Part shown: positions 1 through 64,000 of the stretch, one piece after another
How positions within the stretch are numbered: position 1 is the first letter of the stretch
How the letters are laid out: each line of letters opens with the position of its first letter
Assembly: GCF_003790525.1 (NCBI RefSeq)
Contig: NZ_CP033635.1
Reading direction: 5' to 3' (one strand)
DNA from: Escherichia coli
GTDB taxonomy: Bacteria; Pseudomonadota; Gammaproteobacteria; Enterobacterales; Enterobacteriaceae
DNA: 64,000 nucleotides
Position numbers and translations under genes: made by a program
Notes under the pieces: generated by a model
Told to the model about the DNA's origin: nothing
Database searches by the model: none
What the model saw: the letters and a program-made list of their open reading frames with translations, nothing else

Positions 1-1413
1 TTAATTGACGGCGTGCTGGGAATGAAAGCATACGGCAGCCTGGCAAAACGTGAAAAGGATGACCCGCAAAACTCAACGACCACCGATACCGGAGAAACGC
101 CGCGTATTGAAGGATTCTCCAGCCGCGACGGCAATGTCGAATTTGCCTGGACACCGAATCAAAATCACGATTTTACTGCCGGATACGGTTTCGACCGTCA
201 GGATCGTGATTCCGACTCGCTGGACAAAAACCGCCTGGAACGCCAGAACTACTCCGTCAGCCATAATGGGCGTTGGGATTACGGCACCAGCGAACTGAAA
301 TACTACGGTGAGAAAGTCGAGAACAAAAACCCTGGCTACAGCAGCCCGATAACTTCCGAAAGCAATACGGTCGACGGCAAATACACGTTGCCGCTGACGG
401 CGATTAATCAGTTTCTCACGGTTGGCGGTGAATGGCGTCACGACAAACTTAGCGATGCGGTGAACCTGACCGGGGGAACCAGCTCCAAAACGTCTGCCAG
501 CCAGTACGCGCTGTTTGTGGAAGATGAATGGCGGATCTTCGAGCCGCTGGCGCTGACGACCGGCGTACGTATGGACGATCATGAAACCTACGGTGAACAC
601 TGGAGTCCGCGTGCCTACCTGGTTTATAACGCCACCGACACCGTAACGGTGAAAGGGGGCTGGGCGACGGCATTTAAAGCGCCTTCTCTGTTGCAACTTA
701 GCCCTGACTGGACGAGCAATTCCTGCCGTGGCGCATGTAAGATTGTGGGTAGCCCGGATCTGAAACCAGAAACCAGCGAAAGTTGGGAACTGGGGCTTTA
801 CTACATGGGCGAAGAAGGCTGGCTGGAAGGGGTTGAATCCAGCGTTACCGTTTTCCGTAACGATGTGAAAGATCGTATCAGCATTAGCCGTACGTCTGAC
901 GTCAACGCTGCACCGGGCTACCAAAACTTTGTCGGTTTTGAGACGGGCGCTAACGGACGGCGCATACCGGTATTTAGCTACTACAACGTTAACAAAGCTC
1001 GTATTCAGGGCGTGGAAACCGAACTGAAAATTCCGTTCAACGATGAATGGAAACTGTCGATCAACTACACCTACAACGATGGTCGTGATGTCAGCAACGG
1101 CGAAAACAAACCGCTATCCGATCTGCCGTTCCATACTGCTAACGGTACGCTGGACTGGAAACCGCTGGCGCTGGAAGACTGGTCATTCTATGTTTCTGGT
1201 CACTATACCGGGCAGAAACGCGCCGACAGCGCGACGGCTAAAACACCGGGCGGTTATACCATCTGGAATACCGGTGCGGCCTGGCAGGTGACTAAAGACG
1301 TCAAACTGCGCGCAGGCGTGCTGAACCTTGGCGACAAGGATCTCAGTCGTGACGACTACAGCTATAACGAAGACGGACGTCGTTACTTTATGGCAGTGGA
1401 TTATCGCTTCTGA
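1..1413 (+). CDS. cirA: TonB-dependent outer-membrane receptor, C-terminal part (colicin I receptor-like); 5' end lies outside the window
   Basis: Frame open from position 1; beta-barrel C-terminus ending ...AVDYRF; sits next to yeiG/folE as in K-12 (from memory). Confidence 0.7.
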
Positions 1414-1418
1414 TGAGA

Positions 1419-1441
1419 AGATGCCCGGCGAACCGGGCGGA
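1419..1441. terminator. Hairpin between convergent cirA and yeiG (possible bidirectional terminator)
   Basis: GCCCGGCGAACCGGGC inverted repeat in the 31-bp gap between the two stop codons. Confidence 0.4.
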
Positions 1442-1444
1442 CTT

Positions 1445-2317
<873 letters not shown>

Positions 2318-2537
2318 TCATACCGTTAATTCATTGTGTCGTGAGTAACTTTCACTTCCGTATTTACATAACCGTGTTTTAACATTACACCTTTGTAAGG
2401 CAGCGGCAATTACAACAATTATCGCGGTGAATACTGGATTATGTGTGCCGCCTCACGCACAATAATCAGGCTGCTAATCAGCTTAATAACTTTGCCCCAC
2501 GCAGGGCAGAGGCGTCACACCTGCAGGAGAAAAATAA

Positions 2538-3206
2538 ATGCCATCACTCAGTAAAGAAGCGGCCCTGGTTCATGAAGCGCTGGTTGCGCGAGGACTGGAA
2601 ACACCGCTGCGCCCGCCCGTGCATGAAATGGATAACGAAACGCGCAAAAGCCTTATCGCCGGTCATATGACGGAAATCATGCAGTTGCTGAATCTCGACC
2701 TGGCTGATGACAGTTTGATGGAAACGCCGCATCGTATTGCCAAAATGTATGTCGATGAAATTTTCTCCGGTCTGGATTACGCCAATTTCCCGAAAATTAC
2801 CCTTATTGAAAACAAAATGAAGGTCGATGAGATGGTTACGGTGCGCGATATCACTCTGACCAGTACCTGTGAACACCATTTTGTTACCATTGATGGCAAA
2901 GCGACGGTGGCTTATATCCCGAAAGATTCGGTGATCGGTCTGTCAAAAATTAACCGCATCGTGCAGTTCTTTGCCCAGCGTCCGCAGGTGCAGGAACGTC
3001 TGACCCAGCAAATTCTCATTGCGCTACAAACGCTGCTGGGCACCAATAACGTGGCTGTCTCTATCGACGCGGTGCATTACTGCGTGAAAGCGCGTGGCAT
3101 CCGCGACGCAACCAGTGCCACAACAACGACCTCTCTTGGTGGATTGTTCAAATCCAGTCAGAATACGCGCCACGAGTTTCTGCGCGCTGTGCGTCATCAC
3201 AACTGA
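2538..3206 (+). CDS. folE: GTP cyclohydrolase I
   Basis: 222 aa; conserved CEHH region; ends ...RAVRHHN. Confidence 0.9.
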
Positions 3207-3222
3207 TTAAAAGGCAGGAACC

Positions 3223-4380
3223 ATGGAGCGCAACGTCACGCTCGATTTTGTTCGCGGCGTCGCCATTCTGGGGATCCTGCTATTAAACATCAGCGCCTTT
3301 GGGCTACCAAAGGCGGCTTATCTCAATCCCGCCTGGTACGGCGCTATTACGTCGCAGGATGCATGGACCTGGGCATTTCTCGATCTCATCGGCCAGGTGA
3401 AATTCCTCACGCTTTTTGCTCTGCTGTTTGGTGCGGGCCTGCAAATGTTGCTGCCCCGTGGCAGACGCTGGATCCAGTCGCGGTTAACGCTGTTAGTCTT
3501 GCTGGGCTTTATTCACGGTTTATTGTTCTGGGACGGCGATATTCTGCTGGCTTACGGGCTGGTGGGCTTAATCTGCTGGCGGCTGGTGCGCGATGCGCCA
3601 TCGGTAAAAAGCCTGTTTAATACAGGCGTCATGCTTTATCTGGTGGGGCTTGGCGTTTTGCTGTTATTGGGGCTGATTTCCGACAGCCAGACCAGCCGCG
3701 CCTGGACGCCGGATGCATCGGCTATTTTGTATGAAAAATACTGGAAGCTTCACGGCGGCGTTGAAGCGATCAGTAATCGTGCCGATGGTGTTGGCAACAG
3801 TTTACTGGCACTGGGCGCACAGTATGGCTGGCAACTGGCAGGGATGATGCTCATTGGTGCCGCATTGATGCGCAGCGGCTGGCTGAAAGGGCAGTTCAGC
3901 TTACGTCACTATCGTCGTACTGGTTTTGTGCTGGTGGCGATTGGGGTGACCATTAACCTTCCTGCCATCGCCCTGCAATGGCAGCTGGACTGGGCGTATC
4001 GCTGGTGTGCATTCTTACTTCAAATGCCGCGGGAACTGAGTGCGCCGTTTCAGGCGATTGGCTATGCGTCGCTGTTTTATGGCTTCTGGCCGCAATTAAG
4101 CCGCTTTAAGCTGGTGCTGGCAATCGCCTGTGTCGGACGGATGGCACTGACCAACTATCTATTGCAAACGCTGATTTGTACCACGCTTTTTTACCACCTC
4201 GGTTTGTTTATGCTGTTTGACCGTCTGGAATTGCTGGCGTTTGTTATTCCGGTATGGCTGGCGAATATTCTCTTCTCTGTTATCTGGCTGCGTTACTTCC
4301 GCCAGGGGCCGGTGGAATGGCTCTGGCGTCAGTTAACTTTGCGTGCAGCTGGGCCGGCAAGATCTAAAACATCAAGATAA
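3223..4380 (+). CDS. yeiB: Inner membrane protein (DUF418 family)
   Basis: 385 aa multi-pass hydrophobic ORF; synteny. Confidence 0.8.
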   Translation: MERNVTLDFVRGVAILGILLLNISAFGLPKAAYLNPAWYGAITSQDAWTWAFLDLIGQVKFLTLFALLFGAGLQMLLPRGRRWIQSRLTLLVLLGFIHGLLFWDGDILLAYGLVGLICWRLVRDAPSVKSLFNTGVMLYLVGLGVLLLLGLISDSQTSRAWTPDASAILYEKYWKLHGGVEAISNRADGVGNSLLALGAQYGWQLAGMMLIGAALMRSGWLKGQFSLRHYRRTGFVLVAIGVTINLPAIALQWQLDWAYRWCAFLLQMPRELSAPFQAIGYASLFYGFWPQLSRFKLVLAIACVGRMALTNYLLQTLICTTLFYHLGLFMLFDRLELLAFVIPVWLANILFSVIWLRYFRQGPVEWLWRQLTLRAAGPARSKTSR

Positions 4381-4521
4381 CGATCTGGATCACATTCGTT
4401 AACAAAACGGCTGTAACCGTTTCCATTGCTGTGACTCGATTCACGAAGTCCTGTATTCAGTGCTGACAAAATAGCCGCCAGCAAGCAGTCATTTACTGCA
4501 ATCTCATAACAGGTAGTGAAT

Positions 4522-5562
4522 ATGATCACCATTCGTGATGTAGCGCGTCAGGCTGGCGTCTCTGTGGCAACGGTTTCCCGAGTGCTCAATAACAGCACGC
4601 TGGTCAGTGCCGACACGCGTGAAGCAGTAATGAAAGCCGTGAGTGAGCTGGATTATCGACCAAATGCCAATGCCCAGGCGCTGGCAACTCAGGTTAGCGA
4701 CACCATTGGCGTGGTGGTGATGGACGTTTCTGATGCGTTTTTCGGCGCGCTGGTAAAAGCGGTGGATTTGGTCGCCCAGCAGCATCAGAAATACGTGCTA
4801 ATCGGCAATAGCTATCATGAAGCGGAAAAAGAGCGTCACGCCATTGAGGTGTTAATTCGCCAGCGTTGTAATGCGTTGATTGTTCACTCAAAAGCATTGA
4901 GTGATGATGAACTGGCACAATTTATGGATAACATTCCCGGTATGGTGTTAATCAACCGCGTTGTGCCGGGGTACGCCCATCGTTGCGTTTGCCTGGATAA
5001 TCTCAGCGGTGCCCGAATGGCGACGCGCATGTTGCTGAATAACGGTCATCAACGTATTGGTTATCTTTCTTCCAGCCACGGCATTGAAGATGACGCCATG
5101 CGTAAAGCAGGCTGGATGAGTGCGTTGAAAGAGCAGGATATTATTCCGCCGGAAAGCTGGATTGGCACTGGCACGCCGGACATGCCGGGCGGTGAGGCGG
5201 CGATGGTTGAACTGCTGGGGCGCAATCTACAACTTACCGCTGTATTTGCTTATAACGACAATATGGCTGCTGGCGCACTGACAGCATTAAAAGATAATGG
5301 CATTGCGATTCCGTTACATCTCTCAATCATCGGTTTCGATGATATTCCCATCGCCCGTTACACCGACCCGCAATTAACGACCGTGCGTTATCCCATTGCT
5401 TCAATGGCTAAATTAGCCACCGAACTGGCCTTGCAGGGGGCAGCAGGCAATATTGATCCTCGTGCCAGCCACTGTTTTATGCCAACGTTAGTGCGTCGTC
5501 ATTCTGTCGCAACGCGCCAGAATGCGGCGGCGATCACTAACTCAACAAATCAGGCGATGTAA
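4522..5562 (+). CDS. galS: LacI/GalR-family repressor of the mgl operon
   Basis: N-terminal [27 protein letters not shown]; start set at the second ATG to give the expected length. Confidence 0.85.
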
Positions 5563-5651
5563 CCGCTTTCAATCTGTGAGTGATTTCACAGTATCTTAAC
5601 AATGTGATAGCTATGATTGCACCGTTTTAACGTTGTAACCCGTATGTAACA

Positions 5652-5669
5652 GTGAATAATCACTTTCAC
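5652..5669. promoter_or_regulatory. Possible GalR/GalS-type operator in the galS-mglB intergenic region
   Basis: Imperfect palindrome GTGAATAATCACTTTCAC (GTGAA...TTCAC arms) about 170 bp upstream of mglB. Confidence 0.25.
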
Positions 5670-5841
5670 CGAGGTAATAGCGTCATAACAACAATTAAAG
5701 CCGTTTTCTGGAGCGTTACCGGGCATGGAAGAACGAATTTTAAAAAGTGAGCTTCGGCGTTCAGTAACACTTCATTAACTCTACTGCCCCGCCGAGCATT
5801 TATCTCAAGCACTACCCTGCATAAGAAAAACCGGAGATACC

Positions 5842-6840
5842 ATGAATAAGAAGGTGTTAACCCTGTCTGCTGTGATGGCCAGCATGTTATTCGGTGCCGC
5901 TGCACACGCTGCTGATACTCGCATTGGTGTAACAATCTATAAGTACGACGATAACTTTATGTCTGTGGTGCGCAAGGCTATTGAGCAAGATGCGAAAGCC
6001 GCGCCAGATGTTCAGCTGCTGATGAATGATTCTCAGAATGACCAGTCCAAGCAGAACGATCAGATCGACGTATTGCTGGCGAAAGGGGTGAAGGCACTGG
6101 CAATCAACCTGGTTGACCCGGCAGCTGCGGGTACGGTGATTGAGAAAGCGCGTGGGCAAAACGTGCCGGTGGTTTTCTTCAACAAAGAACCGTCTCGTAA
6201 GGCGCTGGATAGCTACGACAAAGCCTACTACGTTGGCACTGACTCCAAAGAGTCCGGCATTATTCAGGGCGATTTGATTGCTAAACACTGGGCGGCGAAT
6301 CAGGGTTGGGATCTGAACAAAGACGGTCAGATTCAGTTCGTACTGCTGAAAGGTGAGCCGGGCCATCCGGATGCAGAAGCACGTACCACTTACGTGATTA
6401 AAGAATTGAACGACAAAGGCATCAAAACTGAACAGTTACAGTTAGATACCGCTATGTGGGATACCGCTCAGGCGAAAGATAAGATGGACGCCTGGCTATC
6501 TGGCCCGAACGCCAACAAAATCGAAGTGGTTATCGCCAACAACGATGCGATGGCAATGGGCGCGGTAGAAGCACTGAAAGCACACAACAAGTCCAGCATT
6601 CCGGTGTTTGGCGTCGATGCGCTGCCAGAAGCGCTGGCGCTGGTGAAATCCGGTGCACTGGCGGGCACCGTACTGAACGATGCTAACAACCAGGCGAAAG
6701 CGACCTTTGATTTGGCGAAAAACCTGGCCGATGGCAAAGGTGCGGCTGATGGCACCAACTGGAAAATCGACAACAAAGTGGTCCGCGTACCTTATGTTGG
6801 CGTAGATAAAGACAACCTGGCTGAATTCAGCAAGAAATAA
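5842..6840 (+). CDS. mglB: Periplasmic galactose/glucose-binding protein
   Basis: 332 aa with signal peptide ending ...AAAHA; periplasmic binding-protein fold. Confidence 0.95.
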
Positions 6841-6900
6841 GACTGATTGGGCGCAGTCGTTTACTGCGCCCTTATTGTAGGGCCAACAAGGTAAAATTAT

Positions 6901-8421
6901 ATGGTCAGCTCAACGACTCCGTCTTCCGGGGAATACTTGTTGGAAATGAGCGGTATCAACAAGTCTTTTCCTGGTGTTAAGGCACTTGATAACGTTAATT
7001 TAAAAGTCCGGCCACATTCTATCCATGCATTAATGGGGGAAAACGGCGCAGGAAAATCAACATTATTAAAATGCCTGTTTGGTATTTATCAAAAAGACTC
7101 CGGCACCATTTTATTCCAGGGTAAAGAGATCGATTTCCATTCTGCAAAAGAAGCGCTGGAAAATGGTATTTCGATGGTACACCAGGAGTTAAACCTGGTA
7201 TTACAACGTTCGGTGATGGATAACATGTGGCTGGGGCGATATCCCACCAAAGGCATGTTTGTCGATCAGGACAAAATGTACCGCGAAACCAAAGCGATTT
7301 TTGATGAACTGGATATTGATATCGATCCGCGTGCGCGCGTCGGCACATTATCCGTTTCGCAAATGCAGATGATCGAAATCGCCAAAGCGTTTTCCTATAA
7401 CGCGAAAATTGTGATTATGGATGAACCGACTTCTTCGTTAACCGAAAAAGAGGTCAATCATCTGTTCACTATTATTCGTAAATTAAAAGAGCGCGGCTGC
7501 GGTATTGTTTATATCTCACATAAAATGGAAGAAATCTTCCAGTTATGTGATGAAGTTACCGTATTGCGCGACGGTCAGTGGATCGCCACCGAACCGCTGG
7601 CAGGGCTGACGATGGACAAGATCATCGCCATGATGGTTGGGCGTTCTCTTAACCAGCGTTTCCCTGACAAAGAAAACAAGCCGGGCGAAGTGATTCTGGA
7701 AGTGCGTAACCTGACGTCGCTGCGCCAGCCGTCGATCCGTGATGTCTCGTTTGATCTGCATAAAGGGGAGATTCTCGGTATAGCCGGTCTGGTGGGAGCG
7801 AAACGTACCGATATTGTTGAGACGTTATTTGGTATTCGCGAGAAATCGGCTGGCACCATTACGTTGCACGGCAAAAAGATCAATAACCATAATGCCAACG
7901 AAGCCATAAACCACGGATTTGCACTGGTAACTGAAGAGCGCCGCTCAACGGGAATTTATGCCTATCTGGATATTGGCTTTAACTCGTTAATTTCCAATAT
8001 TCGCAATTACAAAAACAAAGTTGGCTTGCTGGATAATTCGCGGATGAAAAGCGATACCCAGTGGGTCATTGATTCGATGCGGGTAAAAACGCCAGGTCAT
8101 CGGACGCAAATAGGTTCGCTCTCCGGTGGTAATCAGCAAAAAGTGATTATTGGTCGCTGGCTGTTAACGCAACCAGAAATATTAATGCTCGATGAACCGA
8201 CGCGCGGTATTGACGTTGGGGCTAAGTTTGAGATTTATCAGTTAATTGCCGAACTGGCGAAGAAAGGCAAGGGGATTATTATTATCTCCTCTGAAATGCC
8301 TGAGTTGTTAGGGATAACAGACCGTATTCTGGTCATGAGCAATGGTCTCGTTTCCGGAATTGTCGATACAAAAACAACAACGCAAAACGAAATTCTGCGT
8401 CTTGCGTCTTTGCACCTTTAA
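6901..8421 (+). CDS. mglA: Galactose/methyl-galactoside ABC transporter ATPase (tandem ABC domains)
   Basis: 506 aa; two Walker A and LSGG signature motifs. Confidence 0.95.
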
Positions 8422-8436
8422 GATTAGGGGCTTCCC

Positions 8437-9447
8437 ATGAGTGCGTTAAATAAGAAAAGTTTTCTTACTTACCTGAAAGAAGGCGGTATTTACGTCGTTC
8501 TTTTAGTTTTGCTGGCAATTATTATTTTCCAGGACCCAACATTTTTAAGTCTGTTGAACTTAAGTAATATTCTCACCCAGTCATCGGTGCGTATTATTAT
8601 CGCGCTCGGTGTGGCAGGGTTAATTGTCACCCAGGGGACCGACCTTTCTGCAGGTCGCCAGGTGGGGCTGGCGGCAGTAGTAGCGGCGACGTTGTTGCAG
8701 TCCATGGATAACGCCAACAAAGTGTTCCCGGAAATGGCGACGATGCCGATTGCGCTGGTTATTCTGATTGTCTGTGCCATTGGTGCGGTGATCGGTTTGA
8801 TTAACGGCCTGATTATCGCTTATCTCAACGTGACGCCATTCATTACCACGCTCGGCACGATGATCATCGTCTATGGCATCAACTCGCTCTATTACGACTT
8901 TGTCGGGGCGTCGCCAATTTCTGGTTTTGACAGTGGCTTCTCTACCTTTGCTCAGGGCTTTGTCGCGCTGGGGAGTTTCCGTCTCTCTTACATCACCTTC
9001 TATGCGTTGATTGCGGTGGTGTTTGTCTGGGTGTTGTGGAACAAAACCCGCTTCGGTAAGAACATTTTTGCCATTGGCGGTAACCCGGAAGCGGCGAAAG
9101 TATCTGGTGTCAACGTCGGCCTGAACCTGCTGATGATCTACGCGTTGTCTGGTGTGTTCTATGCCTTCGGCGGGATGTTAGAAGCCGGACGTATCGGCTC
9201 AGCCACCAATAACCTCGGCTTTATGTATGAGCTGGATGCTATCGCGGCGTGCGTGGTAGGCGGCGTATCGTTCAGCGGCGGTGTGGGGACGGTGATTGGC
9301 GTGGTGACCGGGGTAATTATTTTTACCGTCATCAACTATGGCCTGACGTATATCGGCGTAAACCCATACTGGCAGTACATCATCAAAGGGGCGATTATTA
9401 TCTTCGCCGTAGCGCTGGATTCACTGAAATACGCGCGTAAGAAATGA
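8437..9447 (+). CDS. mglC: Galactose ABC transporter permease
   Basis: 336 aa polytopic membrane protein immediately after mglA. Confidence 0.95.
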   Translation: MSALNKKSFLTYLKEGGIYVVLLVLLAIIIFQDPTFLSLLNLSNILTQSSVRIIIALGVAGLIVTQGTDLSAGRQVGLAAVVAATLLQSMDNANKVFPEMATMPIALVILIVCAIGAVIGLINGLIIAYLNVTPFITTLGTMIIVYGINSLYYDFVGASPISGFDSGFSTFAQGFVALGSFRLSYITFYALIAVVFVWVLWNKTRFGKNIFAIGGNPEAAKVSGVNVGLNLLMIYALSGVFYAFGGMLEAGRIGSATNNLGFMYELDAIAACVVGGVSFSGGVGTVIGVVTGVIIFTVINYGLTYIGVNPYWQYIIKGAIIIFAVALDSLKYARKK

Positions 9448-9462
9448 TGTGAATGTGGGTAT

Positions 9463-9513
9463 TGCCGGATGCGCTGCATCCGGCATTCGGTGCCAAATGC
9501 CGGATGTGACGCG
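9463..9513. repeat. REP/BIME element
   Basis: Two GCCGGATG-type palindromic units (TGCCGGATGCG...CATCCGGCA...) between convergent mglC and preA. Confidence 0.6.
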
Positions 9514-9517
9514 GGTT

Positions 9518-10753
9518 CTACAACGTTACCGGGTGTTCTTTCTCGCCTTTCTTAAACTTCACTTCTCCGAGATCAATACAACCCACCGGGCAGACGTGAC
9601 CACAAAGCAGACAACCCACGCATTTCTCGGTATTACAATGCGGTGTACGGGTTTTCTCGCTCCATTCCATCGCCTGGTGACCGCCGTCGTAACAGGAAAT
9701 ATAACAGCGTCCACAGCCAACACATTTATCGAGATTGATATGGGGATAGACAATATAACTGCGGTCTAAATCTTCCGCCGGGACAATATTATTATTCGCC
9801 AGACCTACCATCTCCTGCAACGAATCAAATCCCTGATCGGTGAGATAATGCGACAACCCGCTCGCCATATCTTCCACTATCCGATACCCGTACTGCATAA
9901 TGCCGGTGGTCACCTGCAACGTCGCTGCACCGAGCAATAAAAACTCCGCCGCATCTTCCCAGGTTTCAATACCGCCGATACCGCTGATCGGGAAATCGCG
10001 CAGCTCTGGATGGGTACGCATTTGCTGAATGAAGCGCAGGGCGATCGGTTTTACCGCTTTACCGGAATATCCGGAAATACTCGATTTACCGTTAACGATC
10101 GGCATACCGATTTTCTGATTAAGATCGATATTGGTGATGGATTTAACGGTGTTAATCGCCGCAATGCCATCTGCGCCGCCGCGCTTCGCCGCCAGCGCCA
10201 CTTCGCACATATCACCGATATTCGGCGTCATCTTCGCCAGCATTGGCAGCGTGGAACCACGTTTTACTGCCCGACAATATTTTTCTACCAGCTCCGGGCT
10301 TTGCCCGACATCGCTACCCATCGCATGAGAAGTCATTTGCGGACAGGAGAAGTTACACTCGATCATATCCGCGCCAGCTTCTTGCACCAGACGCGCCAGC
10401 TCTTCCCATTGCTGCTCATTTTCGCCCATGATTGAAGCGATCAATACTTTGTCCGGGTAATCTTCTTTCAGCCGACGCAGGGCGGCCAGATTCTCTTCCA
10501 ACGGATGTTCAGCAATCTGCTCCATATTTTTGAAGCCGATAAAACCGGTATCTTCTTTCACCAGATGATCAAAACGCGGCGAGACTTCGTTGGCGATAAA
10601 AAAGCCGATCGTTTTAAACACCACGCCGCCCCAGCCAGTGTCGTAGGCTTTGGCACACATCTCATAGCAGTTGCCTACCGGCGAAGAAGAGAGGCAGAAC
10701 GGGTTGGGAAACTTCACGCCGCAAAAAGTAATCGAAAGATCTTTCGTTAACAT
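9518..10753 (-). CDS. preA: NAD-dependent dihydropyrimidine dehydrogenase subunit PreA (4Fe-4S/TIM barrel)
   Basis: DHOD-like fold with C-terminal CxxCxxC ferredoxin motifs; start at MLTKDL. Confidence 0.85.
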
Positions 10754-11985
10754 GAGCAAGCTCCCTCTAAATAGTGATGAATCGCCTCGGCGGCTTCTTT
10801 CCCGGTTTTCACGGCATAGACCACGGTTTTGTCCCCCTCAACAATATCGCCAGCAGCAAAGACTTGCGGATCGCGGGTCTGGTAATTTTGTGTATTGATG
10901 GTGTTACGCTGCGGCTCTAACTCCGCAAAGGCATCCAGTCTGGCATGCTGACCGACGGCGAGAATAATTTTATCTGCCGCCATCGTCAGTTCGCCCGGTA
11001 ACCGTACATGCTTAAACGTGACTTTATTGCCTTCCACGGCTACTGGCGTGAATCCATCAATGATCGAAACGCCCAGCTCCCGGGCGCTGGCAAACTCTTT
11101 TTCGCTTGCCGGAAACTCATCTAACTCTTCACGCGCTACGCAAGTTACTGCCTGACAGCCGAGAACTTTCAGCGTGCTGGCTACGTCCATCGCGACATCA
11201 CCGCCGCCGATAATTAATGCGCTTTGTGGAATGCTGATATCGCCTTGCGCCTGTCGTGCACGTTGCAGGAAGTCGACGGCAATCTCAACGTCGCTATGCT
11301 CAAACAGTGGTAGCCCCGAACCGCTCGATAACCCCACGGTGACCAGTACCGCGCGGTTTTCCGCTTTCAGCTGCTCCAGGGTGAGTGTGTTACCGATTTC
11401 GTTATTGCATTTAATGGTCACGCCCATTTTTTCTATACGGGCGATTTCTGCATCCAGCACCGATTGCGGTAACCGGAATTGCGGAATGCCGTTACGCAAC
11501 CAGCCACCGGGTTGTGCTTCTTTCTCATAGATCGTGACGTCATAACCCTGGTTTGTCAGCGTCACACTGGCCTGCAATCCGGCAGGACCCGCGCCAATAA
11601 TGGCGACTTTGCCGAGCGTTTTAGTACCGGGCTGATAAATTTCCATCCCGGTTTGTTGTTCAAAATCAGTAACAAAACGCTGTAAGCGACCGATATCAAT
11701 GGGAGTATCAACACCAGCACGTGTACAACCGCTTTGGCATAATTTCTCCGTCGGGCACACTCTGGCACAAACGGCACCGAGGGCATTATTTTCACGAATT
11801 GTCTCGGCAGCACCTTTAAAATTACGAAAATAAATTGAGCGGATAAATTTCCCTGGGTCAGTTTGCGCCGGACAAGCCTGACTACAGGGGGCGTCATGGC
11901 ATAATAAACAGCGAGAGGCTTCTTTAATCGCCAGTAAAGGCGTAAAAGCCGGAGTGAGTTCATCCAGATAATTTTGTTGCGGCAT
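10747..11985 (-). CDS. preT: Dihydropyrimidine dehydrogenase subunit PreT (FAD/NAD oxidoreductase)
   Basis: 412 aa; GAGPAG dinucleotide-binding motif; overlaps the preA start. Confidence 0.85.
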
Positions 11986-12178
11986 GTGATCTTCCTTAAT
12001 GCTATGAGTAATTAAGGCGAACGCTAAATAAATATTGCGTGCTGATATTAAGGCTATGCGCGTGGGGAAATTTAAACTGTGAAAGGATTCACAAATAGCT
12101 GCGGTTCAGAATGTTATATCCGCAGCTTATTGAGTGAAGTAATAATTATTCTCAATAATTAACAGAAAAGAGAAAATA

Positions 12179-14174
<1,996 letters not shown>

Positions 14175-14303
14175 GGCGTTGCCTCATAATCATGTAATGG
14201 GATAACAGTTTACGAACCCGTTATGGCTTTATATGTGATCTGAATCTCATTAATTATGCAACGAGTGAAACTTACATCAAAAATGCGCGACGCATCGCAA
14301 ATT

Positions 14304-15430
<1,127 letters not shown>

Positions 15431-15632
15431 TTAATTCGTAAAACGTGCTACCGATCACATTAAGAAATCAGCGCTTATTTTTTCGCTCCCGGGCATTACG
15501 CAATGCGCAGCGAACTCAGGCATACATCAAGCATAGAGAGGGATTGCAGTTTGCAGCAATCCCTCTTTGCAGACCTTTAATCCGTTGACTATAGGCGCTA
15601 ACATAGCGCCTCATTTTTTTGCGGGTGATGAT

Positions 15633-16580
15633 ATGCGTGTGTTACTGGCACCGATGGAGGGTGTACTCGACTCTCTGGTGCGTGAATTGCTGACCGAAGT
15701 TAACGACTACGATCTGTGCATCACCGAGTTTGTCCGCGTGGTGGATCAACTGCTGCCGGTAAAAGTCTTTCATCGCATTTGCCCTGAGCTACAAAACGCC
15801 AGCCGGACACCATCCGGTACGCTGGTGCGCGTGCAGTTGTTAGGTCAGTTCCCACAATGGCTGGCAGAGAATGCCGCCCGTGCGGTCGAGTTAGGTTCCT
15901 GGGGCGTGGATCTCAATTGCGGCTGCCCGTCGAAAACGGTTAACGGTAGCGGCGGTGGGGCGACGTTACTCAAAGATCCTGAACTCATCTATCAGGGTGC
16001 AAAAGCGATGCGCGAAGCTGTACCGGCGCATTTGCCCGTCAGCGTAAAAGTGCGTCTGGGCTGGGACAGCGGTGAGAAGAAATTTGAAATCGCCGATGCG
16101 GTTCAACAGGCTGGTGCTACAGAGCTGGTGGTGCATGGGCGGACGAAAGAGCAGGGTTACCGCGCGGAGCATATTGACTGGCAGGCGATTGGCGAGATTC
16201 GCCAGCGGCTGAATATTCCGGTGATTGCCAACGGTGAAATCTGGAACTGGCAGAGTGCGCAACAATGCATGACGATCAGCGGATGCGACGCAGTGATGAT
16301 TGGTCGCGGGGCGCTCAATATTCCCAACCTGAGCCGGGTGGTAAAATATAACGAACCGCGAATGCCGTGGCCGGAGGTAGTTGCTTTGCTGCAAAAATAT
16401 ACCCGTCTGGAAAAGCAGGGCGATACCGGGTTATATCACGTAGCGCGGATTAAACAGTGGTTGAGTTATTTGCGTAAAGAATACGATGAAGCAACAGAAT
16501 TATTTCAGCATGTTCGGATGTTGAATAATTCCCCTGATATTGCAAGGGCTATTCAGGCAATTGATATCGAGAAACTCTAA
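15633..16580 (+). CDS. dusC: tRNA-dihydrouridine synthase C
   Basis: Dus TIM-barrel motifs (LAPMEG, NCGCP); start at [10 protein letters not shown]. Confidence 0.85.
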
Positions 16581-16810
16581 GAAACATAGTGATGTTTTTT
16601 GACAATGTGTTAGCTCTTTATCAATAGGCCGCACGGTTGTTTGGTGGCGTCAAAATCGCCGAGGCGTTCCCTGAAGGCCGGGGCAGCCCACATGGATGTG
16701 GGCTGAGGGCGCGTTTTACAGGGATAATGAGATGGACGCTCCAGATTTTACGGTATCAAAGTACCAGACTGGATCGTTGCAATACGTCCTGAAAAATTAG
16801 GAGCGTCCAC

Positions 16811-17836
16811 ATGAAAGTATCAACTCTTGGTATCGACCTGGCAAAGAACGTTTTTCAGCTTCATGGTGTCGATCATGAAGGCCATACTATTTTGCGTAAA
16901 AAGCTCACCCGGGCTAAGTTTGTTCAGTTTGTGATTCAACTGGAACCTTGTCTGATTGGCATGGAAGCCTGCTCATCCAGTCATTATTTTGCGCGATTAT
17001 TCACCCGCTATGGTCATGAGGTAAAACTCATACCTCCGCAGTATGTGAAGCCTTATGTGAAAACGAACAAGACGGATGCAACAGATGCTGAAGCAATCTG
17101 CGAAGCGGTAACACGTCCGAATATGCGTTTTGTTCAGATAAAAACCGAAGAGCAGCAGGCCGTTTTAGCGTTACACACTGAACGGGGAATACTTATCCGT
17201 GAGCGGATTGCCTGTGCCAATAGTTTAAGAGCCACACTTGCTGAGTTTGGTATTACGATTGCGGCCGGACAAAACCATTTAACCCGTGAGCTGCCAGCCA
17301 TTCTGGAGGATGGCGAAAATGGTTTATCTCCCTTTGTCAGAACCAGCATCTACAGACAGTCTAAACATATCCGGGAACTTGAAGAACAAGTTAAACAGGT
17401 AGAAGAAGCTCTGGCCTCCTGGTATAGAACGCAGGAAGCCTGCCAGAGAATGGCCAAGATCCCGGGGGTTGGCATGCTAACGGCCACTTATGTGGTAGCA
17501 GCAGTGGGTAATGCCCGACAATTCAGTACCGCAAAGCAGTTCGCTTCATGGCTGGGGCTGACACCAAAGGAACATTCCAGCGGCGGGAAACAGCAACTGG
17601 GAGGGATCAGCAAACGTGGAGATGGATATTTCCGATACCTGCTGGTTCACGGCGCACGCGCACTTACCGCCAGGGTCAACCGAAACGGCGCGGTTGAGAA
17701 GAATTCCTGGCTTCAGGGACTCCTTGAGCGGAAGCACTACAATGTAGCTGTTGTCGCCATGGCGGCAAAAACAGCGAGGATCATGTGGTCAATGTTGTCA
17801 CACAATACTGAATATCAACCTCGGCAGCTCGCCTGA
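16811..17836 (+). CDS. IS110-family DEDD transposase/recombinase
   Basis: 341 aa; N-terminal LGIDLAK...GMEACSSSHYF...TDATDAEAI RuvC-like motifs; C-terminal IPGVG...LGLTPKEHSSGG...ISKRGD Transposase_20-like region. Confidence 0.85.
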   Translation: MKVSTLGIDLAKNVFQLHGVDHEGHTILRKKLTRAKFVQFVIQLEPCLIGMEACSSSHYFARLFTRYGHEVKLIPPQYVKPYVKTNKTDATDAEAICEAVTRPNMRFVQIKTEEQQAVLALHTERGILIRERIACANSLRATLAEFGITIAAGQNHLTRELPAILEDGENGLSPFVRTSIYRQSKHIRELEEQVKQVEEALASWYRTQEACQRMAKIPGVGMLTATYVVAAVGNARQFSTAKQFASWLGLTPKEHSSGGKQQLGGISKRGDGYFRYLLVHGARALTARVNRNGAVEKNSWLQGLLERKHYNVAVVAMAAKTARIMWSMLSHNTEYQPRQLA

Positions 17837-18112
17837 CACAAGGTCAGTCAATCTGACGAGGTGCTGAAAAAAAGTTAACGTCCTGGTAGGTGCAGGTGAC
17901 TTCAGAAGATGGCAAAACAGGTAAGACCGCAGGCAGGATACACCGAGAGGTAACAAGGGCAAGTTAGCCCGTAGAGGATGATTGGTACCTGCCTGGCGGA
18001 TTTCATCATGGTTCGGGATAAAAATCCCATCAGAAACCGGATATATGGCTGCACCTACCCGTTTTATTACATAACTGAAGAAAGCATTGCATTCCGGGAG
18101 CGTCCATATATG
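17837..18112 (+). ncRNA. Candidate guide (bridge/seek-type) RNA region in the IS 3' non-coding tail
   Basis: No credible ORF; by analogy with IS110/IS1111 elements that encode a target/donor-pairing ncRNA in their longer non-coding end. Exact RNA ends not determinable here. Confidence 0.3.
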
Positions 18113-18311
18113 TTACCTCGCGCCCGACCCGGTAGCCGCAAGGGATAAGCCGAGGGTACCGCGCAGCGGCGATTTTGTTCGCCAGAGCCCGGGGGGCAGG
18201 GGGCGGCGGCGATTGGCCGCCCCCTGCGCGCTCCTTGCGTCAGTGGCAATATGTGGCTTAGCTCATGAAAGGAGCGCAACAAGATGATGAATCAACATAT
18301 AACAACATTTT

Positions 18312-18340
18312 AAAAAAAGCCTGACATTGCGCCAGGCCTT
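18312..18340 (-). terminator. Rho-independent terminator of aqpZ
   Basis: On the minus strand GCCTGGCGCAATGTCAGGC followed by a T7 run, just past the aqpZ stop. Confidence 0.5.
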
Positions 18341-18349
18341 CTGCGTTAA

Positions 18350-19045
18350 TTAATTACGCTTTTCCAGCAGGGTCCGGTAAATCAGACCACCGATAATACC
18401 GCCGACAATTGGCACCACCCAGAAGAACCACAGTTGTTCTAACGCCCAGCCGCCCTGGAAGATAGCAACCGCGGTGCTGCGCGCCGGGTTAACAGAAGTG
18501 TTAGTCACCGGAATACTGATTAAGTGAATCAGGGTTAAGGCCAGACCAATAGCTATCGGCGCAAAACCTGCCGGAGCGAATTTGTCGGTTGCGCCGTGGA
18601 TCACTAACAGGAAGCCCGCACTCAATACCAGTTCAACTACCAGCGCGGAAAGCATGGAATAACCGCCTGGCGAATGCTCGCCATAACCGTTAGAAGCAAA
18701 ACCGCTGGCTGCCGCGTCAAAACCTGTTTTACCACTGGCAATTAAATACAGCAGCGCCGCCGCAACAATACCGCCGACAACCTGGGCAATTACGTAGCCA
18801 ACGACTTCTTTTGCCGGGAAACGTCCGCCAGCCCATAAACCAATAGTGACCGCCGGGTTAAAATGACCACCAGAAATATGACCAACAGCAAAGGCCATCG
18901 TCAGAACGGTCAGACCGAATGCAAGCGCCACGCCGGCAAAACCAATGCCTAATTCCGGGAAGCCTGCGGCCAGTACGGCACTACCACAGCCACCAAAAAC
19001 AAGCCAGAAAGTACCAAAACATTCAGCTGCTAATTTTCTGAACAT
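18350..19045 (-). CDS. aqpZ: Aquaporin Z
   Basis: 231 aa with two NPA motifs; start at [11 protein letters not shown]. Confidence 0.9.
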
Positions 19046-19470
19046 ATCCACCTCAATTAAAAATTGACCCTGTGAAAAATATGGTCGTTTTATAGGGTCG
19101 TCGTAAAAAAGTGACGACGGAAATAATGCGCGGCTATTTTAAAAACGAAGGCGAGTCATTCACCAGATAAATAAATCCAGTAAATTTGATTTAGGGCAAC
19201 AGCGGGTTGCCCCATATAGTCATTTGTCTGATTGACAGTGTAGTGCAAGCAAAAGATTTAATCCTTTAGGCGTAATAAAAAATAATTTATCATGCTAATT
19301 ATTTGATTTTGTTGTTTTTGCAGGCTTATCAGCAAGAGGGAGTATAACGCGATTATTCGCTCATTTTTCAGACATTTGCCATGCTTAAATGTGATGTCAT
19401 CACGTATTAGCATGGCCTTTCCCGTTATACTGCCAGCGTAAAGGATAAGTCACATATTTCTGGAGGGGAT

Positions 19471-21129
19471 ATGATTCTTGAGCGCGTTGAAATTGTGGGT
19501 TTTCGCGGTATCAACCGTTTGTCGTTGATGCTGGAACAAAACAACGTCCTGATTGGGGAGAACGCGTGGGGTAAATCCAGCTTGCTGGACGCCTTAACCC
19601 TGCTGCTATCGCCAGAATCAGATCTCTACCATTTTGAGCGCGACGATTTCTGGTTCCCGCCGGGAGATATCAACGGACGGGAACATCATTTGCATATTAT
19701 TTTGACCTTCCGCGAATCGCTGCCAGGCCGACATCGGGTACGCCGCTATCGGCCACTGGAAGCGTGCTGGACGCCATGCACCGATGGCTATCACCGTATT
19801 TTTTATCGTCTGGAAGGGGAGAGTGCGGAAGACGGCAGCGTGATGACACTCCGCAGTTTTCTCGATAAAGACGGACATCCGATTGATGTCGAGGATATTA
19901 ACGATCAGGCACGCCATCTGGTGCGTTTAATGCCGGTGCTGCGCTTGCGTGATGCCCGTTTTATGCGCCGTATTCGTAACGGCACGGTGCCAAATGTCCC
20001 TAATGTGGAAGTCACCGCGCGCCAGCTCGATTTCCTCGCCCGTGAGTTATCCTCACATCCGCAAAATCTCTCTGATGGGCAGATTCGTCAGGGACTTTCC
20101 GCAATGGTACAGCTGCTTGAGCATTATTTCTCTGAGCAGGGGGCCGGACAGGCGCGATATCGTTTAATGCGGCGGCGAGCCAGCAATGAGCAACGAAGCT
20201 GGCGCTATCTGGATATCATCAACCGGATGATTGACCGACCTGGAGGGCGCTCGTATCGGGTTATTTTGCTCGGCCTGTTTGCTACTTTGTTGCAGGCAAA
20301 AGGCACATTGCGACTGGATAAAGACGCCCGTCCATTGTTGCTGATCGAAGATCCAGAAACCCGTTTACACCCCATTATGCTTTCAGTTGCCTGGCATCTG
20401 TTGAATCTTCTGCCATTGCAGCGCATCGCTACTACCAACTCGGGAGAGTTGCTTTCGTTAACGCCGGTAGAGCATGTTTGCCGACTGGTACGTGAGTCCT
20501 CGCGCGTTGCCGCCTGGCGTCTGGGGCCGAGTGGTTTGAGTACCGAAGATAGCCGACGCATCTCTTTCCACATTCGTTTTAATCGTCCATCATCGCTGTT
20601 TGCACGCTGCTGGCTGCTGGTGGAAGGGGAAACAGAAACCTGGGTTATCAACGAACTGGCGCGCCAGTGTGGACACCATTTCGATGCCGAAGGGATTAAG
20701 GTCATTGAATTTGCCCAGTCCGGGCTAAAACCACTGGTGAAATTTGCCCGGCGAATGGGGATTGAATGGCATGTACTGGTCGATGGCGATGAAGCAGGGA
20801 AGAAATATGCCGCTACGGTACGCAGCCTGTTGAATAACGATCGGGAAGCCGAACGAGAACATTTAACGGCGTTACCGGCGCTGGATATGGAACATTTTAT
20901 GTATCGCCAGGGATTTTCCGATGTGTTCCACCGCGTGGCGCAAATCCCGGAAAATGTACCGATGAATCTGCGCAAAATTATCTCGAAAGCGATCCATCGC
21001 TCTTCCAAACCCGATCTTGCCATTGAAGTGGCAATGGAGGCCGGACGTCGTGGTGTGGATTCCGTACCGACGCTGCTGAAAAAAATGTTCTCACGCGTGC
21101 TGTGGCTGGCGCGCGGTCGCGCGGATTAA
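19471..21129 (+). CDS. ybjD: OLD-family-like ATPase/TOPRIM protein (DUF2813)
   Basis: 552 aa; N-terminal P-loop GENAWGKSSLLDAL; K-12 synteny (core gene). Confidence 0.8.
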   Translation: MILERVEIVGFRGINRLSLMLEQNNVLIGENAWGKSSLLDALTLLLSPESDLYHFERDDFWFPPGDINGREHHLHIILTFRESLPGRHRVRRYRPLEACWTPCTDGYHRIFYRLEGESAEDGSVMTLRSFLDKDGHPIDVEDINDQARHLVRLMPVLRLRDARFMRRIRNGTVPNVPNVEVTARQLDFLARELSSHPQNLSDGQIRQGLSAMVQLLEHYFSEQGAGQARYRLMRRRASNEQRSWRYLDIINRMIDRPGGRSYRVILLGLFATLLQAKGTLRLDKDARPLLLIEDPETRLHPIMLSVAWHLLNLLPLQRIATTNSGELLSLTPVEHVCRLVRESSRVAAWRLGPSGLSTEDSRRISFHIRFNRPSSLFARCWLLVEGETETWVINELARQCGHHFDAEGIKVIEFAQSGLKPLVKFARRMGIEWHVLVDGDEAGKKYAATVRSLLNNDREAEREHLTALPALDMEHFMYRQGFSDVFHRVAQIPENVPMNLRKIISKAIHRSSKPDLAIEVAMEAGRRGVDSVPTLLKKMFSRVLWLARGRAD

Positions 21130-22118
21130 CCGCGAAACATCGTGGCCATTTGTGGCTGAATAGCGTCGAGCATCTCATAGCGCCGACGGTATTCAGCCCG
21201 TTTTTTACTGGCGATTTCGGCAATCTCTTTTCGTGCTATCTGTGCTGGAAGGCGGTAATGGCGTTCAGCATCACATACGCCGCCAACCGATTCCCAGAAA
21301 GCGTTGTAATCAGCGTGGATCTTGCCTTCTTTATCGCGATAACGCAGGCTGCGGTAAATATGCGTTTCATTGCTGACGGCAATAATCTGCTCTACCTGCA
21401 AACGTTGGGCAAACAGACAGGCCGCTTCCATCACGAGGCGTTTGGGAAATAGCCCGTGGCAGGCTTTCGTCGCATTCTGGATTTCCTGATGTGGGATTTC
21501 CCATTTTGCGCCTTGCAGTCCGCCAATAAACATTGTTCTTTTCCCCTGATATTCACACAGGGTAAACGTGATCTCTGCCAGAGGAATACCTTCGCTGTTG
21601 CGAAACAGGATTGTGCTGTCACCTTCTTTATCCATTGAGATCATCATGGTCAGCTCAAGTGTGAACTGCTCGCCGTTTTTGCCTTCCAGCTTCGCCAGTT
21701 GCAGCCCGGGGGTATTCAAATATAAGCTGAATTCTTCCGCCGACATACACCCGCGGAGTAACGCATAATGGTAACGTAACGCCTCCAGCAATTGCTTACG
21801 GCTAAGATTCGCCGCAAGGTAAGGGCGATGCAGACGCACAGGCAGTCGCGGCTGGCGCGTTAACAACACATTGAGATTAGGCCAGTGGGAAAGTTCGTTC
21901 ATCCACTCAACGCTTAAACGCGGCATAATCAACGAGCGCAGCAAAAATTTCTGGCGAAAACTACGGCGATGCCAGAATTTACCCGGCCGACACTGTCCAC
22001 GTGCCAGACTAAGAAAAAGTGACAGGCTGCTGAGAGATTCAGATGGCGTAAAGGTCCGTTCAGTTAGCTGCGACATATTCATGAAATCAATGGTTATACA
22101 TGACGTCGATTTCACCAT
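21126..22118 (-). CDS. ybjX: DUF535 (VirK-like) protein
   Basis: 330 aa; synteny between ybjD and macA. Confidence 0.8.
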   Translation of the reverse strand: MVKSTSCITIDFMNMSQLTERTFTPSESLSSLSLFLSLARGQCRPGKFWHRRSFRQKFLLRSLIMPRLSVEWMNELSHWPNLNVLLTRQPRLPVRLHRPYLAANLSRKQLLEALRYHYALLRGCMSAEEFSLYLNTPGLQLAKLEGKNGEQFTLELTMMISMDKEGDSTILFRNSEGIPLAEITFTLCEYQGKRTMFIGGLQGAKWEIPHQEIQNATKACHGLFPKRLVMEAACLFAQRLQVEQIIAVSNETHIYRSLRYRDKEGKIHADYNAFWESVGGVCDAERHYRLPAQIARKEIAEIASKKRAEYRRRYEMLDAIQPQMATMFRG

Positions 22119-22232
22119 TGCGTATCTTAACCAAACATCAATAGTGTGATTACTAACGTAAATTTTAGGGTTTTGTTGATATTTCGTTGAAGTTAATGAC
22201 CCGGATTGGCATATGGAGTATTCAGAATATTT

Positions 22233-23348
22233 ATGAAAAAGCGGAAAACCGTGAAGAAGCGTTACGTTATTGCGCTGGTGATAGTCATCGCCGGACTGAT
22301 TACGTTATGGAGAATTCTTAACGCACCCGTTCCGACTTATCAGACGCTGATTGTGCGCCCCGGTGATTTACAGCAAAGCGTGCTGGCGACCGGAAAGCTG
22401 GACGCGCTGCGTAAGGTTGACGTGGGCGCGCAGGTCAGCGGTCAGTTGAAAACGCTGTCGGTGGCGATTGGCGATAAAGTAAAAAAAGACCAGCTTTTAG
22501 GGGTTATTGATCCTGAACAGGCTGAAAACCAGATCAAGGAGGTGGAAGCAACGCTGATGGAGCTACGCGCGCAGCGGCAGCAGGCGGAAGCGGAGCTGAA
22601 ACTGGCGCGGGTGACGTATTCCCGTCAGCAACGTCTTGCACAAACGCAAGCGGTTTCACAGCAGGATCTCGATACCGCCGCGACGGAGATGGCTGTGAAA
22701 CAGGCGCAAATTGGCACCATTGACGCGCAAATCAAGCGCAATCAGGCCTCACTCGATACGGCTAAAACCAATCTCGATTACACCCGCATCGTTGCCCCGA
22801 TGGCCGGGGAAGTCACGCAAATCACCACTCTGCAAGGCCAGACGGTGATTGCCGCACAACAAGCACCGAACATTCTGACGCTGGCAGATATGAGCACCAT
22901 GCTGGTAAAAGCGCAGGTTTCTGAAGCGGATGTAATCCACCTGAAGCCGGGGCAAAAAGCCTGGTTTACGGTACTAGGCGATCCGCTGACGCGCTATGAG
23001 GGGCAAATCAAGGATGTGCTACCGACGCCGGAAAAGGTTAACGACGCTATTTTCTATTACGCCCGTTTTGAAGTCCCCAACCCCAATGGTTTGCTGCGGC
23101 TGGATATGACCGCGCAAGTGCATATTCAGCTCACCGATGTGAAAAATGTGCTGACGATCCCTCTGTTGGCGTTAGGCGATCCGGTTGGCGATAATCGTTA
23201 TAAAGTCAAATTGTTGCGTAATGGTGAAACACGCGAGCGTGAAGTGACGATTGGCGCACGTAACGATACCGATGTTGAGATTGTCAAAGGGCTGGAAGCG
23301 GGCGATGAAGTGGTGATTGGTGAGGCCAAACCAGGAGCTGCACAATGA
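22233..23348 (+). CDS. macA: Macrolide efflux membrane-fusion protein
   Basis: Coiled-coil/HlyD-like periplasmic adaptor; start at MKKRKTVKK. Confidence 0.9.
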
Positions 23349-25291
23349 CGCCTTTGCTCGAATTAAAGGATATTCGTCGCAGCTATCCTGCCGGTGATGA
23401 GCAGGTTGAGGTGCTGAAGGGCATCAGCCTCGATATTTATGCCGGTGAGATGGTAGCGATTGTTGGCGCTTCGGGTTCCGGCAAATCGACCCTGATGAAT
23501 ATTCTCGGCTGCCTGGATAAGGCCACCAGCGGCACCTATCGCGTCGCCGGTCAGGATGTTGCCACGCTGGACGCCGATGCGCTGGCGCAACTGCGCCGCG
23601 AGCATTTCGGCTTTATTTTCCAGCGTTACCATTTGCTTTCGCATTTAACCGCCGAGCAGAACGTTGAAGTTCCCGCCGTCTATGCTGGTCTTGAGCGGAA
23701 ACAGCGGCTGCTTCGCGCCCAGGAGTTGCTGCAACGACTGGGGCTGGAAGACCGTACAGAGTATTATCCGGCACAGCTTTCGGGTGGTCAGCAACAGCGT
23801 GTCAGCATCGCGCGGGCATTGATGAACGGCGGTCAGGTAATTCTTGCCGATGAACCAACCGGTGCACTGGACAGCCATTCTGGCGAAGAGGTGATGGCGA
23901 TCCTGCATCAGCTGCGCGATCGCGGGCATACGGTGATTATCGTCACCCACGATCCGCAGGTTGCTGCTCAGGCCGAGCGGGTGATCGAAATTCGTGACGG
24001 CGAAATTGTGCACAATCCTCCCGCCGTTGAAAAAGTGAATGCTACTGGCGGGACGGAACCTGTTGTCAACACGGCGTCTGGCTGGCGGCAGTTTGTCAGC
24101 GGTTTTAACGAGGCGCTGACGATGGCATGGCGGGCGCTGGCAGCGAATAAAATGCGTACTTTACTGACCATGCTGGGGATTATTATCGGTATTGCGTCGG
24201 TGGTTTCCATTGTCGTGGTGGGCGACGCCGCCAAACAAATGGTGCTGGCGGATATTCGTTCTATTGGTACGAATACTATTGATGTCTATCCCGGGAAAGA
24301 TTATGGCGATGACGATCCGCAATATCAGCAGGCGCTGAAGTACGACGACTTAATCGCCATCCAAAAACAACCGTGGGTCGCCTCAGCCACACCTGCCGTC
24401 TCGCAAAACCTGCGCCTGCGTTATAACAATGTTGATGTGGCTGCCAGTGCCAATGGCGTGAGCGGCGATTATTTTAATGTCTATGGCATGACCTTCAGTG
24501 AAGGGAACACCTTTAATCAGGAGCAGCTGAACGGTCGTGCGCAGGTGGTGGTTCTCGACAGTAATACTCGCCGCCAGCTTTTCCCCCATAAAGCAGATGT
24601 GGTTGGCGAGGTGATTCTGGTCGGCAATATGCCCGCCAGAGTCATTGGTGTGGCGGAAGAAAAACAGTCGATGTTTGGTAGCAGTAAAGTGCTGCGTGTC
24701 TGGCTACCTTACAGCACGATGTCCGGGCGAGTTATGGGCCAGTCGTGGCTGAACTCCATTACTGTCAGGGTGAAAGAAGGATTTGACAGCGCCGAGGCGG
24801 AACAGCAACTCACGCGTTTACTTTCACTGCGCCACGGTAAGAAGGATTTCTTTACCTGGAACATGGATGGTGTCTTGAAAACCGTTGAAAAGACCACACG
24901 TACTTTACAACTGTTTCTGACGCTGGTGGCGGTGATTTCGCTGGTGGTGGGCGGTATTGGTGTAATGAATATTATGCTGGTGTCAGTGACCGAGCGGACG
25001 CGGGAAATTGGCATTCGCATGGCTGTAGGTGCGCGAGCAAGCGATGTTTTGCAACAGTTCCTGATCGAAGCCGTACTGGTTTGCCTGGTCGGTGGCGCGT
25101 TGGGAATAACACTGTCACTGTTAATTGCTTTCACCTTGCAGCTTTTCTTACCCGGCTGGGAGATTGGTTTTTCACCGTTGGCACTGCTGCTGGCGTTTCT
25201 CTGCTCGACGGTCACCGGGATTTTATTTGGCTGGTTACCCGCACGAAATGCGGCACGACTGGATCCAGTAGATGCTCTGGCACGAGAGTAA
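23345..25291 (+). CDS. macB: Macrolide export ABC transporter ATPase/permease
   Basis: 648 aa; N-terminal ABC ATPase ([17 protein letters not shown]) plus C-terminal FtsX-like permease. Confidence 0.9.
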
Positions 25292-25302
25292 TTTTTGAGA
25301 TA

Positions 25303-25331
25303 AAAATGCCAGCCGATCGGGCTGGCATTTT
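25303..25331. terminator. Bidirectional terminator between macB and cspD
   Basis: AAAAATGCCAGCCGATCGGGCTGGCATTTTG: hairpin with A-run and T-run on either side. Confidence 0.6.
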
Positions 25332-25363
25332 GCCTTTAGGATGTACACAATGAGACAGAAGAG

Positions 25364-25588
25364 CTATGCGACTGCCGCTTCTACTTCGACGGGCACAATA
25401 ACACTGGCGTGATTGCCTTTTGGCCCCTGGTGGACATCAAACTGAACGGATTGTCCAGCTTTTAGCGTTCTGTAACCATCCATCTGAATGGTGGAATAAT
25501 GAGCGAAAATATCTTCGCCGCCGCCTTCAGGGCAGATGAAACCAAACCCTTTGGCATTGTTGAACCACTTAACAGTACCCTTTTCCAT
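25364..25588 (-). CDS. cspD: Stationary-phase cold-shock-domain protein
   Basis: MEKGTVKWFNNAKGFGFI... CSD; start at MEKGTV rather than the upstream ATG. Confidence 0.9.
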   Translation of the reverse strand: MEKGTVKWFNNAKGFGFICPEGGGEDIFAHYSTIQMDGYRTLKAGQSVQFDVHQGPKGNHASVIVPVEVEAAVA

Positions 25589-25945
25589 GCTTCGACATCC
25601 TTCGCAAATCTTATACAAGTAAGATGGAATAAACCGGGGTCAGAGAGGGGGCTGTTCAAAACCTCGCCAACTCTAGAAATACAATTTAGAGAATTAGGGC
25701 GAGCCGTCAAGCATTTGACAGGGGACAGGGGGCAGGTATGAATCAAAAATTTGAAGCAGTTAACGCTATTGACAGGAATGTGACAGATGTCGCTGATGCC
25801 AACGATAGATGATAGTTATTTATCATCTAGTGTTCGCGGGTGTTCGTGGTAGTGTTTTGTGTGCATTCATCGCTATGATTATAAAGGAAAATTTTGTTTT
25901 ACTTGTTCGCTCTTGTTCGTCACGGTTTGCCCTTGTACGATGCAC

Positions 25946-25969
25946 GGTGTAGTCAATGGTGTAGTTAAT
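25946..25969. repeat. Island attL direct repeat
   Basis: GGTGTAGTCAATGGTGTAGTTAAT; an additional GTTCGCGG(G/T)TGTTCG block at 25832-25846 is also repeated at the right end (36264-36278). Confidence 0.65.
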
Positions 25970-25992
25970 TTTGATGACCGGAAACGCGAAAC

Positions 25993-27231
25993 ATGAGCAG
26001 CGCAATTCATAGACTTAGCGACACTCTTTTACGAAAATTAAGCGGATCACCAACCACAAAAAACGCCTTTTTTAATGACGGTGGCAATCTTAGCGTAAGA
26101 CATTCCACCAGCGGCCTGTTAACCTGGTATTTCACTTACAGGGCCGGAACTGGCAGGCAGGTATCACCGGAACGCCTGAGACTGGGCAACTATCCCGATC
26201 TGAGCCTGAAAGCAGCCAGGGAAAAAGCGGCACAGTGTCGCGCCTGGCTGGCGGAGGGGAAAAATCCACGCCATGAGCTTAATCACACAGTGCAGGAAGC
26301 GTTAGCCCCCGTGACGGTTAAGGACGCGCTCACTTACTGGCTTGAGTCGTATGCGAAGGAAAAGCGCACTGACCACGAATCACTGAAAAGCCGTATCAAT
26401 AAGCACATAATCAGCCAGATTGGTGCTATGCCGCTGGATAAATGCGAGCTACGCCACTGGCTGGCCTGTTTTGACCAGCTTGCTAAGCGTAATCCGGTAT
26501 CAGCCGGCTTTTTGTTGCAGGTATGCAAACAGGCGCTTAAGTACTGCCGTAAACGTCGCTACGCCGTCAGTAACGTTCTTGATGATATGGTCGTAGGTGA
26601 TGTGGGAAAAAAAGCAGAAATAAGCGAGCGAGTGCTAACAAACAAGGAGCTTGGCGAGCTACTCCGCGCACTGGATGAAAAAATTTTCCCGCCGTACTAC
26701 AGCGCTTTAATTCGCCTTCTGATTGTCTTCGGATGCCGTACCACTGAGCTAAGACGCTCCGAGGTTCGGGAATGGGATTTTAAAGAAATGCTCTGGACTG
26801 TGCCGAAAGAACACAGCAAAACGAAGGTAGCAATATTCAGGCCAATACCGGAAGCGATCTTGCCGTTCGTCATGAAGCTGGTGGAGCAGAACAGGCACAC
26901 GGGCTTATTGCTTGGAGAACTGAAAGGGCAATCATCCGTAGCAGAGTACGGAAGAACGGCACACAGACGCATTAATCAAGCCCCCTGGTCGTTGCACGAC
27001 ATCCGGCACACATTTACAACCATGCTGAACGATTTAGGCGTGGATCCGCATATTGTCGAACAGCTTACTGCCCACCAGATGCCAGGAATGCAACGCGTCT
27101 ATAACCACTCCCGTTATCTCGATGCAAAGCGTGACGCTCTTAATCTATGGGTAGACCGTCTCGAGCTTCTCCAGAACAATGATGAAAAAATCGTTGTTAT
27201 GACCCCGCGAATTTACCCCCAAAATTCTTGA
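25993..27231 (+). CDS. int: Tyrosine integrase (P4-type)
   Basis: 412 aa; C-terminal catalytic region (...HDIRHTFTTML...YNHSRYLD) adjacent to the att repeat. Confidence 0.85.
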   Translation: MSSAIHRLSDTLLRKLSGSPTTKNAFFNDGGNLSVRHSTSGLLTWYFTYRAGTGRQVSPERLRLGNYPDLSLKAAREKAAQCRAWLAEGKNPRHELNHTVQEALAPVTVKDALTYWLESYAKEKRTDHESLKSRINKHIISQIGAMPLDKCELRHWLACFDQLAKRNPVSAGFLLQVCKQALKYCRKRRYAVSNVLDDMVVGDVGKKAEISERVLTNKELGELLRALDEKIFPPYYSALIRLLIVFGCRTTELRRSEVREWDFKEMLWTVPKEHSKTKVAIFRPIPEAILPFVMKLVEQNRHTGLLLGELKGQSSVAEYGRTAHRRINQAPWSLHDIRHTFTTMLNDLGVDPHIVEQLTAHQMPGMQRVYNHSRYLDAKRDALNLWVDRLELLQNNDEKIVVMTPRIYPQNS

Positions 27232-27650
27232 CAAATTACGGCTGTTTTTTCTTTAAGAGATTACAGCCGTGAATAGATCTTAGAATATCGGGGAATATCT
27301 GCAAATATCTTCTCTTTATATGTGTCAACTATCGAAAAAAATTGAAATGTCTTCTTCTGAGTTCTTATTCTCTGTTTCTTGATTGTTCCAACATCTGATG
27401 GTTTATCTATTTGTTTTTAATGAGGTAATTCAGGTGACATGCCAAATGACGACATTTTTTGTTGCGTCGCTTAAAAACTCGTGACACGATTTTAAACACT
27501 AACGAGCTTCTACGAACCTTAGCGAACAAAGCCTTTAGCATGGTTGTGTTTTTAATTTAAGAGGTGAAAAAGAATCTAAGTAATATCCGATCTCATATAT
27601 CTACAGCTAAGAGAAAAGTTTATATACGTAATTTTTATGTAGGTTTTTGT

Positions 27651-27860
27651 ATGCGTGAAATAAATGAAGATCGCGTAATCCGTGAGGATGAATGTCGTAA
27701 GTTAACTGGAGTGTGTCGCACTACACGCTACGAACTGGAGAAAAAAGGGAGCTTTCCGTCTCGCCGTAATCTTGGTGGGCGTTCTGTAGGTTGGCTGCTG
27801 TCCGAGGTTATGGAATGGGTTAAAAGCCGGGATCGCATTAATTCAGGCAAGGCAGCGTAA
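27651..27860 (+). CDS. alpA: AlpA-family phage transcriptional regulator (excisionase-like HTH)
   Basis: ~69 aa from MREINEDRV...; layout resembles AlpA/Vis-family proteins; position right after int. Confidence 0.65.
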   Translation: MREINEDRVIREDECRKLTGVCRTTRYELEKKGSFPSRRNLGGRSVGWLLSEVMEWVKSRDRINSGKAA

Positions 27861-27998
27861 AGGGGAGTATATGACACATAAAACAAAGGCGACCGGGGGC
27901 GGTCGCCAATGGGAAAACACTAAACATAAGCCCGAACATCATAGCGATTTGCTGGCTGGTGGGCAATGTGTCCAGTGTGGTGGCTTGCTGGTGGATTG

Positions 27999-28199
27999 TC
28001 AGCCAGGTGGGCGGTTTTTGTTTGCTTTTAAGCGCCGAGGGTATTTCTCGACAAAAGGATCAAGGGCGAACTTATCAGGAACTTTAAGATTTTCAGTGCG
28101 GGTTAATGCCTTATTTATTTCCCTGCGGGTTTTCTCACGCTGGCGCATGATAATTGATAATGCTTTATTTTGTAGTTCCTGGTTATTCATAATTATCAC
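27999..28199 (-). CDS. Hypothetical small basic protein
   Basis: 66 aa ORF directly downstream of the RHH gene on the same strand; may be co-transcribed. Confidence 0.35.
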   Translation of the reverse strand: MIIMNNQELQNKALSIIMRQREKTRREINKALTRTENLKVPDKFALDPFVEKYPRRLKANKNRPPG

Positions 28200-28247
28200 C
28201 TTTAAAACAATGCGCCGCAGTACCTCACACCACGGCGCTGATAGTGA

Positions 28248-28427
28248 TTATTCTGATTCTTTGGCCTTGCGGCGCTGGCGGTATTCAACTTCTCGCTTTA
28301 ATGCTGCTGTTACAAACTGCCCTGTACTTTCACCAGGCATTTTTACCGCCTCAACATTGTTCATAACTTCATGCGGAACCCTTGCCGCAACTGTTTGTGA
28401 TTTTGCGTTTACTGCTTTTGTCGCCAT
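28248..28427 (-). CDS. Ribbon-helix-helix (CopG/Arc-like) DNA-binding protein, 59 aa
   Basis: Hand-translated (below the 60-aa track cutoff): MATKAVNAKSQTVAARVPHEVMNNVEAVKMPGESTGQFVTAALKREVEYRQRRKAKESE; palindromic operators lie just upstream. Confidence 0.5.
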   Translation of the reverse strand: MATKAVNAKSQTVAARVPHEVMNNVEAVKMPGESTGQFVTAALKREVEYRQRRKAKESE

Positions 28428-28477
28428 GTTGTGTACCCCTTACAAAAAACAAATGCAGTATGCAGGAAAAAAAATAA

Positions 28478-28530
28478 GTGTTCAACACTTGGCGTGTTTA
28501 ACACCTAGGCTTAAATTGGTGTTCAACACC
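28478..28530. promoter_or_regulatory. Three palindromic operator-like sites
   Basis: GTGTTCAACAC (28478-28488), GTGTTTAACAC (28495-28505), GGTGTTCAACACC (28518-28530) upstream of the RHH gene. Confidence 0.45.
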
Positions 28531-29571
28531 TTGTTGATGAAAGGTGCAGAAACGACGAAACCCCGCACTGTTGGAGCAGTAACGGGGCTTCTAACCACCA
28601 ACGATAGAAAGCGTATCGAGGTAGCTATGTTAAATCATACCACACACCCGCAAGGGCGGGACCCGCACAACCTGAATAAATACATCTGGCGTTTTATCGC
28701 CCTGAGCACAGCACAACCACGCGTTATTACCATCGGGGCCACCAGCGAACAGGAAGCCCGCCAGCAATCCCCGACTGGCTGGGTGATGGTATTGGCCTCC
28801 AGATTTCATCATCGCTGTTTGTTTTTTGTCTGTCTCTCCTCGGGGTATGGGGTTGTGCCGTTCCAGCGTATGCGGGGCCGTTCACTGATGAAGCGCTCAA
28901 GCGGGAAATTATCGGATGGCGCGGGGGGCCGTACCCGTCGTTCCCGCCTCCGCTGGCGTACCACGCTGGCTTCGGTAATTTCCCCTGATTCGTTTATTTT
29001 CATAAAGAGTTACCTCCGTGCTCATCTGCTCTGGCGTTTTCTGTTTCTGATGAAGACTTACAGCGGTAGCGGCGTATCTTATCTTAAGATTTGGTTTAAT
29101 TTCTCGTGTCTGGCTTTAATGACGGCGCGTAATAATATCTGTCGCTGCTTTGTGTTTACGTCCAGAACTGTGGGGGATAATATGGATTTGTTCATGGTGC
29201 TCACCTGTAATGCATTGCGTCGTGATGCCTCATATCACGGCGGCGGTTATCGTTTTGTTCGGATTCGTCCCCTGATGAAATCCTCAAGCGGAAAATGTTC
29301 AGGGCGAGGTAATTCAGGAGGGACAGGGTTATTACTCATGCGCTCACGTTCCCTTGCGGCGCGTGCAGCATTCAGCTTTTGCAGGAGCACATCAAACGGC
29401 ACCCCCTTATCATTCATGGTCCCCCCTGTATATCCGTTGTTAACTGATGGTTACAGGTGCATTTTTCGCACAAACTATTTAATCAACACATCCGACCACA
29501 TTATCAGAGAGCCGGAATATACAGGGGCAATAATCCCGCATTTGCTGGCCTACGCACAGCTTACCGCTGAT

Positions 29572-29859
29572 ATGGCACTGAATGAGGCCAAAGCCATCCT
29601 GATTGCTGATTGTGAATATGGGGTTATGCGTGATGATCGTTTTAATGCCCTGAAACAGGAATTTGATGGCACACCGGAAGATACAGATATTGCGCTGTTA
29701 TGTGTTGCTGACATGGTAAAAGCTGCATGTTTTTTACTGGAAACCGCCGAACATTCAGGAACGGGTAGCGATATTCTCAATATTGCGTCGGACTATGCTG
29801 AATATGTGGCAGAGGCGCGTTACAGAAGAAAATTCCAGGAGGTGGTTAGCCATGAATAA
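29572..29859 (+). CDS. Hypothetical protein (start uncertain; TTG at 29542 is an alternative)
   Basis: Only protein-like portion of the long stop-free frame; ends with an AGGAGG RBS for the next gene. Confidence 0.4.
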   Translation: MALNEAKAILIADCEYGVMRDDRFNALKQEFDGTPEDTDIALLCVADMVKAACFLLETAEHSGTGSDILNIASDYAEYVAEARYRRKFQEVVSHE

Positions 29860-30025
29860 TCATGAAGCGCACTTACCTGTAGTGCTTAATGTGCCATCTG
29901 ATTATACGGGGCGCGTTTTGATATTTCTGGATAAAGGGAAAGTGAAATCGCAATGCCGCCTTAGAAATAATGAGGTTATTGGTTCTCTGGCTTTTTTTCT
30001 GAAGCCTGTATTCGCGCCGGAATAA
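29851..30025 (+). CDS. Hypothetical small protein (57 aa)
   Basis: ATG overlaps the upstream stop (CATGAATAATC) with an AGGAGG SD 8 nt upstream. Confidence 0.4.
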
Positions 30026-30055
30026 AGCCGGAATCACTGACAGGAAAATAAAACC

Positions 30056-30355
30056 ATGAAAAAGAAAAATTCTGGCTTTACTGCCAGCGGCCTCGCTCGG
30101 CCTGAAATCCGTCCCGGCTATATTTTCCGTGATAACTACGGCGGTACGGTAACGATTAAAGGCGTGGCAGAACGGCGCATCACCTACCGCCATGAAGGTT
30201 ACGAATATGATTGCGTGATGCCTGTTTATCAGTTTGTGCGTGATTTTTCTCTTGTGCAGGCCGTACCGCGTAACGTGCCCACCAGCAGGGAGAAAGCACG
30301 CGCCAATATTCAGAAGATGAAAACCATGATTAACGGATTCAGGGGTAAAAAATGA
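30056..30355 (+). CDS. Hypothetical protein
   Basis: 99 aa ORF; 4-bp overlap with the primase start. Confidence 0.5.
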   Translation: MKKKNSGFTASGLARPEIRPGYIFRDNYGGTVTIKGVAERRITYRHEGYEYDCVMPVYQFVRDFSLVQAVPRNVPTSREKARANIQKMKTMINGFRGKK

Positions 30356-32100
30356 AACTGGCACCGAACGTAAAACTGCAGTCACGCGGCATAAAACACA
30401 AAGGAACTGAAGTCATTATTTTTGCGGGTAGTGATGCCTGGGCACACGCGAAACAATGGCAGGAACATGACGCGCGTATGGCCGGAGATAATGAGCCTCC
30501 TGTGTGGCTTGGGGAGCAGCAGTTATCCGAACTGGATAAGCTGCAAATTGTGCCGGAAGGCAGAAAATCCGTGCGTATATTCAGGGCCGGATATCTTGCG
30601 CCAGTAATGATAAAGGCGATTGGTCAGAAGCTGGCGGCGGCTGGCGTACAGGACGCAAATTTTTACCCCGAAGGAATGCACGGTCAGAAGTGTGAAAACT
30701 GGCGGCGTTATCTGAATGCTGAGCGTGAAAATATTGCTGCAGGGCTTACCATGCCGGAGCAGAAAAATACGCAACTGGCACAAATGGCAGACAGTGAGCG
30801 CGCACAGATGCTTGCTGGTCGATTTGATGGCGTTTGTGTGCATCCGGAAAGTGAAATCGTTCACGTATGGCGCGGCGGGGTATGGTGTCCGGTCAGCACA
30901 ATGGAACTGAGCCGCGAAATGGTGGCGATCTATTCAGAGCACAGGGCCACTTTCAGCAAGCGCGTAATCAGTAACGCCGTGGAAGCGTTAAAAGTTATTG
31001 CCGAACCAATGGGCGAGCCGTCCGGCGATTTGCTGCCGTTCGCCAATGGTGCGCTTGACCTGAAAACGGGGGAATTTTCCCCGCACACGCCGGAGAACTG
31101 GATCACCACGCACAACGGCATTGAGTACACGCCACCAGCACCTGGGGAGAACATCCGCGATAACGCGCCAAACTTTCATAAATGGCTTGAGCACGCAGCC
31201 GGAAAAGACCCGCGCAAGATGATGCGTATATGTGCCGCGCTGTACATGATTATGGCGAACCGGTACGACTGGCAGATGTTTATTGAGGCCACCGGAGACG
31301 GCGGGAGCGGTAAAAGTACATTCACACACATAGCCAGCCTTCTGGCAGGGAAACAGAACACGGTAAGTGCTGAGATGACATCGCTTGATGATGCTGGTGG
31401 GCGTGCGCAGGTTGTCGGGAGTCGTCTTATCGTCCTGGCAGACCAGCCGAAATATACAGGCGAAGGAACGGGCATCAAGAAAATCACGGGCGGTGACCCC
31501 GTGGAAATTAACCCGAAATACGAAAAGCGTTTCACGGCTGTAATCAGGGCGGTGGTGCTGGCGACCAACAATAACCCGATGATATTCACCGAACGGGCCG
31601 GAGGTGTGGCACGTCGTCGCGTGATTTTTCGTTTCGACAATATCGTCAGTGAGGCTGAAAAAGACAGGGAGCTACCGGAAAGGATTGCGGCTGAAATCCC
31701 CGTCATTATCCGCCGATTACTGGCGAACTTTGCAGACCCTGAAAAGGCGCGGGCTTTACTACTGGAACAGCGTGACGGTGATGAAGCACTGGCGATAAAG
31801 CAGCAAACGGATCCGGTTATTGAGTTTTGCCAGTTCCTGAATTTTCTGGAGGAAGCACGTGGCCTGATGATGGGTGGCGGTGGCGATTCCGTGAAGTACA
31901 CGACCAGAAACAGCCTGTACCGCGTCTATCTGGCGTTTATGGCATACGCAGGCAGGAGCAAACCGCTGAACGTGGCTGAGTTCAGCAAGGCCATGAAGCC
32001 AGCGGCGAAAGTTTACGGACATGAATATATAACGCGCAGGATTAAAGGGGTTACGCAAACCAACGTGACAACAACAGACGACTGCGACGCGTTTTTATAG
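30352..32100 (+). CDS. P4-family phage/plasmid primase-helicase-like replication protein
   Basis: 582 aa; C-terminal NTPase with Walker A GDGGSGKST and LADQP Walker B-like motif typical of the P4 alpha / D5 family. Confidence 0.8.
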   Translation: MKLAPNVKLQSRGIKHKGTEVIIFAGSDAWAHAKQWQEHDARMAGDNEPPVWLGEQQLSELDKLQIVPEGRKSVRIFRAGYLAPVMIKAIGQKLAAAGVQDANFYPEGMHGQKCENWRRYLNAERENIAAGLTMPEQKNTQLAQMADSERAQMLAGRFDGVCVHPESEIVHVWRGGVWCPVSTMELSREMVAIYSEHRATFSKRVISNAVEALKVIAEPMGEPSGDLLPFANGALDLKTGEFSPHTPENWITTHNGIEYTPPAPGENIRDNAPNFHKWLEHAAGKDPRKMMRICAALYMIMANRYDWQMFIEATGDGGSGKSTFTHIASLLAGKQNTVSAEMTSLDDAGGRAQVVGSRLIVLADQPKYTGEGTGIKKITGGDPVEINPKYEKRFTAVIRAVVLATNNNPMIFTERAGGVARRRVIFRFDNIVSEAEKDRELPERIAAEIPVIIRRLLANFADPEKARALLLEQRDGDEALAIKQQTDPVIEFCQFLNFLEEARGLMMGGGGDSVKYTTRNSLYRVYLAFMAYAGRSKPLNVAEFSKAMKPAAKVYGHEYITRRIKGVTQTNVTTTDDCDAFL

Positions 32101-32109
32101 TTTTAGACA

Positions 32110-32345
32110 AAAGCCCTCTACCCCTTCTACCTTAAGAAAATAATTACATATATTTCATGTTGATAGATTGGGTAGATGGCAGGTAGAAGGTACTTAAAAG
32201 CCCTCTACACCCTCTACCATAATTCAGGGCATTTGTGAGGGGGTGGTAGATGGCAGGTAGAGGGCCAAAAAAGCCCTCTACCCCGCTGAAATCCGCGCCA
32301 TTACTGACCTGAAAGATGATTGTGTAGAGAGGTAGAGGAGGTGCA
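32110..32345. repeat. Iteron cluster (putative island replication origin)
   Basis: About 12 copies of CCCTCTACC / GGTAGAGGG in both orientations (e.g. 32112-32131, 32171-32190, 32199-32218, 32241-32264, 32272-32285, 32328-32342) immediately downstream of the primase gene. Confidence 0.65.
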
Positions 32346-32386
32346 CCACAACACAAAACTTTTTAAACACGAGGGTAAAAATAAAA

Positions 32387-32644
32387 ATGCACACATCAGA
32401 AAAATTTAACAATCAGAAGAAATCACATAACCGCGCCATTGACCTTACAGAGCACTGGCTGAGGGTGGCGATAAAAATCATCGACCGCAACGCGGGAGAA
32501 GGATACGCGAAAGCGCATCCCGAACTGATTAGCGCATTCATGACCACAGCGGCGGCAAACTTTGCCACGCTGACACAACGGGAGATTGCCGAAGCGGAAC
32601 AGGTAACAACCATCAACGTTAAAACCAGTGAGGTGGAATCATGA
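32387..32644 (+). CDS. Hypothetical protein
   Basis: 85 aa ORF; stop overlaps the next start. Confidence 0.45.
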   Translation: MHTSEKFNNQKKSHNRAIDLTEHWLRVAIKIIDRNAGEGYAKAHPELISAFMTTAAANFATLTQREIAEAEQVTTINVKTSEVES

Positions 32645-33051
32645 CAGCACAGATAGCGGCTTACGGGCGGCTGGTGGCTGACCCGCAGTTAAAGACCACC
32701 AGCAAGGGGACACAAATGGCGATGGCGAGTATGGCGGTCCCCCTTCCGTGCAGCCAGGCAGATGACGGAACGGCGACGATGTGGTTATCTGTGCTGGCGT
32801 TTGGCAGACAGGCCGAAGCACTGGCAAAGCACCGCAAGGGTGAACTCCTGAGCGTGGCGGGTAACATGCAGGTCAGCCAGTGGACCGGACAGAACGGGGA
32901 AACGCGGCAGGGCTGGCAGGTTATCGCAGACAGCGTAATCAGTGCGCGGACAGTGCGACCGGGCGGAAAAACACGCAAAACCACAGGCGCACAGGGGAAT
33001 AAGCCACCAGCGGGAGGCGATGGCCCCTACGGAGATGATATACCCTTCTGA
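32641..33051 (+). CDS. Single-stranded-DNA-binding (OB-fold, SSB-like) protein
   Basis: 136 aa; layout resembles the SSB N-terminal OB fold (GRLVADPQL...W..VLAFGRQAE...QW..QNGE.R); C-terminal G/P-rich tail. Confidence 0.55.
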   Translation: MTAQIAAYGRLVADPQLKTTSKGTQMAMASMAVPLPCSQADDGTATMWLSVLAFGRQAEALAKHRKGELLSVAGNMQVSQWTGQNGETRQGWQVIADSVISARTVRPGGKTRKTTGAQGNKPPAGGDGPYGDDIPF

Positions 33052-33068
33052 ATCAGGCGGGGAGCAAC

Positions 33069-33389
33069 ATGAACAACAGCACACCGAAGAACCGGACAAT
33101 AAGCGACGCGACAGCAGAAGAACTCGAGAGCAGGGGACTGTGGCGACGGGCTGCCAGAAGGTGGCAGGATGTGATGATTACTCTTCAGGAAGACAGGCAC
33201 AGAGAACTTGCGGCAATGAGAGCAAGGGAATGTATCAGGAAGGCAAAGCGCCCGATACCTGAAAACCGTTATGATGTTCACGCAGTCAGAAGGGCCGCAG
33301 ACAGGACAATACAACAGATGGGGCTACCGTCGCTTACTGATGAAATATGGCGTGATTACCCTGATAACGTAAATGATGACGGTTATTAA
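33069..33389 (+). CDS. Hypothetical protein
   Basis: 106 aa charged ORF. Confidence 0.45.
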   Translation: MNNSTPKNRTISDATAEELESRGLWRRAARRWQDVMITLQEDRHRELAAMRARECIRKAKRPIPENRYDVHAVRRAADRTIQQMGLPSLTDEIWRDYPDNVNDDGY

Positions 33390-33468
33390 CAGGCGGGGAA
33401 ACACGACACCAGCGGGAGCGACACGGGGTAGCAGATGCCGCTGGTGGAACAGCACAAAGGGGGAGAAC

Positions 33469-34053
33469 ATGACAAAGCTGACCATTAACCGAAAACCAAA
33501 AGGCATATACGGCACACCGCAGAAAAAGACGCAGGAGGCTGAACAGCCGGATAAAACCACACCAGCGCAAAAGCAGAGCCGCGAGCAGAAAACACAACAG
33601 AAGACGGCAGCAAAACGCAAATCAGAAAAGAGCCGGAAAAAAAATATCAGACGCGTTGAACGCCTTGCCGCGCTCTGGCCTGAACTTTTCAGCCAGGAAT
33701 CGCCCAGACCGCTTAAGGTTGGCATATTTGATGACCTGATGGAGGATATTACTGCGAGAGGTATTTCATTAGGTCAGGGAGCGCTTCGCGCAACGCTGGC
33801 GTATTATGTCAGTTCAGTGCGATATTACCGTTCCCTGATGGCTGGTGGCGTGCGTTACGACCTGAAAGGCCATCCGTGCGGGGAGGTGACACAGGAGCAC
33901 CAGTTGAACGCGGGGAAGCGACTGGATGAGATGAAGAAAAAACAGCAGGAGCGCAGAAACATGAAGGCAGAAAATAAGCATAACGGTAAGCCACCAGCAG
34001 GGCATAATATTATTCTGAAAAATGCCAGTTCCTCGGGCGTACGGAAAGCATAA
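33469..34053 (+). CDS. ProQ/FinO-domain RNA-binding protein
   Basis: Lys-rich N-terminus followed by LAALWPELFSQESPRPLKVGIFDDLMEDI...LRATLAYYVSSVRYYRSLMAGGVRYDLKGHPCGEV, close to the ProQ N-terminal FinO domain; start at ATG 33469 with GGGGGAG RBS. Confidence 0.65.
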   Translation: MTKLTINRKPKGIYGTPQKKTQEAEQPDKTTPAQKQSREQKTQQKTAAKRKSEKSRKKNIRRVERLAALWPELFSQESPRPLKVGIFDDLMEDITARGISLGQGALRATLAYYVSSVRYYRSLMAGGVRYDLKGHPCGEVTQEHQLNAGKRLDEMKKKQQERRNMKAENKHNGKPPAGHNIILKNASSSGVRKA

Positions 34054-34075
34054 AACCCTGACCACATGAAGAGAC

Positions 34076-34105
34076 GAAGCCGGAGTAGTCCGGCTTTATT
34101 TTTTA
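34076..34105 (+). terminator. Rho-independent terminator
   Basis: AAGCCGGAGTAGTCCGGCTTT followed by ATTTTTTAT. Confidence 0.55.
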
Positions 34106-34130
34106 TGGGTCCTTTCCGGCATGTGGACCC

Positions 34131-34300
34131 GTTACGGGGCGGCGACCTCGCGCAAAACAACTCCTTATGAAATTTTTACGGGAAATTCAGATCCGTTCTT
34201 CTTTTTTGTAAGTCATTGTGTATATTGAATTTTATTTGTTCTGAGAAAGGATCTGATAAGGCTTCGTTTCGCCTGAAAAGGCAGTTTTAAGATCCTTTCT
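34131..34300 (+). other. Lambda-type cos site (cosN plus cosB-like region)
   Basis: GTTACGGGGCGGCGACCTCGCG matches the lambda cohesive-end region (12-nt GGGCGGCGACCT at 34137-34148); downstream TTATGAAATTTTTACGGG and CCGTTCTTCTTTTTT resemble lambda cosB elements. Confidence 0.65.
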
Positions 34301-34340
34301 TAAAAAAACGGGTCATTTTCTTGCTGGAGGGGATGCTGGT

Positions 34341-34925
34341 GTGAGGGTTAACAAGAAAAAGCTGGCTGAGATTTTTGATGTTGATGTGCGGACTATATCC
34401 ACCTGGCAAAATCAGGGGCTGCCGCTGATATCAGGCGGCGGGAAAGGGAATGAAGCGATTTTTGATACGGGAAAAGCGATTGAGTGGTTCGCTCAGCGTG
34501 AGGCCGACATTGAAAATGAAAAACTTCGTAAGGAAGTCGACGATATGCGCGTGGCTGCTGAGTCGGATCTGCAGCCCGGTACGATTGATTACGAACGCTA
34601 CCGTCTCACAAAAGCACAGGCAGATGCGCAGGAACTTAAAAACGAGCGCGATCGCGGTGACGTGATTGATACAGAGTTTTGCATGTACGCGCTTTCAAAA
34701 CTGGCGAGACAGATTTCATCAATCATGGACAGCCTCCCGCTTACTATGCAAAGGAGCTTCCCACAGATGACCCCCGCCATGCTGGATGGCCTGAAAAAAG
34801 AAGTTGTCAGAGCCTGTAACGCATGCACAAAACTTGATGAAAACATCCCGCGAATGCTGTCCGATTATCTGATGGAAACTACCGGAAATGTGCCTGATAA
34901 GTTTCAGCCGGATAAAGACAAGTAA
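34341..34925 (+). CDS. Nu1-like small terminase subunit homologue (candidate packaging-redirection factor)
   Basis: MRVNKKKLAEIFDVDVRTISTWQNQGLPLISGGGKGNEAIFD...ADIENEKLRKEV...LQPGTIDYERYRLTKAQADAQELKN closely parallels lambda Nu1; GTG start. Confidence 0.75.
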   Translation: MRVNKKKLAEIFDVDVRTISTWQNQGLPLISGGGKGNEAIFDTGKAIEWFAQREADIENEKLRKEVDDMRVAAESDLQPGTIDYERYRLTKAQADAQELKNERDRGDVIDTEFCMYALSKLARQISSIMDSLPLTMQRSFPQMTPAMLDGLKKEVVRACNACTKLDENIPRMLSDYLMETTGNVPDKFQPDKDK

Positions 34926-35086
34926 CGTAGTGCACAATGACCGAAGCCAGTTTACTGACTGGCTTTCAGCGTTGCGCTGGTGGGCGTTATGCGTCAGTGA
35001 TGAACAAAAAACAATCGAAATCGACACCGAAAAATAAAACATCAAGTCATATCAATATATTGCATTGGTGGTGATAACGAATAAAA

Positions 35087-35467
35087 ATGCAAAAACTAGC
35101 CTTTTTCCGCGATGCTCCCGCCCCGTGGCAGGGCACCCCACAAGGAGGACCCGCCATCACTATGGAGGACATGACCATGACCATGACCGAGACCGAAGCG
35201 ATCGGGATAATCCGCAGTATTACCGGAATCAGCCAGCAGGCTGGCGAACAGGAGGCCACGCAGCCGGACAGCGTGATAGCCGAAAATTACGCGTGTGTTG
35301 TTGCTGAGGTGATGCGCCGTGATGGTATTGAGCTTAACGGCGTGGATATGCGCAACATACGAACCAGAGTCCTTGAGTTGCTGGCATACCGTCGCCGTTC
35401 TCAACAACGGAGGGAGAGCGCGAAAAACACTTATCAGTGGAAGAAGCCGGAACGGTTGCGGCGGTAG
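35087..35467 (+). CDS. Hypothetical protein (true start may be the internal MEDMTM...)
   Basis: 126 aa ORF; last protein-like ORF before the right att. Confidence 0.4.
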   Translation: MQKLAFFRDAPAPWQGTPQGGPAITMEDMTMTMTETEAIGIIRSITGISQQAGEQEATQPDSVIAENYACVVAEVMRRDGIELNGVDMRNIRTRVLELLAYRRRSQQRRESAKNTYQWKKPERLRR

Positions 35468-36293
35468 ATTCCTGATATTCAGGAAAACCACGAATCCGGG
35501 GGTTTTACTGGCGCGGTGTACACGGTGGAACGCATAGCGTTACCTGACTTATTGCATTGTAAAAAGTTAGAAAGGCACGGCCTGTAAGATGGGATGTTGT
35601 GAGTAGTTTAAAGCTACCCGCAAATTCTTTCGTTGTGCTGGCACAGGCGGTTAAACCGTCGGTAACTGGATAATCCCCACTGGGGGAAAAGCTGGCTACA
35701 TCCCTCACATCTGAGGACTGATAATGCGACATTGCGCTGGCTGGTGGGTGAGTTGCAGATTTGCAACTCGACCATGAAACTACGGAAACTACCCGTAGTT
35801 TGGGTAGTAAGAGTAACACCCAGATTTTGGGGCTTACTCGCGATACCCAAATAAAGGGTATCGGTGGAAGAAATATCGTTTCTCATATGTAAGTACCGAG
35901 GGCGGAATTCCGCCTTCGGTTACTTATTGTGCTCATTCACAGGGAGGGGCGGGTCAAATCTCTGTACCCTGACGTCTTCAGGACTGCCCGCCCCATCGAT
36001 TTTTTATACCCGCGAAAAATGAAAAACGCTTCACGCTGGTGGGCCTGATGCCGATATGGGGAGCCGCATACCGGAGAATATCCACCAGCACGGCAACAGC
36101 AGAATAGCCCCGACACAGAAAAACCACGAATATGGGGTTTTTGTTATGGCATGGTCATGATGACCGCCCCTGCTCTGAATGGTGGAAATCACCACGCAGA
36201 TCATCCACCAGCTTCATGACGGATAGCCGGAAAATGATAATGATTAAAGCGTGTTGATCTTTGTTCGCGGTTGTTCGATATTGTTCGTGAAGC

Positions 36294-36317
36294 GGTGTAG
36301 TTAATGGTGTAGTTAAT
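36294..36317. repeat. Island attR direct repeat
   Basis: GGTGTAGTTAATGGTGTAGTTAAT, 23/24 identical to attL. Confidence 0.65.
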
Positions 36318-36488
36318 ATCACTGTTTTTGACGGGCTTGTTATTTGCAACATAATGAAAAATAAAGACTAATTAACTAAATGATATAAGATAGTTATCTA
36401 TCATGTGGAGTAGATTGGTCAGGCAAATAAGCTCTTGTCAGCGGCAGGGCGTTCTGCCGATAACCGTAACCGAAGATGATAACTGACA

Positions 36489-36809
36489 ATGGGTAAAACG
36501 AACGACTGGCTGGACTTTGATCAACTGGCGGAAGAAAAAGTTCGCGACGCGCTAAAACCGCCATCTATGTATAAAGTGATATTAGTCAATGATGATTACA
36601 CTCCGATGGAGTTTGTTATTGACGTGTTACAAAAATTCTTTTCTTATGATGTAGAACGTGCAACGCAATTGATGCTCGCTGTTCACTACCAGGGGAAGGC
36701 CATTTGCGGAGTCTTTACCGCCGAGGTTGCAGAAACCAAAGTGGCGATGGTGAACAAGTACGCGAGGGAGAATGAGCATCCATTGCTGTGTACGCTAGAA
36801 AAAGCCTGA
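36489..36809 (+). CDS. clpS: ClpA adaptor protein ClpS
   Basis: 106 aa; [21 protein letters not shown] motif. Confidence 0.95.
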
Positions 36810-36839
36810 ATGCAGGCATAAAAATTGGGGGAGGTGCCT

Positions 36840-39116
36840 ATGCTCAATCAAGAACTGGAACTCAGTTTAAATATGGCTTTCGCCAGAGCGCGCGAGCACC
36901 GTCATGAGTTTATGACCGTCGAGCACTTGTTACTGGCGCTGCTCAGTAACCCATCTGCCCGGGAGGCGCTGGAAGCGTGTTCTGTGGATTTGGTTGCGCT
37001 CCGTCAGGAACTGGAAGCCTTTATTGAACAAACCACACCCGTTCTGCCTGCCAGTGAAGAGGAGCGCGACACACAGCCGACGCTGAGTTTTCAGCGTGTA
37101 CTGCAACGTGCGGTCTTCCATGTCCAGTCCTCCGGTCGCAATGAGGTTACCGGTGCAAACGTTCTGGTCGCTATTTTTAGCGAACAGGAGTCGCAGGCGG
37201 CATATCTGTTGCGTAAACATGAAGTCAGCCGTCTCGATGTGGTGAACTTTATCTCTCATGGCACGCGTAAAGACGAGCCGACACAGTCTTCTGATCCTGG
37301 CAGCCAGCCAAACAGCGAAGAACAAGCTGGTGGGGAGGAACGTATGGAGAATTTCACGACGAACCTGAATCAGCTTGCGCGAGTGGGCGGAATCGACCCA
37401 CTGATTGGTCGTGAGAAGGAGCTGGAGCGTGCTATTCAGGTTCTCTGCCGTCGCCGTAAAAACAACCCGCTGCTGGTGGGGGAATCTGGTGTCGGTAAAA
37501 CCGCGATTGCGGAAGGTCTTGCCTGGCGAATTGTTCAGGGCGATGTGCCGGAAGTGATGGCTGACTGTACGATTTACTCTCTCGATATCGGTTCTCTGTT
37601 AGCGGGCACTAAATATCGCGGCGACTTTGAAAAACGTTTTAAAGCGTTGCTCAAGCAGCTGGAGCAGGACACTAACAGCATCCTGTTTATTGATGAGATC
37701 CACACCATTATCGGTGCGGGTGCAGCGTCTGGTGGTCAGGTCGATGCGGCTAACCTGATCAAACCGTTGCTCTCCAGCGGTAAAATTCGCGTAATTGGTT
37801 CGACAACCTATCAGGAGTTCAGCAACATTTTCGAGAAAGACCGTGCTCTGGCGCGTCGCTTCCAGAAAATTGATATTACTGAACCGTCGATCGAAGAAAC
37901 TGTTCAAATCATCAATGGCCTGAAACCGAAGTACGAAGCGCACCATGACGTGCGTTATACCGCAAAAGCGGTGCGTGCAGCGGTAGAGCTGGCGGTGAAA
38001 TACATTAACGATCGTCATCTGCCGGATAAAGCCATTGACGTTATCGACGAAGCGGGCGCTCGCGCACGCCTGATGCCGGTAAGCAAACGCAAGAAAACCG
38101 TTAATGTGGCGGATATTGAGTCTGTGGTGGCCCGTATTGCGCGCATTCCAGAGAAGAGTGTTTCGCAGAGTGACCGCGATACCCTGAAAAACCTCGGCGA
38201 TCGCCTGAAAATGCTGGTCTTCGGTCAGGATAAAGCCATTGAGGCGCTGACTGAAGCCATTAAGATGGCGCGTGCAGGTTTAGGTCACGAACATAAACCG
38301 GTCGGTTCGTTCCTGTTTGCCGGTCCTACCGGGGTCGGGAAAACAGAGGTGACGGTACAGCTTTCGAAAGCTTTGGGCATTGAGCTTCTGCGCTTTGATA
38401 TGTCCGAGTATATGGAACGCCATACCGTCAGCCGTCTGATTGGTGCGCCTCCGGGATACGTTGGTTTTGATCAGGGGGGGCTGCTGACCGATGCGGTCAT
38501 CAAGCATCCGCACGCGGTACTGCTGCTGGACGAAATCGAGAAAGCGCATCCGGACGTGTTCAATATTCTGTTGCAGGTGATGGACAACGGTACGCTGACC
38601 GATAACAACGGACGCAAAGCGGACTTCCGTAACGTGGTATTGGTGATGACCACCAACGCTGGGGTACGAGAAACTGAGCGTAAATCGATTGGTCTTATCC
38701 ATCAGGACAACAGCACCGATGCGATGGAAGAGATCAAGAAGATCTTTACGCCGGAGTTTCGTAACCGTCTCGACAACATTATCTGGTTCGATCATCTCTC
38801 CACCGACGTGATCCATCAGGTAGTGGATAAATTCATCGTCGAGTTGCAGGTTCAGCTGGATCAGAAAGGTGTTTCTCTGGAAGTGAGCCAGGAAGCGCGT
38901 AACTGGCTGGCCGAGAAAGGTTACGACCGGGCAATGGGCGCACGTCCGATGGCGCGTGTCATCCAGGACAACCTGAAAAAACCGCTCGCCAACGAACTGT
39001 TGTTTGGTTCGCTGGTGGACGGCGGTCAGGTGACGGTTGCGCTGGATAAAGAGAAAAATGAGCTGACTTACGGATTCCAGAGTGCACAAAAGCACAAGGC
39101 GGAAGCAGCGCATTAA
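36840..39116 (+). CDS. clpA: ATP-dependent Clp protease ATP-binding subunit ClpA
   Basis: Two AAA+ modules ([16 protein letters not shown]); start at MLNQELE. Confidence 0.95.
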
Positions 39117-39140
39117 TCTGATTGTCTGGTAGGTTGGTGA

Positions 39141-39178
39141 AGTCCGTAATCTCGAAAGAGGTTACGGACTTTTTGTTT
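39141..39178 (+). terminator. clpA terminator
   Basis: AGTCCGTAATCTCGAAAGAGGTTACGGACT followed by TTTTGTTT. Confidence 0.6.
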
Positions 39179-39399
39179 GTAGGGTGGAGGAGGTTCAGAC
39201 CCTTTTTTTGATGATGATGGTAAGTTGTTGATAATTAGTGCTGCGGGAAGGTAAGGATAAAAAAGGGTGGTAGCAGGAAAATGAGATGGTTTTGCTTTAT
39301 TAATAACGGACTAAACGTGTAGTATTTGAGCTCACTGCCGTACAGGCAGATAAAATGCGAAAAAAAGCCCGTACTTTCGTACGAGCTCTTCTTTAAATA

Positions 39400-39487
39400 T
39401 GGCGGTGAGGGGGGGATTCGAACCCCCGATACGTTGCCGTATACACACTTTCCAGGCGTGCTCCTTCAGCCACTCGGACACCTCACC
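39400..39487 (-). tRNA. serW: tRNA-Ser (anticodon GGA)
   Basis: Reverse complement reads GGTGAGGTGTCCGAGTGG...CCTGGAAAGTG...GGTTCGAATCCCCCCCTCACCGCCA; long variable arm. Confidence 0.9.
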
Positions 39488-39675
39488 AAATTGTTTTGCT
39501 GCCAAACCTCATGGGTGGCAACGGGGCGCTACTATAGGGAGTTGGAGTAAAACGGTCAAGAAGAATTTTAATGATAATTATTGTTTGCTCATACTGTAAA
39601 CAAGTTGTGCAGTATATCTACATCGAGACAAGTTATGGACTTATACTTCCAAAGTACTTCATACATATCACAAAA

Positions 39676-39703
39676 TAAAAAGGTCGGTTAAACCGACCTT
39701 TTA
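39676..39703 (-). terminator. infA terminator
   Basis: AAAAGGTCGGTTAAACCGACCTTTT hairpin flanked by A/T runs. Confidence 0.5.
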
Positions 39704-39740
39704 CTCGTTCTTTCTCTTCGCCCATCAGGCGGTAAAACAA

Positions 39741-39962
<222 letters not shown>

Positions 39963-40243
39963 ATCCTCTGGGGTATCACTACCGTAATTTGAACCGGCAA
40001 GATAATGCCGAAGTTCTGTAAATAAGTAAAGATTTGCGCGCTAAATCGCAACAAACAGGTTCGGCACATTACTCCGAAAACACACGGCTAAGCCGCACCA
40101 AAAGCGCAACGTATAAGGGAGCGGTGAGATAAACGATGGGCGTTACCTGACGCGAAAAATTCCTTATCGGCAGCGGGGTAATGAGCGTAACCAACTCTGC
40201 GACCGCAATTATAACACTCTGGGGAGAAATGTGCCGAAAACAT

Positions 40244-40948
40244 TCATTCTTGTGGTGAAAACAAGCACCGTGGTACCCAGAAATTATTCGGCAATCGTCC
40301 GAGGCGCATTTGATTGAGATAATTTAGATAATCCCGGCGGGGAATTTCGCAGGCACCAAGCGAAGCTGTGTGATCGTTAAGGACCTGGCAGTCGATAAGC
40401 TTACCGCCATGACCAATAAATTCCTCACAGAATACCAGAAGCGCCGTTTTAGACGCATTTTCCATCCGGCTGAACATGGACTCGCCACAAAATAGCGTTC
40501 CCTGGGCCACGCCGTACATACCGCCGACAAGCTCATCTTCACGCCAGACTTCAATAGAGTGGGCATGACCGAGTTCGTGAAGGCGATGGTAGGCTTCGAC
40601 CACGCCACGCGTGATCCAGGTTCCTTCTTCGCGATCGCTGGCACAGCCTTCAATGACCTGACCAAAAGCGTAATTCATCGTGACTCGATAGGGCGAGCGT
40701 TTATGAAATCGCTTCATACTACGGCTGATATGCAGTGATTCTGGCCATAGCACCGCGCGGGGATCGGGCGACCACCAGAGGATGGGGTCGCCTGGAGAAA
40801 ACCACGGAAAAATACCACGCTGGTAAGCCATTAACAGGCGCGCAGGGCTAAGATCGCCCCCCAGTGCCAGCAGGCCGTTAGGCTCACGTAATGCGCCTTC
40901 CGGGGAAGGGAAGGCTATTGAATGGCGAGAAAGCTGAACCAGGCGCAT
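40244..40948 (-). CDS. aat: Leucyl/phenylalanyl-tRNA--protein transferase
   Basis: 234 aa; synteny with infA and cydC. Confidence 0.9.
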
Positions 40949-40989
40949 GACCGCAAAACTCCACGCAAGTCGGATCGTTCAATAATAGC

Positions 40990-42711
40990 TTACAAACCCT
41001 GCTTAAACTGGTAATAACGCCCCTGTCGGGCAAGCAGTTCTGCGTGAGTACCTTGCTCAATAATTTGCCCGTTGTCCATCACTATTATTTGCTGGAAACG
41101 AGAGAGCCCGCGAAGTCGATGGGTGACCATTAACACCGTTTTCTCACGCATCATTTCTGCAAGTAATTCAAGGATCTGACTTTCAGTTGTGGCATCTAAG
41201 CCTTCGGTAGGTTCATCCAGCAATACCAGTGGCGCATCATGTAACAGCGCACGGGCGATAGCCAGACGGCGCAGTTCACCACCGGAGAGCTGGCGTCCGC
41301 CTTCACCCAACCAACTGTTGAGACCTGCATCCTCGAGCAGCTTCTCCAGACCAACGCGACGCAAGATCTCCGCCAGAGCCTCATCACTACTATCAGGCGA
41401 GGCGAGTAACAGATTATCACGCAGCGTGGCGCTAAACAGATGCACTCGCTGTGGCACAACGCTGATGGTCTGTCGTAGAGTCGCTTCATTCAGGCTGGCT
41501 ATGGGGCTATCGTTAAGCAAAATCTCGCCCTGTTGCGGGTCCCATGCGCGGGTCAGCAGTTGTAACAATGTTGATTTGCCGCATCCGGTTCGCCCGAGAA
41601 TCGCTATATGTTCTCCGGCGTTTACCTGAAGAGAAATCCCTTTAAGTGCCTGTTGGGATTGCTCTGGATAAGTGAACTGAACATCCCGTAATGTCAGCGA
41701 AACACGATCGGCAACACGAGTTTGGGTATCAGGGAAGGTGACTTCCGGTTTTTGATCCGTTAAGTCAGTGATCCGTACGGCAGAGGCAATGACTTGCCCC
41801 AGATGCTGAAATGCACCCGTTACTGGTGCCAGTGCTTCAAACGCGGCTAACGCGCAGAAGACAAACAGGGCAATTAACGCGCCGGGTTGAGCATTGCCGC
41901 CAACGCCGCCAGACGCCATCCACAGCATCAGGATCACCGCTAACGCGCCAATGAGCAGCATTATCGCTTGCGACAATGCGGTGAGTTCAGATTGACGACG
42001 TTGCGATTCCAGCCACTGAATTTCGGTATTCTCTAACTGCGTGCGATAACGATCGCTGGCACCAAAAATGGTCAGCTCAGCTTGCCCTTGCAGCCAGGCC
42101 GTCAGTTGTTGGCGATACTGCCCGCGAAGATGAGTCAGATTTTGCCCGGTGCTTTTTCCCGCACGATAAAACAGTGGTGGCATAAGGAAAAGCGTCAGTA
42201 ACATAATGCCGCCCAGCGTAAAGGCGAGGGTGAAATCAAGGAAACTTAACCCGATTGTCACCACCATAATCACCACAAAAGCGCCCACCAGCGGCGAGAT
42301 AACGCGCAGGTAAAGATGATCGAGCGTATCAACATCCGCCACCACGCGGTTGAGCAATTCGCCCTGACGATAGCGCGCCAGTCCGGCAGGGGAGAGGGGC
42401 AGCAATTTGCTGAAGGTATAAATGCGCAGATGCTGCAACACGCGGAAAGTCGCGTCGTGACTTACCAGGCGTTCAAAATAGCGCCCGGCAGTACGGGTGA
42501 TTGCTGCGCCACGCACGCCCGCAGCGGGTAGCATATAGTTGAAGCTGTACAGTCCGGCAACCCCCGCAACCGCTGAGGCGGAGAGGAACCAGCCCGAAAG
42601 TGTCAACAGACCGATGCTGGCGAGCAGCGTGACAATTGCCAGCACAATACCAAGACTTAACATCCATTTATGACGTTTATACAGTGCCAGATAGGGTAGC
42701 AAAGCGCGCAT
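40990..42711 (-). CDS. cydC: Cysteine/glutathione ABC exporter subunit CydC
   Basis: 573 aa TMD plus ABC ATPase (GRTGCGKST, LSGGE). Confidence 0.9.
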   Translation of the reverse strand: MRALLPYLALYKRHKWMLSLGIVLAIVTLLASIGLLTLSGWFLSASAVAGVAGLYSFNYMLPAAGVRGAAITRTAGRYFERLVSHDATFRVLQHLRIYTFSKLLPLSPAGLARYRQGELLNRVVADVDTLDHLYLRVISPLVGAFVVIMVVTIGLSFLDFTLAFTLGGIMLLTLFLMPPLFYRAGKSTGQNLTHLRGQYRQQLTAWLQGQAELTIFGASDRYRTQLENTEIQWLESQRRQSELTALSQAIMLLIGALAVILMLWMASGGVGGNAQPGALIALFVFCALAAFEALAPVTGAFQHLGQVIASAVRITDLTDQKPEVTFPDTQTRVADRVSLTLRDVQFTYPEQSQQALKGISLQVNAGEHIAILGRTGCGKSTLLQLLTRAWDPQQGEILLNDSPIASLNEATLRQTISVVPQRVHLFSATLRDNLLLASPDSSDEALAEILRRVGLEKLLEDAGLNSWLGEGGRQLSGGELRRLAIARALLHDAPLVLLDEPTEGLDATTESQILELLAEMMREKTVLMVTHRLRGLSRFQQIIVMDNGQIIEQGTHAELLARQGRYYQFKQGL

Positions 42712-44478
42712 TTAAATCTCCTCCTGACGATGGGCCAGCAATGTGGCGAAAGGACCACCAGCCACGCTTAATTCCGCGTAACGTCCTTGCTCAATAATCT
42801 GACCATCCTGCATTACCCAAATGACATCCCAGTCAGCAAGATCTTCTAACTGGTGGGTGACCATTAACGTTGTCTGGCGCAGAGAGGCGGCATTAAGCGC
42901 CTCCATTACGCGCTGTTCACTGTGAGCATCAAGGCTGGCAGCGGGTTCATCCAACAGTAATAGCGAACAGGGATTCAGTAATGCTCGGGCCACCGCCACG
43001 CGCTGCGCCTGCCCCACGGAAAGGCGGGCAGCCTGGTCACCAACAGGCGTATCAACGCCTTGTGGCAGGAGCGGTAGAAACTCACTGACCCAGGCGTTAT
43101 CCAGTGCTGCTTGTAACTCGTGTTCGTTGGCATCAGGTCGCGCCAGTAGTACGTTATCCCGTAGTGTTGCTGCCGGTAATTGTGGGTTTTGCCCAACCCA
43201 GGAGAGATGTTTACGCCATGATTCTGGTGATAAATCGCGTAATTCTATCCCGTTGATTCGTAGCGATCCCTGATATGAGAGAAAACCAGAAAGCGCGTTC
43301 AGCAGTGAGCTTTTACCTGAACCGCTGCGACCAACCAACACTGCACGTTGGCCTGCTGGCAAAGTAAAGTTCAGCGGTCCGGCCAGCGTTTTACCTTCTG
43401 GTGATGTAATAAACAGCTCCTCGGCTTCAATGGTCACCGGATCGGTCGATGCTAATTCCGCCTCACCACGCTGCGGATGGGCAAGCGGGGTTTCCATAAA
43501 CGTTTTCAAACTGTCAGCTGCACCAACAGCCTGGGCTTTAGCATGATAAAACGTACCGAGATCGCGTAATGGCTGGAAAAACTCCGGCGCAAGGATCAGG
43601 GCCAGAAAACCCGCAGCCAGCGTCACGCCAGTATCATAGTGACCAAAATCCAGCTCGCCGAGATAGGAAAAACCAAAGTAGACCGCCACCAGAGCAATTG
43701 ACAGCGAGGTAAAAAATTCGAGAATGCCGGAGGATAAAAACGCCAGCCGTAGCACTTCCATTGTCCGTTGGCGGAAATCTTCCGAAGCAGAACGAATACT
43801 TTCAATTTCAGCTTCACCACGACCAAAAATACGCAATGTTTCCATGCCGCGCAGGCGATCGAGAAAATGCCCACTTAAGCGAGCAAGAGCGAGAAAGTTA
43901 CGTCGGTTAGCATCGGCAGCCCCCATTCCAACCAGCGCCATAAACAACGGAATTAACGGAGCAGTGCCCAGCAGAATGAGCGCCGCAGCCCAGTTAGAGG
44001 GGAAGATAGCCACCACAATCAGCAACGGCACCGACACTGCCAGCGCCATTTGCGGCAGGTAGCGTGCATAGTAATCATGCATATCGTCAATTTGCTCGAG
44101 TACCAGCGTCGCCCAGCTCCCCGCCGGTTTACCCTGAATCCACGCTGGCCCTGCTTGTTGCAGACGGTCGAGAACCTGACGGCGGATGGCAAAGCGGATA
44201 TGCTGCCCGGCGTGATAACCCACCCGTTCGCGTAACCAGACCACCCATGCGCGCAGTACAAAGGTCAGAACCAGTAACGTAAAGGGAAGCAGCAGGGCTT
44301 CACGGGGAATATTCTCCATAATCATATGTTGCAGAATTCGCGCCATGAACCAGGCCTGGGCAATGATCAATATGCCGCTCACAAAGCCCAGCAGACGAGA
44401 AATATTCAGCCAACGTTGGGAGATGACGCTTTGCTGTTTTAACCAGCGGGTTAACTCTTTTTGACGGGATTTATTCAT
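42712..44478 (-). CDS. cydD: Cysteine/glutathione ABC exporter subunit CydD
   Basis: 588 aa TMD plus ABC ATPase (GRSGSGKSS). Confidence 0.9.
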   Translation of the reverse strand: MNKSRQKELTRWLKQQSVISQRWLNISRLLGFVSGILIIAQAWFMARILQHMIMENIPREALLLPFTLLVLTFVLRAWVVWLRERVGYHAGQHIRFAIRRQVLDRLQQAGPAWIQGKPAGSWATLVLEQIDDMHDYYARYLPQMALAVSVPLLIVVAIFPSNWAAALILLGTAPLIPLFMALVGMGAADANRRNFLALARLSGHFLDRLRGMETLRIFGRGEAEIESIRSASEDFRQRTMEVLRLAFLSSGILEFFTSLSIALVAVYFGFSYLGELDFGHYDTGVTLAAGFLALILAPEFFQPLRDLGTFYHAKAQAVGAADSLKTFMETPLAHPQRGEAELASTDPVTIEAEELFITSPEGKTLAGPLNFTLPAGQRAVLVGRSGSGKSSLLNALSGFLSYQGSLRINGIELRDLSPESWRKHLSWVGQNPQLPAATLRDNVLLARPDANEHELQAALDNAWVSEFLPLLPQGVDTPVGDQAARLSVGQAQRVAVARALLNPCSLLLLDEPAASLDAHSEQRVMEALNAASLRQTTLMVTHQLEDLADWDVIWVMQDGQIIEQGRYAELSVAGGPFATLLAHRQEEI

Positions 44479-44600
44479 TGCACGCTTAGCAGGTGAGTTA
44501 TCAGAATTATTTGCAGAGCAATGTTACAACGAGGAAAAAATAAAGGCGACCCATAGTCGCATGGTGTCGCCTTCTTTACTTTTGTTACTGATTTGTAAAA

Positions 44601-45683
<1,083 letters not shown>

Positions 45684-46110
45684 TCAAATTCTCCCGTCAT
45701 TATCACCTCTGCTACTTAAATTTCCCGCTTTATAAGCCGATTAAATGATGAATAAACGCCCCTGTTAATGAATATCTGGCATGTTGTACTAAAAATCGAT
45801 GTTTTGCTTTGACAATCCCCTGGTGTTTTGCGAAAACATTCTAGGAAGAAAAAAAACAGTATTCTTATATGCGCATAATCATGCATGTAAATACCATGTT
45901 TACCGTGCTAGTGAAATCTACGTATGGCGTGGACAGACGCCATTCGTGATGTCGATAGCTGCCACAAGGCAACGGTCTTCTCACCGTAGACCCAGGCATT
46001 GCGCGCCGTGAATCTTCATGATTTCGGTCTATCGTGACGGGTAGCGACTCTGAACAGTGATGTTTCAGGGTCAGACAGGAGTAGGGAAGGAATACAGAGA
46101 GACAATAATA

Positions 46111-46605
46111 ATGGTAGATAGCAAGAAGCGCCCTGGCAAAGATCTCGACCGTATCGATCGTAACATTCTTAATGAGTTGCAAAAGGATGGGCGTATTTCT
46201 AACGTCGAGCTTTCTAAACGTGTGGGACTTTCCCCAACGCCGTGCCTTGAGCGTGTGCGTCGGCTGGAAAGACAAGGGTTTATTCAGGGCTATACGGCGC
46301 TGCTGAACCCCCATTATCTGGATGCATCACTTCTGGTATTCGTTGAGATTACTCTGAATCGTGGCGCACCGGATGTGTTTGAACAATTCAATACCGCTGT
46401 ACAAAAACTTGAAGAAATTCAGGAGTGTCATTTAGTGTCCGGTGATTTCGACTACCTGTTGAAAACACGCGTGCCGGATATGTCAGCTTACCGTAAGTTG
46501 CTGGGGGAAACCCTGCTGCGTCTGCCTGGCGTCAATGACACACGGACATACGTTGTTATGGAAGAAGTCAAGCAGAGTAATCGTCTGGTTATTAAGACGC
46601 GCTAA
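46111..46605 (+). CDS. lrp: Leucine-responsive regulatory protein
   Basis: 164 aa from MVDSKKRPGKDLDRIDRNIL...; AsnC-family HTH. Confidence 0.95.
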   Translation: MVDSKKRPGKDLDRIDRNILNELQKDGRISNVELSKRVGLSPTPCLERVRRLERQGFIQGYTALLNPHYLDASLLVFVEITLNRGAPDVFEQFNTAVQKLEEIQECHLVSGDFDYLLKTRVPDMSAYRKLLGETLLRLPGVNDTRTYVVMEEVKQSNRLVIKTR

Positions 46606-46739
46606 CACGGAACAGGTGCAAAATCGGCGTATTTTGATTACACTCCTGTTAATCCATACAGCAACAGTACTGGGGTAACCTGGTACTGTTGTCCGTTTTA
46701 GCATCGGGCAGGAAAAGCCTGTAACCTGGAGAGCCTTTC

Positions 46740-49700
46740 TTGAGCCAGGAATACACTGAAGACAAAGAAGTCACATTGACAAAGTTAAGTAGCGGCCGCC
46801 GCCTTCTGGAGGCGTTGCTGATCCTTATTGTCCTGTTTGCCGTCTGGTTGATGGCTGCCTTACTAAGCTTTAACCCTTCGGACCCCAGCTGGTCGCAAAC
46901 GGCCTGGCATGAACCTATCCATAATTTAGGTGGGATGCCCGGTGCATGGCTGGCAGATACGCTGTTCTTTATTTTTGGAGTGATGGCTTACACCATTCCC
47001 GTCATTATTGTCGGCGGTTGTTGGTTTGCCTGGCGTCATCAGTCCAGCGACGAATACATTGATTATTTTGCCGTTTCGCTACGCATCATTGGCGTTTTGG
47101 CGCTCATCCTTACCTCCTGTGGTCTGGCGGCAATCAACGCTGACGATATCTGGTATTTTGCCTCCGGTGGCGTCATTGGCAGCTTACTGAGCACTACGCT
47201 ACAACCACTGCTACACAGTAGCGGGGGAACTATTGCACTGCTCTGCGTTTGGGCAGCGGGCCTGACGCTGTTCACCGGTTGGTCATGGGTGACCATTGCT
47301 GAAAAACTCGGCGGCTGGATTTTAAATATTCTTACCTTCGCCAGTAATCGTACCCGTCGCGATGATACCTGGGTCGATGAAGATGAGTATGAAGACGACG
47401 AAGAATATGAAGAAGATGAAAGTCACGGCAAACAGCATGAATCACGCCGTGCCCGTATTCTTCGCGGCGCGCTAGCGCGTCGTAAACGGTTGGCGGAAAA
47501 ATTCATTAATCCGATGGGGCGGCAAACAGACGCTGCGTTGTTCTCCGGTAAGCGGATGGATGATGACGAAGAGATTACCTACACTGCACGCGGTGTGGCT
47601 GCCGACCCTGACGACGTCCTCTTTTCGGGCAATCGTGCAACGCAGCCAGAATATGACGAGTACGATCCATTATTAAACGGTGCGCCAATTACCGAACCTG
47701 TTGCTGTAGCAGCTGCTGCTACCACGGCGACACAAAGCTGGGCTGCGCCGGTTGAACCTGTGACTCAGACGCCGCCTGTTGCCTCTGTTGATGTTCCACC
47801 TGCACAACCTACAGTAGCCTGGCAGCCTGTACCGGGGCCACAAACGGGAGAGCCGGTTATTGCTCCTGCACCGGAAGGTTACCCACAGCAGCCACAATAT
47901 GCGCAGCCTGCAGTGCAATATAATGAGCCGCTGCAACAACCAGTACAGCCACAGCAGCCGTATTATGCACCTGCAGCTGAACAATCTGCGCAACAACCTT
48001 ACTACGCTCCTGCGCCGGAACAGTCTGCGCAACAGCCGTATTACGCCCCTGCGCCAGAACAATCGGTGGCAGGTAACGCCTGGCAAGCCGAAGAGCAGCA
48101 ATCCACTTTTGCTCCACAGTCTACATACCAGACGGAGCAAACTTATCAGCAGCCAGCCGCTCAGGAGCCGTTGTACCAACAGCCGCAACCCGTTGAACAG
48201 CAGCCTGTTGTGGAGCCTGAACCCGTTGTAGAAGAGACAAAACCCGCGCGTCCGCCGCTTTACTATTTTGAAGAAGTGGAAGAGAAGCGTGCCCGTGAAC
48301 GTGAACAACTTGCGGCCTGGTATCAACCGATTCCAGAACCTGTTAAAGAACCAGAACCGATCAAATCTTCGCTAAAAGCACCTTCTGTTGCAGCAGTACC
48401 TCCAGTGGAAGCCGCTGCCGCCGTTTCTCCGCTGGCATCTGGCGTGAAAAAAGCGACACTGGCGACGGGGGCTGCCGCAACCGTTGCCGCGCCAGTCTTC
48501 AGTCTGGCAAATAGCGGTGGACCGCGTCCACAGGTCAAAGAGGGGATTGGCCCCCAGTTGCCACGACCGAAACGCATCCGCGTGCCAACTCGTCGTGAAC
48601 TGGCGTCTTACGGTATTAAGCTGCCCTCACAGCGTGCGGCAGAAGAAAAAGCCCGTGAAGCCCAGCGCAATCAGTATGATTCTGGCGATCAGTATAACGA
48701 TGATGAAATCGATGCGATGCAGCAGGATGAACTGGCGCGTCAATTCGCCCAGACACAGCAGCAACGCTACGGCGAACAGTATCAACATGATGTGCCCGTG
48801 AACGCAGAAGATGCAGATGCTGCGGCAGAGGCTGAACTGGCTCGTCAGTTTGCTCAAACTCAACAACAACGTTATTCCGGCGAACAACCGGCTGGGGCGA
48901 ATCCGTTCACTCTGGATGATTTTGAATTTTCGCCAATGAAAGCGTTGCTGGATGATGGTCCACACGAACCGCTGTTTACGCCAATTGTTGAACCTGTACA
49001 GCAGCCGCAACAACCGATTGCACCGCAGCAACAGTATCAGCAGCCGCAGCAACCAGTTGCGCCGCAGCCGCAGTATCAGCAGCCGCAACAGCCGGTTGCA
49101 CCGCAGCAGCAATATCAGCAGCCGCAACAGCCGGTTGCACCACAGCCGCAATATCAGCAGCCGCAACAGCCAGTTGCGCCGCAGCCGCAGTATCAGCAGC
49201 CACAACAACCGGTTGCGCCGCAGCAGCAATATCAGCAGCCACAACAGCCAGTTGCGCCGCAGCCGCAGTATCAGCAGCCACAACAGCCAGTTGCGCCACA
49301 GCCGCAGGATACCCTGCTTCATCCGCTGTTGATGCGTAATGGCGACAGCCGTCCGTTGCATAAACCGACGACGCCGCTGCCTTCTCTGGATTTGTTGACG
49401 CCGCCGCCGAGCGAAGTGGAGCCGGTAGATACCTTTGCGCTTGAACAAATGGCGCGTCTGGTGGAAGCGCGTCTGGCTGATTTCCGTATTAAAGCCGATG
49501 TCGTCAATTACTCTCCGGGGCCAGTTATCACTCGCTTTGAACTTAACCTGGCACCTGGCGTAAAAGCGGCGCGCATTTCTAACTTGTCACGGGACCTTGC
49601 CCGTTCACTTTCGACGGTGGCGGTGCGTGTCGTTGAAGTTATTCCTGGCAAACCCTATGTAGGTCTGGAGTTACCGAATAAAAAACGACAAACCGTTTAT

Positions 49701-50849
49701 CTGCGCGAAGTTTTGGATAACGCCAAATTCCGCGATAATCCGTCGCCATTAACCGTGGTGCTGGGTAAAGATATCGCCGGTGAGCCGGTGGTTGCCGATC
49801 TGGCAAAAATGCCGCACTTGTTGGTTGCGGGGACTACCGGTTCCGGTAAGTCTGTCGGGGTGAACGCGATGATCCTGAGCATGCTTTATAAAGCACAGCC
49901 AGAAGATGTGCGTTTCATCATGATCGACCCGAAAATGCTGGAGCTTTCGGTTTATGAAGGCATTCCGCATCTGTTAACGGAAGTTGTTACTGATATGAAA
50001 GATGCCGCCAACGCGCTGCGCTGGTGTGTTAACGAGATGGAGCGTCGTTATAAACTGATGTCTGCGCTGGGTGTGCGTAATCTGGCGGGTTATAACGAAA
50101 AAATTGCTGAAGCCGATCGCATGATGCGTCCGATTCCAGACCCGTACTGGAAGCCGGGTGACAGTATGGATGCCCAGCATCCGGTGCTGAAAAAAGAACC
50201 GTACATTGTGGTGTTGGTGGACGAATTTGCCGACCTGATGATGACGGTAGGTAAAAAAGTGGAAGAGCTTATAGCACGTCTGGCGCAAAAAGCCCGTGCC
50301 GCGGGTATCCACCTCGTACTGGCAACGCAGCGTCCATCGGTTGATGTTATTACTGGTCTGATTAAAGCGAATATTCCGACCCGTATCGCCTTTACCGTAT
50401 CCAGTAAGATTGACTCACGTACCATTCTTGATCAGGCTGGCGCGGAATCACTGCTGGGTATGGGGGATATGCTTTACTCTGGGCCGAACTCCACGTTGCC
50501 GGTACGTGTTCATGGTGCTTTTGTTCGCGATCAGGAAGTTCATGCCGTGGTGCAGGACTGGAAAGCGCGTGGTCGCCCACAGTATGTTGATGGCATCACC
50601 TCCGACAGTGAAAGCGAAGGTGGCGCGGGCGGTTTCGATGGCGCTGAAGAACTGGATCCGTTGTTCGATCAGGCGGTGCAGTTTGTCACTGAAAAACGCA
50701 AAGCATCAATTTCTGGCGTACAGCGTCAGTTCCGCATTGGTTATAACCGTGCAGCGCGTATTATCGAACAGATGGAAGCGCAGGGGATTGTCAGCGAACA
50801 GGGGCACAACGGTAATCGTGAAGTGCTGGCCCCACCGCCGTTTGACTAA
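46740..50849 (+). CDS. ftsK: DNA translocase FtsK
   Basis: N-terminal TM domain, long Pro/Gln-rich linker, C-terminal motor (GTTGSGKS) and gamma domain; apparent TTG start. Confidence 0.9.
48993..49308 (+). repeat. In-frame 39-bp tandem repeats in the ftsK linker
   Basis: About 8 tandem copies encoding PQQPVAPQ(Q/P)QYQQ. Confidence 0.7.
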
Positions 50850-50854
50850 TTAAT

Positions 50855-50897
50855 GCATCGTATGCCGGAAAAGGCGCGGTAGCGTCGCATCCGGCAC
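50855..50897. repeat. REP element
   Basis: ATGCCGGA...GCATCCGGCA palindromic unit after ftsK. Confidence 0.45.
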
Positions 50898-51007
50898 TCT
50901 ATCAACTGAAAATTCAGTATTTTCTTCTTTCCTCAAGCTGATTATTAGCCTGGAATAGAGAGTAGAGGGAGCTCCCGGTCGGGAGTGACGTAATTTGAGG
51001 AATAATG

Positions 51008-51619
51008 ATGAAAAAAATTGCTATCACCTGTGCATTACTCTCAAGCTTAGTAGCAAGCAGCGTTTGGGCTGATGCCGCAAGCGATCTGAAAAGCCGCCTG
51101 GATAAAGTCAGCAGCTTCCACGCCAGCTTCACACAAAAAGTGACTGACGGTAGCGGCGCGGCGGTGCAGGAAGGTCAGGGCGATCTGTGGGTGAAACGTC
51201 CAAACTTATTCAACTGGCATATGACTCAACCTGACGAAAGCATTCTGGTTTCTGACGGTAAAACACTGTGGTTCTATAACCCGTTCGTTGAGCAAGCTAC
51301 GGCAACCTGGCTGAAAGATGCCACCGGTAATACGCCGTTTATGCTGATTGCCCGCAACCAGTCCAGCGACTGGCAGCAGTACAATATCAAACAGAATGGC
51401 GATGACTTTGTCCTGACGCCGAAAGCCAGCAATGGCAATCTGAAGCAGTTCACCATTAACGTGGGACGTGATGGCACAATCCATCAGTTTAGCGCGGTGG
51501 AGCAGGACGATCAGCGCAGCAGTTATCAGCTGAAATCCCAGCAAAATGGGGCTGTGGATGCAGCGAAATTTACCTTCACCCCGCCGCAAGGCGTCACGGT
51601 AGATGATCAACGTAAGTAG
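51008..51619 (+). CDS. lolA: Outer-membrane lipoprotein carrier protein
   Basis: Signal peptide [21 protein letters not shown] then LolA fold. Confidence 0.9.
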
Positions 51620-51629
51620 AGGCACCTGA

Positions 51630-52973
51630 GTGAGCAATCTGTCGCTCGATTTTTCGGATAATACTTTTCAACCTCTGGCCGCGCGTATGCGGCCAGAAAA
51701 TTTAGCACAGTATATCGGCCAGCAACATTTGCTGGCTGCGGGGAAGCCGTTGCCGCGCGCTATCGAAGCCGGGCATTTGCATTCTATGATCCTCTGGGGG
51801 CCGCCGGGTACCGGCAAAACAACCCTCGCTGAAGTGATTGCCCGCTATGCGAACGCTGATGTGGAACGTATTTCTGCCGTCACCTCTGGTGTGAAAGAGA
51901 TTCGCGAGGCGATCGAGCGCGCTCGGCAAAACCGCAATGCAGGTCGCCGCACTATTCTTTTTGTTGACGAAGTTCACCGTTTCAACAAAAGCCAGCAGGA
52001 TGCATTTCTGCCACATATTGAAGACGGCACCATCACTTTTATTGGCGCAACCACTGAAAACCCGTCGTTTGAGCTTAATTCGGCACTGCTTTCCCGTGCC
52101 CGTGTCTATCTGTTGAAATCCCTGAGTACAGAGGATATTGAGCAAGTACTGACTCAGGCGATGGAAGACAAAACCCGTGGCTATGGTGGTCAGGATATTG
52201 TTCTGCCAGATGAAACACGACGCGCCATTGCTGAACTGGTGAATGGCGACGCGCGCCGGGCGTTAAATACGCTGGAAATGATGGCGGATATGGCCGAAGT
52301 CGATGATAGCGGTAAGCGGGTCCTGAAACCTGAATTACTGACCGAAATCGCCGGTGAACGTAGCGCCCGCTTTGATAACAAAGGCGATCGCTTTTACGAT
52401 CTGATTTCCGCATTGCATAAGTCGGTACGTGGTAGCGCACCCGATGCGGCGCTGTACTGGTATGCGCGAATTATTACCGCCGGTGGCGATCCGTTATATG
52501 TTGCGCGTCGTTGCCTGGCAATTGCTTCCGAAGATGTCGGCAATGCCGACCCACGGGCGATGCAGGTGGCAATTGCGGCCTGGGATTGCTTTACTCGCGT
52601 TGGCCCGGCGGAAGGTGAACGCGCCATTGCTCAGGCGATTGTTTACCTGGCCTGCGCGCCAAAAAGCAACGCTGTCTACACCGCGTTTAAAGCCGCGCTG
52701 GCCGATGCTCGCGAACGTCCCGATTATGACGTGCCGGTTCATTTGCGTAATGCGCCGACGAAATTAATGAAGGAAATGGGCTACGGGCAGGAATATCGTT
52801 ACGCTCATGATGAAGCAAACGCTTATGCTGCCGGTGAGGTTTATTTCCCGCCGGAAATAGCACAAACACGCTATTATTTCCCGACAAACAGGGGCCTTGA
52901 AGGCAAGATTGGCGAAAAGCTCGCCTGGCTGGCTGAACAGGATCAAAATAGCCCCATAAAACGCTACCGTTAA
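51630..52973 (+). CDS. rarA: Replication-associated recombination protein A (AAA+ ATPase)
   Basis: 447 aa; GPPGTGKTT Walker A; GTG start. Confidence 0.9.
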
Positions 52974-53042
52974 TGTTATCGTTGCGGTAATGTTGTTACT
53001 GTATCCCTGTGGTCGCAGGCTGTGGCCACATCTCCCATTTAA

Positions 53043-54356
<1,314 letters not shown>

Positions 54357-54376
54357 TACCCAATTTTTCTGAATCT

Positions 54377-54399
54377 AAAAAGCGCCTGCGGGCGCTTTT
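54377..54399 (+). terminator. serS terminator
   Basis: AAAAAGCGCCTGCGGGCGCTTTT. Confidence 0.65.
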
Positions 54400-54554
54400 G
54401 CATGGTACTTAACTATATGAAAATAAATGGATTTTATTTTCATGTGTCCAGATAATGTCCATCTTTGAAGAAAAAAGTCCACAATACTGACGTTGTGGGC
54501 TTTTCTTTTTCCTGATGGTGTCGTGCCGTCAGTGCAACGAACCAAAGGGAGGGG

Positions 54555-54782
54555 ATGTTGATGTTGTTTTCCCTTCGCACCAGCTTTAAAGCCACTCTTG
54601 TTAACGATGATGGTACGCCACGGATCACGGCCGAGGTGAGGAATGTGACACCTGATGATATCGGGAAGGTGGCGGAACTTGTCAGGGATGTTTTTGGTAC
54701 TCCTTCCGGTACCTGCCGTTCAGACTCTGCGGCCAGGGTTGACAGGCAGGATGTTAACGCCGGGTGGCTTACGCGCCTCTGA
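54555..54782 (+). CDS. Hypothetical small protein (75 aa), possible distant paralogue of the 71-aa array protein
   Basis: Strong SD AGGGAGGGG before ATG; convergent with hok-like copy 1; shares the M.LF..R...GTP pattern with the 57756 ORF. Confidence 0.4.
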   Translation: MLMLFSLRTSFKATLVNDDGTPRITAEVRNVTPDDIGKVAELVRDVFGTPSGTCRSDSAARVDRQDVNAGWLTRL

Positions 54783-54932
54783 ATGATGATGCCCTCACTG
54801 GTGAGGGTGACAAAAAAGCCCTCTCAATGGCGGGCAAATCTGGTTTTTTGTTTTGTCTCTACAGGGAAAGGGCGCCATATCGGCCCACCCCAACAACCGG
54901 ATAGCGGGGAATTTCTCCCCCGCTGCGGTTTC

Positions 54933-55073
54933 TTACGGTTTACACTGCAAGAACGCCGCAAAACGCGCTCCCCAGATATCAAAGCTGAATTCACATAACG
55001 AATCGTGGACCATCCAGATGACCAGGGTTATTGTCAGGCATAAAATGCCAACAATAATCGTTTTTTGCGGTAT
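54933..55073 (-). pseudogene. Hok/Gef-family toxin homologue, copy 1, start codon ATG->ATA
   Basis: Hand-translated ...LCLTITLVIWMVHDSLCEFSFDIWGARFAAFLQCKP; the position aligned to the ATG of copy 2 is ATA (TAT at 55071-55073 on the + strand); overlapping mok-like frame 54991..55173. Confidence 0.45.
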
Positions 55074-55314
55074 AGCGCTTGCTCCTTTTACAAAGAGGCG
55101 CTAACCTTCCACTTGTCACGGTAGGAAGGGTCAGGCCTCGGTTAAACACAGATGTTTTCCGGGGCCTTTCCACATCCGGCCTTCAGGTTTTCCCTCCGGC
55201 CATCAGCCGAAAGGCACCCGTTTCTTTTTGTTGCGGCAATATTTCAGGTGTCAGTTGGGGTGGGCTGTATCTTGTCTGATGCATAAAAAAATGCCCGCGC
55301 TTTGGCGGGCAAAA

Positions 55315-55496
55315 GACAAGACTTTTCGTTTGTATATCATGGATAATGGACACCCCTTCCTGTTGTCAGGTGGCAGGCACCCGTGGTTAATCTACTGTTT
55401 TTGTGCTTTTGTCTCAACCCTGAAGTTTTCATGGAAAATCAGGGTTGCTTCATATGTGCCAGGAAGGTGCGGCTATGATAACTGCCAAAAAAAGCC
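55315..55496 (-). ncRNA. Structured repeat element X1 (candidate sRNA, subtype a)
   Basis: ~170 bp bounded by hairpins; internal perfect stems (CAACCCTGA...TCAGGGTTG, CCTTCC...GGAAGG); no SD-led ORF. Confidence 0.3.
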
Positions 55497-55525
55497 CGCT
55501 TTCCGGCGGGCAAAACAGCAATGTG

Positions 55526-55683
55526 AGTTGTCTGTCATTGATACTGGACAGCCTTCCTGTTGTCAGGTGGAAGGTACCCGTGGTTAATCTACTGTCTTTG
55601 TGCTTTTGTCTCAACCCTGAAGTTTTCATGGAAAATCAGGGTTGCTTCATGTGAACCAGGAAGGTGAGGCGATGGTAACCGCC
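55526..55683 (-). ncRNA. Structured repeat element X2 (candidate sRNA, subtype b)
   Basis: Near-identical core to X1 with a different distal end (CAGCAATGTGAGTTGTCTGTCATTGATACTGG). Confidence 0.3.
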
Positions 55684-55930
55684 AAAAAAATGCCCGCTTT
55701 CCGGCGGGCAAAACAAGGAAGTACGGATCATGTATTATTGATTACGAGGCATTCCACCATGCCCACGTTTAATTTAGCTAGTTTTCATTTTATTCACAAT
55801 ATAGTTACTTATCATATTTATGAACAAAACTGTAATTTCATCTATAGGTATAAGTGATTTGCATTAACATGTTTCTTCTGTATTGCTGTTGGTTTTCCGA
55901 TGCTGATATTTATGATACATTCAGGGGCAA

Positions 55931-56135
55931 ATGAGGTTGTTCCACAGAAACGATGTTGAGATATTTCTGCTCCAGAAAGGACAAGCTAAAAAAATAAAGT
56001 GAAATTATGATATGTCAGGGATGTTCAGGCATGTCAGTGTCTTATTAATAAACTCGTTGCTGCTGTAATAACACCAAAAAAATCAAAGCATAATCTGCAT
56101 GTTGTTCCTGATGACCCAATAACCACAAAAGAATA
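55931..56135 (+). pseudogene. Degenerate copy of the small array protein gene (frameshift/early stop)
   Basis: Begins MRLFHRNDVEI... then stops after 23 aa; the downstream DNA still aligns with the intact copy through ...CTGATGACCC(A/C)ATAACCACAAAAGAATAA. Confidence 0.4.
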
Positions 56136-56164
56136 AAAAAATGCCCGCTTTCCGGCGGGCAAAA

Positions 56165-56333
56165 CAGCAATGTGAGTTGTCTGTCATTGATACTGGACAC
56201 CCTTCCTGTTGTCAGGTGGAAGGCACCCGTGGTTAATCTACTGTCTTTGTGCTTTTGGCTCAACCCTGAAGTTTTCATGGAAAATCAGGGCTGCTTTGTG
56301 TGCGCCAGGGAAGGCGCCTCGATGGCAGGCGCA
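56165..56333 (-). ncRNA. Structured repeat element X3 (subtype b)
   Basis: Copy of X2 between hairpins at 56134 and 56333. Confidence 0.3.
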
Positions 56334-56586
56334 AAAAAAATGCCCGTGCTTCGGCGGGCAAAATAAGGAAGTACAGGTTACATGTTATTGATAAAGTAGC
56401 ATTGCTCTGTCCGTCTTTAATCTAACGAGTTTTGAGTTTTTTCACAATATTGTTACCTGTCATGTTATAGATGAAACTGCAATTTCATCTATAGGTATAA
56501 ATGATTTGTATTAATGTGTGTCCACTGTTTGTCTGCTTTCTGGTTTTCAGTTGACTGTGTTTCTGATGAATTCAGGAGGTTGTCTT

Positions 56587-56685
56587 ATGAGGCTGTTCCA
56601 CAGAAACGATATTGAGATTGAACTGCATTTCTCCTCCGGTGAGGATAAGGTTAAATCATTGTTGATGAAAAAAACAAAGATTTAA
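56587..56685 (+). pseudogene. 3'-truncated copy of the small array protein gene
   Basis: MRLFHRNDIEIELHFSSGEDKVKSLLMKKTKI*; AGGAGG SD; identical to the intact copy for 23 codons, then diverges. Confidence 0.35.
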
Positions 56686-56937
56686 TTTATTGATATAAAG
56701 GATTTGTATCAGCGTATGTCCACGCAGTGACCACATTTTCGAGAGGTAGAGTAAGCCCGCAACATTGCGGGCTTTGTCTTATAGTCTGATCACTGTTTCA
56801 AGTCGGTGAGGACACCAAAAAGAAAACCCGCAGTTTTTATGCTGCGGGTTTGTTGTTCATGTCTGTGAGATAGGGTGCCTTATCGACCTTACCCTGGCAA
56901 CCGATTGACGGGGGATTGCTCCCCCGTCGCGGTTTCC

Positions 56938-57078
56938 TTACTTCTTACATTGTAAGAACGCCGCAAACTCCGCTCCCCAGAAGCTCATCCGTATTTCGCA
57001 CAGCGAACCGTGCAATATCCAGATGATGAGGATTGCCGTCACGCAGAACGTGATGGCCGTAAGCGATTTTTGCGACAT
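56938..57078 (-). CDS. Hok/Gef-family type I toxin homologue (46 aa), copy 2, intact
   Basis: Hand-translated MSQKSLTAITFCVTAILIIWILHGSLCEIRMSFWGAEFAAFLQCKK: TM helix plus SLCE(I/L)R and AAFLxC signature of Hok proteins; fully overlapped by a mok-like frame (56945..57178). Confidence 0.65.
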   Translation of the reverse strand: MSQKSLTAITFCVTAILIIWILHGSLCEIRMSFWGAEFAAFLQCKK

Positions 57079-57335
57079 AGCACTTGCTCCTTTTCCGGAG
57101 AGGCGCTAACCTTTCACTTGTCAAGGTAATGCGGTTAGGGCCTCGGTTAAACAGAAATGTTTTCCGGGGCCTTTCCACATCCGGCCTTCAGGTTTTCCCT
57201 CCGGCCATCAGCCGAAAGGCACCCGCGCGTAATTTAACTGTTTCTTTTTGTTGCGGCAATATTTCAGGTGTCAGTTGGGGTGGGCTGTATCTTGTCTGAT
57301 GCATAAAAAAATGCCCGCGCTTCGGCGGGCAAAAA

Positions 57336-57504
57336 ACAAGACTTTTCGTTTGTATATCATGGATAATGGACACCCTTCCTGTTGTCAGGGGGAGGTACCC
57401 GTAGCTAATCTACTCACTTTGTGCCCGCAGCTCAACCCTGAAGTTTTCATGGAAAATCAGGGCTGCTTTGTGTGCGCCAGGGAAGGCGCCTCGATGGCAG
57501 GCGC
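57336..57504 (-). ncRNA. Structured repeat element X4 (subtype a)
   Basis: Copy of X1 between hairpins at 57305 and 57505. Confidence 0.3.
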
Positions 57505-57755
57505 AAAAAAAATGCCCGCTCTCCGGCGGGCAAAACAATGATCTACGTCACATTATATTGATAACCGGGCATTCCTCCATGCCCATTTTTAATTTAGCCA
57601 TTTTTCATTTTGTTCACAATATAGTTATCTATCATATTCATGAATGAAATTATAATTTCATCTATAGGTATAAATGATTTGTGTTAATATGTTTCTCCTG
57701 TCTAACTGTTTTCTCATTTTTCGATACTAGTATTTCTGATATATTCAGGGGGCGT

Positions 57756-57971
57756 ATGAGATTGTTCCGAAGAAACGATATTGAGATTGAACTGCATTTC
57801 TCCTCCGGTGAGGATAAGGTTAAATCAATAAAGGTGAAACTAAGACATGCCCGGGATGTTCAGGCGTGTCAGTGTCTTATTGATGAACTCGTTGCTGCCG
57901 GAGGAACGCCAAAAAAACAAAAATATAATCTGCACGTGGTTCCTGATGACCCCATAACCACAAAAGAATAA
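57756..57971 (+). CDS. Small basic protein (71 aa), intact copy of the array family
   Basis: MRLFRRNDIEIELHFSSGEDKVKSIKVKLRHARDVQACQCLIDELVAAGGTPKKQKYNLHVVPDDPITTKE; GGGGG SD; AT-rich promoter-like region upstream; two degenerate paralogues nearby. Confidence 0.5.
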   Translation: MRLFRRNDIEIELHFSSGEDKVKSIKVKLRHARDVQACQCLIDELVAAGGTPKKQKYNLHVVPDDPITTKE

Positions 57972-58113
57972 AAAAATGCCCGCTTTCCGGCGGGCAAAAA
58001 ACAATTTAGGTCATATTTCATCATGGATAATTAAATACTTGCCCGTGGTTGCGGGAAAGTATCTGCCGTTAATCTACTTGCCTTATGATGTCCTCTCAAC
58101 CTGATTATTGTTC

Positions 58114-58365
58114 TTAAATATCAAGATTAATCTGAGTATTCCCCCTGTGAGATCCCGGAAAATCTTCCCACGGTATCCGCTCTGTACCCTGCGGCGACGG
58201 GGCGCGTTTTGATGTGAATTTGTTAAAACCCTCCAGTGTGGTAAAGCCGATCCCGCATTCGAGGTTATTGCACTGGTAGTACTTCAGGCGAACTGTGCCT
58301 GAATCATTTTCATTGCGACTGGTGCGGATACGTGCGGATGCACCGCATAGGGGACAACGGAACAT
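58114..58365 (-). CDS. ogr: Ogr/Delta-family zinc-finger late transcription activator
   Basis: MFRCPLCG...YYQCNNLECG: CxxC...CxxxxC spacing as in P2 Ogr. Confidence 0.8.
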   Translation of the reverse strand: MFRCPLCGASARIRTSRNENDSGTVRLKYYQCNNLECGIGFTTLEGFNKFTSKRAPSPQGTERIPWEDFPGSHRGNTQINLDI

Positions 58366-58408
58366 GGCTTCTCCTTATCTGGCTGAGTGGAGATGGCTCA
58401 TTTTAATT

Positions 58409-59500
58409 TTATCCGCCTGAATCTGCTATCCATTCGGGGATTTTCGCTTCCAGCTCCAGTTGTGTGGTGAAGCCGCTTTCATCTATGATGTGCTCCACCC
58501 TGGCAATAATCCAGTCCTGATTGTCCACCTCGCTTTTAAAACCTGTTACCCTGCCGTGCATTTCGGGATACAGGTCGGCACGACCCCGTGCCAGAGTGAT
58601 GGAGAATGCCGCTGCTCCCCGCTGTAACTCCTGCCACTTTGCCGCAGCTGCACGTCGTGCGGTTTCTTCATTCTGGTAAGTCCTGCGCAGAACGTAGACG
58701 TTCCCTTCCGCGCCTTCCATGTAATCACCCTCCCGGCTGCTGCTCTTCTCCTGTTTCTGTTTCCCGGCTTCCCTGCGTCGCTTCACGTTCACTTTTTTCT
58801 TGTGCCCGAACTTCAGATCGAGCCAGTGCGCCCGGACCCCCGTATACGCATCACGGTCAGCAATGCGAAAGCGGTGACTGTCGCCGCTGCTGCGGGTAAT
58901 GGCGAACGAAGGCAGGGCTCTTCCGTCCGGCCCGGTTCCGCCACCCGGCAGAATGAATAACAGGCTGCCGTTTTTTACGGTGGCAATCGCACCCAGCATT
59001 TCAGCCATGCGGGTCAGGAAGGATATATCGCTCTCTTCGGTCTGGTCAGCGTGGTCAATTTCGATATCCATGAGGATTTCGCTTATCTGTGTCTTCAGGC
59101 CGTAGCGGTGAGCGATGGCTGACACAACCTGTTTTACGGTCACGTCGTGCCAGGATACCTCCCGCCTCACGTTGAACTCTTCCCGAAAATCTGCGCTGCT
59201 GGCGGTGATGATCAGTTTATCTGGAGGTCCTTCCCACGCAACCTCATCAACGACGTAGGTGCCCTTGTTAACCAGTGATTCTCCTCGCCAGCCAATCATC
59301 ACTCTCAGGCGTGCGCCACGTGGTGGCAACTGTAACTGCCCGTCCGTATCGTCAAGGGTGAGGGTGACGCGGTCTGCCTCAAAGGCCCGGTTATCCGTCA
59401 GGGTCAGCGTCATGAGTCGCTCTGTGAGGTTTGCCAGTGTGTTGTTGTTGATGGTGATGTCGATATCCGGTGACGGAACGGTAACTGACAGCTCTTTCAT
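58409..59500 (-). CDS. P2 gpD-like tail protein (late control D)
   Basis: ...LTLTDNRAFEADRVTLTLDD...DISFLTRMAE...SGDSHRFRIADRDAYTGVRAHW... parallels P2 D; start at MKELSV with AGGAGAG SD. Confidence 0.8.
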   Translation of the reverse strand: MKELSVTVPSPDIDITINNNTLANLTERLMTLTLTDNRAFEADRVTLTLDDTDGQLQLPPRGARLRVMIGWRGESLVNKGTYVVDEVAWEGPPDKLIITASSADFREEFNVRREVSWHDVTVKQVVSAIAHRYGLKTQISEILMDIEIDHADQTEESDISFLTRMAEMLGAIATVKNGSLLFILPGGGTGPDGRALPSFAITRSSGDSHRFRIADRDAYTGVRAHWLDLKFGHKKKVNVKRRREAGKQKQEKSSSREGDYMEGAEGNVYVLRRTYQNEETARRAAAAKWQELQRGAAAFSITLARGRADLYPEMHGRVTGFKSEVDNQDWIIARVEHIIDESGFTTQLELEAKIPEWIADSGG

Positions 59501-59661
59501 GGTGTTCTCTCCTGGTGCGTTCTGTAATGGTTTCATGCACCGCAGCGGCGTTGAATGGCTGTTTTGTTGTCGCTGTCAGGAGACAACATCAAAGGGGTGA
59601 GATTACCGCGTGTGTGGGTAATGATTACGCAAAATCAACCAGCCAGACAAGGGTGAAACAT

Positions 59662-60945
59662 ATGAGTGAAACACGCTTTCATGGTGCGCGCGTAAGGGAA
59701 AGTACCGGCCTTGCCACCGCCATTAATGATGTGGATTCCAGTGTTATTGGTATTGTGGCTACGGCAGATGACGCGGATGAAACTCTGTTCCCGCTGAACA
59801 AACCCACACTGCTGACCCGCGTCAGTGATGTGCTGGGTAAGGCCGGCACAAAGGGGACGCTTTACAAATCGCTTAAGGCTGTCGCCGACCAGGTGAGCAC
59901 GAAGGTGATTGTGGTGCGCGTTCCTGATGCCAGTTCTCAGGGCGCCCCGGATACAGGAGTTACATCATTCGGTCATCTGGATCCTGAAGACAGGGCATTT
60001 TTTGGTATTGATGAGTCTGAAGATGCACATCCTGTATACCCACACAAAACGCAGGACCAGTATGTCATTGGTGGCACGGATGGCGACGGTAATTATACCG
60101 GTATGTATGCACTTCTGATAGCTGAACAGGATGATGCCATCGGTTACCGTCCGCGCATCATCGCAGCTCCCGGACTGGATACTGAAGCTGTCACAAAATC
60201 CCTGTGTGTAATTGCAGAAAAACTTCGCGCATTTGTCTACGCGGGCTGTCACAACTGCAAGAAGCCCGCCGATGCAATCAGCTACCGCGCCAGATTTAAC
60301 GAGCGCGAACTTATGCTGGTCTGGCCGGACTTCATCGCCCATAACCCGAAATCCGGCGCTAATGAGGTCTTCCCGGCTGTGGCGTACGCCTGCGGTTTAC
60401 GTGCACGTATTGACCACGAACAGGGCTGGCATAAATCGCTGTCCAACGTGCCGGTAAGAAATGTGCTGGGTATTTCCAGCCCGGTGTTCTGGTCCCTTCA
60501 GTCCGAAGACAGCGATGCCAACAATCTCAACAACAAGGAAATCACTACCATCATTTGCCGTAACGGTTTCCGCTTCTGGGGCAACCGTACGCCGGAAACG
60601 AAGGCGTATATCTTTGAGGTGTACACGCGAACCGCTCAGGTGCTGGCTGATTCCATTGCGGAAGCGCAGTTTGAAACGATTGATGCCCCGCTGACCCCTG
60701 CTAATGTGAAAGACGTGTTAAGCGCAATTCGCGCAAAACTGGATGCGCTGGTTACGTCAGGACGTCTCATTGGTGCGGAGTGCTGGTATGACGTGGTGGA
60801 TAACAGCACCACGGAACTTCGTCAGGGACGCGTGCGTATCCGCTACAAGTACACGCCCGTTCCGCCGCTTGAGGATATGGAACTTTACCAGGCGTTTACT
60901 GATGAATTCTTTGGTCCTGCATTTGCGACGCTTGGAGGTGCTTAA
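59662..60945 (+). CDS. Contractile tail sheath protein (P2 FI-like)
   Basis: ...ETLFPLNKP...KLRAF...RELMLVWPDF...RIDHEQGWHKSLSNV...GFRFWGNRT...YTRTAQVLAD...YTPVPPLE collinear with P2 FI. Confidence 0.85.
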   Translation: MSETRFHGARVRESTGLATAINDVDSSVIGIVATADDADETLFPLNKPTLLTRVSDVLGKAGTKGTLYKSLKAVADQVSTKVIVVRVPDASSQGAPDTGVTSFGHLDPEDRAFFGIDESEDAHPVYPHKTQDQYVIGGTDGDGNYTGMYALLIAEQDDAIGYRPRIIAAPGLDTEAVTKSLCVIAEKLRAFVYAGCHNCKKPADAISYRARFNERELMLVWPDFIAHNPKSGANEVFPAVAYACGLRARIDHEQGWHKSLSNVPVRNVLGISSPVFWSLQSEDSDANNLNNKEITTIICRNGFRFWGNRTPETKAYIFEVYTRTAQVLADSIAEAQFETIDAPLTPANVKDVLSAIRAKLDALVTSGRLIGAECWYDVVDNSTTELRQGRVRIRYKYTPVPPLEDMELYQAFTDEFFGPAFATLGGA

Positions 60946-61463
60946 TGGCCGTACCAAAAAATCTCAGGGTGTTCACGCTGTTTACTGACGGGGTGAACCA
61001 GATTGGCAGGGTGACCGGCTTCACGCCCCCCAAACTGACCCGTAAAACGGAAGCCTATCGCGGTGGTGGTATGGCCGGCGCGGTGAATATCGACCTTGGT
61101 CTGGATGACGGCGCGCTGGATGCGAGTTTCACCATGGGCGGGCCGACCCGCGAACTGTTCCTTAAGTACGGCGGCACGATCGACGGTACGCTGCTGCGCT
61201 TTGTCGGTGAGTACTACAACGATGAAGAGCAGAGCGACCTGTATGAAATTGAGCTTCGCGGCCGCGTGACGGAAATTGATACGGGGGAGGCAAAACAGGG
61301 TGAGGTCACGTCTCACACCTATGCGGTCAGGAGTACCTACTACAAACTCAGCATTAACGACCGTCCGGTGCTGGAGATTGATTTACTGAACCACATCGAA
61401 CGCAAGGACGGCAAAAACGTCTTCCCGGACCGCGTGCGCTCGGCGATTGGTCTTGGTGGTTAA
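60945..61463 (+). CDS. Tail tube protein (P2 FII-like)
   Basis: ...PPKLTRKTEAYRGGGMAGAVNIDLGLDDGALD...EIDTGEAKQGE...; ATG overlaps the FI stop (TAATG). Confidence 0.85.
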   Translation: MAVPKNLRVFTLFTDGVNQIGRVTGFTPPKLTRKTEAYRGGGMAGAVNIDLGLDDGALDASFTMGGPTRELFLKYGGTIDGTLLRFVGEYYNDEEQSDLYEIELRGRVTEIDTGEAKQGEVTSHTYAVRSTYYKLSINDRPVLEIDLLNHIERKDGKNVFPDRVRSAIGLGG

Positions 61464-61513
61464 TGTTTCCCACGGCGGCGCGCGGCGTCGCCCCCTGATT
61501 TGAGGTTTTATGC

Positions 61514-61876
61514 ATGAAAGAAAATCCGGTTGTTGCCCCTGTTACTGACGGTGCTGATGCGGCGGACGTGACCAGTGAGCGCGGCGTGACGCTGAAAACG
61601 CCCCTTGTGCTCGGTAACAAAAAAATCACGTATGTGGAAATCACGCCTGCTGTACAGCAGGCCGGTTCACTGCGCGGGCTGTCACTGCTTGACGTGCTGA
61701 ACATGAAAACGGACGCGATGTTTGAGTTACTCCCGCGCGTCACTTCGCCGCGACTGGACGAGGTTCTGCTTAAGCGCATGGGGTCCGCTGATTTTATTCA
61801 GCTGTGCGGGGTGGCGGTTAATTTTTTGGCCGGTCAGGACTCTGGCGGGAAGAGCGGGGCGGCGACGGCAGGCTGA
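61514..61876 (+). CDS. Tail assembly chaperone (P2 E-like); a -1 frameshift at TTTTTTG would give an E'-like product ending at 62040
   Basis: Position between tube and tape-measure genes; slippery TTTTTTG at 61823-61829; -1 frame open to 62040 (...ITVVPFEHIEDFVADIAVIFNWSPAEIF...). Confidence 0.65.
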   Translation: MKENPVVAPVTDGADAADVTSERGVTLKTPLVLGNKKITYVEITPAVQQAGSLRGLSLLDVLNMKTDAMFELLPRVTSPRLDEVLLKRMGSADFIQLCGVAVNFLAGQDSGGKSGAATAG

Positions 61877-62026
61877 TAACCGTCGTGCCCTTTGAGCACA
61901 TTGAAGACTTTGTGGCGGATATCGCCGTTATTTTCAACTGGTCTCCCGCTGAAATCTTCCTGATGGATCCCGGCGAGGTGGTCGCCTGGCGTGAGCGGGC
62001 GGCCCTTCGCAGCGGGAACGCAGAGC

Positions 62027-64000
62027 ATGAAAACGCTTGATATACGGGTCGCCTTCAGCGCTGTTGACAGGCTGACCCGTCCCACCGAAAACGCCCGTCG
62101 CATGATGGGCCAGCTTGGCGACTCCATACAGAGAACGCAGGGTGCGATCAAAAACCTGGAACGCTACGCCCGTTCATTTGATCGCGCCCGCGAGGCTGCA
62201 AACAAGGCCGGAAACGGCATTGTCAGGGCGCAACGCCAGTTAAGCGCACTTCAGCAAATTCAGCGCGCCGGAACCGTGCTGTCTGACAAACAGAAAAAGC
62301 TGATGAACGATTTGAGCCTCAAACTTGAGCGTCTCAATGAGGTCCGTGCGCGTGAAGTTCAGCGAATGCGCGAACTGGGTGGTGAGCTGCGGCGCCACGG
62401 TATTGCGCTTTCCGGCAGTGACAACACCATTCAACAGGCCATACGGCGAACACAGCAATACAACGACCAGCTGGAACGCGAACGGCAGGCGCTGGCACGT
62501 GTCACGCAGGCACGCCAGCAATATTCCCGTGCTCAGGAGACGGCGGGAAAACTTAAAACGGTCGGACTTACGGCGGTTGGTACGGCGGCGGCAGGCGGCT
62601 ATGCGGCCGGACGTTTCCTGCAACCGGCGGTCAGTTTTGGTAAGGAGATGTCACGCGTCCAGGCGCTGACCCGTATTGACAAAAACAGTCCGCAGTTTAA
62701 GGCGCTGCGCGAACAGGCCATTAAGCTGGGCTCTGAAACGCAGTTTACCGCCGGTGATGCTGCCAGCGGTCAGGCGTTCCTTGCCATGGCCGGCTTCACA
62801 CCACAGGCCATACAGGCGGCGCTACCCGGCGTGCTTGATCTGGCAATGGCTGCAGGGATGGACCTGGGACAGACTGCCGATATCAGTTCGAATATCCTCA
62901 CACAGTTTGGTCTGTCCGCTGACCAGATGGATCGCGTGGGTGACACGCTGGCCGCCACCTTCACACGAACCAATACGGATCTCCGTTCACTGGGTGAAAC
63001 CATGAAGTACACGGGTCCGGTTGCAGCTTCACTTGGCCTGTCCCTTGAACAGGCGGCAGCCATGACGGGTGTCCTTGGCAGTGTGGGGATCCGTGGAAGT
63101 GATGCAGGTACGGCGCTGCGTGCCAGTCTGTCACGTCTGGTTGATCCGCCGAAGGCCGCTGCAATGGCACTGAAAGAGCTTGGCGTGGAGACGCAGAATG
63201 CTTACGGGAACATGCGCCGGATGGAAAATATCCTGAATGAGCTGTACCAGGCCACCCGAAAATACGGTAATGCCGCGCAGGTCTCCTTTTTCAGGGCTAT
63301 TGCCGGGCAGGAGTCCTATGTTTCCCTGATGAATCTTGTCACTGCGGCGGGGGAAAATAATCTTCCCCGTCTTACGCAGGAGATTGAACTGGCCACCGGG
63401 GAACTTAATCACACTGCCCGTGTTATGGCTGATAACCTGGACGGTGACCTGAAATCACTGAACAGCGCATGGGAAGGACTGCGTATCCGTGTCGCTGACC
63501 TCGTTGACGGGCCGCTGCGTTCTGTCACGCAGTCGTTCACCCGGGTTATTGCGAAAGTCACCGCGCTGGCTCAGGCGCACCCTGAACTGACAAAACAACT
63601 GCTGATTGCCGGTGGTGTACTGCTGGCTGCGGTTGCGGCCATGGGGGCGCTGTCACTTGCCACTGGTGTGTTGATGGGGCCGCTGGCAAAACTGCGTCTT
63701 GGGTTTGCCCTGCTGACCGGCACATCCGGCCTCGGTCGTGCGCTGCCGTTACTGACGCAGCTGCGCGGCGTACTCGGTGGTCCGCTGGGCGGTATCGGTG
63801 GCTGGCGCGTGCTGTTTGTCGGTATCACCTCCGGTGCCGGACGGTTTGCTGCACTGCTGGGCGTAGTTGCGGGGCGGCTTCGTGGTGTGCAGGCGGGACT
63901 TGGCGCGCTGCGTGGTGGTCTGCTGGCTGCGTTCACTTCACCTGGCGGCGCACTGATTTCACTGGGGCGCGGTATCGGAATACTGGCGCTCAGACTGTCA
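62027..64000 (+). CDS. Tail tape-measure protein (P2 T-like); 3' end lies outside the window
   Basis: Hand-translated frame open from ATG 62027 to the window end (MKTLDIRVAFSAVDRL...); coiled-coil N-terminus and Gly/Ala-rich hydrophobic segments; absent from the ORF track because no stop lies in the window. Confidence 0.7.
   Translation, partial: MKTLDIRVAFSAVDRLTRPTENARRMMGQLGDSIQRTQGAIKNLERYARSFDRAREAANKAGNGIVRAQRQLSALQQIQRAGTVLSDKQKKLMNDLSLKLERLNEVRAREVQRMRELGGELRRHGIALSGSDNTIQQAIRRTQQYNDQLERERQALARVTQARQQYSRAQETAGKLKTVGLTAVGTAAAGGYAAGRFLQPAVSFGKEMSRVQALTRIDKNSPQFKALREQAIKLGSETQFTAGDAASGQAFLAMAGFTPQAIQAALPGVLDLAMAAGMDLGQTADISSNILTQFGLSADQMDRVGDTLAATFTRTNTDLRSLGETMKYTGPVAASLGLSLEQAAAMTGVLGSVGIRGSDAGTALRASLSRLVDPPKAAAMALKELGVETQNAYGNMRRMENILNELYQATRKYGNAAQVSFFRAIAGQESYVSLMNLVTAAGENNLPRLTQEIELATGELNHTARVMADNLDGDLKSLNSAWEGLRIRVADLVDGPLRSVTQSFTRVIAKVTALAQAHPELTKQLLIAGGVLLAAVAAMGALSLATGVLMGPLAKLRLGFALLTGTSGLGRALPLLTQLRGVLGGPLGGIGGWRVLFVGITSGAGRFAALLGVVAGRLRGVQAGLGALRGGLLAAFTSPGGALISLGRGIGILALRLS

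Follow-up and report, generated by a model that had tools for sequence, protein, structure and literature searches.

The break in gene order between dusC and aqpZ in the 64,000-nt stretch of Escherichia coli DNA analysed here (the window) is genuine, and it marks one junction (J1) of a 1.40-Mb terminus-spanning inversion, probably caused by homologous recombination between two inverted copies of an insertion sequence (IS), together with the TRIP1 repeats that hold them. The inversion is already known (Wang et al. 2017, BMC Genomics 18:268, PMC5372343), as is rearrangement between TRIP1a and TRIP1c (Li et al. 2024, Genes 15:236, PMC10888264). Our analysis adds how the IS sits inside TRIP1 and at which nucleotide it inserted, the frequency of the junction among 5,426 complete genomes, and the interval of the crossover.

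Anatomy of the dusC-aqpZ junction

Two blocks of K-12 gene order meet in the window with opposite polarity. The left block starts with cirA at the beginning of the window and continues through yeiG, folE, yeiB, galS, mglBAC, preAT, yeiS, sanA, cdd and yohKJ to dusC, which is the K-12 order in descending direction from ~2.245 Mb to 2.229 Mb, the K-12 position of dusC. The right block (aqpZ, ybjD, ybjX, macAB, cspD, clpS and clpA) follows the K-12 order in ascending direction from 0.915 Mb. The initial annotation had described the cirA-dusC block as inverted relative to an aqpZ-serS block; the opposite reading directions in K-12 bear this out, while serS lies outside the window. Beyond clpA lies a genomic island spanning at least 35 kb, and a search for a tRNA at this island boundary found none. 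The two genes that border the junction are as follows:

15633..16580, plus strand, dusC (yohI) coding sequence in the RefSeq annotation, the final gene of the block left in its K-12 place
18350..19045, minus strand, aqpZ coding sequence, the first gene inside the inverted 1.40-Mb segment, at 0.915 Mb in K-12

Positions 16581-18349 are 100% identical to E. coli SMS-3-5 (NC_010498.1, 2313555-2315323, minus strand), in which RefSeq gives the order dusC, IS110-family transposase, aqpZ. The RefSeq annotation and the comparison with K-12 agree with the initial annotation that an IS110-family element links the 3' flanks of dusC and aqpZ. However, 16581-18349, first taken as the IS, is the entire dusC-aqpZ intergenic region; the junction lies there as claimed, but the IS proper is confined to 16726-18109. 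It is flanked on both sides by parts of a TRIP1 repeat:

16624..16725 (102 bp), plus strand, left half of TRIP1, the TRIP1c-type proximal flank, from alignment to K-12 TRIP1c and TRIP1a
16726..18109, plus strand, IS110-family, IS1111-type IS of 1,384 bp, the copy at J1, with boundaries from comparison with empty sites
16732..16742, plus strand, left subterminal inverted repeat ATGGACGCTCC (11 bp), the reverse complement of 18097-18107
16811..17836, plus strand, transposase (DEDD, IS110 family) of 341 aa, WP_000868868.1, from the list of open reading frames and NCBIfam NF033542
18097..18107, plus strand, right subterminal inverted repeat GGAGCGTCCAT (11 bp), pairing with 16732-16742
18110..18279 (170 bp), plus strand, right half of TRIP1, the TRIP1a-type distal flank, from alignment to K-12 TRIP1a

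The TRIP1 repeat was reportedly described by Rudd in 1999. K-12 carries an intact, GC-rich TRIP1 of ~270 bp both on the 3' side of dusC (TRIP1c) and between lysO and aqpZ (TRIP1a), in opposite orientations on the chromosome and free of any IS. The two halves in the window match these K-12 repeats and stand at the published fixed distances from the stop codons, with TRIP1c 43 bp after that of yohI/dusC and TRIP1a 70 bp after that of aqpZ (Li et al. 2024, PMC10888264). The same study reports that TRIP1a and TRIP1c are 94% identical and inverted in most E. coli. As for the structure of the repeat, TRIP1 forms two hairpins with AUGGAU and CAGGGAU loops, and five compensatory pairs occur across three TRIP1 variants. 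These loops recall the TwoAYGGAY RNA of Rfam (RF01731), which we considered and set aside as a resemblance only, as intact K-12 TRIP1a scores 30.6 bits (E = 0.007), under the gathering threshold of 43. A scan of positions 16000-19000 of the window against Rfam 15, covering the IS non-coding region and the split repeat, returned nothing at E <= 1.

Comparison with the empty K-12 sites fixes the insertion point. The left TRIP1 half ends ...TTTTACAGGG-AT and the right half begins AT-GTTACCTCG, so the insertion site reads ...TTTTACAGGG-AT|GTTACCTCG... with AT on both sides of the IS. This AT is the only sequence common to the two sides, and no long target duplication is present. The IS follows CAGGG-AT in three different TRIP1-type loci (dusC-yohP, lysO-aqpZ and yegH-asmA), at the same TRIP1 position and in the same orientation each time. 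At yegH-asmA, where many genomes carry the IS, the repeat is a diverged TRIP1-like one with a ~60-bp identical core, and the nucleotide at which the IS inserted is exactly the same. One insertion point at three independent loci shows that the IS has strong target specificity.

The element has the traits of the IS1111 group, namely a DEDD transposase, subterminal inverted repeats and a non-coding region on the 3' rather than the 5' side of the transposase reading frame (273 bp 3', 85 bp 5'), as listed among the hallmarks of this group (Siddiquee et al. 2024, PMC11187229). Its transposase matches NF033542 with 362 bits (cut-off 140) over residues 6-333. The closest annotated relatives by protein identity are an IS from a Klebsiella plasmid (51%), IS5708 (44%), ISShdy1 (42%) and IS4321/IS5075 (40%). 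If the IS ends were joined, they would read TTGCAT-16 nt-TATAAT, a potential promoter sequence of the kind reported for the ISEc11 junction (PMC11187229). A literature search for the transposase accession gave no match, and a search for an IS110 inversion in phylogroup F found only an unrelated Shigella preprint.

Reciprocal junction, census and exchange interval

The reciprocal junction predicted in the initial annotation, with the lysO side joined to the yohP/mdtQ side, is present in SMS-3-5 at 909.8-911.6 kb, in the order lysO, second IS copy, yohP, mdtQ. This second copy is also 1,384 bp long, sits at the identical TRIP1 position and is inverted relative to the copy in the window, in line with the IS-mediated inversion first proposed. 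Eight SNPs, confined to IS positions 77-994, distinguish the two copies. Both junctions, dusC-aqpZ and lysO-yohP, also occur in IAI39, and the MRY15-117 lineage likewise has the reciprocal junction with an inverted second IS copy. The reciprocal junction, the inverted IS copies kept at both ends and the flanks that are recombinant relative to an outgroup are together what homologous recombination would leave behind.

The geometry of the inversion conforms to the expected symmetry about the terminus. The segment between the two IS copies of SMS-3-5 is 1,402,400 bp long, and dif, at position 1,656,736 of the SMS-3-5 record, is separated from the inversion ends by 745 kb and 657 kb, supporting the initial view that the endpoints are roughly symmetric about the replication terminus. 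GC skew is mostly positive on either side of the junction, as such an inversion predicts.

The census used an IS-free chimeric query of 1 kb from the dusC side and 1 kb from the aqpZ side. The dusC-aqpZ junction was found in 85 of 5,426 complete E. coli genomes, including IAI39 and a third lineage represented by MRY15-117, and a query with the IS included showed that 84 of these 85 genomes carry the IS there. The IS itself occurs in 179 of the 5,426 genomes, and its median copy number in them is two. A match count of 173 genomes refers to the IS in any TRIP1 copy and not to the dusC-aqpZ junction, and flank-anchored queries were used in its place. Among the ~5,240 genomes that lack the IS, most of which have both repeats, the dusC-aqpZ junction is absent. 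As few as one or two events may underlie the 85 junction genomes, so the association between the IS and the inversion is phylogenetically confounded.

KFu014 is the single genome with the dusC-aqpZ adjacency and no IS, the arrangement that would have spoken for an ancestral gene order. Its flanks are 100% identical to those of SMS-3-5, the hybrid TRIP1 is perfectly restored, and lysO-IS-yohP is kept at the other junction. Because of this flank identity and the IS kept at the other end, KFu014 is a case of secondary, precise IS loss, and the reading as an inversion stands. The lysO-yohP junction was scored in 51 genomes, compared with 85 for dusC-aqpZ. In MRY15-117, the sole such genome inspected, an IS3-family element lies inside the IS copy of the reciprocal junction (J2), and the resulting gap exceeds the joining limit; at least 11 more genomes list an IS3 and an IS110 transposase beside lysO.

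Genomes with the IS in K-12 gene order provide the uninverted counterparts. Eight genomes have lysO-IS-aqpZ and ten have dusC-IS-yohP. Five genomes, CE10 among them, show the K-12 gene order with an IS copy at each of the two loci. The other four, taken as non-F from their lower flank identity, weigh against IS recombination as the cause, being uninverted although they have both copies. CE10 has serotype O7:K1 by its name, which is also the serotype of IAI39. Apart from their arrangement (K-12 order in CE10, inverted in IAI39), the junction sequences of the two are identical.

SNP haplotypes of six IS copies from SMS-3-5, IAI39 and CE10 narrow down the place of the exchange. In CE10, the transposase is WP_000868869.1 in the IS copy beside dusC and WP_000868863.1 in the copy beside lysO; IAI39 encodes each of these proteins next to the same left flank as CE10, with the right flanks swapped. 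In all three genomes, the IS copy at the dusC flank is of haplotype A and the copy at the lysO flank of haplotype B. The markers at IS positions 356, 388, 947, 974 and 994 stay with the left flank throughout, and the next informative site, 130 bp into the right TRIP1 half, travels with the right flank. The exchange therefore falls within one interval:

17720..18239, no strand assigned, exchange interval of 520 bp, comprising IS positions 995-1384 (390 bp) and the first 130 bp of the right TRIP1 half

As 130 bp of this tract belong to TRIP1, the crossover may have taken place either in the IS or in the repeat. The haplotypes nevertheless show that the divergence between the CE10 and IAI39 arrangements postdates both IS insertions. 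From the CE10/IAI39 pair, together with the inverted SMS-3-5-like and MRY15-117-like lineages, we infer at least two independent exchanges.

Origin of the inversion

Homologous recombination between the two IS copies would proceed from TRIP1c and TRIP1a repeats that were already inverted and on opposite replichores before any IS arrived. The 1,384-bp IS would have inserted at the identical nucleotide of TRIP1c (3' of dusC) and TRIP1a (between lysO and aqpZ), and by landing in two inverted TRIP1 copies the IS copies would have come to lie in the required inverted orientation. A homology of ~270 bp at 94% identity would thus have become an inverted homology of ~1.65 kb at >99% identity. Host homologous recombination would then have flipped the intervening DNA, producing dusC-IS-aqpZ, the junction in the window, and lysO-IS-yohP. 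With dif almost midway between the ends, the arrangement would roughly preserve strand polarity and the balance of the replichores, and so persist in the lineage. We infer the dependence on RecA, the order of these events and the role of the IS, rather than TRIP1, as the critical homology.

TRIP1 alone could have supplied the homology, with recombination between TRIP1a and TRIP1c making the inversion and the IS copies being passengers that mark the same sites. The two repeats are inverted and 94% identical in most E. coli, a quarter of the exchange tract (130 of 520 bp) is TRIP1, and in one genome J1 consists of a hybrid TRIP1 without the IS. Further TRIP1-TRIP1 rearrangements (a/e, a/b and b/c) are listed by Li et al. 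(2024), who ascribe them to TRIP1 itself. Yet the junction is missing from the IS-less genomes although most of them have both repeats, the IS occupies all but one of the 85 junctions, and the IS-free case derives from the SMS-3-5 lineage with its IS still at J2. The haplotypes also put both IS copies in place when CE10 and IAI39 diverged by exchange, and the IS offers about five times more homology, nearly perfect. We therefore consider an inversion through TRIP1 alone unlikely, and recombination between the IS copies with their TRIP1 flanks the probable cause.

The other two explanations carry still less weight. Engineered bridge recombinases can invert DNA, and the RNA-guided IS110-family recombinase could in principle have inverted the segment directly, by site-specific exchange at the two right IS-end/flank junctions. 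The right-end/flank junction at 18109/18110 falls within the mapped exchange interval, and guide-like segments of the IS match it (see below). However, a bridge-RNA/seekRNA synapse, as in IS621, pairs four different half-sites, and two right-end junctions provide only right-donor and right-target half-sites; four-half-site pairing is also reported for ISEc11 (PMC11187229). Both products retain complete IS copies, as a plain homologous crossover predicts, and none of the data requires the enzyme, which makes direct inversion by the recombinase very improbable. An assembly error across the repeated IS, the alternative raised in the initial annotation, would fit the usual situation for assembly breaks, with a 1.4-kb element present twice in the genome. 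It is contradicted by the recurrence of the junction in 85 complete genomes, which many laboratories assembled independently on many platforms, by the matching reciprocal junction and by two independent publications that report the inversion, and its probability is negligible. Recombination between the inverted IS copies thus accounts best for the junction.

The event is of a textbook type and already published, and knowledge of it changes little by itself. Its interest lies in the route: a site-specific, probably RNA-guided IS can turn short, diverged repeats into long, perfect inverted homology, and its insertion would thereby predetermine where a megabase inversion takes place. Published a/c rearrangements described as TRIP1-mediated deserve re-examination for an IS. 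Where an IS coincides with a synteny break, the best test is to look for the reciprocal junction and for relatives whose sites are empty.

Guide-like segments and comparison with known systems

The 3' non-coding region of the IS contains features that may mark a guide RNA gene. In its minimum free energy (MFE) fold, a predicted stem pairs 17927-17937 with 17987-17999 and encloses an internal loop and a small hairpin, an architecture common to IS4321 and the Klebsiella relative. The relevant segments are as follows:

17837..18109, plus strand, 3' non-coding region, candidate seekRNA/bridge-RNA gene, from the MFE fold
17947..17955, plus strand, candidate right-target guide GAGGTAACA, a 9-nt complement of TGTTACCTC
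18041..18047, plus strand, segment ATATATG, identical to the junction of the right IS end and right flank

The 5' side of the internal loop reads GAGGUAACA and is complementary to TGTTACCTC, which lies directly to the right of the IS, after the A of the AT on that side. A right-flank complement of 9 nt is reached in 21 of 3,000 shuffles. At the same place, IS4321 (9 nt, AAAACGGAA) and the Klebsiella relative (8 nt, TTTATTCA) each carry a complement of their own right flank, which differs from element to element. Past the small hairpin, ~26 nt on, IS4321 and the Klebsiella relative each contain an exact match to the left flank of their own insertion; in the present IS, 4 of 7 positions match at the place expected for a left-flank guide. 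Another ~95 nt on, all three elements have an identity of 7-8 nt to their own right-end/flank junction. These matches are good but incomplete evidence for targeting of the seekRNA/bridge-RNA type.

A broader reading would make this an uncharacterised IS1111-type RNA-guided IS programmed for the apical loop of TRIP1, which, through its copies in TRIP1a and TRIP1c, created a 1.4-Mb terminus-spanning switch; the TRIP1a/1c rearrangements of the literature would then really be IS-driven. The switch would be reversible, as both orientations occur in close relatives (CE10 and IAI39). We hold the case for and against this reading to be evenly poised.

The published inversion of SMS-3-5 and IAI39 is the same event, with the same strain, endpoints and size as here. 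Wang et al. (2017, PMC5372343) described a 1.402-Mb inversion in SMS-3-5 bounded by an inverted repeat 'E' of 1,606 bp that encodes transposase WP_000868863.1, found the same pair in IAI39 and grouped CE10 with the K-12 order. Li et al. (2024, PMC10888264) counted 68 aqpZ-yohI and 58 ybjE-yohG junctions in 6,725 genomes, showed the SMS-3-5 and IAI39 inversions and credited them to TRIP1. The repeat was thus recorded merely as a transposase in the former study, and in the latter IS110 appears only in the reference list, with the IS absent from the text. In the literature searched, we found no description of the fixed-nucleotide insertion of this IS into TRIP1, of its IS1111-type guide-like matches, of the near-complete association between IS and inversion or of the crossover interval.

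Among known elements, the IS most resembles the IS1111 group (IS4321/IS5075, IS5708, ISEc11, ISPa11 and ISKpn4), with which it shares a DEDD transposase of ~340 aa, a long 3' non-coding region, subterminal inverted repeats and orientation- and site-specific insertion into a hairpin-forming repeat. With IS4321 it further shares a non-coding segment complementary to the right target flank at the same place. It differs from the compared IS1111 elements in its protein (40-51% identity) and in its target, the TRIP1 apical loop CAGGG-AT-GTTACCTC. IS621 (1,279 bp, 326 aa), an IS110-group element with REP targets in E. coli, belongs to the same superfamily and likewise has a fixed insertion point in a small palindromic repeat between genes. 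Its RNA, however, is encoded 5' of the gene and it has no subterminal inverted repeats, whereas the non-coding region of the present IS is 3'.

Inversions symmetric about the terminus or origin are familiar from rrnD-rrnE in E. coli W3110 and from the IS-rich genomes of Shigella and Yersinia. Like these rrn and IS inversions, the 1.40-Mb inversion would involve an exchange of the RecA type, with long inverted repeats on opposite replichores as its substrates, both copies kept and strand bias preserved. Unlike them, its homology would have been seeded by a site-specific IS in two pre-existing copies of a short repeat.

The IS110-family element at the two inversion junctions

In strain KFu014, the hybrid TRIP1, a ~270-bp chromosomal repeat split in the window by the IS110-family element (IS), is perfectly restored without the IS at the dusC-aqpZ junction, and the other junction still has its IS. 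Judged from sequence, the KFu014 site looks like a natural precise excision of the IS that occurred later than the inversion. In the MRY15-117 lineage, the 5' part of the IS copy at the reciprocal lysO-yohP junction is interrupted by an IS3-family element, which probably inactivates this copy. This interruption accounts for the shortfall at the lysO-yohP junction, scored in 51 genomes against 85 with the dusC-aqpZ junction.

NZ_CP091712.1 2926898-2928897 (KFu014): IS-free hybrid TRIP1 at the dusC-aqpZ junction
Locus L008:10405-13049 (MRY15-117): IS3-family element inside the IS110-family copy, lysO-yohP junction

Fold, distribution and relatives of TRIP1

Three TRIP1 variants share a common fold with five compensatory pairs, and the model places AUGGAU and CAGGGAU in two hairpin loops, with the IS insertion point predicted at the apex of the second hairpin. 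Intact K-12 TRIP1a, the lysO-aqpZ copy, matches the TwoAYGGAY RNA (RF01731) of Rfam at a sub-threshold level (30.6 bits, E = 0.007, gathering score 43). In O157:H7 and some other genomes (matches H136-H144), the alignment of the lysO-side query ends at ~850 of its 1,177 bases, which suggests that these lineages lack TRIP1a at lysO-aqpZ and that the TRIP1 repeat is itself polymorphic.

A diverged TRIP1-like repeat lies between yegH and asmA, a locus absent from the list of five TRIP1 loci in Li et al. 2024 (PMC10888264). It shares an identical ~60-bp core with TRIP1 and carries compensatory substitutions in the outer stems. This repeat often houses the same IS, and a RelE/ParE-HTH remnant adjoins it.

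L003:7037-7176 (K-12 TRIP1a; corresponds to window 16650-16725 and 18110-18190): TRIP1 segment with the sub-threshold RF01731 match
L013:3900-4000 and 5385-5560, and likewise in L014: diverged TRIP1-like repeat, yegH-asmA intergenic region

Genomic island after clpA

Window 28538-64000: genomic island, 35 kb or longer, immediately following clpA
Window 28996-30204: tyrosine integrase in the island

The island cargo comprises glycosyltransferases and an ABC-type polysaccharide export pair, together with a type I R-M subunit, an Ag43-type autotransporter and numerous IS fragments. The stretch from clpA to the integrase yielded no tRNA gene.

Candidate left-target guide of the IS

Window 17970-17985: candidate segment for the left target flank, reading AGAGGAU
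L018:1-700 and 700-2000: IS110-family relative at 51% identity, present twice on Klebsiella quasipneumoniae plasmid pWP3-W18-CRE-02_3

AGAGGAU matches the expected left target flank, CAGGGAT, at four of seven positions. Such a weak match may reflect either a candidate guide that tolerates mismatches or a guide for which TRIP1 is not the optimal target. The two plasmid copies of the Klebsiella relative stand in tandem ~130 bp apart, each followed by an identical flank (TGAATAAATAAGATTTC...). At the equivalent place, IS4321 and the Klebsiella relative match their own left flanks over 6-8 nt, compared with 4/7 in the present IS.

What the first reader, a model, noticed from the sequence alone, without database searches (positions are those of the whole stretch)
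16684..18226. Perfect palindromes in both chromosomal flanks of the IS
CAGCCCACAT/ATGTGGGCTG (16684-16705) lies ~30 bp outside the left end, and CAGGGGGCGGC-N8-GCCGCCCCCTG (18197-18226) lies ~85 bp outside the right end. IS110-family elements often target hairpin-forming or REP-like sites, so these may mark the insertion targets of the two parental copies.
Basis: inference. Interest (0 to 1): 0.3.

Follow-up and report, generated by a model that had tools for sequence, protein, structure and literature searches.

The report
IS split a known TRIP1 repeat
The two palindromes are real, but they are two conserved hairpins of one known E. coli intergenic repeat (TRIP1), which an RNA-guided IS1111-type insertion sequence has split through its middle hairpin; two such IS copies then inverted 1.3 Mb of chromosome.

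Summary
Observation confirmed. Both perfect palindromes exist (16684-16705; 18196-18227), against about 0.8 expected per 64 kb in shuffles.

They are not two separate target marks. E. coli K-12 holds the uninterrupted sequence at both dusC-yohP and lysO-aqpZ. It is one ~265-bp repeat, TRIP1 (Rudd 1999; Li 2024). Palindrome 1 is its first hairpin (loop AUGGAU) and palindrome 2 its last.

Every TRIP1-type site I read, in four genera, has the IS at this point and in this orientation.

Targeting is best explained by a 3' seekRNA. Its guide GAGGUAACA pairs with T|GTTACCTC, and a Klebsiella variant guide (GAGGUAGCA) matches its changed target (GCTGCCTC). An Enterobacter relative inserted where no palindrome exists, and TRIP1d, which keeps the hairpins but has a mismatched core, has no insertion.

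The "two parental copies" idea holds. The reciprocal junction lysO-IS-yohP exists, with 84 genomes for each junction, and only one IS-less hybrid was found.

TRIP1 resembles the TwoAYGGAY RNA motif, and its loops match the CsrA-binding consensus. That link is untested.

The parts
16623..16725 (+). Left half of a split TRIP1 repeat (TRIP1c-type, dusC side). It holds the 5' strand of the outer stem (16651-16666), hairpin 1, and the 5' half of hairpin 2 (stem GGGCGCG 16707-16713, loop UUUUACAGGGAU).
   Evidence: Identical to the left part of intact TRIP1c in K-12. Boundaries follow Li et al. 2024. The outer-stem pairing across the IS is I2. The fold of the intact repeat has z = -4.67.
16684..16705 (+). 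Palindrome 1 of the finding. It is TRIP1 hairpin 1: a 10-bp perfect stem whose RNA form has the terminal sequence ACAUGGAUGU.
   Evidence: I13. Aligned to hairpin 1 of Rfam TwoAYGGAY. The stem is kept by compensatory changes in TRIP1d (CGACGCGC..GCGCGGCG), K. aerogenes and E. cloacae. Across 112 distinct gammaproteobacterial instances the mean extra stem is 3.8 bp, against 0.86 in the control.
16726..18111 (+). IS1111-type (IS110 superfamily) insertion sequence, 1386 bp. The AT at 16724-25 and at 18110-11 is ambiguous between target and IS.
   Evidence: Empty sites in K-12 read ...ACAGGGAT|GTTACC.... A precise IS-less hybrid site exists in strain KFu014. The IS occurs in 179 of 5426 complete E. 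coli genomes.
16732..16742 (+). Left subterminal inverted repeat, ATGGACGCTCC, preceded by a 6-7-bp terminal extension.
   Evidence: (I8): 11/11 complementary to 18097-18107.
16811..17836 (+). Transposase gene, 341 aa: DEDD/RuvC-like N-terminal domain plus Transposase_20 C-terminal domain, with motif GLTPKEHSSG.
   Evidence: ORF. (PF01548, PF02371). (NF033542, 'IS110 family RNA-guided transposase', 362 bits against a cut-off of 140).
17924..17999 (+). Candidate seekRNA / target-binding module. A closing stem (CCGCAGGCAGG / CCUGCCUGGCGG) encloses an internal loop. The 5' side of the loop, GAGGUAACA (17947-17955), pairs with the top strand T|GTTACCTC. A small hairpin GGGCAAGUUAGCCC follows. The 3' side contains GGAUG (17975-17979), which equals the top strand GGAT|G and so pairs with the bottom strand.
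   Evidence: I11; 9/9 Watson-Crick; 49 of 2000 shuffles (0.0245) gave a perfect match of 9 nt or more anywhere in the 24-nt target; fold z = -4.27; guide and target covary in K. aerogenes. The order, top-strand match 5' of bottom-strand match with overlap in the target, is as described for IS1111 seekRNAs (PMC11187229). The RNA ends are inferred, not measured.
18097..18107 (+). Right subterminal inverted repeat, GGAGCGTCCAT. Joined to the left end in a circle, TTGCAT (18087-18092), a 16-nt spacer, and TAT|AAT would form a junction promoter.
   Evidence: I8. The promoter is read directly from the sequence. It is analogous to the ISEc11 junction promoter.
18112..18280 (+). Right half of the split TRIP1 repeat (TRIP1a-type, aqpZ side). 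It holds the 3' half of hairpin 2 (GUUACCU + CGCGCCC 18119-18125), the 3' strand of the outer stem (18162-18177), and hairpin 3.
   Evidence: Matches the right part of intact TRIP1a in K-12, including the aqpZ-side unique tail. Boundaries follow.
18196..18227 (+). Palindrome 2 of the finding. It is TRIP1 hairpin 3: a 12-bp G+C stem with loop GGCGAUUG and no U-tract.
   Evidence: I7. Retained in TRIP1b, which lacks hairpins 1-2. The stem is replaced by GCCAGGGTGG/CCACCCTGGC in the yegH copy, by ACAGAGGGCGGC/GCCGCCCTCTGT in K. aerogenes, and by GCCAGGGCGGC/GCCGCCCTGGC in E. cloacae. Not terminator-like.

Best explanation
The two palindromes are hairpin 1 and hairpin 3 of a single TRIP1 repeat. 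TRIP1 is a ~265-bp, G+C-rich intergenic element present in 1-5 copies per E. coli genome. It folds as a long outer stem enclosing two hairpins, followed by a third hairpin.

An IS1111-family insertion sequence (DEDD transposase, subterminal inverted repeats, 275-bp 3' non-coding region) has inserted orientation-specifically at GGGAT|GTTACC. That point is the loop of the middle hairpin.

The site is chosen by base-pairing with a seekRNA encoded in the IS 3' non-coding region, not by the palindromes. One guide (GAGGUAACA) pairs with the top strand to the right of the junction. A short second segment (GGAUG) pairs with the bottom strand across the junction.

The palindromes travel with the target because the IS is tuned to a sequence inside a repeat. 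Such a repeat offers several neutral landing sites per genome.

The left flank here is TRIP1c (dusC side) and the right flank is TRIP1a (aqpZ side). IS copies had entered both repeats, which lie in inverted orientation 1.31 Mb apart. Recombination between those IS copies, most simply RecA-dependent, inverted the terminus-centred segment.

Shown: the anatomy, the empty sites, the identical insertion point in several loci and genera, the reciprocal junction, and the guide complementarity with its covariation.

Inferred: the seekRNA ends, the bottom-strand and donor guides, the circle-junction promoter, and the recombination pathway.
For: - Intact element at both K-12 loci, with the IS point at GGGAT|GTTACC.
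- The element is TRIP1, and the SMS-3-5 inversion of 1,313,407 bp is published.
- Same insertion point and orientation at dusC, lysO and yegH loci in E. coli, and in K. aerogenes, Kluyvera and E. cloacae TRIP1-like elements.
- Census in 5426 genomes: dusC-IS-aqpZ 84, plus 2 with a deleted IS; lysO-IS-yohP 84; yegH-IS-asmA 77; dusC-IS-yohP 10; lysO-IS-aqpZ 8.
- IS-less hybrid junction in only 1 genome.
- The two SMS-3-5 copies lie on opposite strands (H1 against H189).
- The 9-nt guide abuts the junction; 49 of 2000 shuffles (0.0245) gave a perfect match that long; the local fold has z = -4.27.
- K. aerogenes guide A->G matches target T->C.
- An insertion without palindromes exists.
- TRIP1d with a mismatched core has 0 insertions.
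- Family features of the transposase and its ends are present, and the seekRNA architecture agrees with PMC11187229.
Against: - The bottom-strand guide is only 5 nt (GGAUG), and the donor-binding part is not statistically supported (fold z = -0.44).
- The E. cloacae variant guide (GAGGCAACA) has one C-A mismatch to its TRIP1-like target, and fits the non-TRIP1 site only with a bulge.
- The absence from TRIP1d could reflect which lineages carry both the IS and TRIP1d, rather than guide mismatch.
- About 60 of the 328 chromosomal IS places were not assigned to a locus. Some are the yegH variant with a toxin-antitoxin insert.
- No RNA or transposition data were available.
- The 84 + 84 inversion genomes may descend from one event, so the counts are not independent.
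Confidence: 0.85

Rival explanations
1. One reading: the flanking palindromes, as DNA hairpins or cruciforms, are what the transposase recognises, and each marks the insertion target of one parental copy.
For: All TRIP1-type sites carry both palindromes at fixed distances from the IS. Some IS110/IS1111 members are known occupants of REP elements (references).
Against: - Both palindromes belong to one repeat and flank a single insertion point.
- The yegH copy is used in 77 genomes although its palindrome 2 has a different stem sequence.
- TRIP1d keeps both hairpins but has no insertion.
- A 91%-identical IS sits in a site with no inverted repeat of arm >=7 within 200 bp.
- Guide and target covary in K. 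aerogenes.
Confidence: 0.06
2. The inversion was made by homologous recombination between the TRIP1a and TRIP1c repeats themselves, as stated by Li et al. 2024. The IS entered the two hybrid repeats afterwards, so the IS copies are not 'parental'.
For: TRIP1a and TRIP1c are 94% identical over about 270 bp and lie in inverted orientation. One genome, KFu014, has a hybrid dusC-TRIP1-aqpZ junction without an IS.
Against: - 86 of 87 dusC|aqpZ junctions carry the IS, as do all 84 detected lysO|yohP junctions.
- KFu014's junction is 100.0% identical to the IS-deleted window. This fits secondary precise loss within the same lineage.
- Strains with the IS in both un-inverted repeats exist: XJ6.1, JNEC-KY178 and PER13-34.
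- A 1.4-kb identical IS is a far better recombination substrate than two ~100-170-bp half repeats.
Confidence: 0.1
3. The palindromes are intrinsic transcription terminators of dusC and aqpZ and are unrelated to the IS.
For: Both lie just downstream of convergent genes, and both are G+C-rich stem-loops.
Against: - Neither is followed by a T-run on either strand, and the terminator scan calls neither.
- aqpZ has its own hairpin plus T-run closer to the gene (18319-18345, read; noted by Li et al.).
- The same hairpins recur at unrelated loci as parts of one repeat.
Confidence: 0.03

Closest known systems
TRIP1 intergenic repeats of E. coli (Rudd 1999; Li et al. 2024, Genes 15:236, PMC10888264)
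   Same: The flanks of the IS are the two halves of a TRIP1 repeat. K-12 coordinates 915016-915281 (TRIP1a) and 2229122-2229394 (TRIP1c) cover the intact sequences read. The G+C-rich 'double-Y' fold and the TRIP1a/c inversion in SMS-3-5 are published.
   Different: - That paper does not mention any IS. Here the TRIP1a/c hybrid junctions carry an IS1111-type element in 86 of 87 and 84 of 84 cases.
- A further TRIP1-like locus (yegH-asmA) is not in their list.
- They note no link to Rfam TwoAYGGAY or to the CsrA consensus.
IS1111 family with seekRNA: ISEc11, ISPa11, ISKpn4 (Siddiquee et al. 2024, PMC11187229); IS4321/IS5075
   Same: - DEDD transposase of 330-350 aa with the GL-P----SG motif.
- Subterminal inverted repeats with short terminal extensions.
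- Long non-coding region downstream of tnp.
- Orientation-specific insertion at one sequence without duplication.
- A top-strand match lying 5' of an overlapping bottom-strand match in a 70-100-nt RNA.
- A promoter formed at the circle junction.
- ISPa11 also lives in a repeated palindromic element (REP).
   Different: - The transposase is only about 40% identical to IS4321/IS5075 and about 51% to the nearest plasmid-borne relative.
- The target, the TRIP1 hairpin-2 loop, is different.
- I could not consult ISfinder, so I cannot say whether the element already has an IS name.
- The seekRNA is inferred here, not sequenced.
IS621 and the bridge RNA (IS110 group) of E. coli
   Same: An RNA-guided DEDD recombinase that inserts at a specific site inside a repeated palindromic element of E. 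coli (REP). Cited.
   Different: IS621 has its guide RNA 5' of the gene, no subterminal inverted repeats, a shorter transposase (about 326 aa) and REP targets (own knowledge). The present element is of the IS1111 type.
TwoAYGGAY RNA motif (Rfam RF01731; Weinberg et al. 2010)
   Same: - An outer stem encloses two hairpins whose loops carry AUGGAU and AGGGAU.
- cmscan aligns the whole TRIP1 core to the model, positions 1-168.
- Relatives in Pseudocitrobacter (49.2 bits) and Salinicola (44.8 bits) pass the gathering score.
- The taxa agree: gamma-proteobacteria plus Clostridiales.
   Different: E. coli TRIP1 scores 30.6-30.9 bits, below the gathering score of 43. Its second loop is AGGGAU, not AYGGAY. 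TRIP1 also has an extra 3' hairpin (palindrome 2) that is not in the model.

Membership tests
IS1111 family (IS110 superfamily) | DEDD/RuvC-like N-terminal domain (PF01548) plus Transposase_20 C-terminal domain (PF02371) | tested here: met
   E = 2.3e-15 and 4.5e-25. NF033542, 362 bits against a cut-off of 140.
IS1111 family (IS110 superfamily) | GL-P----S(T)G motif in the C-terminal domain; transposase length 330-350 aa | tested here: met
   The translation contains WLGLTPKEHSSGGK; length 341 aa.
IS1111 family (IS110 superfamily) | Subterminal inverted repeats with short terminal extensions | tested here: met
   I8: 11/11 (16732-42 / 18097-107). Extensions are 6-7 bp on the left and 3-4 bp on the right, given the ends.
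IS1111 family (IS110 superfamily) | Long non-coding region downstream of tnp | tested here: met
   275 bp (17837-18111) downstream, against 85 bp upstream.
IS1111 family (IS110 superfamily) | Insertion at one specific sequence, in one orientation, without target duplication | tested here: met
   15 TRIP1-type insertions read, at 7 distinct loci in 4 genera, all at the same point and in the same orientation. One further copy (L143) lies in a non-TRIP1 site that also carries GGAT|G. The empty sites show no duplication beyond the ambiguous AT.
IS1111 family (IS110 superfamily) | seekRNA from the non-coding region with a top-strand match 5' of an overlapping bottom-strand match | tested here: inconclusive
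   The top-strand match is 9/9; 49 of 2000 shuffles (0.0245) reached that length; it covaries with the target. The bottom-strand match is only 5 nt. The RNA itself was not observed.
IS1111 family (IS110 superfamily) | Circular intermediate with a junction promoter | not testable with these tools
   The sequence predicts TTGCAT-16 nt-TATAAT across RE|LE. No experimental data.
TRIP1 repeat | Sequence identity to K-12 TRIP1a/TRIP1c at their published coordinates and loci (aqpZ/ybjE, yohI/yohG) | tested here: met
   against the coordinates. The de-IS'd window aligns with 91% mean column identity to the family.
TwoAYGGAY RNA (RF01731) | Score at or above the Rfam gathering threshold (43 bits) | tested here: not met
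   30.6 and 30.9 bits for K-12 TRIP1a and TRIP1c. The window itself gives no hit because the IS splits the element.
TwoAYGGAY RNA (RF01731) | Two adjacent hairpins with AYGGAY terminal loops inside an outer stem | tested here: inconclusive
   Hairpin 1 has loop AUGGAU (met). Hairpin 2 has AGGGAU, with a purine instead of Y (not met strictly). The outer stem is present, with compensatory pairs.
REP/BIME elements | Match to the REP consensus or the naRNA4 model | tested here: not met
   The Rfam naRNA4 hits in the K-12 loci lie elsewhere (L003 2389-2466 and 8730-8767). None lies on TRIP1.
Intrinsic terminator | G+C stem-loop followed by a T-run | tested here: not met
   neither palindrome is called, and there is no T-run on either strand.
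CsrA-binding RNA sites | GGA in a hairpin loop within RUACARGGAUGU (SELEX consensus, quoted in PMC2896534) | tested here: met
   Hairpin 2, UUACAGGGAUGU, matches 11 of 12 positions. Hairpin 1, CCACAUGGAUGU, matches 9 of 12; the GGA core and the flanking ACA/UGU are kept, and the mismatches are at R1, U2 and R6. This is sequence only.
CsrA-binding RNA sites | Demonstrated CsrA binding | not testable with these tools
   The Potts et al. 2017 supplement lists dusC and ybjE as 'No' in all binding and regulation columns. Reads from repeats may have been discarded, and the intergenic TRIP1 is not itself listed.

The most novel reading that the evidence does not exclude
TRIP1 is the enterobacterial branch of the TwoAYGGAY class. 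That class is a widespread, multi-copy gammaproteobacterial RNA element with two hairpin loops (ACAUGGAUGU and ACAGGGAUGU) that are near-perfect high-affinity CsrA sites. On this reading TRIP1 is a dispersed CsrA-binding or titrating module.

The IS1111-type element has evolved a seekRNA against the second CsrA-type loop, so each insertion disables one module.

The 'TRIP1-mediated' chromosome rearrangements reported for E. coli would then really be mediated by this IS, conceivably by its own RNA-guided recombinase rather than RecA.
Probability: 0.15. Interest if true: 0.6.

Novelty: new member of a known kind. Interest (0 to 1): 0.35.

Why it matters
For the finding itself, the result is mostly explanatory. 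The palindromes are ordinary parts of a catalogued repeat, and the IS behaves like other IS1111-family elements. Three points go beyond what I found in the literature.

1. The published "TRIP1-caused" 1.3-Mb inversion of SMS-3-5 and about 85 other genomes has an IS copy at both breakpoints in all but one genome. The recombination substrate is therefore most likely the IS. This changes how those rearrangements should be interpreted and predicted.

2. The element gives a natural example of seekRNA/target co-evolution across genera. The guide changes from A to G where the target changes from T to C. One insertion lies outside the repeat.

3. TRIP1 has had no proposed function since 1999. It aligns to the TwoAYGGAY motif and carries two CsrA-consensus loops, which gives a concrete and testable hypothesis for both orphan elements.

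Tried and rejected
- **Rfam on the window.** Nothing on the flanks, because the IS splits the element. The match appears only on intact K-12 copies.
- **Terminator hypothesis.** The scans call neither palindrome.
- **REP/BIME hypothesis.** No REP-type match on TRIP1.
- **Donor-binding loop of the guide RNA.** The segments AUUUCAU (18000-06) and AUAUAUGG (18041-48) could pair with the left and right IS ends. The local fold is not better than shuffles (z = -0.44), so I leave this as tentative.
- **Other candidate bottom-strand guides.** CGUUUUAU (18060-67) equals the left-flank CGTTTTAC, but it lies 6 nt from the junction and outside the best-folding module. ACAAGGGCA (17952-60) needs a bulge.
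- **Naming the IS.** Nearest relatives by protein in plasmids are too distant (<=51%) to align the non-coding region. Cluster names say only 'IS110 family transposase'. ISfinder is not available.
- **TRIP1e.** The reference accession CP057178 is not in the collection, so TRIP1e was not examined.
- **Literature.** Rudd 1999 is not in the library. No paper links TRIP1 with TwoAYGGAY or CsrA.
- **CsrA CLIP supplement.** It gives no support for binding near dusC or ybjE.
- **Alignment-based pair counts for hairpin 3.** They were spoiled by mis-registration of the yegH-type stem. The compensatory change was read directly from the sequences.
Full report
**Where the window is.** The region 16560-18360 is 100% identical to E. 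coli SMS-3-5 (NC_010498.1, reverse strand) and to several other complete genomes. The annotated order there is yohK-yohJ-dusC | IS110-family transposase | aqpZ-ybjD-ybjX. In K-12, dusC lies at 2.23 Mb and aqpZ at 0.92 Mb.

**The observation.** Both palindromes are present. The first has 10-nt arms at 16684-16693 / 16696-16705. The second has 12-nt arms at 18196-18207 / 18216-18227, one base longer on each side than reported. Perfect inverted repeats of this size occur at about 12 places in the window, against 0.8 expected in dinucleotide-preserving shuffles. They are not chance, but they are also not rare in bacterial intergenic DNA.

**Empty sites.**
- The K-12 intergenic regions lysO-aqpZ and dusC-yohP each contain, uninterrupted, one and the same ~200-270-bp sequence.
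- It runs ...GGTGGCGTCAAAATCGCCGAGGCG...CAGCCCACATGGATGTGGGCTGAGGGCGCGTTTTACAGGGAT|GTTACCTCGCGCCC...CAGCGGCGATTTTG...GCAGGGGGCGGCGGCGATTGGCCGCCCCCTGC....
- The bar marks where the IS lies in the window.
- The IS is thus 16726-18111 (1386 bp). An AT is ambiguous between target and element.
- Both palindromes belong to a single repeat. One lies 20 bp to the left and the other 84 bp to the right of one insertion point.
- A third, imperfect palindrome is cut in two by the IS: GGGCGCG-N19-CGCGCCC, 16707-16713 / 18119-18125.
- A long-range pairing across the IS (16651-16666 with 18162-18177, I2) is the outer stem of the repeat.

**Identity of the repeat.**
- It is TRIP1, described by Rudd in 1999 and surveyed by Li et al. 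2024 (PMC10888264).
- TRIP1a lies at aqpZ/ybjE(lysO) and TRIP1c at yohI(dusC)/yohG(mdtQ), in the opposite orientation. TRIP1b lies at putP with an internal deletion. TRIP1d is at alx/sstT and TRIP1e at copA/ybaP.
- That paper reports the "double-Y" RNA fold and a 1,313,407-bp inversion between TRIP1a and TRIP1c in SMS-3-5. It attributes the inversion to the repeats and does not mention an IS.
- In my searches the repeat occurs in 5425 of 5426 complete genomes, with a median of 3 places per genome.
- I also found a more divergent copy between yegH and asmA. It is truncated in K-12 and absent from their list.

**Structure of the repeat.**
- As RNA, TRIP1a folds to -131.5 kcal/mol, z = -4.67 against shuffles.
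- The fold is an outer stem, then hairpin 1 (palindrome 1, loop AUGGAU), hairpin 2 (loop containing ACAGGGAUGU), and then hairpin 3 (palindrome 2).
- Paralogues and orthologues keep these stems through compensatory changes:

| Copy | Hairpin 1 | Hairpin 3 |
|---|---|---|
| E. coli TRIP1a/c (reference) | CAGCCCAC-AUGGAU-GUGGGCUG | GCAGGGGGCGGC / GCCGCCCCCTGC |
| TRIP1d | CGACGCGC-AUGGAU-GCGCGGCG | as reference |
| yegH-asmA copy | as reference | GCCAGGGTGG / CCACCCTGGC |
| K. aerogenes | CAGCCCGC-AUGGAU-GCGGGCUG | ACAGAGGGCGGC / GCCGCCCTCTGT |
| E. cloacae | GGCGC-AUGGAU-GCGCC | GCCAGGGCGGC / GCCGCCCTGGC |

- RNAalifold on ten copies finds 8 pairs with double-sided changes.
- Neither palindrome has a T-run, and neither is called as a terminator.

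**The IS.**
- The 341-aa ORF carries PF01548 and PF02371 and matches NCBIfam "IS110 family RNA-guided transposase".
- It contains the motif GLTPKEHSSG.
- The element has 11-bp subterminal inverted repeats (I8), short terminal extensions, and a 275-bp non-coding region downstream of the gene.
- These are the features given for the IS1111 family by Siddiquee et al. 2024 (PMC11187229).
- Joining the right and left ends would create TTGCAT, a 16-nt spacer, and TAT|AAT. That is a junction promoter like the one shown for ISEc11 (sequence reading).
- The protein is about 40% identical to IS4321/IS5075 and 51% to the nearest plasmid relative.
- I could not find an IS name for the element.

**How the site is chosen.**
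- Within the 3' non-coding region, GAGGUAACA (17947-17955) is a perfect complement of the top strand T|GTTACCTC, starting exactly at the junction (I11).
- In 2000 shuffles of the non-coding region, 49 (0.0245) gave a perfect match of 9 nt or more anywhere in the 24-nt target.
- The guide lies on the 5' side of an internal loop in a 76-nt module (17924-17999) that folds with z = -4.27.
- The 3' side of that loop contains GGAUG, identical to the top strand GGAT|G, so it can pair with the bottom strand across the junction.
- The order (top-strand match first) and the overlap of the two matches in the target are what Siddiquee et al. describe for IS1111 seekRNAs.

**Natural variation supports this.** Near-identical transposases occur in K. 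aerogenes, Kluyvera and the E. cloacae complex.
- In K. aerogenes (IS 96% identical), the guide reads GAGGUAGCA and the right flank reads GCTGCCTC. The T->C change in the target is matched by A->G in the guide, and the A->G change in the target gives a G:U pair.
- In Kluyvera, guide and target are as in E. coli.
- In E. cloacae (IS 91% identical, guide GAGGCAACA), one copy is in a TRIP1-like element with one mismatch.
- Another E. cloacae copy (L143) is in an unrelated site, TTTTTCATGGAT|GCTTGCCTT. That site has no inverted repeat with arms >=7 within 200 bp on either side.
- GGAT|G is present at every site.
- TRIP1d keeps the hairpins but reads GGGAC|GTTCCCTTG. It has no insertion in 5426 genomes.
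- I conclude that the palindromes are passengers of the target, not its determinants.

**Survey of IS copies.**
- The IS is in 179 of 5426 genomes, at 338 places. SMS-3-5 has two.
- Genome counts by context:

| Context | Genomes |
|---|---|
| dusC-IS-aqpZ | 84, plus 2 with a ~97-bp-shorter, frameshifted IS |
| lysO-IS-yohP | 84 |
| yegH-IS-asmA | 77 |
| dusC-IS-yohP | 10 |
| lysO-IS-aqpZ | 8 |

- All eight E. coli flanks that I read have the same junction and orientation.

**The inversion.**
- The reciprocal junction is in SMS-3-5 at 909198-912190, on the opposite strand to the window's copy.
- Strains XJ6.1, JNEC-KY178 and PER13-34 carry the IS in both TRIP1a and TRIP1c in the un-inverted arrangement.
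- Only one genome, KFu014, has a dusC-TRIP1-aqpZ junction without the IS. It is 100.0% identical to the IS-deleted window, which suggests a later precise loss.
- The inversion is therefore better ascribed to recombination between two inverted IS copies than to the TRIP1 repeats alone.
- Whether RecA or the IS recombinase did it, and how many independent events there were, I could not determine.
- The K-12 breakpoints have their midpoint at about 1.57 Mb, close to the terminus (own knowledge of the dif position).

**What TRIP1 might be.**
- cmscan aligns intact TRIP1 over the full length of Rfam TwoAYGGAY (RF01731) at 30.6-30.9 bits. That is below the gathering score of 43. E = 0.0055 when only the 381-nt region is searched.
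From base composition I expected about 27 by chance.
- The hits are overwhelmingly in Gammaproteobacteria: six copies in one Shewanella, plus Acinetobacter, Salinicola, Pseudoxanthomonas and others. A few are in Lachnospiraceae.
- Three instances among 20 loci pass the Rfam threshold. One is a second, divergent element next to the Pseudocitrobacter TRIP1 copy.
- In 112 distinct instances the bases flanking the first loop pair for 3.8 further bp on average, against 0.86 in a shuffled-partner control. There are 40 different stem sequences.
- The loops match the CsrA SELEX consensus RUACARGGAUGU (quoted in PMC2896534). Hairpin 2 matches 11 of 12 positions.
- Gardner and Eldai proposed CsrA binding for TwoAYGGAY (PMC4333381).
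- I found no paper connecting TRIP1 to either.
- A CsrA CLIP data set lists dusC and ybjE as unbound.
- This remains a hypothesis.

**Verdict.** The components are known kinds (TRIP1; an IS1111-type RNA-guided IS). The specific pairing of this IS with TRIP1, and its presence at nearly all "TRIP1" inversion breakpoints, appears not to have been reported in the papers I could search.

Noticed in passing
L132 (NZ_CP091712.1, strain KFu014) 3001-4655: The only genome of 5426 with an IS-less hybrid dusC-TRIP1-aqpZ junction. It is 100.0% identical to the window with the IS removed. This looks like a precise loss of the IS after the inversion.
   Followed up: partly
L131 (NZ_OZ546925.1, isolate AF14) 101-3044; also NZ_OZ546911.1: The dusC-IS-aqpZ junction carries an IS about 97 bp shorter, with a frameshifted transposase. 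The same genome's lysO-side TRIP1 half has a variant target, CTTACAAGGAT| (L006).
   Followed up: partly
one search hits H135-H156 and others (lysO-IS-yohP junction): In many genomes the reciprocal junction spans 4254 bp instead of 2993 bp, and an IS3-family transposase is annotated there. A second IS has landed in or next to the IS1111-type copy.
   Followed up: no
L004, L005, L007, L008 (yegH-asmA intergenic); L010 5490-5620 in K-12: A TRIP1-like copy downstream of yegH is not among the five loci of Li et al. 2024. K-12 keeps only its 3' part. Both yegH and alx (upstream of TRIP1d) encode TerC-family proteins.
   Followed up: partly
L005 and L008, 3100-3547: In some strains a RelE/ParE toxin fragment plus an HTH gene lie between the IS-bearing yegH repeat and asmA.
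   Followed up: no
window 16733-16749 / 16793-16809: A 17-nt inverted repeat (88%) pairs the left subterminal repeat with the Shine-Dalgarno sequence and the bases up to the transposase ATG (16811). On read-through transcripts this would hide the ribosome-binding site. A transcript from the predicted circle-junction promoter would start inside the left arm and escape.
   Followed up: no
L065 (Pseudocitrobacter faecalis) 1900-2110 (- strand) and 2170-2370 (+ strand): Two TwoAYGGAY-type elements lie back to back. One is a TRIP1 orthologue. The other has the same architecture but entirely different stems and scores 49.2 bits.
   Followed up: partly
L113, L114, L046, L129, L112, L038 (Thalassotalea, Alteromonadaceae, Oceanospirillales): The twin loops ACAUGGAUGU / ACAGGGAUGU occur as tandem arrays of ~50-nt units. 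This is reminiscent of CsrB/Rsm-type sponge RNAs.
   Followed up: no
L024-L028 (groundwater gammaproteobacterium), L029-L034 (Shewanella electrodiphila): Five to six near-identical copies per genome of a TwoAYGGAY-like element. Each is followed by a second conserved hairpin, so these are dispersed repeats like TRIP1.
   Followed up: no
window 9463-9506; 15537-15566: Other perfect palindromes. A REP-like pair (TGCCGGATGC...) lies at 9463-9506. At 15537-15566, between yohJ and dusC, is a hairpin whose neighbourhood gave a weak sub-threshold Rfam suhB/mmgR hit (22.3 bits).
   Followed up: no
window 16811-17833 (protein): Weak sub-threshold similarity of residues 130-253 to the NCBIfam TIGR-Tas RNA-guided endonuclease model (31.7 bits against a cut-off of 100).
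   Followed up: no

What the first reader, a model, noticed from the sequence alone, without database searches (positions are those of the whole stretch)
17837..18112. Long 3' non-coding tail of the IS110-family element: candidate guide-RNA locus
The transposase start is only ~85 bp from the left end, while ~275 bp of ORF-free sequence follows the stop. In IS110/IS1111 elements the longer non-coding end encodes a structured RNA that pairs with target and donor DNA. The motif GGAGCGTCCA occurs at both ends (inverted at 16732, direct at 18097) and again at the RBS (16800).
Basis: partly seen in the sequence, partly recalled or inferred. Interest (0 to 1): 0.45.

Follow-up and report, generated by a model that had tools for sequence, protein, structure and literature searches.

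The report
Guide RNA of insertion sequence ISEc81
The non-coding tail belongs to the catalogued E. coli insertion sequence ISEc81 and almost certainly encodes the roughly 150-base guide ("bridge" or "seek") RNA that this family uses to choose its insertion site, so it is a correct call of an already known kind of system.

Summary

- **Element.** It is ISEc81, at window 16725-18110 (1386 bp). Its transposase is 100% identical to the ISfinder ISEc81 protein. It has all IS1111-group hallmarks.
- **RNA model.** I built a covariance model from 14 relatives, leaving out the window. These included ISEc11, whose 3' RNA is experimentally proven. The model hits the 64-kb window once, at 17904-18056 (+), at 94.9 bits and E 2e-23. 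Its helices are backed by compensatory changes.
- **Guides.** Four guide segments sit at fixed alignment positions and change with each element's own target and ends. In the window:
  - GAGGUAACA (17947-17955) pairs with the right target TGTTACCTC.
  - GGAUG (17976-17980) covers the left target and core. This is the weakest match in the family.
  - AUUUCAU (18000-18006) pairs with the left end.
  - AUAUAU (18041-18046) copies the circle junction.
- **Target.** It is the tip of a hairpin in the chromosomal TRIP1 repeat.
- **Not shown.** Expression and protein binding are inferred, not tested.
- **Side finding.** This copy and a second one bound a roughly 1.4-Mb inversion across the terminus. 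Both junctions carry the IS in 84 complete genomes. Only one empty junction exists.

This is a new member of a known kind, of low to moderate interest.

The parts
16725..18110 (+). ISEc81, complete copy (1386 bp), IS1111 group of the IS110 family
   Evidence: The ends come from empty sites. The transposase is identical to '>ISEc81' in the source data of PMC11187229. Full-length copies (at least 80% of the query) occur in 175 of 5426 E. coli genomes.
16631..16724 (.). Left half of the target repeat TRIP1 (the dusC-side copy, TRIP1c), ending ...TTTTACAGGGA
   Evidence: It is 98.6% identical to the K-12 yohP-dusC intergenic region and 96.8% to the lysO-aqpZ copy. The repeat is named in PMC10888264.
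16725..16731 (+). 7-nt left terminal extension TAATGAG. Positions 3-9 of the element (ATGAGAT, 16727-16733) are the site paired by the T-donor guide.
   Evidence: Relatives share the pattern xAATGxx before ATGGAC. Guide covariation is shown.
16732..16742 (+). Left subterminal inverted repeat ATGGACGCTCC
16800..16809 (+). Third copy of the repeat motif, overlapping the Shine-Dalgarno sequence. It is predicted to pair with the left repeat in the 5' UTR and hide the ribosome-binding site.
   Evidence: The predicted hairpin is -30.2 kcal/mol. A 10-nt equivalent exists in relative L011 but not in the others. The function is inferred.
16811..17836 (+). Transposase/recombinase gene (341 aa). The GL-P----SG motif lies at residues 249-258.
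   Evidence: It is 42% identical to the ISEc11 transposase.
17837..18110 (+). 3' non-coding region (the finding)
   Evidence: Relatives have 3' non-coding regions of 253-322 nt.
17904..18056 (+). Core of the predicted bridge/seek RNA (153 nt)
   Evidence: It is the only hit of model R1 in the window: 94.9 bits, E 2e-23, model positions 1-155 of 155. It is 99.4% identical to the Kluyvera copy, against 96.5% for the ORF.
17908..17912 (+). Helix P1, 5' strand GAUGG. It pairs with 18003-18007 (UCAUC) and overlaps the T-donor guide.
   Evidence: 3 of its 5 pairs show compensatory changes. P1 excludes P4 in a nested fold, which is unresolved.
17930..17937 (+). Helix P2, 5' strand CAGGCAGG. It closes the target-binding loop and pairs with 17988-17995 (CCUGCCUG).
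   Evidence: All 8 pairs show compensatory changes.
17947..17955 (+). T-target guide GAGGUAACA. It is complementary to the top strand of the right target, TGTTACCTC (18111-18119).
   Evidence: Mean longest match is 7.15 nt to the element's own site and 3.24 nt to other elements' sites, p<=1e-5. It aligns with the published T match of ISEc11.
17957..17970 (+). Hairpin P3 (GGGC-AAGUUA-GCCC) inside the target-binding loop
17974..17982 (+). B-target guide GAGGAUGAU. Only GGAUG (17976-17980) matches the left target plus core, GGGA|TG.
   Evidence: It is the weakest B match among the 13 elements compared. In relatives this guide equals the left flank followed by the first 5 nt of the left end.
17988..17995 (+). 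Helix P2, 3' strand CCUGCCUG
18000..18006 (+). T-donor guide AUUUCAU. It pairs with left-end positions 3-9 (ATGAGAT) with one G.U pair.
   Evidence: The guide changes along with the left end in other elements: ISEc11 ATTACAT, L030 ATCTTAT, L016 ATGTCAT, L031 ATTTCAT. p=4e-4.
18010..18038 (+). Helices P5 (GGUU/AACC) and P6 (GGGAU/AUCCC) of the donor-binding part
18041..18048 (+). B-donor guide AUAUAUGG. Its first 6 nt equal the circle junction ATATA|T.
   Evidence: The guide changes along with the right-end extension in other elements: L011 ATGTAT, L042 ATCTAT, IS4321 ATAGAT, L023 ATATAGAA. p<=1e-5.
18087..18092 (+). -35-like hexamer TTGCAT. After circularisation it lies 16 nt upstream of a perfect TATAAT formed across the junction (18109-18110 plus 16725-16728).
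   Evidence: The geometry is the same as in ISEc11, whose junction promoter was shown experimentally (PMC11187229). For ISEc81 it is inferred.
18097..18107 (+). Right subterminal inverted repeat GGAGCGTCCAT, followed by the 3-nt extension ATA (18108-18110)
18111..18287 (.). Right half of TRIP1 (the aqpZ-side copy, TRIP1a), starting TGTTACCTCG
   Evidence: The right flank 18111-18349 is 96.3% identical to the K-12 lysO-aqpZ intergenic region over 241 nt.

Best explanation
**What it is.** The tail is the guide-RNA gene of ISEc81. An RNA of about 150 nt (17904-18056, same strand as the transposase) folds into two guide-bearing modules.

**Target-binding module.** It is closed by helix P2 and holds hairpin P3.
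- On the 5' side, GAGGUAACA pairs with the top strand of the right target, TGTTACCTC.
- On the 3' side, GGAUG pairs with the bottom strand of the left target plus the core.

**Donor-binding module.**
- AUUUCAU pairs with the top strand of the left end.
- AUAUAU(GG) pairs with the bottom strand of the right-end/left-end junction of the excised circle.

**Proposed reaction.** Bound to the DEDD recombinase, the RNA brings the circle junction to the loop of a hairpin in the TRIP1 repeat. Exchange occurs at a shared AT, with no duplication.

**Expression.** The RNA is most likely cut out of the 3' end of the transposase transcript. That transcript would be driven by a promoter that exists only in the circle (TTGCAT-16-TATAAT), or by read-through from dusC.

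**Shown here:**
- homology to a proven guide RNA;
- a structure supported by covariation;
- guides that track each element's own sites;
- site-specific, duplication-free insertion.

**Inferred only:** transcription, processing, protein binding and the order of strand exchange.
For: **Identity and family.** The protein equals ISEc81 and passes Pfam and NCBIfam. The element has an 11-bp subterminal repeat and 7/3-nt extensions. It inserts exactly 1386 bp at the same TRIP1 position in all sites examined:
- E. coli sites;
- the one Kluyvera copy whose flanks were read (L007).

**Homology.** The tail aligns with the 3' regions of ISEc11, IS4321 and 12 other elements over a conserved core. ISEc11's RNA from this region co-purifies with the transposase, is needed in cis or in trans, and is reprogrammable (PMC11187229).

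**Structure.**
- On an alignment without the window, 95.4% of cells are paired, against 78% in shuffles.
- 20 of 30 pairs show compensatory change.
- Slid controls give 28-45%.
- On 25 distinct sequences, 97.5% are paired.

**Independent model.** R1 has one hit in 64 kb, full length, at E 2e-23. It also finds 8 further relatives outside its training set.

**Guides.** Matches to an element's own site beat matches to other elements' sites for all four guides. Strand and side controls gave weak or no signal. In elements not used to define the columns, the T guide matches the right flank:
- exactly or with one wobble in L036 (8 nt plus a wobble), L018 (9 nt) and L044 (8 nt);
- at 8 of 9 in L026, with one true mismatch.

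**Conservation.** The core shows 1 difference in 154 columns against the Kluyvera copy, versus 36 in 1026 for the ORF.
Against: - There are no expression data of any kind.
- No sigma-70-like promoter or intrinsic terminator lies in or just before the tail on the + strand.
- The single-sequence fold is only modestly better than shuffles, z = -1.72.
- The left-target guide is weak in this element: 5 contiguous pairs, the poorest of the 13 compared.
- Helices P1 and P4 cannot both form in a nested fold. P1 would sequester the T-donor guide. P4 is almost invariant, so it carries little covariation evidence.
- Donor-guide statistics are partly confounded by shared descent of related elements.
- Rfam has no family to confirm against.
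Confidence: 0.9

Rival explanations
1. The tail acts only as DNA. It would carry transposase-binding sites, the right inverted repeat and the -35 box of the junction promoter. Any transcript would be an inert 3' UTR.
For: The right repeat and a -35-like hexamer do lie in the last 25 nt. No dedicated promoter or terminator flanks the proposed RNA.
Against: The conserved core (17904-18056) lies upstream of those DNA signals. It shows compensatory changes in 20-21 helix pairs. DNA-binding sites do not predict that. The guide columns track each element's own flanks. In ISEc11 the homologous region works in trans as RNA (PMC11187229).
Confidence: 0.03
2. The RNA gene is real but this copy, or ISEc81 as a whole, is no longer an efficient mobile element. 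Its left-target guide matches TRIP1 poorly, so the copies would be old passengers.
For: The B guide gives only 5 contiguous pairs. ISEc81 is confined to the few TRIP1 copies in a genome, with a median of 2 places per genome.
Against: - The ORF is intact and copies are 99% or more identical across 175 genomes.
- At least three TRIP1 loci and Kluyvera are occupied.
- One genome shows a precise empty site inside an otherwise ISEc81-bounded inversion, which suggests recent excision.
- One TRIP1 variant (ACAAGGA in L004) pairs better with the guide.
- ISEc21, an IS110-group relative, still moved with only 5-6 matching target bases on the left (PMC11187229).
Confidence: 0.1
3. The tail RNA is a regulatory RNA that controls transposase expression or stability, rather than a DNA guide.
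For: It lies in the 3' UTR of the transposase mRNA. ISPpu9, another IS110-family element, uses small RNAs and 5' UTR structure for control (PMC12288879).
Against: A regulatory role does not explain why four loop segments copy the element's own flanks and ends, in the register seen for the proven ISEc11 guides. No complementarity to the transposase 5' region was noted.
Confidence: 0.03
4. The tail encodes one of the small ORFs of 50-56 aa that overlap it.
For: These ORFs are listed mechanically.
Against: Two are antisense and one runs out of the element into the target repeat. The tail's conservation pattern is that of paired RNA helices with variable loops.
Confidence: 0.01

Closest known systems
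ISEc11 seekRNA (IS1111 group; Siddiquee et al. 2024, PMC11187229)
   Same: - The RNA lies in the 3' non-coding region.
- The core is alignable, with the same helices.
- The T guide lies 5' of the B guide, at the same alignment columns.
- Both have subterminal repeats with 7/3-nt extensions and insert without duplication.
- The junction promoter has the same geometry.
   Different: - The transposases are only 42% identical.
- The target is TRIP1 (GGGA|TGTTACCTC), not GTGA|AAATACTG.
- The left-target guide is much weaker.
- Nothing has been tested experimentally for ISEc81.
IS621 bridge RNA (IS110 group; Durrant et al. 2024, PMC11208160)
   Same: One RNA carries a target-binding and a donor-binding module. 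Each module reads one strand on each side of a short shared core. The partner is a DEDD recombinase. The target is a palindromic chromosomal repeat.
   Different: - The IS621 RNA is encoded upstream in the left end. Here it is downstream in the right end.
- The order of the guides is reversed.
- ISEc81 has long subterminal repeats.
- The core is AT rather than CT.
- The donor guides flank a hairpin. They may sit in a multiloop or in alternative folds (P1 versus P4).
ISPa11 and ISKpn4 (IS1111 members that insert in REP and attC hairpins)
   Same: Insertion occurs at a fixed point in a potentially folded DNA structure. The ISEc81 site is in the terminal loop of a TRIP1 sub-hairpin; the fold has z = -6.5.
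   Different: The target family is different. TRIP1 has only about 3 copies per genome, so the copy number of the IS is capped.
ISYen1 (its N-terminal region closely resembles ISEc81's; listed in the same source data)
   Same: The transposase is clearly related along its length (sequence shown).
   Different: I did not retrieve its DNA, so I did not compare its guides and target.

Membership tests
IS110 family, IS1111 group | DEDD (RuvC-like) N-terminal domain plus the PF02371 C-terminal domain with a GL-P----S/TG motif | tested here: met
   PF01548 scores 7e-15 over 1-153 of 155. PF02371 scores 2e-24. NF033542 scores 362 bits against a cut-off of 140. GLTPKEHSSG lies at residues 249-258.
IS110 family, IS1111 group | Subterminal inverted repeats of 7-17 bp, with a 7-nt left and a 3-nt right extension | tested here: met
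   The repeat is 11 bp, with extensions TAATGAG and ATA. The same rule returns the ISfinder lengths for ISEc11 (1443) and IS4321 (1327).
IS110 family, IS1111 group | The longer non-coding region lies downstream of the transposase gene | tested here: met
   86 nt upstream against 274 nt downstream.
IS110 family, IS1111 group | Site- and orientation-specific insertion without target duplication | tested here: met
   Every examined copy reads ...ACAGGGA|IS|TGTTACCTCG..., apart from one ACAAGGA variant (L004). Empty sites differ by exactly 1386 bp. A shared AT makes the crossover point ambiguous by 2 bp.
IS110 family, IS1111 group | A circular intermediate whose junction forms a promoter | not testable with these tools
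   The sequence predicts TTGCAT-16-TATAAT across the junction. I could not look for circles.
seekRNA / bridge RNA of IS1111-type elements | Homology to an experimentally mapped guide RNA region | tested here: met
   It aligns with the ISEc11 3' region. Model R1, trained without the window and including ISEc11, hits at E 2e-23.
seekRNA / bridge RNA of IS1111-type elements | A conserved secondary structure supported by covariation | tested here: met
   0 of 500 shuffles reach the observed values, and slid controls give 28-47% paired.
seekRNA / bridge RNA of IS1111-type elements | Loop segments complementary to the top strand of the right target and the bottom strand of the left target, with the T segment 5' of the B segment | tested here: met
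   T is 9 nt, and B is 5 nt including the core. Family-wide permutation gives p<=1e-5 for both. The B match in this element is weak.
seekRNA / bridge RNA of IS1111-type elements | Segments complementary to the element's own ends (donor recognition) | tested here: met
   AUUUCAU pairs with the left end with one G.U. AUAUAU matches the junction. Both guides vary together with the ends across relatives. Shared descent inflates the statistic.
seekRNA / bridge RNA of IS1111-type elements | The RNA is made, processed and bound by the transposase | not testable with these tools
   No expression data were available. No promoter-like site was found in the linear element.
Any Rfam RNA family | A match at or near the gathering score | tested here: not met
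   In 16400-18500 there were only two chance-level hits, E 4 and 8, far below gathering. None of the 4227 Rfam 15 families gave a credible match in the tail.
IS621-type bridge RNA (IS110 group) | RNA encoded in the left end upstream of the recombinase, with the bottom-strand guide 5' of the top-strand guide | tested here: not met
   The left end is only 86 nt. The RNA lies in the right end, with T 5' of B. It works like IS621's RNA but is not of that subtype.

The most novel reading that the evidence does not exclude
The roughly 1.4-Mb inversion across the terminus, whose junction lies in this window, was made by ISEc81's own RNA-guided recombinase rather than by RecA. The enzyme would have acted on two inverted copies embedded in TRIP1, or on their junction sites. 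That would be a natural example of bridge-RNA-guided chromosome inversion. The rearrangements credited to the TRIP1 repeat itself would then really be IS-driven.
Probability: 0.1. Interest if true: 0.7.

Novelty: new member of a known kind. Interest (0 to 1): 0.3.

Why it matters
For the field this is confirmation rather than discovery. Guide RNAs in the 3' ends of IS1111 elements were shown in 2024, and NCBI already labels this protein an RNA-guided transposase.

What is added:
- An explicit guide map for ISEc81, which to my knowledge is not described in the literature I could search.
- Its natural target, the tip of a hairpin in the TRIP1 repeat.
- An out-of-sample check that one structural model and one guide register hold across distant relatives.
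- The observation that the B guide reads the left flank plus the start of the element.

Practically, it gives a worked natural example of a 9 + 5-nt target code for anyone engineering IS1111-type recombinases.

The side observation may revise how TRIP1 'repeat-mediated' rearrangements in E. coli are interpreted. ISEc81 copies sit at both ends of a recurrent inversion across the terminus.

Tried and rejected
- **Rfam.** A permissive search of 16400-18500 gave only chance-level hits.
- **Promoters and terminators.** The sigma-70 and terminator scan found nothing in or before the tail on the + strand.
- **Single-sequence fold.** It is only weakly better than shuffles, so I do not rely on it.
- **AGATGG at 17907-17912.** I first read this as a donor guide. 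The alignment shows it is the 5' strand of helix P1.
- **Candidate CAGG/CCUG helix** (A2 columns 16-19 with 40-43). Dropped, because relatives break it without compensation (read).
- **Possible long-range pairing** between the 5' part of the non-coding region and the -35 region. It was inconsistent across relatives and I did not pursue it.
- **One-ended inversion idea.** I considered that the inversion arose by a recombinase reaction leaving the IS at only one junction. I rejected it because both junctions are occupied in 84 genomes each and no empty lysO-yohP hybrid exists.
- **The '174 genomes'.** This count is not specific to the junction, because the IS makes up 81% of that query. I do not use it.
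- **The '59 genomes'.** This is an undercount caused by a borderline coverage threshold.
- **Unresolved ends.** I could not define the ends of L015 (tandem right-end copies), L029 and L039 well enough to test their guides.
- **Published RNA boundaries.** The supplement of PMC11187229 holds no seekRNA sequences as text, so I could not map the exact 82-nt and 154-nt boundaries of ISEc11 onto the window.

Full report
**What is there.** The window matches E. coli SMS-3-5 at 100%.
- An ORF at 16811-17836 (+) encodes a 341-aa protein.
- The protein carries Pfam DEDD_Tnp_IS110 and Transposase_20 domains. It matches NCBIfam NF033542 'IS110 family RNA-guided transposase' at 362 bits against a cut-off of 140.
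- It is identical, residue for residue, to the sequence labelled ISEc81 in the source data of Siddiquee et al. 2024.
- Only three survey papers in the searchable library name ISEc81.
Chance expectation is 0.05.

**Boundaries and target.**
- K-12 has an uninterrupted site, TTTTACAGGGATGTTACCTCG, in the yohP-dusC and lysO-aqpZ intergenic regions.
- Strain KFu014 has the window's own two flanks joined, at 100% identity.
- The insertion is therefore exactly 1386 bp, at 16725-18110 under the IS1111 convention. A 7-nt left extension (TAATGAG) and a 3-nt right extension (ATA) lie outside an 11-bp subterminal inverted repeat. There is no duplication, and an AT is shared by target and circle junction.
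- The same convention returns the ISfinder lengths of ISEc11 and IS4321.
- All copies examined lie at this same point of the same repeat, with one single-base variant of the left flank in L004. They are the window, yegH-asmA, yohP-dusC, lysO-yohP and one Kluyvera copy (L007).
- The repeat is TRIP1 of Li et al. 2024.
- As single-stranded DNA its centre folds into a long hairpin (z = -6.5). The insertion point lies in a terminal loop.

**Is the tail a guide-RNA gene?** Rfam gives nothing, so I compared relatives.
- *Relatives.* One scan of reference genomes and a plasmid search gave relatives at 40-96% protein identity. Most have ATGGAC-type subterminal repeats and a 3' non-coding region of 253-322 nt.
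- *Alignment.* Their 3' regions align over a conserved core of about 150 nt. This includes ISEc11 and IS4321. In ISEc11, RNA from this region co-purifies with the transposase, is required in cis or in trans, and can be reprogrammed (PMC11187229).
- *Structure without the window.* On a core alignment without the window or its Kluyvera twin, my structure has 95.4% of cells paired. Shuffles give 78% (0 of 500 reach the observed value). Of 30 pairs, 20 show compensatory change. Slid controls give 28-45%.
- *Independent model.* A covariance model built from that alignment hits the 64-kb window once, at 17904-18056 (+). The hit is full length, at 94.9 bits and E 2e-23.
- *Generality.* The model also finds eight relatives that were not in the training set. 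On 25 distinct sequences, 97.5% of cells pair. That alignment is fitted to the model, so it leans towards the structure.
- *Conservation.* The core differs from the Kluyvera copy at 1 of 154 columns. The ORF differs at 36 of 1026.

**Guides.** Four loop segments at fixed alignment columns follow each element's own DNA.

| Guide | Window | Reads | Family pattern |
|---|---|---|---|
| T-target | GAGGUAACA, 17947-17955 | top strand of right flank, TGTTACCTC | 7-9-nt exact matches in 8 of 13 elements; ISEc11's equals its published T match |
| B-target | GGAUG, 17976-17980 | left flank plus core | last 4-7 nt of left flank, then a near-constant xAAUGAGG equal to the first 5 nt of the left end |
| T-donor | AUUUCAU, 18000-18006 | left-end positions 3-9, one G.U | changes with the left-end extension |
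| B-donor | AUAUAU, 18041-18046 | circle junction ATATA\|T | changes with the right-end extension |

- The B-target guide reads the left flank/left end junction better than the naive target. The window's match is the weakest of the 13 elements.
- In permutation tests, matches to an element's own site beat matches to other elements' sites for all four guides. p<=1e-5 for three and p=4e-4 for the T-donor guide. Wrong-strand controls show nothing, and the wrong-flank control only a marginal excess (p=0.018).
- Shared descent inflates the donor statistics. It inflates the T-target statistic much less, because near-identical RNAs (L019, L024, L027) carry different guides for different sites.
- In elements not used to define the columns, the T guide again matches the right flank. 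L036, L018 and L044 match well, and L026 matches at 8 of 9.

**Mechanism.** The anatomy is a two-module bridge RNA.
- The target module (P2, P3) and the donor module (P5, P6, with a short closing helix P4) each read one strand on each side of a short core.
- T lies 5' of B, as reported for IS1111-type elements and opposite to IS621.
- The linear element has no promoter-like site for the RNA. Joining the ends would create TTGCAT-16-TATAAT, the same geometry as the proven ISEc11 junction promoter.
- I therefore infer that the RNA is processed from the transposase transcript of the circle, or from read-through from dusC. The same is assumed for ISEc11.
- Transcription, processing and binding are not shown here.
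- P1 pairs with part of the T-donor guide and cannot coexist with P4 in a nested fold. Which one forms, and when, is open.

**The third motif copy.** The copy at 16800-16809 overlaps the Shine-Dalgarno sequence. It can pair with the left repeat in the 5' UTR (-30 kcal/mol). Relative L011 has an equivalent 10-nt pairing, and the other relatives have only about 5 nt. Occlusion of the ribosome-binding site is plausible but untested.

**Context.**
- In the window the IS joins the dusC half of TRIP1c to the aqpZ half of TRIP1a.
- SMS-3-5 carries a second copy at the reciprocal lysO-yohP junction. A segment of about 1.4 Mb across the terminus is therefore inverted between two inverted ISEc81 copies.
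- Among 5426 complete genomes, 84 have dusC-ISEc81-aqpZ and 84 have lysO-ISEc81-yohP.
- One genome has the empty dusC-aqpZ hybrid and none has the empty lysO-yohP hybrid.
- Li et al. credit such rearrangements to TRIP1 and do not mention the IS.
- Homologous recombination between the two 1.4-kb copies is the simple explanation. I cannot exclude recombinase-made inversion. I did not establish how many independent events the 84 genomes represent.

**Verdict.** The kind is known (Durrant et al. predict a bridge RNA in the right end of 93% of IS1111 elements). This particular RNA and its TRIP1 code appear undescribed, so I rate it a new member of a known kind, with interest 0.3.

Noticed in passing
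window 16581-18349; L046 (NC_010498.1 906109-913860): The IS sits at the junction of an inversion of about 1.4 Mb across the terminus (dusC next to aqpZ). A second, inverted ISEc81 lies at the reciprocal lysO-yohP junction. Both junctions are occupied in 84 of 5426 genomes each. Only one empty hybrid junction exists (KFu014), which looks like a precise excision. The published account credits the TRIP1 repeat and does not mention the IS.
   Followed up: partly
window 16732-16742 with 16800-16809: The third copy of the repeat motif overlaps the Shine-Dalgarno sequence. It can pair with the left inverted repeat in the 5' UTR (-30 kcal/mol), which would hide the ribosome-binding site. An equivalent 10-nt pairing exists in relative L011 but not in the other relatives.
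   Followed up: partly
alignment A1 columns 199-206; window 17979-17986: In most relatives the 3' part of the B-target guide is a near-constant xAAUGAGG equal to the first 5 nt of the element's left end. The guide therefore matches the left flank/left end junction of an integrated copy better than the empty target. This may serve excision or a handshake step.
   Followed up: partly
window 17908-17912 / 18003-18007 versus 17996-17999 / 18049-18052: Helix P1, which has covariation support, overlaps the T-donor guide and is mutually exclusive with the short helix P4 in a nested fold. This suggests alternative conformations or a pseudoknot.
   Followed up: no
L004 (NZ_CP076706.1) 2300-4090: In an O170:H18 strain the TRIP1 copy between yohP and dusC, with its ISEc81, lies in the opposite orientation to K-12. 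Its left target reads ACAAGGA, which pairs better with the B guide than the usual ACAGGGA.
   Followed up: no
L041 (ISEc11 on plasmid NZ_CP050863.1) 1972-2032; L015 1523-1632: The right end, including the inverted repeat, is duplicated in tandem: twice 39 bp apart in this ISEc11 copy, and at least three times in a Francisellaceae relative. The true flank follows the last copy.
   Followed up: no
window 16802 versus L046: The two ISEc81 copies of SMS-3-5 differ at 8 positions, all between 16802 and 17719. None lies in the RNA tail. One (16802 A to G) falls in the Shine-Dalgarno/repeat motif.
   Followed up: no
window 16811-17833 (protein residues 130-253): The protein gives a weak sub-threshold match to the NCBIfam model for the TIGR-Tas RNA-guided endonuclease: 31.7 bits against a cut-off of 100.
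   Followed up: no

Follow-up and report, generated by a model that had tools for sequence, protein, structure and literature searches.

The question raised by this locus is whether the genes lying between cspD and clpS in this Escherichia coli genome belong to the core chromosome or to a mobile element and, in the latter case, where this element ends and which class of satellite it represents. The window analysed is a stretch of 64,000 nucleotides, in which the original prediction placed a phage satellite, either a phage-inducible chromosomal island (PICI) or P4-like, of about 10.4 kb and bounded by 24-bp direct repeats. In K-12, the cspD-yljB-clpS region is uninterrupted, as had been supposed, and alignment of this empty site with the window indicates that the left homology ends at 25826 and that the right homology restarts at 36389. 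At these two junctions, a 16-bp att core, GATAGTTAT(T/C)TATCAT, is duplicated (Table 1). Measured from the junctions, the element is 10,578 bp (10.6 kb) long rather than about 10.4 kb, and serW is indeed not used as the att site. The site is polymorphic: of the 5426 complete E. coli genomes, 5058 show it empty and 366 have the integrase of this island there, which dismisses the alternative of a core, non-mobile gene block. Besides, PICI-like content was found in all four of the occupied examples inspected, out of the 366 occupied genomes. The site and its core ATGATAGTTAT were already known as those of two other islands, EcCIIHE3034 and EcCI18098 (Fillol-Salom et al. 2018, Table S1). The island between cspD and clpS is thus a real, mobile Gram-negative PICI.

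The 24-bp repeats do exist and are identical at 23 of 24 positions, and additional (G/T)TGTTCG copies occur near both ends, as had been noticed, but the repeats are not the ends of the island. Their near identity, together with the fact that, for EcCIDI14, the published table gives the same doubled motif as 'att site core', could suggest that they are the true att sites of an element running from 25946 to 36317. Nevertheless, neither repeat is present in the K-12 empty site, host homology stops and restarts at the outer junctions, and the published core for the cspD-clpS site is ATGATAGTTAT. In addition, the left repeat is set back by about 120 bp from its junction and the right one by about 72 bp, and they are therefore not the duplication left by the att crossover, so that the probability of this reading is close to nil; what closer alignment finds duplicated is the 16-bp core. 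We read the 24-bp repeats and the TGTTCG motifs as predicted arm-type Int/AlpA binding sites of attP. The motifs of the left arm are invariant in two diverged relatives, and Tommasini, Mageeney & Williams (2022) also report a doubled motif in attP regions. When boundaries are called, doubled internal arm motifs can thus pass for att repeats, as the 24-bp motif shared by this internal arm and the published EcCIDI14 core illustrates, and it is the comparison with an empty site that decides.

Table 1. Features of the island and of its junctions (positions in the window; arms and sites are predicted)
Feature	Position	Strand	Remarks
attL core GATAGTTATTTATCAT	25811-25826	+	overlaps yljB stop codon; empty-site match ends at 25826
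Left attP arm	25830-25969	+	GTGTTCG at 25830, 25840; TTGTTCG at 25903, 25913 (10-bp phasing)
Left arm doubled 12-mer GGTGTAGTCAAT-GGTGTAGTTAAT	25946-25969	+	
Tyrosine integrase, 412 aa	25993-27231	+	PHROG 1; Pfam Phage_integrase; N-terminal Arm-DNA-bind_3
AlpA-family regulator/excisionase	27651-27860	+	Pfam Phage_AlpA PF05930, 4.5e-16
Stop-free frame, 662 codons	27871-29859	+	begins 10 nt past alpA stop
Hypothetical small ORF, 66 aa	27999-28199	-	then minus-strand terminator-like hairpin 27907-27888
YlcI/YnfO-family small protein, 59 aa	28248-28427	-	own minus-strand terminator-like hairpin 28238-28212
DUF4222 protein	30056-30355	+	phrog_285
P4-family primase/replication initiator, 582 aa	30352-32100	+	phrog_864, 1e-168
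Replication origin	32109-32340		about 11 copies of CCYTCTACC / GGTAGANGG, paired blocks
Conserved hypothetical protein	32387-32644	+	phrog_1231
Single-stranded DNA-binding protein (SSB)	32641-33051	+	
PerC-family regulator	33069-33389	+	accessory gene
FinO/ProQ-domain RNA chaperone	33469-34053	+	accessory gene; then terminator-like hairpin 34076-34097
cos1	34107-34300	+	spacing matches phage 21 cos annotation
cos1 cosQ-like GGGTCCTTTCCGG	34107-34119		
cos1 cosN GGGCGGCGACCT	34137-34148		exact lambda cosN 12-mer
cos1 R3 AGATCCGTTCT	34189-34199		
cos1 IHF-like site	34209-34221		
cos1 R2, inverted	34244-34254		
cos1 R1 AGATCCTTTCT	34290-34300		
Full-length Nu1-family TerS, 194 aa	34341-34925	+	PF07471 Phage_Nu1, 3e-75
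cos2, inverted second cos-like site	34993-35156	-	cosN-like GGGCGGGAGCAT at 35112-35123
Conserved 94-aa protein	35183-35467	+	phrog_1561; after TerS-like gene in relatives L003, L009, L010
Right attP arm	36261-36317	+	TTGTTCG at 36261, 36271, 36281
Right arm doubled 12-mer GGTGTAGTTAAT x2	36294-36317	+	
attR core GATAGTTATCTATCAT	36389-36404	+	clpS start codon 85 bp downstream

Concerning the gene content, int, alpA, the P4-family primase, the iteron origin, the SSB-like and ProQ/FinO-like proteins, cos and the Nu1-like gene were all recovered where the original prediction had seen them, with the matches listed in Table 1, and the small regulator gene turned out to be a minus-strand member of the YlcI/YnfO family. 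The primase scores 108.3 bits against TIGR01613, just below the cutoff of 108.7. The iterons stand directly 3' of its gene and are accompanied by an AT-rich stretch (about 32133-32168), which is the layout described for Gram-negative PICI origins (Fillol-Salom 2018), and PerC genes are commonly carried by such islands. To assign a class, the annotated gene set was compared with the SatelliteFinder PICI definition (Moura de Sousa et al.). Four of its five core components are present, namely an integrase, a regulator (alpA), a primase-replicase and a small terminase, while no capsid-like ORF that could stand for capsid morphogenesis was found in the island; such a four-component set is the 'Type B' that the SatelliteFinder authors still count as PICI. 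None of the components forbidden by this definition (tail, holin and cf-PICI genes) was seen among the annotated or scanned ORFs. In the same line, the island ORFs include no capsid, portal, protease, head-tail connector or TerL of their own, all of them cf-PICI traits, and no tail, lysis or defence gene, and no helper prophage lies within the 64-kb window, nor could one be located in the host genome. The main genes point rightward; the YlcI/YnfO gene and another small ORF, each with a terminator-like hairpin, are on the minus strand and seem to depart from the rule of unidirectional rightward transcription stated for Gram-negative PICIs (Fillol-Salom 2018). It is highly probable that the element is a Gram-negative PICI of 10,578 bp, a mosaic relative of EcCIIHE3034 that uses its own arm-binding integrase and the core ATGATAGTTAT at the 3' end of yljB, upstream of clpS.

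Two other classes have to be weighed against this assignment. The P4-like label of the original prediction holds only insofar as int, alpA, icd and the primase have a common ancestry with those of P4, and does not extend to the hijacking genes. A P4-like satellite whose P2-type helper would have its capsid remodelled by Sid, Psu and Delta would account for the int, alpA/vis, icd/eta-like leader and alpha-type primase common to P4, as well as for a size of about 10 kb. Nevertheless, comparison with PHROGs, NCBIfam and Pfam gave no sid, psu, delta or epsilon match for any ORF, the island combines a lambda-type cos with a Nu1 TerS and, according to the SatelliteFinder authors, int, alpA and primase alone cannot tell P4-like elements from PICIs, which renders this reading extremely improbable. 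The lambda-like character of cosQ, cosN, cosB and Nu1 could also evoke a decayed lambdoid prophage remnant (cos-Nu1) lying beside unrelated genes and having lost its mobility, and the exact version of the island is indeed found in only 3-5 of the 5426 complete genomes. However, the phage-DNA homology begins at cosQ and ends inside terS, and is not followed by gpA or by head, tail, lysis or immunity genes. The backbone shows the conserved PICI layout, which hundreds of genomes share, and all ORFs but one, the att cores and the arm motifs are intact. Such a remnant is therefore very unlikely, and the element is best regarded as a PICI.

Within this class, EcCIIHE3034 shares 64% of the island length at 79-96% identity (94% for the integrase/alpA/arm region, 91% for ylcI-icd, 88% for the replication zone and 96% for the right end), the same cosQ-cosN and the same 94-aa gene after TerS. 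It differs in that the place of PerC and FinO/ProQ is taken by a major capsid protein and a head-decoration gene, in lacking approximately 1.2 kb that the island carries between icd and DUF4222, in an unrelated TerS N-terminal half and cosB, and in its second, inverted cos, which is similar to that of phage 21 instead of mEp460 as in the island. Transfer of tagged EcCIIHE3034 and EcCI18098 was reported to be low but detectable. The integration, Bro/immunity, replication and late zones of the island are also those of the helper-embedded satellites (HES; Tommasini, Mageeney & Williams 2022 preprint), although the latter sit inside prophages while the island is chromosomal and not prophage-embedded.

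In the packaging module of the island, cos1 follows the lambda/21 order (cosQ, cosN, R3, IHF site, R2, R1), with a conserved cosQ block, an identical cosN and the same R3/I1/R2/R1 spacing. The R-box, AGATCC(G/T)TTCT, differs from that of lambda (AGATCC versus GTTTCC); since R3 has TCCGTTCTTCT in common with lambda R3, lambda Nu1 might nevertheless also recognise cos1. The TerS matches the Nu1 Pfam model over positions 1-161 of 164, aligns to the C-termini of the lambda, 21 and PhiR5_1 TerS, and retains the C-terminal region that binds TerL in lambda Nu1. Its identity amounts to 54-58% with the lambda and 21 proteins and to 70% with that of PhiR5_1, and it has, relative to lambda/21, a 13-aa C-terminal extension common to other PICI TerS proteins. 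Its N-terminal half is lambda-like (about 70% identity to lambda Nu1 residues 1-98, the RppC match reaching only E=0.008) and its C-terminal half PICI-type; in lambda/21 a TerL gene follows terS (Nu1-gpA), while the island has none there. The segment comprising cosB and the TerS DNA-binding domain is unlike that of EcCIIHE3034, whereas the two proteins are about 85% identical in their C-terminal half, hence cosB and the DNA-binding domain travel together. Judging from these sequences, the TerS may be a chimera, in which a lambda-type DNA-binding half was swapped in with a matching R3-I1-R2-R1 cosB next to a PICI-type TerL-binding half.

How such a protein would act can be approached through EcCICFT073, in which int, alpA, primase, origin, accessory genes (perC) and cos succeed one another as in the island, and which also has two cos sites, with a cosN identical to that of lambda, but integrates at ycfD-phoQ. 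This characterised E. coli cos PICI has no terS, in contrast with the 194-aa Nu1-family TerS of the island, and uses Rpp together with the helper TerS; its Rpp (144-153 aa) lacks the C-terminus that binds TerL and has to pair with the helper TerS, and its cosB has neither R2 nor R1 whereas the island has the full R3-I1-R2-R1. One could therefore propose that the island is wholly dependent on helper TerS, its own TerS being mainly an interference factor that poisons the helper terminase, like Rpp/Ppi. Rpp heterodimerises with helper TerS, mixed dimers are plausible given about 70% identity between the island TerS and lambda Nu1 in the dimerisation region, and R3 resembles that of lambda. Yet the protein keeps the C-terminal segment missing from Rpp proteins and faces three cognate R-boxes in lambda geometry, so that we consider this dependence unlikely. 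By its length of 194 aa, its coverage of the Nu1 model and its E-value against RppC, it also falls outside the Rpp type, which is defined by 139-154 aa, a winged-helix DNA-binding domain and the lack of a TerL-binding C-terminus.

By analogy with EcCICFT073, the cycle of the island would run as follows. A lambdoid helper would switch on alpA, AlpA would drive excision and the rightward operon, and the primase would start replication of the circle at the iterons and yield concatemers; the island TerS would then bind its own cosB and recruit a gpA-type TerL of the helper to the shared cosN, and the satellite DNA would be packaged as multimers in phage-sized heads. Such heads are known for EcCICFT073, whose helpers are lambda or phi80, and four copies of the island, 42.3 kb in total, would reach about 87% of the lambda genome length. 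For the PICI family, both the packaging size and an induction that depends on AlpA have been reported; for the island, we infer induction, excision and transfer by a helper. The helper is taken to be lambda-like because a relative with the same late-zone genes (L009, terS 3' half 97% identical) is embedded in the portal gene of a lambda-type prophage. Besides, cos2 is 85% identical to the mEp460 region just upstream of terS; this inverted 'mimic' of an mEp460-type cos may serve a second helper family, which would package the island with its own TerS.

Finally, the 662-codon frame contains an Icd-like segment (28681-28806) and a phrog_2512 segment (29497-29859), is antisense to the minus-strand genes through which it runs, and appears to be under selection to stay open. 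The 'Bro zone' of the island yielded no Bro-N domain and no Rfam C4 or isrK match. In P4, translation of the eta ORF, which is coupled to the alpA homolog, is described as preventing termination (Tommasini, Mageeney & Williams 2022). A comparable role may be envisaged for the open frame, in which translating ribosomes may protect the transcript from ending before it reaches the replication genes, and antisense transcripts crossing it may be targets of the FinO-like chaperone. The joint reading, which combines a third route of cos piracy for Gram-negative bacteria (a chimeric full-length TerS recruiting helper TerL without helper TerS) with the mimic cos2, the shielding frame and the action of FinO on antisense RNA, is possible but tentative, and somewhat improbable as a whole.

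The island is a rare mosaic variant within a well-described satellite family and leaves the picture of PICIs unchanged. Its 662-codon frame offers a testable tie between PICI regulation and P4-type translation-dependent antitermination. In terms of packaging specificity, the comparison with EcCIIHE3034 indicates that cosB and the DNA-binding half of TerS are exchanged as a single cassette on a constant TerL-binding half, and the slot downstream of terS holds cos copies matching different phages in different islands. This cassette exchange and this variable cos slot may bear on how PICI satellites switch helpers.

Mobility of the element is apparent from its distribution, since the yljB-clpS junction is uninterrupted in 5058 of 5426 complete E. 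coli genomes and yljB is joined to this integrase in 366 others, the two groups together making up all 5424 genomes that match the junction query. In K-12, cspD, yljB and clpS follow one another with nothing between them, while in the present strain the PGAP annotation runs from macA, macB, cspD and yljB through sixteen island CDS, one of them flagged as a frameshifted pseudogene, to clpS and clpA. Core genome makes up the left flank. Only five of the 5426 genomes contain 80% or more of the island described here, and strain TUM1886 matches 100% across the entire interval first claimed for it. The site itself has a precedent: in Table S1 of Fillol-Salom et al. 2018, 'cspD-clpS' is the insertion site, and ATGATAGTTAT the core, of two phage-inducible chromosomal islands (PICIs), EcCIIHE3034 and EcCI18098, whose tagged versions were transferred at a low but detectable level (Table 1). 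EcCIIHE3034 has 64% of the length of the present island in common with it, and the latter is a further PICI of this already described kind, related to EcCIIHE3034.

Alignment of the K-12 junction to both ends of the insert assigns to the host the sequence up to 25826 on the left and from 36389 on the right; likewise, a query starting at 25650 ceases to match the empty-site genomes at its base 177, which is position 25826. Both ends share GATAGTTAT(T/C)TATCAT, and this duplicated core defines an element of 10,578 bp. The sole mismatch within the core is T in attL and C in attR and attB, which puts the crossover on the left side of that base, within (AT)GATAGTTAT. With clpS starting 85 bp downstream of it, the core overlaps the stop codon of yljB, and attB carries the inverted repeat ATGATAG-TTAT-CTATCAT.

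The original prediction had set the island ends at 24-bp direct repeats. These repeats do exist, each being the 12-mer GGTGTAGTYAAT doubled, but the empty-site alignment places them inside the element on both arms. Alongside them stand seven (G/T)TGTTCG boxes at an exact 10-bp spacing, out of 18 in the whole 64-kb window. Because the motifs are internal, because both the doubled 12-mer and (G/T)TGTTCG stay unchanged in two relatives with diverged spacer sequence, and because the integrase has an Arm-DNA-bind_3 domain, we infer that they are arm-type attP sites, a prediction made from sequence. The 'att core' given for EcCIDI14 by Fillol-Salom et al. 2018 (Table S1), CGGTGTAGTTAATGGTGTAGTTAATT, is the doubled 12-mer found here within the attP arms, and the published boundary of that PICI may therefore reflect the same confusion between arm and core.

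Features of the island and its surroundings, in window coordinates unless counted from cosN
Feature	Position	Strand	Remark
Truncated pentapeptide-repeat protein pseudogene	about 5589-6827		between ybjQ and ybjP; RefSeq annotation
attL core	25811-25826
Doubled 12-mer, left arm	25946-25969
Integrase	left end of island
AlpA
Two small ORFs		-	one YlcI/YnfO; terminator-like hairpin after each
Icd-like segment
phrog_2512 segment and phrog_340 ORF
DUF4222
P4-family primase
Iterons CCYTCTACC (~11) with AT-rich stretch	directly 3' of primase gene
phrog_1231 ORF
SSB
PerC
FinO/ProQ-domain protein	33469-34053	+	PDB matches: ProQ 4e-18, FinO 2e-15
cos1 and terS	cos1 34107-34300		cos1 5' of terS
cosN of cos1, GGGCGGCGACCT	34137-34148		exact lambda 12-mer
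R-boxes of cos1, AGATCC(G/T)TTCT x3	53-63, 108-118 (inverted), 154-164 from cosN
IHF-like site of cos1	73-85 from cosN
cos2	34993-35156	-	164 bp, inverted
cosN-like GGGCGGGAGCAT of cos2	35112-35123
Conserved 94-aa ORF
Two similar AAAACCACGAAT...GGGGTTTT elements	35480-35506, 36116-36142
Perfect GC-rich hairpin	35895-35920
Doubled 12-mer, right arm	36294-36317
attR core	36389-36404
tRNA-Ser (serW)	39400-39487
serW island	~39400-64000		separate, integrase-bearing, right of serW
serW island tyrosine integrase	about 39813-41021
serW island type I restriction-modification system with embedded darT-darG	about 58704-60424

Counted by the SatelliteFinder definitions, the tool itself not being applied, the island holds four of the five PICI core components and no forbidden one, and would thereby be classed as a 'Type B' PICI; P4-like, cf-PICI and Rpp-type classes were each tried and rejected. 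The iterons and AT-rich stretch show the same layout as published PICI origins, which lie directly 3' of the primase gene. ORF scans of the island detected no sid, psu, delta, capsid, portal, tail, lysis or defence genes, PADLOC returned no credible defence gene among ten small or unknown ORFs, and the 94-aa gene after terS has no Pfam or PDB sequence match. Besides, when 25000-37000 was scanned against Rfam at E<=1, neither C4, isrK nor any other immunity RNA was found, the sole match being a sub-threshold cspA-type one over cspD, so that a P4-like, RNA-based immunity is unsupported. Two minus-strand ORFs (28809-29003 and 29247-29417) have a short common motif, which is weak (E=0.04-0.08), and they are not claimed as genes. 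Before the right arm, some 800-900 bp (from 35468) hold no recognisable gene, and five minus-strand ORFs within the unannotated 35468-36388 have no PHROG match; the part at 35468-36260, which contains the hairpin and the two similar elements, has no Rfam or PHROG match. The FinO/ProQ-domain RNA chaperone is satellite cargo adjoining the PerC-family regulator, and publications that describe FinO-domain proteins in E. coli PICIs did not turn up in a limited literature search. The neighbouring serW island also carries a YfjI-family protein, an inovirus-type Gp2, a TOTE primase-domain pseudogene, a 4.9-kb AAA-domain gene, an IS66 fragment and an M48 peptidase.

A further feature of the left half is a plus-strand frame (27871-29859) that stays free of stops for 662 codons, where each of the remaining five frames contains 22-49 stops. 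It starts 10 nt past the alpA stop, runs antisense to ylcI and other minus-strand ORFs and continues into the Icd-like and phrog_2512 segments. When the four minus-strand ORFs were resampled with synonymous codons, the frame was still open in only 0.6% of trials, and when the 715 nt that belong neither to minus-strand ORFs nor to recognised plus-strand coding segments were shuffled, it was open in none of 5000 trials; these results therefore indicate that its openness is under selection. A search with this frame returned 763 proteins at E<=0.001, and among the best 120 of them many are E. coli 'Icd-like' proteins of ~360-500 aa with only ~60% identity. In both 'Icd-like' relatives that were examined closely, the frame remains open over ~300 or more codons preceding the Icd motif, and at four of five loci inspected a single frame leads from alpA or a Bro gene to the icd stop, the open frame of the fifth ending 13 nt before the icd start. 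Long open frames with an Icd motif at their end recur in diverged relatives. Since, according to Tommasini et al., the translation of P4 eta is coupled to that of the alpA homolog and prevents termination, the long frame may by analogy be an eta-like, translation-dependent antitermination device, which we keep as a working hypothesis.

At the packaging end, cos1 is arranged like the cos sites of lambda and phage 21, the latter being annotated with R3 at 50-65, I1 at 74-86, R2 at 107-122 and R1 at 150-166, and the R-boxes of lambda having GTTTCC in place of AGATCC. Lambda and PhiR5_1 share with the island the cosQ block GGGTCCTTTCCGG, at which homology to phage DNA exactly starts, and the GTTACG that immediately precedes cosN. 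The island TerS is a full-length member of the Nu1 family, covering positions 1-161 of 164 in the Nu1 Pfam model; over residues 1-98 its identity to lambda Nu1 is ~70%, its closest phage protein is PhiR5_1 TerS (71% identity), and it matches RppC only at E=0.008. Its alignment with phage TerS proteins extends to their C-termini, the region that Murialdo and Feiss proposed to bind TerL and that Rpp proteins are without, and no TerL gene follows terS.

As to the helper, a related satellite whose terS 3' half is 97% identical lies within a lambda-type prophage, in the portal gene, a location which points to lambda-type phages as helpers of the island; no helper prophage occurs in the island flanks within the window. 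By analogy with EcCICFT073, a lambdoid helper would switch on alpA, AlpA would activate the rightward operon and excision, and the circle would be replicated from the iterons by the primase. The island TerS, on its own cosB, would then bring the helper gpA-type TerL to the shared cosN, and concatemers would fill phage-sized heads, four units making 42.3 kb or 87% of lambda, a figure consistent with the phage-sized concatemers in which, by a published account, Gram-negative PICIs are packaged.

Comparison with EcCIIHE3034 separates two parts of this packaging module. Both islands have in common the cosQ-cosN segment and the last 100 residues of TerS (~85% protein identity), whereas no relationship is seen between their cosB sequences or between the DNA-binding N-terminal halves of their TerS (34153-34612 against 9216-9574 of L010, the EcCIIHE3034 sequence compared), with the recombination joint near a conserved AQELKNERDRGDVIDTEFC stretch. 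A PDB search links EcCIIHE3034 TerS to neither Rpp nor Nu1, and thereby rules out an Rpp or a lambda-type DNA-binding domain for it. The cosB/TerS N-half cassette of the present island is found in only 3 of 5426 genomes, the TerS C-terminal half in ~740. The comparison of the two islands thus shows that the DNA-binding half of TerS and its target site have been swapped together, as a unit.

A comparable exchange may concern the position between terS and the 94-aa ORF, occupied here by cos2, which contains a cosQ-like block and, with 85% identity, resembles the sequence just upstream of terS in phage mEp460. As mEp460 TerS is unrelated to that of the island, service of cos2 by the island's TerS family was rejected. 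Sequences like cos2 are present in 1265 genomes; TUM1886 has a second one elsewhere in its genome, along with three further terS/cos-like places, and EcCICFT073 was reported with two cos sites. With an mEp460-like cos here and a phage-21-like inverted cos in the same slot of EcCIIHE3034, this position appears to be one where the cos copies of different helpers are interchangeable.

Follow-up and report, generated by a model that had tools for sequence, protein, structure and literature searches.

We think it probable that ORF1, a 59-residue frame on the minus strand, is a real ribbon-helix-helix (RHH) protein from a satellite-specific branch of the YlcI/YnfO family, and that it most likely serves as an operator-binding repressor of the EcCICFT073-type PICI, or P4-like satellite, in which it is found. 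Three copies of a palindromic box lie directly upstream of the gene, and across related islands the sequence of the boxes co-varies with the residues of ORF1 that would contact them.

Gram-negative PICIs and P4-like satellites occur in a large share of Enterobacterales and are carriers of virulence and defence genes. According to the founding paper on Gram-negative PICIs, these islands are switched on by AlpA, and their repressor was not known. Our literature searches found no link between an RHH protein and PICIs or P4-like satellites, and no reported function for the YlcI/YnfO (DUF3950) family. ORF1 is a candidate for a repressor of Gram-negative PICIs for which we can predict operators, promoters and specificity residues, and EcCICFT073 has it as well. 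It offers a first functional hypothesis for the YlcI/YnfO family, and its relatives may form a naturally occurring series of small, mutually orthogonal repressor-operator pairs.

The ORF1 gene, its island and its predicted fold

The window, i.e. the whole 64,000-nucleotide stretch of Escherichia coli DNA analysed here, contains an island of about 10 kb, bounded by cspD and clpS. Its genes comprise int, alpA, ORF1, ORF2, an Icd-like gene, DUF4222, a D5-type primase, SSB, PerC, ProQ/FinO and TerS (Table 1). The island has the layout of Gram-negative PICIs, in which int and alpA are followed by a primase module and by packaging and late genes at a fixed chromosomal site. EcCICFT073 matches it nearly gene for gene, including an ORF1-type gene with boxes of its own. 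Positions 27500-29000 of the window are 100% identical to E. coli TUM1886, and 1441 of 5426 complete E. coli genomes match part of the 1.5-kb region around ORF1 and ORF2. In about 1100 of the 5426 genomes, it is mostly a stretch with a hairpin between the two genes (query bases 210-261, including the last ORF1 codons) that is matched.

Table 1. Features of the island discussed in the text, with their positions in the window.
Feature	Position	Strand	Remarks
Tyrosine integrase	25993-27231		
alpA, known PICI activator	27651-27860	+	Pfam PF05930, E 4e-16; convergent with the ORF1-ORF2 unit
'eta-like' ORF	27871-29859	+	662 codons; ATG 10 nt past the alpA stop, GGGGAG SD
Terminator-like hairpin	27888-27907	-	T-run only on the minus strand; the leftward unit probably ends here
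ORF2, basic, 'F-A-L-E-x-F' family	27999-28190	-	63 aa (66 aa from GTG 28199)
GC-rich hairpin + AUUGUUUU	28212-28238	-	12 pairs; candidate attenuator/terminator between ORF1 and ORF2
ORF1, YlcI/YnfO family, predicted RHH repressor	28248-28427	-	ATG, 59 aa
Inferred promoter P_L	28457-28485	-	-35 TTGAAC (28485 to 28480), 17-nt spacer, -10 CATACT (28462 to 28457)
Box O3, GTGTTCAACAC	28478-28488		Overlaps the inferred P_L -35
Inferred promoter P_R (P4 PLE equivalent)	28489-28517	+	-35 TTGGCG (28489-28494), 17-nt spacer, -10 TAAATT (28512-28517)
Box O2, GTGTTTAACAC	28494-28504		Occupies the P_R spacer, abuts the P_R -35
Box O1, GTGTTCAACAC	28519-28529		Begins 2 nt past the P_R -10, over the expected start site
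Leader hairpin	28558-28590	+	Followed by near-invariant UCUAACCAC; terminator-like when read on the minus strand
Icd-like (Kil-like) segment	28627-28806	+	NCBIfam NF033153, E 8e-15; first in the rightward operon
Diverged ORF2-type ORF	29003 to 28809	-	64 aa; without RefSeq annotation
Diverged ORF2-type ORF	29204 to 29079	-	41 aa, truncated; without RefSeq annotation
Diverged ORF2-type ORF	29417 to 29247	-	56 aa; without RefSeq annotation
D5-type primase	30352-32100		

An earlier note on this DNA had reported ORF1 as a minus-strand frame that the ORF track had missed. The frame is present exactly as reported; the omission is true of a track with a 60-residue cut-off, whereas PGAP annotates both ORF1 and ORF2. 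In identical E. coli genomes RefSeq lists ORF1 as WP_000201463.1, 'YlcI/YnfO family protein', and the sequence matches the corresponding NCBIfam model NF041551 with 59.7 bits (cut-off 30, E 2.1e-16) as well as phrog_949, for which no function is annotated. Homologues form 74 clusters in Enterobacterales, with representatives in Escherichia, Salmonella, Klebsiella, Pectobacterium, Serratia, Proteus and Xenorhabdus. Substitutions among 22 homologues, at 0.306, 0.195 and 0.524 for codon positions 1, 2 and 3, follow the pattern of minus-strand coding, and ORF1 is clearly a coding gene.

The two K-12 members of the family, YlcI of DLP12 and YnfO of Qin (DUF3950/NF041551), share the strand-helix-helix layout of ORF1; the identity between ORF1 and YlcI is 22%. 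The ylcI gene resides in a lambdoid prophage, divergent from nohD, whereas ORF1 resides in a phage satellite. Since a tblastn search of 50,697 phage records (INPHARED, which we assume to include P4) found no close homologue, the branch to which ORF1 belongs appears to be specific to satellites at the sensitivity of tblastn.

For a comparison of gene order we assembled 29 loci from one genome per species and, in addition to these, loci from E. coli and Salmonella. Throughout the islands examined, the ORF1 homologue is the first leftward gene and is located 180-240 bp from a divergent replication operon, which across the sampled loci runs from the Icd-like gene through DUF4222 to the replicase.

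RHH proteins fold only as dimers, and we therefore modelled ORF1 with AF2 as a linked dimer, using two copies, a synthetic 20-residue linker that forces dimerization, and a paired alignment. In this model, each half consists of a strand (residues 10-18), helix A (19-28) and helix B (35 to about 58-59), a β-α-α topology with a core pLDDT of about 90. The two halves are intertwined and their N-terminal strands pair into an antiparallel ribbon, as is characteristic of RHH proteins. In the monomer model both helices are present and the strand segment is coil, and a Foldseek search of the PDB with this model returned nothing significant. None of the Pfam RHH models (RHH_1, Arc and others) matched ORF1 or 41 of its homologues at E<=1, and a profile of the 41 homologues found no match among PDB sequences.

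The conservation pattern is in keeping with an RHH protein. Helix B is preceded by a turn of the G-x-S/T/N type, G32-E33-S34, in which E33 and S34 are invariant and G32 is invariant in 41 homologues and nearly so in 40. Further, S10 and R16 never vary and positions 13, 15 and 17 remain hydrophobic; this alternation over residues 10-17 is as expected if one face of the strand lies on DNA. The tail that follows helix B comprises about nine basic residues. We conclude that ORF1 very probably belongs to the RHH superfamily, judging by its predicted fold and without support from any RHH sequence model. The earlier note had called it CopG/Arc-like and had made this dependent on the prediction of an RHH fold; the dimer model bears out the proposal at the level of the fold, which the Pfam RHH models do not.

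The best structural match to the dimer model is TraY of the F plasmid, with a sequence identity of 12-14%. In both, two RHH units form one DNA-binding module; TraY, however, carries both of its RHH repeats fused in one chain and acts in the relaxosome at oriT, whereas ORF1 would assemble from separate chains. The mechanism we propose for ORF1 resembles that of Arc and Mnt (P22 immI), CopG (pMV158) and omega (pSM19035), to none of which it has a detectable sequence relationship. Unlike these proteins, it belongs to a phage satellite, in which its gene is placed between alpA and the replication operon and lies antisense to a long frame.

Predicted operator boxes and their co-variation with ORF1

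The earlier note was right in placing ORF1 beside palindromes. Three exact copies of GTGTTNAACAC, starting at 28478, 28494 and 28519, lie 51-102 bp upstream of the gene. The whole 64 kb contain no further exact copy; 0.04 would be expected in all, and none of 100 shuffles reached three. The intergenic scaffold around them can be aligned across genera, and in it an 11-bp box recurs two or three times at constant distances from the ATG, typically -102, -77 and -32. In the window the third box is at -61, and Salmonella and Edwardsiella have the same three boxes at the same offsets. The box flanks, GTG...CAC, are mostly constant and the core varies between islands.

Both promoters stay below the threshold of a generic promoter scan of the window, each with 8 of 12 consensus positions, and their placement is inferred from conservation across loci. 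The rightward order TTGA(C/A)G, a 17-18-nt spacer with O2, TAnnnT and O1 is found in 22 of 26 loci. A leftward C/TATACT hexamer at -35/-36 from the ATG is equally present in 22 of 26, and the variants TATAAT and TATTCT in two more (24/26). In most islands the third box directly follows this hexamer; in the window it lies over the inferred P_L -35. Downstream of the boxes, the leader hairpin has a consensus fold over 20 loci in which 13 of 16 pairs are preserved despite changes on both sides; it belongs to no Rfam family.

Boxes within the spacer and on the start site of a promoter represent the classic geometry of repression, and for this reason we read ORF1 as repressing both the replication operon and its own gene. 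Each of the three boxes would be bound in the major groove by ORF1 dimers, through their paired N-terminal strands (residues 10-18). Since O2 and O1 bracket the -10 hexamer of P_R, their occupancy would keep the icd-DUF4222-primase operon off, and since O3 covers the -35 hexamer of P_L, ORF1 would limit its own synthesis. The earlier note had considered ORF1 and ORF2 as a possible repressor module of the island; the comparison of loci lends this strong support for ORF1 alone, and not for the pair. Among known systems, the genes of the Stl/Rpr master repressors of Gram-positive PICIs (SaPIs) are likewise divergent from the excision/replication operon and keep the island silent (PMC6092414). ORF1 would share their position and presumed logic, but is an unrelated and far smaller protein; Gram-negative PICIs, for their part, are known to be switched on by AlpA.

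The same arrangement could be explained if ORF1 binds the boxes in an architectural or accessory capacity, for instance in replication initiation, excision or packaging in the manner of TraY, or if it acts as an activator. Such a role would fit the function of TraY as a relaxosome accessory protein, the divergent orientation of the distant K-12 relative ylcI and the terminase gene nohD, next to which we expect a cos region, and the fact that the promoters here are placed by inference. It is hard to reconcile, however, with the position of the boxes relative to the -35 and -10 hexamers, which is kept in 22 of 26 loci, with their spacer-filling and start-covering location, and with a module that is unchanged across different replicases (D5/DUF5906, DUF927, AAA_25) and packaging genes. 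We therefore regard this role as improbable. The presence of the same boxes with all three replicase types also led us to reject the possibility that they are replication iterons.

ORF1 and the boxes change together. In a set of 22 loci, whose boxes we assigned by eye to 8 classes, residues 11-15 of ORF1 predict the class. Within a class, neither position 12 nor position 14 varies, and the two alternate between the invariant S10 and R16. The strand SQT(V/L/I)AA occurs with the box GTGTTnAACAC, S(K/R)KLEA with GTGTCAGCCAC, SQKLQ(A/T) with GTGGAyTCCAC, SQKMSA with CTGGCrCCCA, SQKIQA with TGGAkkmCA and SKRFDV with GTGTCGGACAC, while both SQSLKS and SQALKA, the latter from EcCICFT073, occur with GTGTGGyCCAC. 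In Mantel tests, box similarity correlated with that of the strand (r 0.43, p 2e-4) and with that of the N-terminal arm (r 0.69, p 2e-4). The partial correlation of box and strand given the helices was 0.39 (p 2e-4), that of box and helices given the strand 0.00. As a control for linkage we took leader DNA about as far from the boxes but in the opposite direction; it did not co-vary with them (r 0.08, p 0.22).

The recognition is not one-to-one: two loci (L021, L029) have similar boxes and different strand residues, and two others (L037, L039) have strand residues in common and boxes that differ in 2-3 core bases. As the boxes and the 5' end of ORF1 are physically linked, part of the co-variation could be due to joint inheritance. 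Taken to its extreme, this would mean that the boxes are bound by another factor, such as AlpA, the integrase, the Icd-like protein, the replicase or some protein of the host, and that ORF1 is merely co-inherited with them. The boxes are indeed only 50-100 bp from the co-varying codons, and the segment that correlates best, the N-terminal arm, is the one encoded nearest to them. Yet the equally close leader DNA shows no such effect, and the co-varying residues 12 and 14 occupy just the alternate positions that would face the DNA in an RHH strand. Nor do AlpA, the Icd-like protein or the replicase follow the box classes. The same boxes occur with AlpA proteins that are 23-42% identical to that of the window, and different boxes with AlpA proteins that are 61% identical to it; the N-termini of the Icd-like proteins are alike across box classes; and identical boxes occur with different replicases. 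We rejected all three as determinants of the boxes and consider a different binder very unlikely.

With ORF1 as the binder, S10 and R16 would probably contact the conserved GTG/CAC flanks; recognition of the box core would probably fall to residues 12 and 14 and to the N-terminal arm. Differences in core recognition could then divide related islands into 'immunity' classes.

ORF2 and its hairpin cassette

The 66-residue basic frame that the earlier note had seen 48 bp beyond ORF1 is also present, from a GTG at 28199 to 27999. RefSeq, where it is the 'hypothetical protein' WP_001064590.1, starts it at the ATG at 28190, which follows a good SD (AAAGGTGAT-N5-ATG) and widens the gap to 57 bp. The protein has a pI of 10.7, with 16 lysine and arginine residues against 7 aspartate and glutamate residues. 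We found homologues in 7 clusters, all from E. coli, and an exhaustive profile search of 1.8 billion representatives yielded 25 clusters of the family, all of 41-100 residues. The members begin with MTN-EL, continue with a basic helical stretch and a linker rich in proline, and carry the motif [KR]-F-A-L-[ED]-x-F-[VL]-x-K-Y at the C-terminus. Searches of Pfam, PHROGs, PADLOC and the PDB gave no informative match to ORF2 or its family.

The members of the family are each preceded by the hairpin that separates ORF1 from ORF2 in the window (GCGCCGTGGTGTGAGGTACTGCGGCGC; MFE -21.5 kcal/mol, z -2.6), followed by CATTGyTTTACAGG-N-ATG. This cassette of hairpin, SD and FALExF gene occurs once in the window, once in EcCICFT073 and twice in the locus L007, each time behind an RHH gene, so that the hairpin follows both RHH genes of L007 and that of EcCICFT073. 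It also occurs without one: L004 has four cassettes in tandem and no RHH gene, and in all, islands that lack an RHH gene (L003-L006) have between one and four ORF2-type genes. Conversely, most RHH-bearing islands have no ORF2-type gene, the loci examined from outside E. coli had none, and in Salmonella alpA directly follows the RHH gene.

By its codon-position substitutions (0.409/0.323/0.548, from three sequences), ORF2 is probably a coding gene, on thinner evidence than is available for ORF1. We weighed this against the possibility that it is a shadow of the long plus-strand frame, or a repeated RNA or DNA element. All ORF2-type frames are antisense to the long frame and in the register that shares its wobble positions, the leucine of the motif is always encoded by CTT, and the exact gene is found in just 11 of 5426 E. 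coli genomes, all of which could point to such an origin. Against it, every copy has its own SD and ATG and a conserved MTN-EL start, and the motif is preserved through different codons and within different flanks. The second codon position is the least variable on the minus strand, albeit weakly so, the plus-strand translation is rich in Cys, Ser and Arg and unlike a folded protein, and PGAP calls the gene. An origin as a shadow is thus unlikely in our estimate.

We conclude that ORF2 is most likely a separately evolving, optional accessory gene that is dispensable for the function of ORF1. As to what it does, we can only guess that it might be a low-level accessory protein, expressed through the hairpin as an attenuator, whose motif docks on a host or helper protein.

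The earlier note had also suggested that the two genes could form a small toxin-antitoxin pair. Although the order of an RHH gene and a small basic frame, the autoregulatory palindromes and the recurrence of the pair in EcCICFT073 and, twice, in L007 resemble many type II loci, with an RHH antitoxin followed by a toxin, we reject this reading and give it hardly any credence, because ORF1 and ORF2 are not obligate partners: each occurs without the other in the loci described above, ORF2 has no match to a toxin or defence family or in Pfam or the PDB, the roughly nine residues past helix B of ORF1 are too short for a toxin-binding tail, and the 57-nt gap with its terminator-like hairpin separates the two genes.

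The long plus-strand frame and a possible convergent switch

On the plus strand, the stretch from 27790 to 29859 is free of stop codons. It is the third longest of its kind in the window and has a probability of about 3e-15 given the base composition. Within it, the 'eta-like' ORF overlaps ORF2, ORF1, the operators and the leader in antisense orientation and is in frame with the Icd-like gene, which starts at 28627. An antisense frame that shares its wobble positions with ORF1 is open in 29 of 29 loci, over 90-689 codons, and its end usually coincides with the icd stop or falls just within the icd start; in 11 loci in which alpA is adjacent, it starts between -8 and +70 nt from the alpA stop. 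The equivalent in EcCICFT073 has 428 residues. In its antisense stretches, the translation of the long frame looks like junk, and the codon-position pattern gives no sign of selection at the protein level.

A similar arrangement is known from the immunity region of P4 (PLL-vis-eta/kil, with the internal promoter PLE), where the alpA homologue vis is likewise followed by a long ORF with an internal early promoter. In P4 and in the window alike, this ORF ends in frame with a Kil/Icd-like gene. As summarized in a passage of PMC10111431 that cites Forti et al. 1999, it is the translation of eta that allows transcripts from the late promoter upstream to avoid immunity-specific termination in P4. 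The two regions differ in that P4 has the CI RNA and seqA, whereas the window has no C4/isrK RNA and instead carries a gene for a predicted protein repressor, with its operators, antisense within the long ORF. An Rfam search found no C4/isrK RNA in the window even at E<=10, and the same search detected it in L003, L004 and L009. As L009 carries both an ORF1-type module and the P4-type C4/isrK RNA pair, we reject an outright replacement of RNA immunity by the RHH protein, and ORF1 need not be the sole immunity factor of an island.

Given the P4-like long frame and the absence of a detectable C4/isrK RNA here, we propose that read-through driven by AlpA passes over the operators. In the fullest form of this reading, ORF1 would be the missing master repressor of a large class of Gram-negative PICIs and P4-like satellites, including EcCICFT073, within a switch of convergent, overlapping genes, a proposal that we put forward only tentatively and regard as somewhat doubtful in this full form. 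The ORF1 gene and its operators would lie antisense within an eta-like frame that is translationally coupled to alpA. On induction by a helper, AlpA would bring about transcription and translation through the ORF1 gene, head-on to its own transcription. This read-through could silence the repressor by collision or as antisense, bypass the operators and allow icd and the replication genes to be expressed. The classes of box and strand, of which there are at least eight, might then correspond to immunity groups, with several islands able to coexist in one cell.

Some ORFs of the long-frame type are named BRO-N proteins by PGAP; for the long ORF of EcCICFT073, we rejected a Bro-N domain at its start, for which there is no support in Pfam. 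At the alpA end of the frame, the hairpin at 27888-27907 offers no T-run to rightward transcripts that arrive from alpA, which is consistent with the proposed AlpA-driven read-through.

An open frame across the divergent genes

The plus strand holds a long stop-free frame that begins immediately past alpA and continues in frame into the Icd-like gene. Before it reaches that gene, its 662 codons pass in antisense through ORF2 (the basic protein gene of the FALExF family), ORF1 (the YlcI/YnfO family gene for the predicted RHH repressor) and the operators. The equivalent frame is free of stops in all 29 of 29 related loci, and the arrangement is similar to the nested eta/kil genes of P4. For the distal 477 codons (28426-29859) PGAP gives a single 'Icd-like protein', a gene call that probably extends too far. 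In the identical genome of E. coli TUM1886, RefSeq annotates a 'frameshifted' hypothetical pseudogene (29852-30051, plus strand) in the stretch from the long ORF to DUF4222.

Features of the module in the window and in comparison loci (window coordinates unless a locus is named)
Feature	Position	Strand	Remarks
Stop-free frame	27790-29859	+	689 codons without a stop; 662 codons from ATG 27871
GC-rich hairpin between alpA and ORF2	27888-27907		T-run on minus strand only
Leader hairpin of the rightward operon	28558-28618 region	+	conserved by compensatory changes; 13/16 pairs, 20 loci
Three small unannotated ORF2-type ORFs	28809-29417	-	56, 41 and 64 aa; F-P-L-E-[DR]-F motifs
EcCICFT073 module	L046 5526-7053		E. 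coli CFT073, NC_004431.1 1379525-1381052
Two successive RHH gene-hairpin-FALExF gene modules	L007 4001-5125		one E. coli island
C4 and isrK RNAs (Rfam)	L009 3492-3677; L003 4584-4774; L004 3829-4589		above gathering score

Hairpins and further ORF2-type genes

The leader hairpin is followed on its 3' side by a near-invariant UCUAACCAC and then by a second small hairpin adjoining the icd SD; an Rfam search with this region gave no match. Read on the opposite strand, the leader hairpin is terminator-like and located just upstream of the operators. Judged from its sequence, the hairpin between alpA and ORF2 would end the leftward unit, not read-through from alpA. The three additional ORF2-type ORFs are situated within the expected rightward operon, and upstream of one of them the cassette hairpin recurs in diverged form.

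The module in other islands

The module is common to the window and the model PICI EcCICFT073, where a 428-aa frame covers alpA, genes of the ORF2 type (62 aa) and of the YlcI/YnfO family (59 aa), the boxes (GTGTGGCCCAC twice and TGTCCCCCAC) and an Icd-like gene. The RefSeq locus tags of the two small genes (C_RS30120, C_RS30800) are high-numbered and out of series with their neighbours, which suggests that these genes were added in a later re-annotation.

In the island with the doubled module, the second RHH protein is very distantly related to YlcI/YnfO (E 5e-4, under the cut-off); its gene comes with a palindrome of its own, TAATGTGTATAT/ATAAACACATTA, and has a separate copy of a leader-type hairpin upstream. 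Of the three related islands with P4-type immunity RNAs, L003 and L004 carry them without any RHH gene; in L009, they lie downstream of a promoter predicted to be RHH-controlled, and protein and RNA control can therefore coexist within one island.

The founding family member and the island flank

The founding family member, ylcI of E. coli K-12, and the Nu1-like terminase gene nohD are transcribed divergently (L044 4252-5380 for the pair); the 388 bp that separate them presumably contain cos. Phage-borne YlcI/YnfO members might thus regulate or mark the packaging region.

Immediately outside the island in the window, cspD and its 5' leader match the cspA thermoregulator RNA below threshold (25300-25693, minus strand; 41.6 bits against a gathering score of 78).
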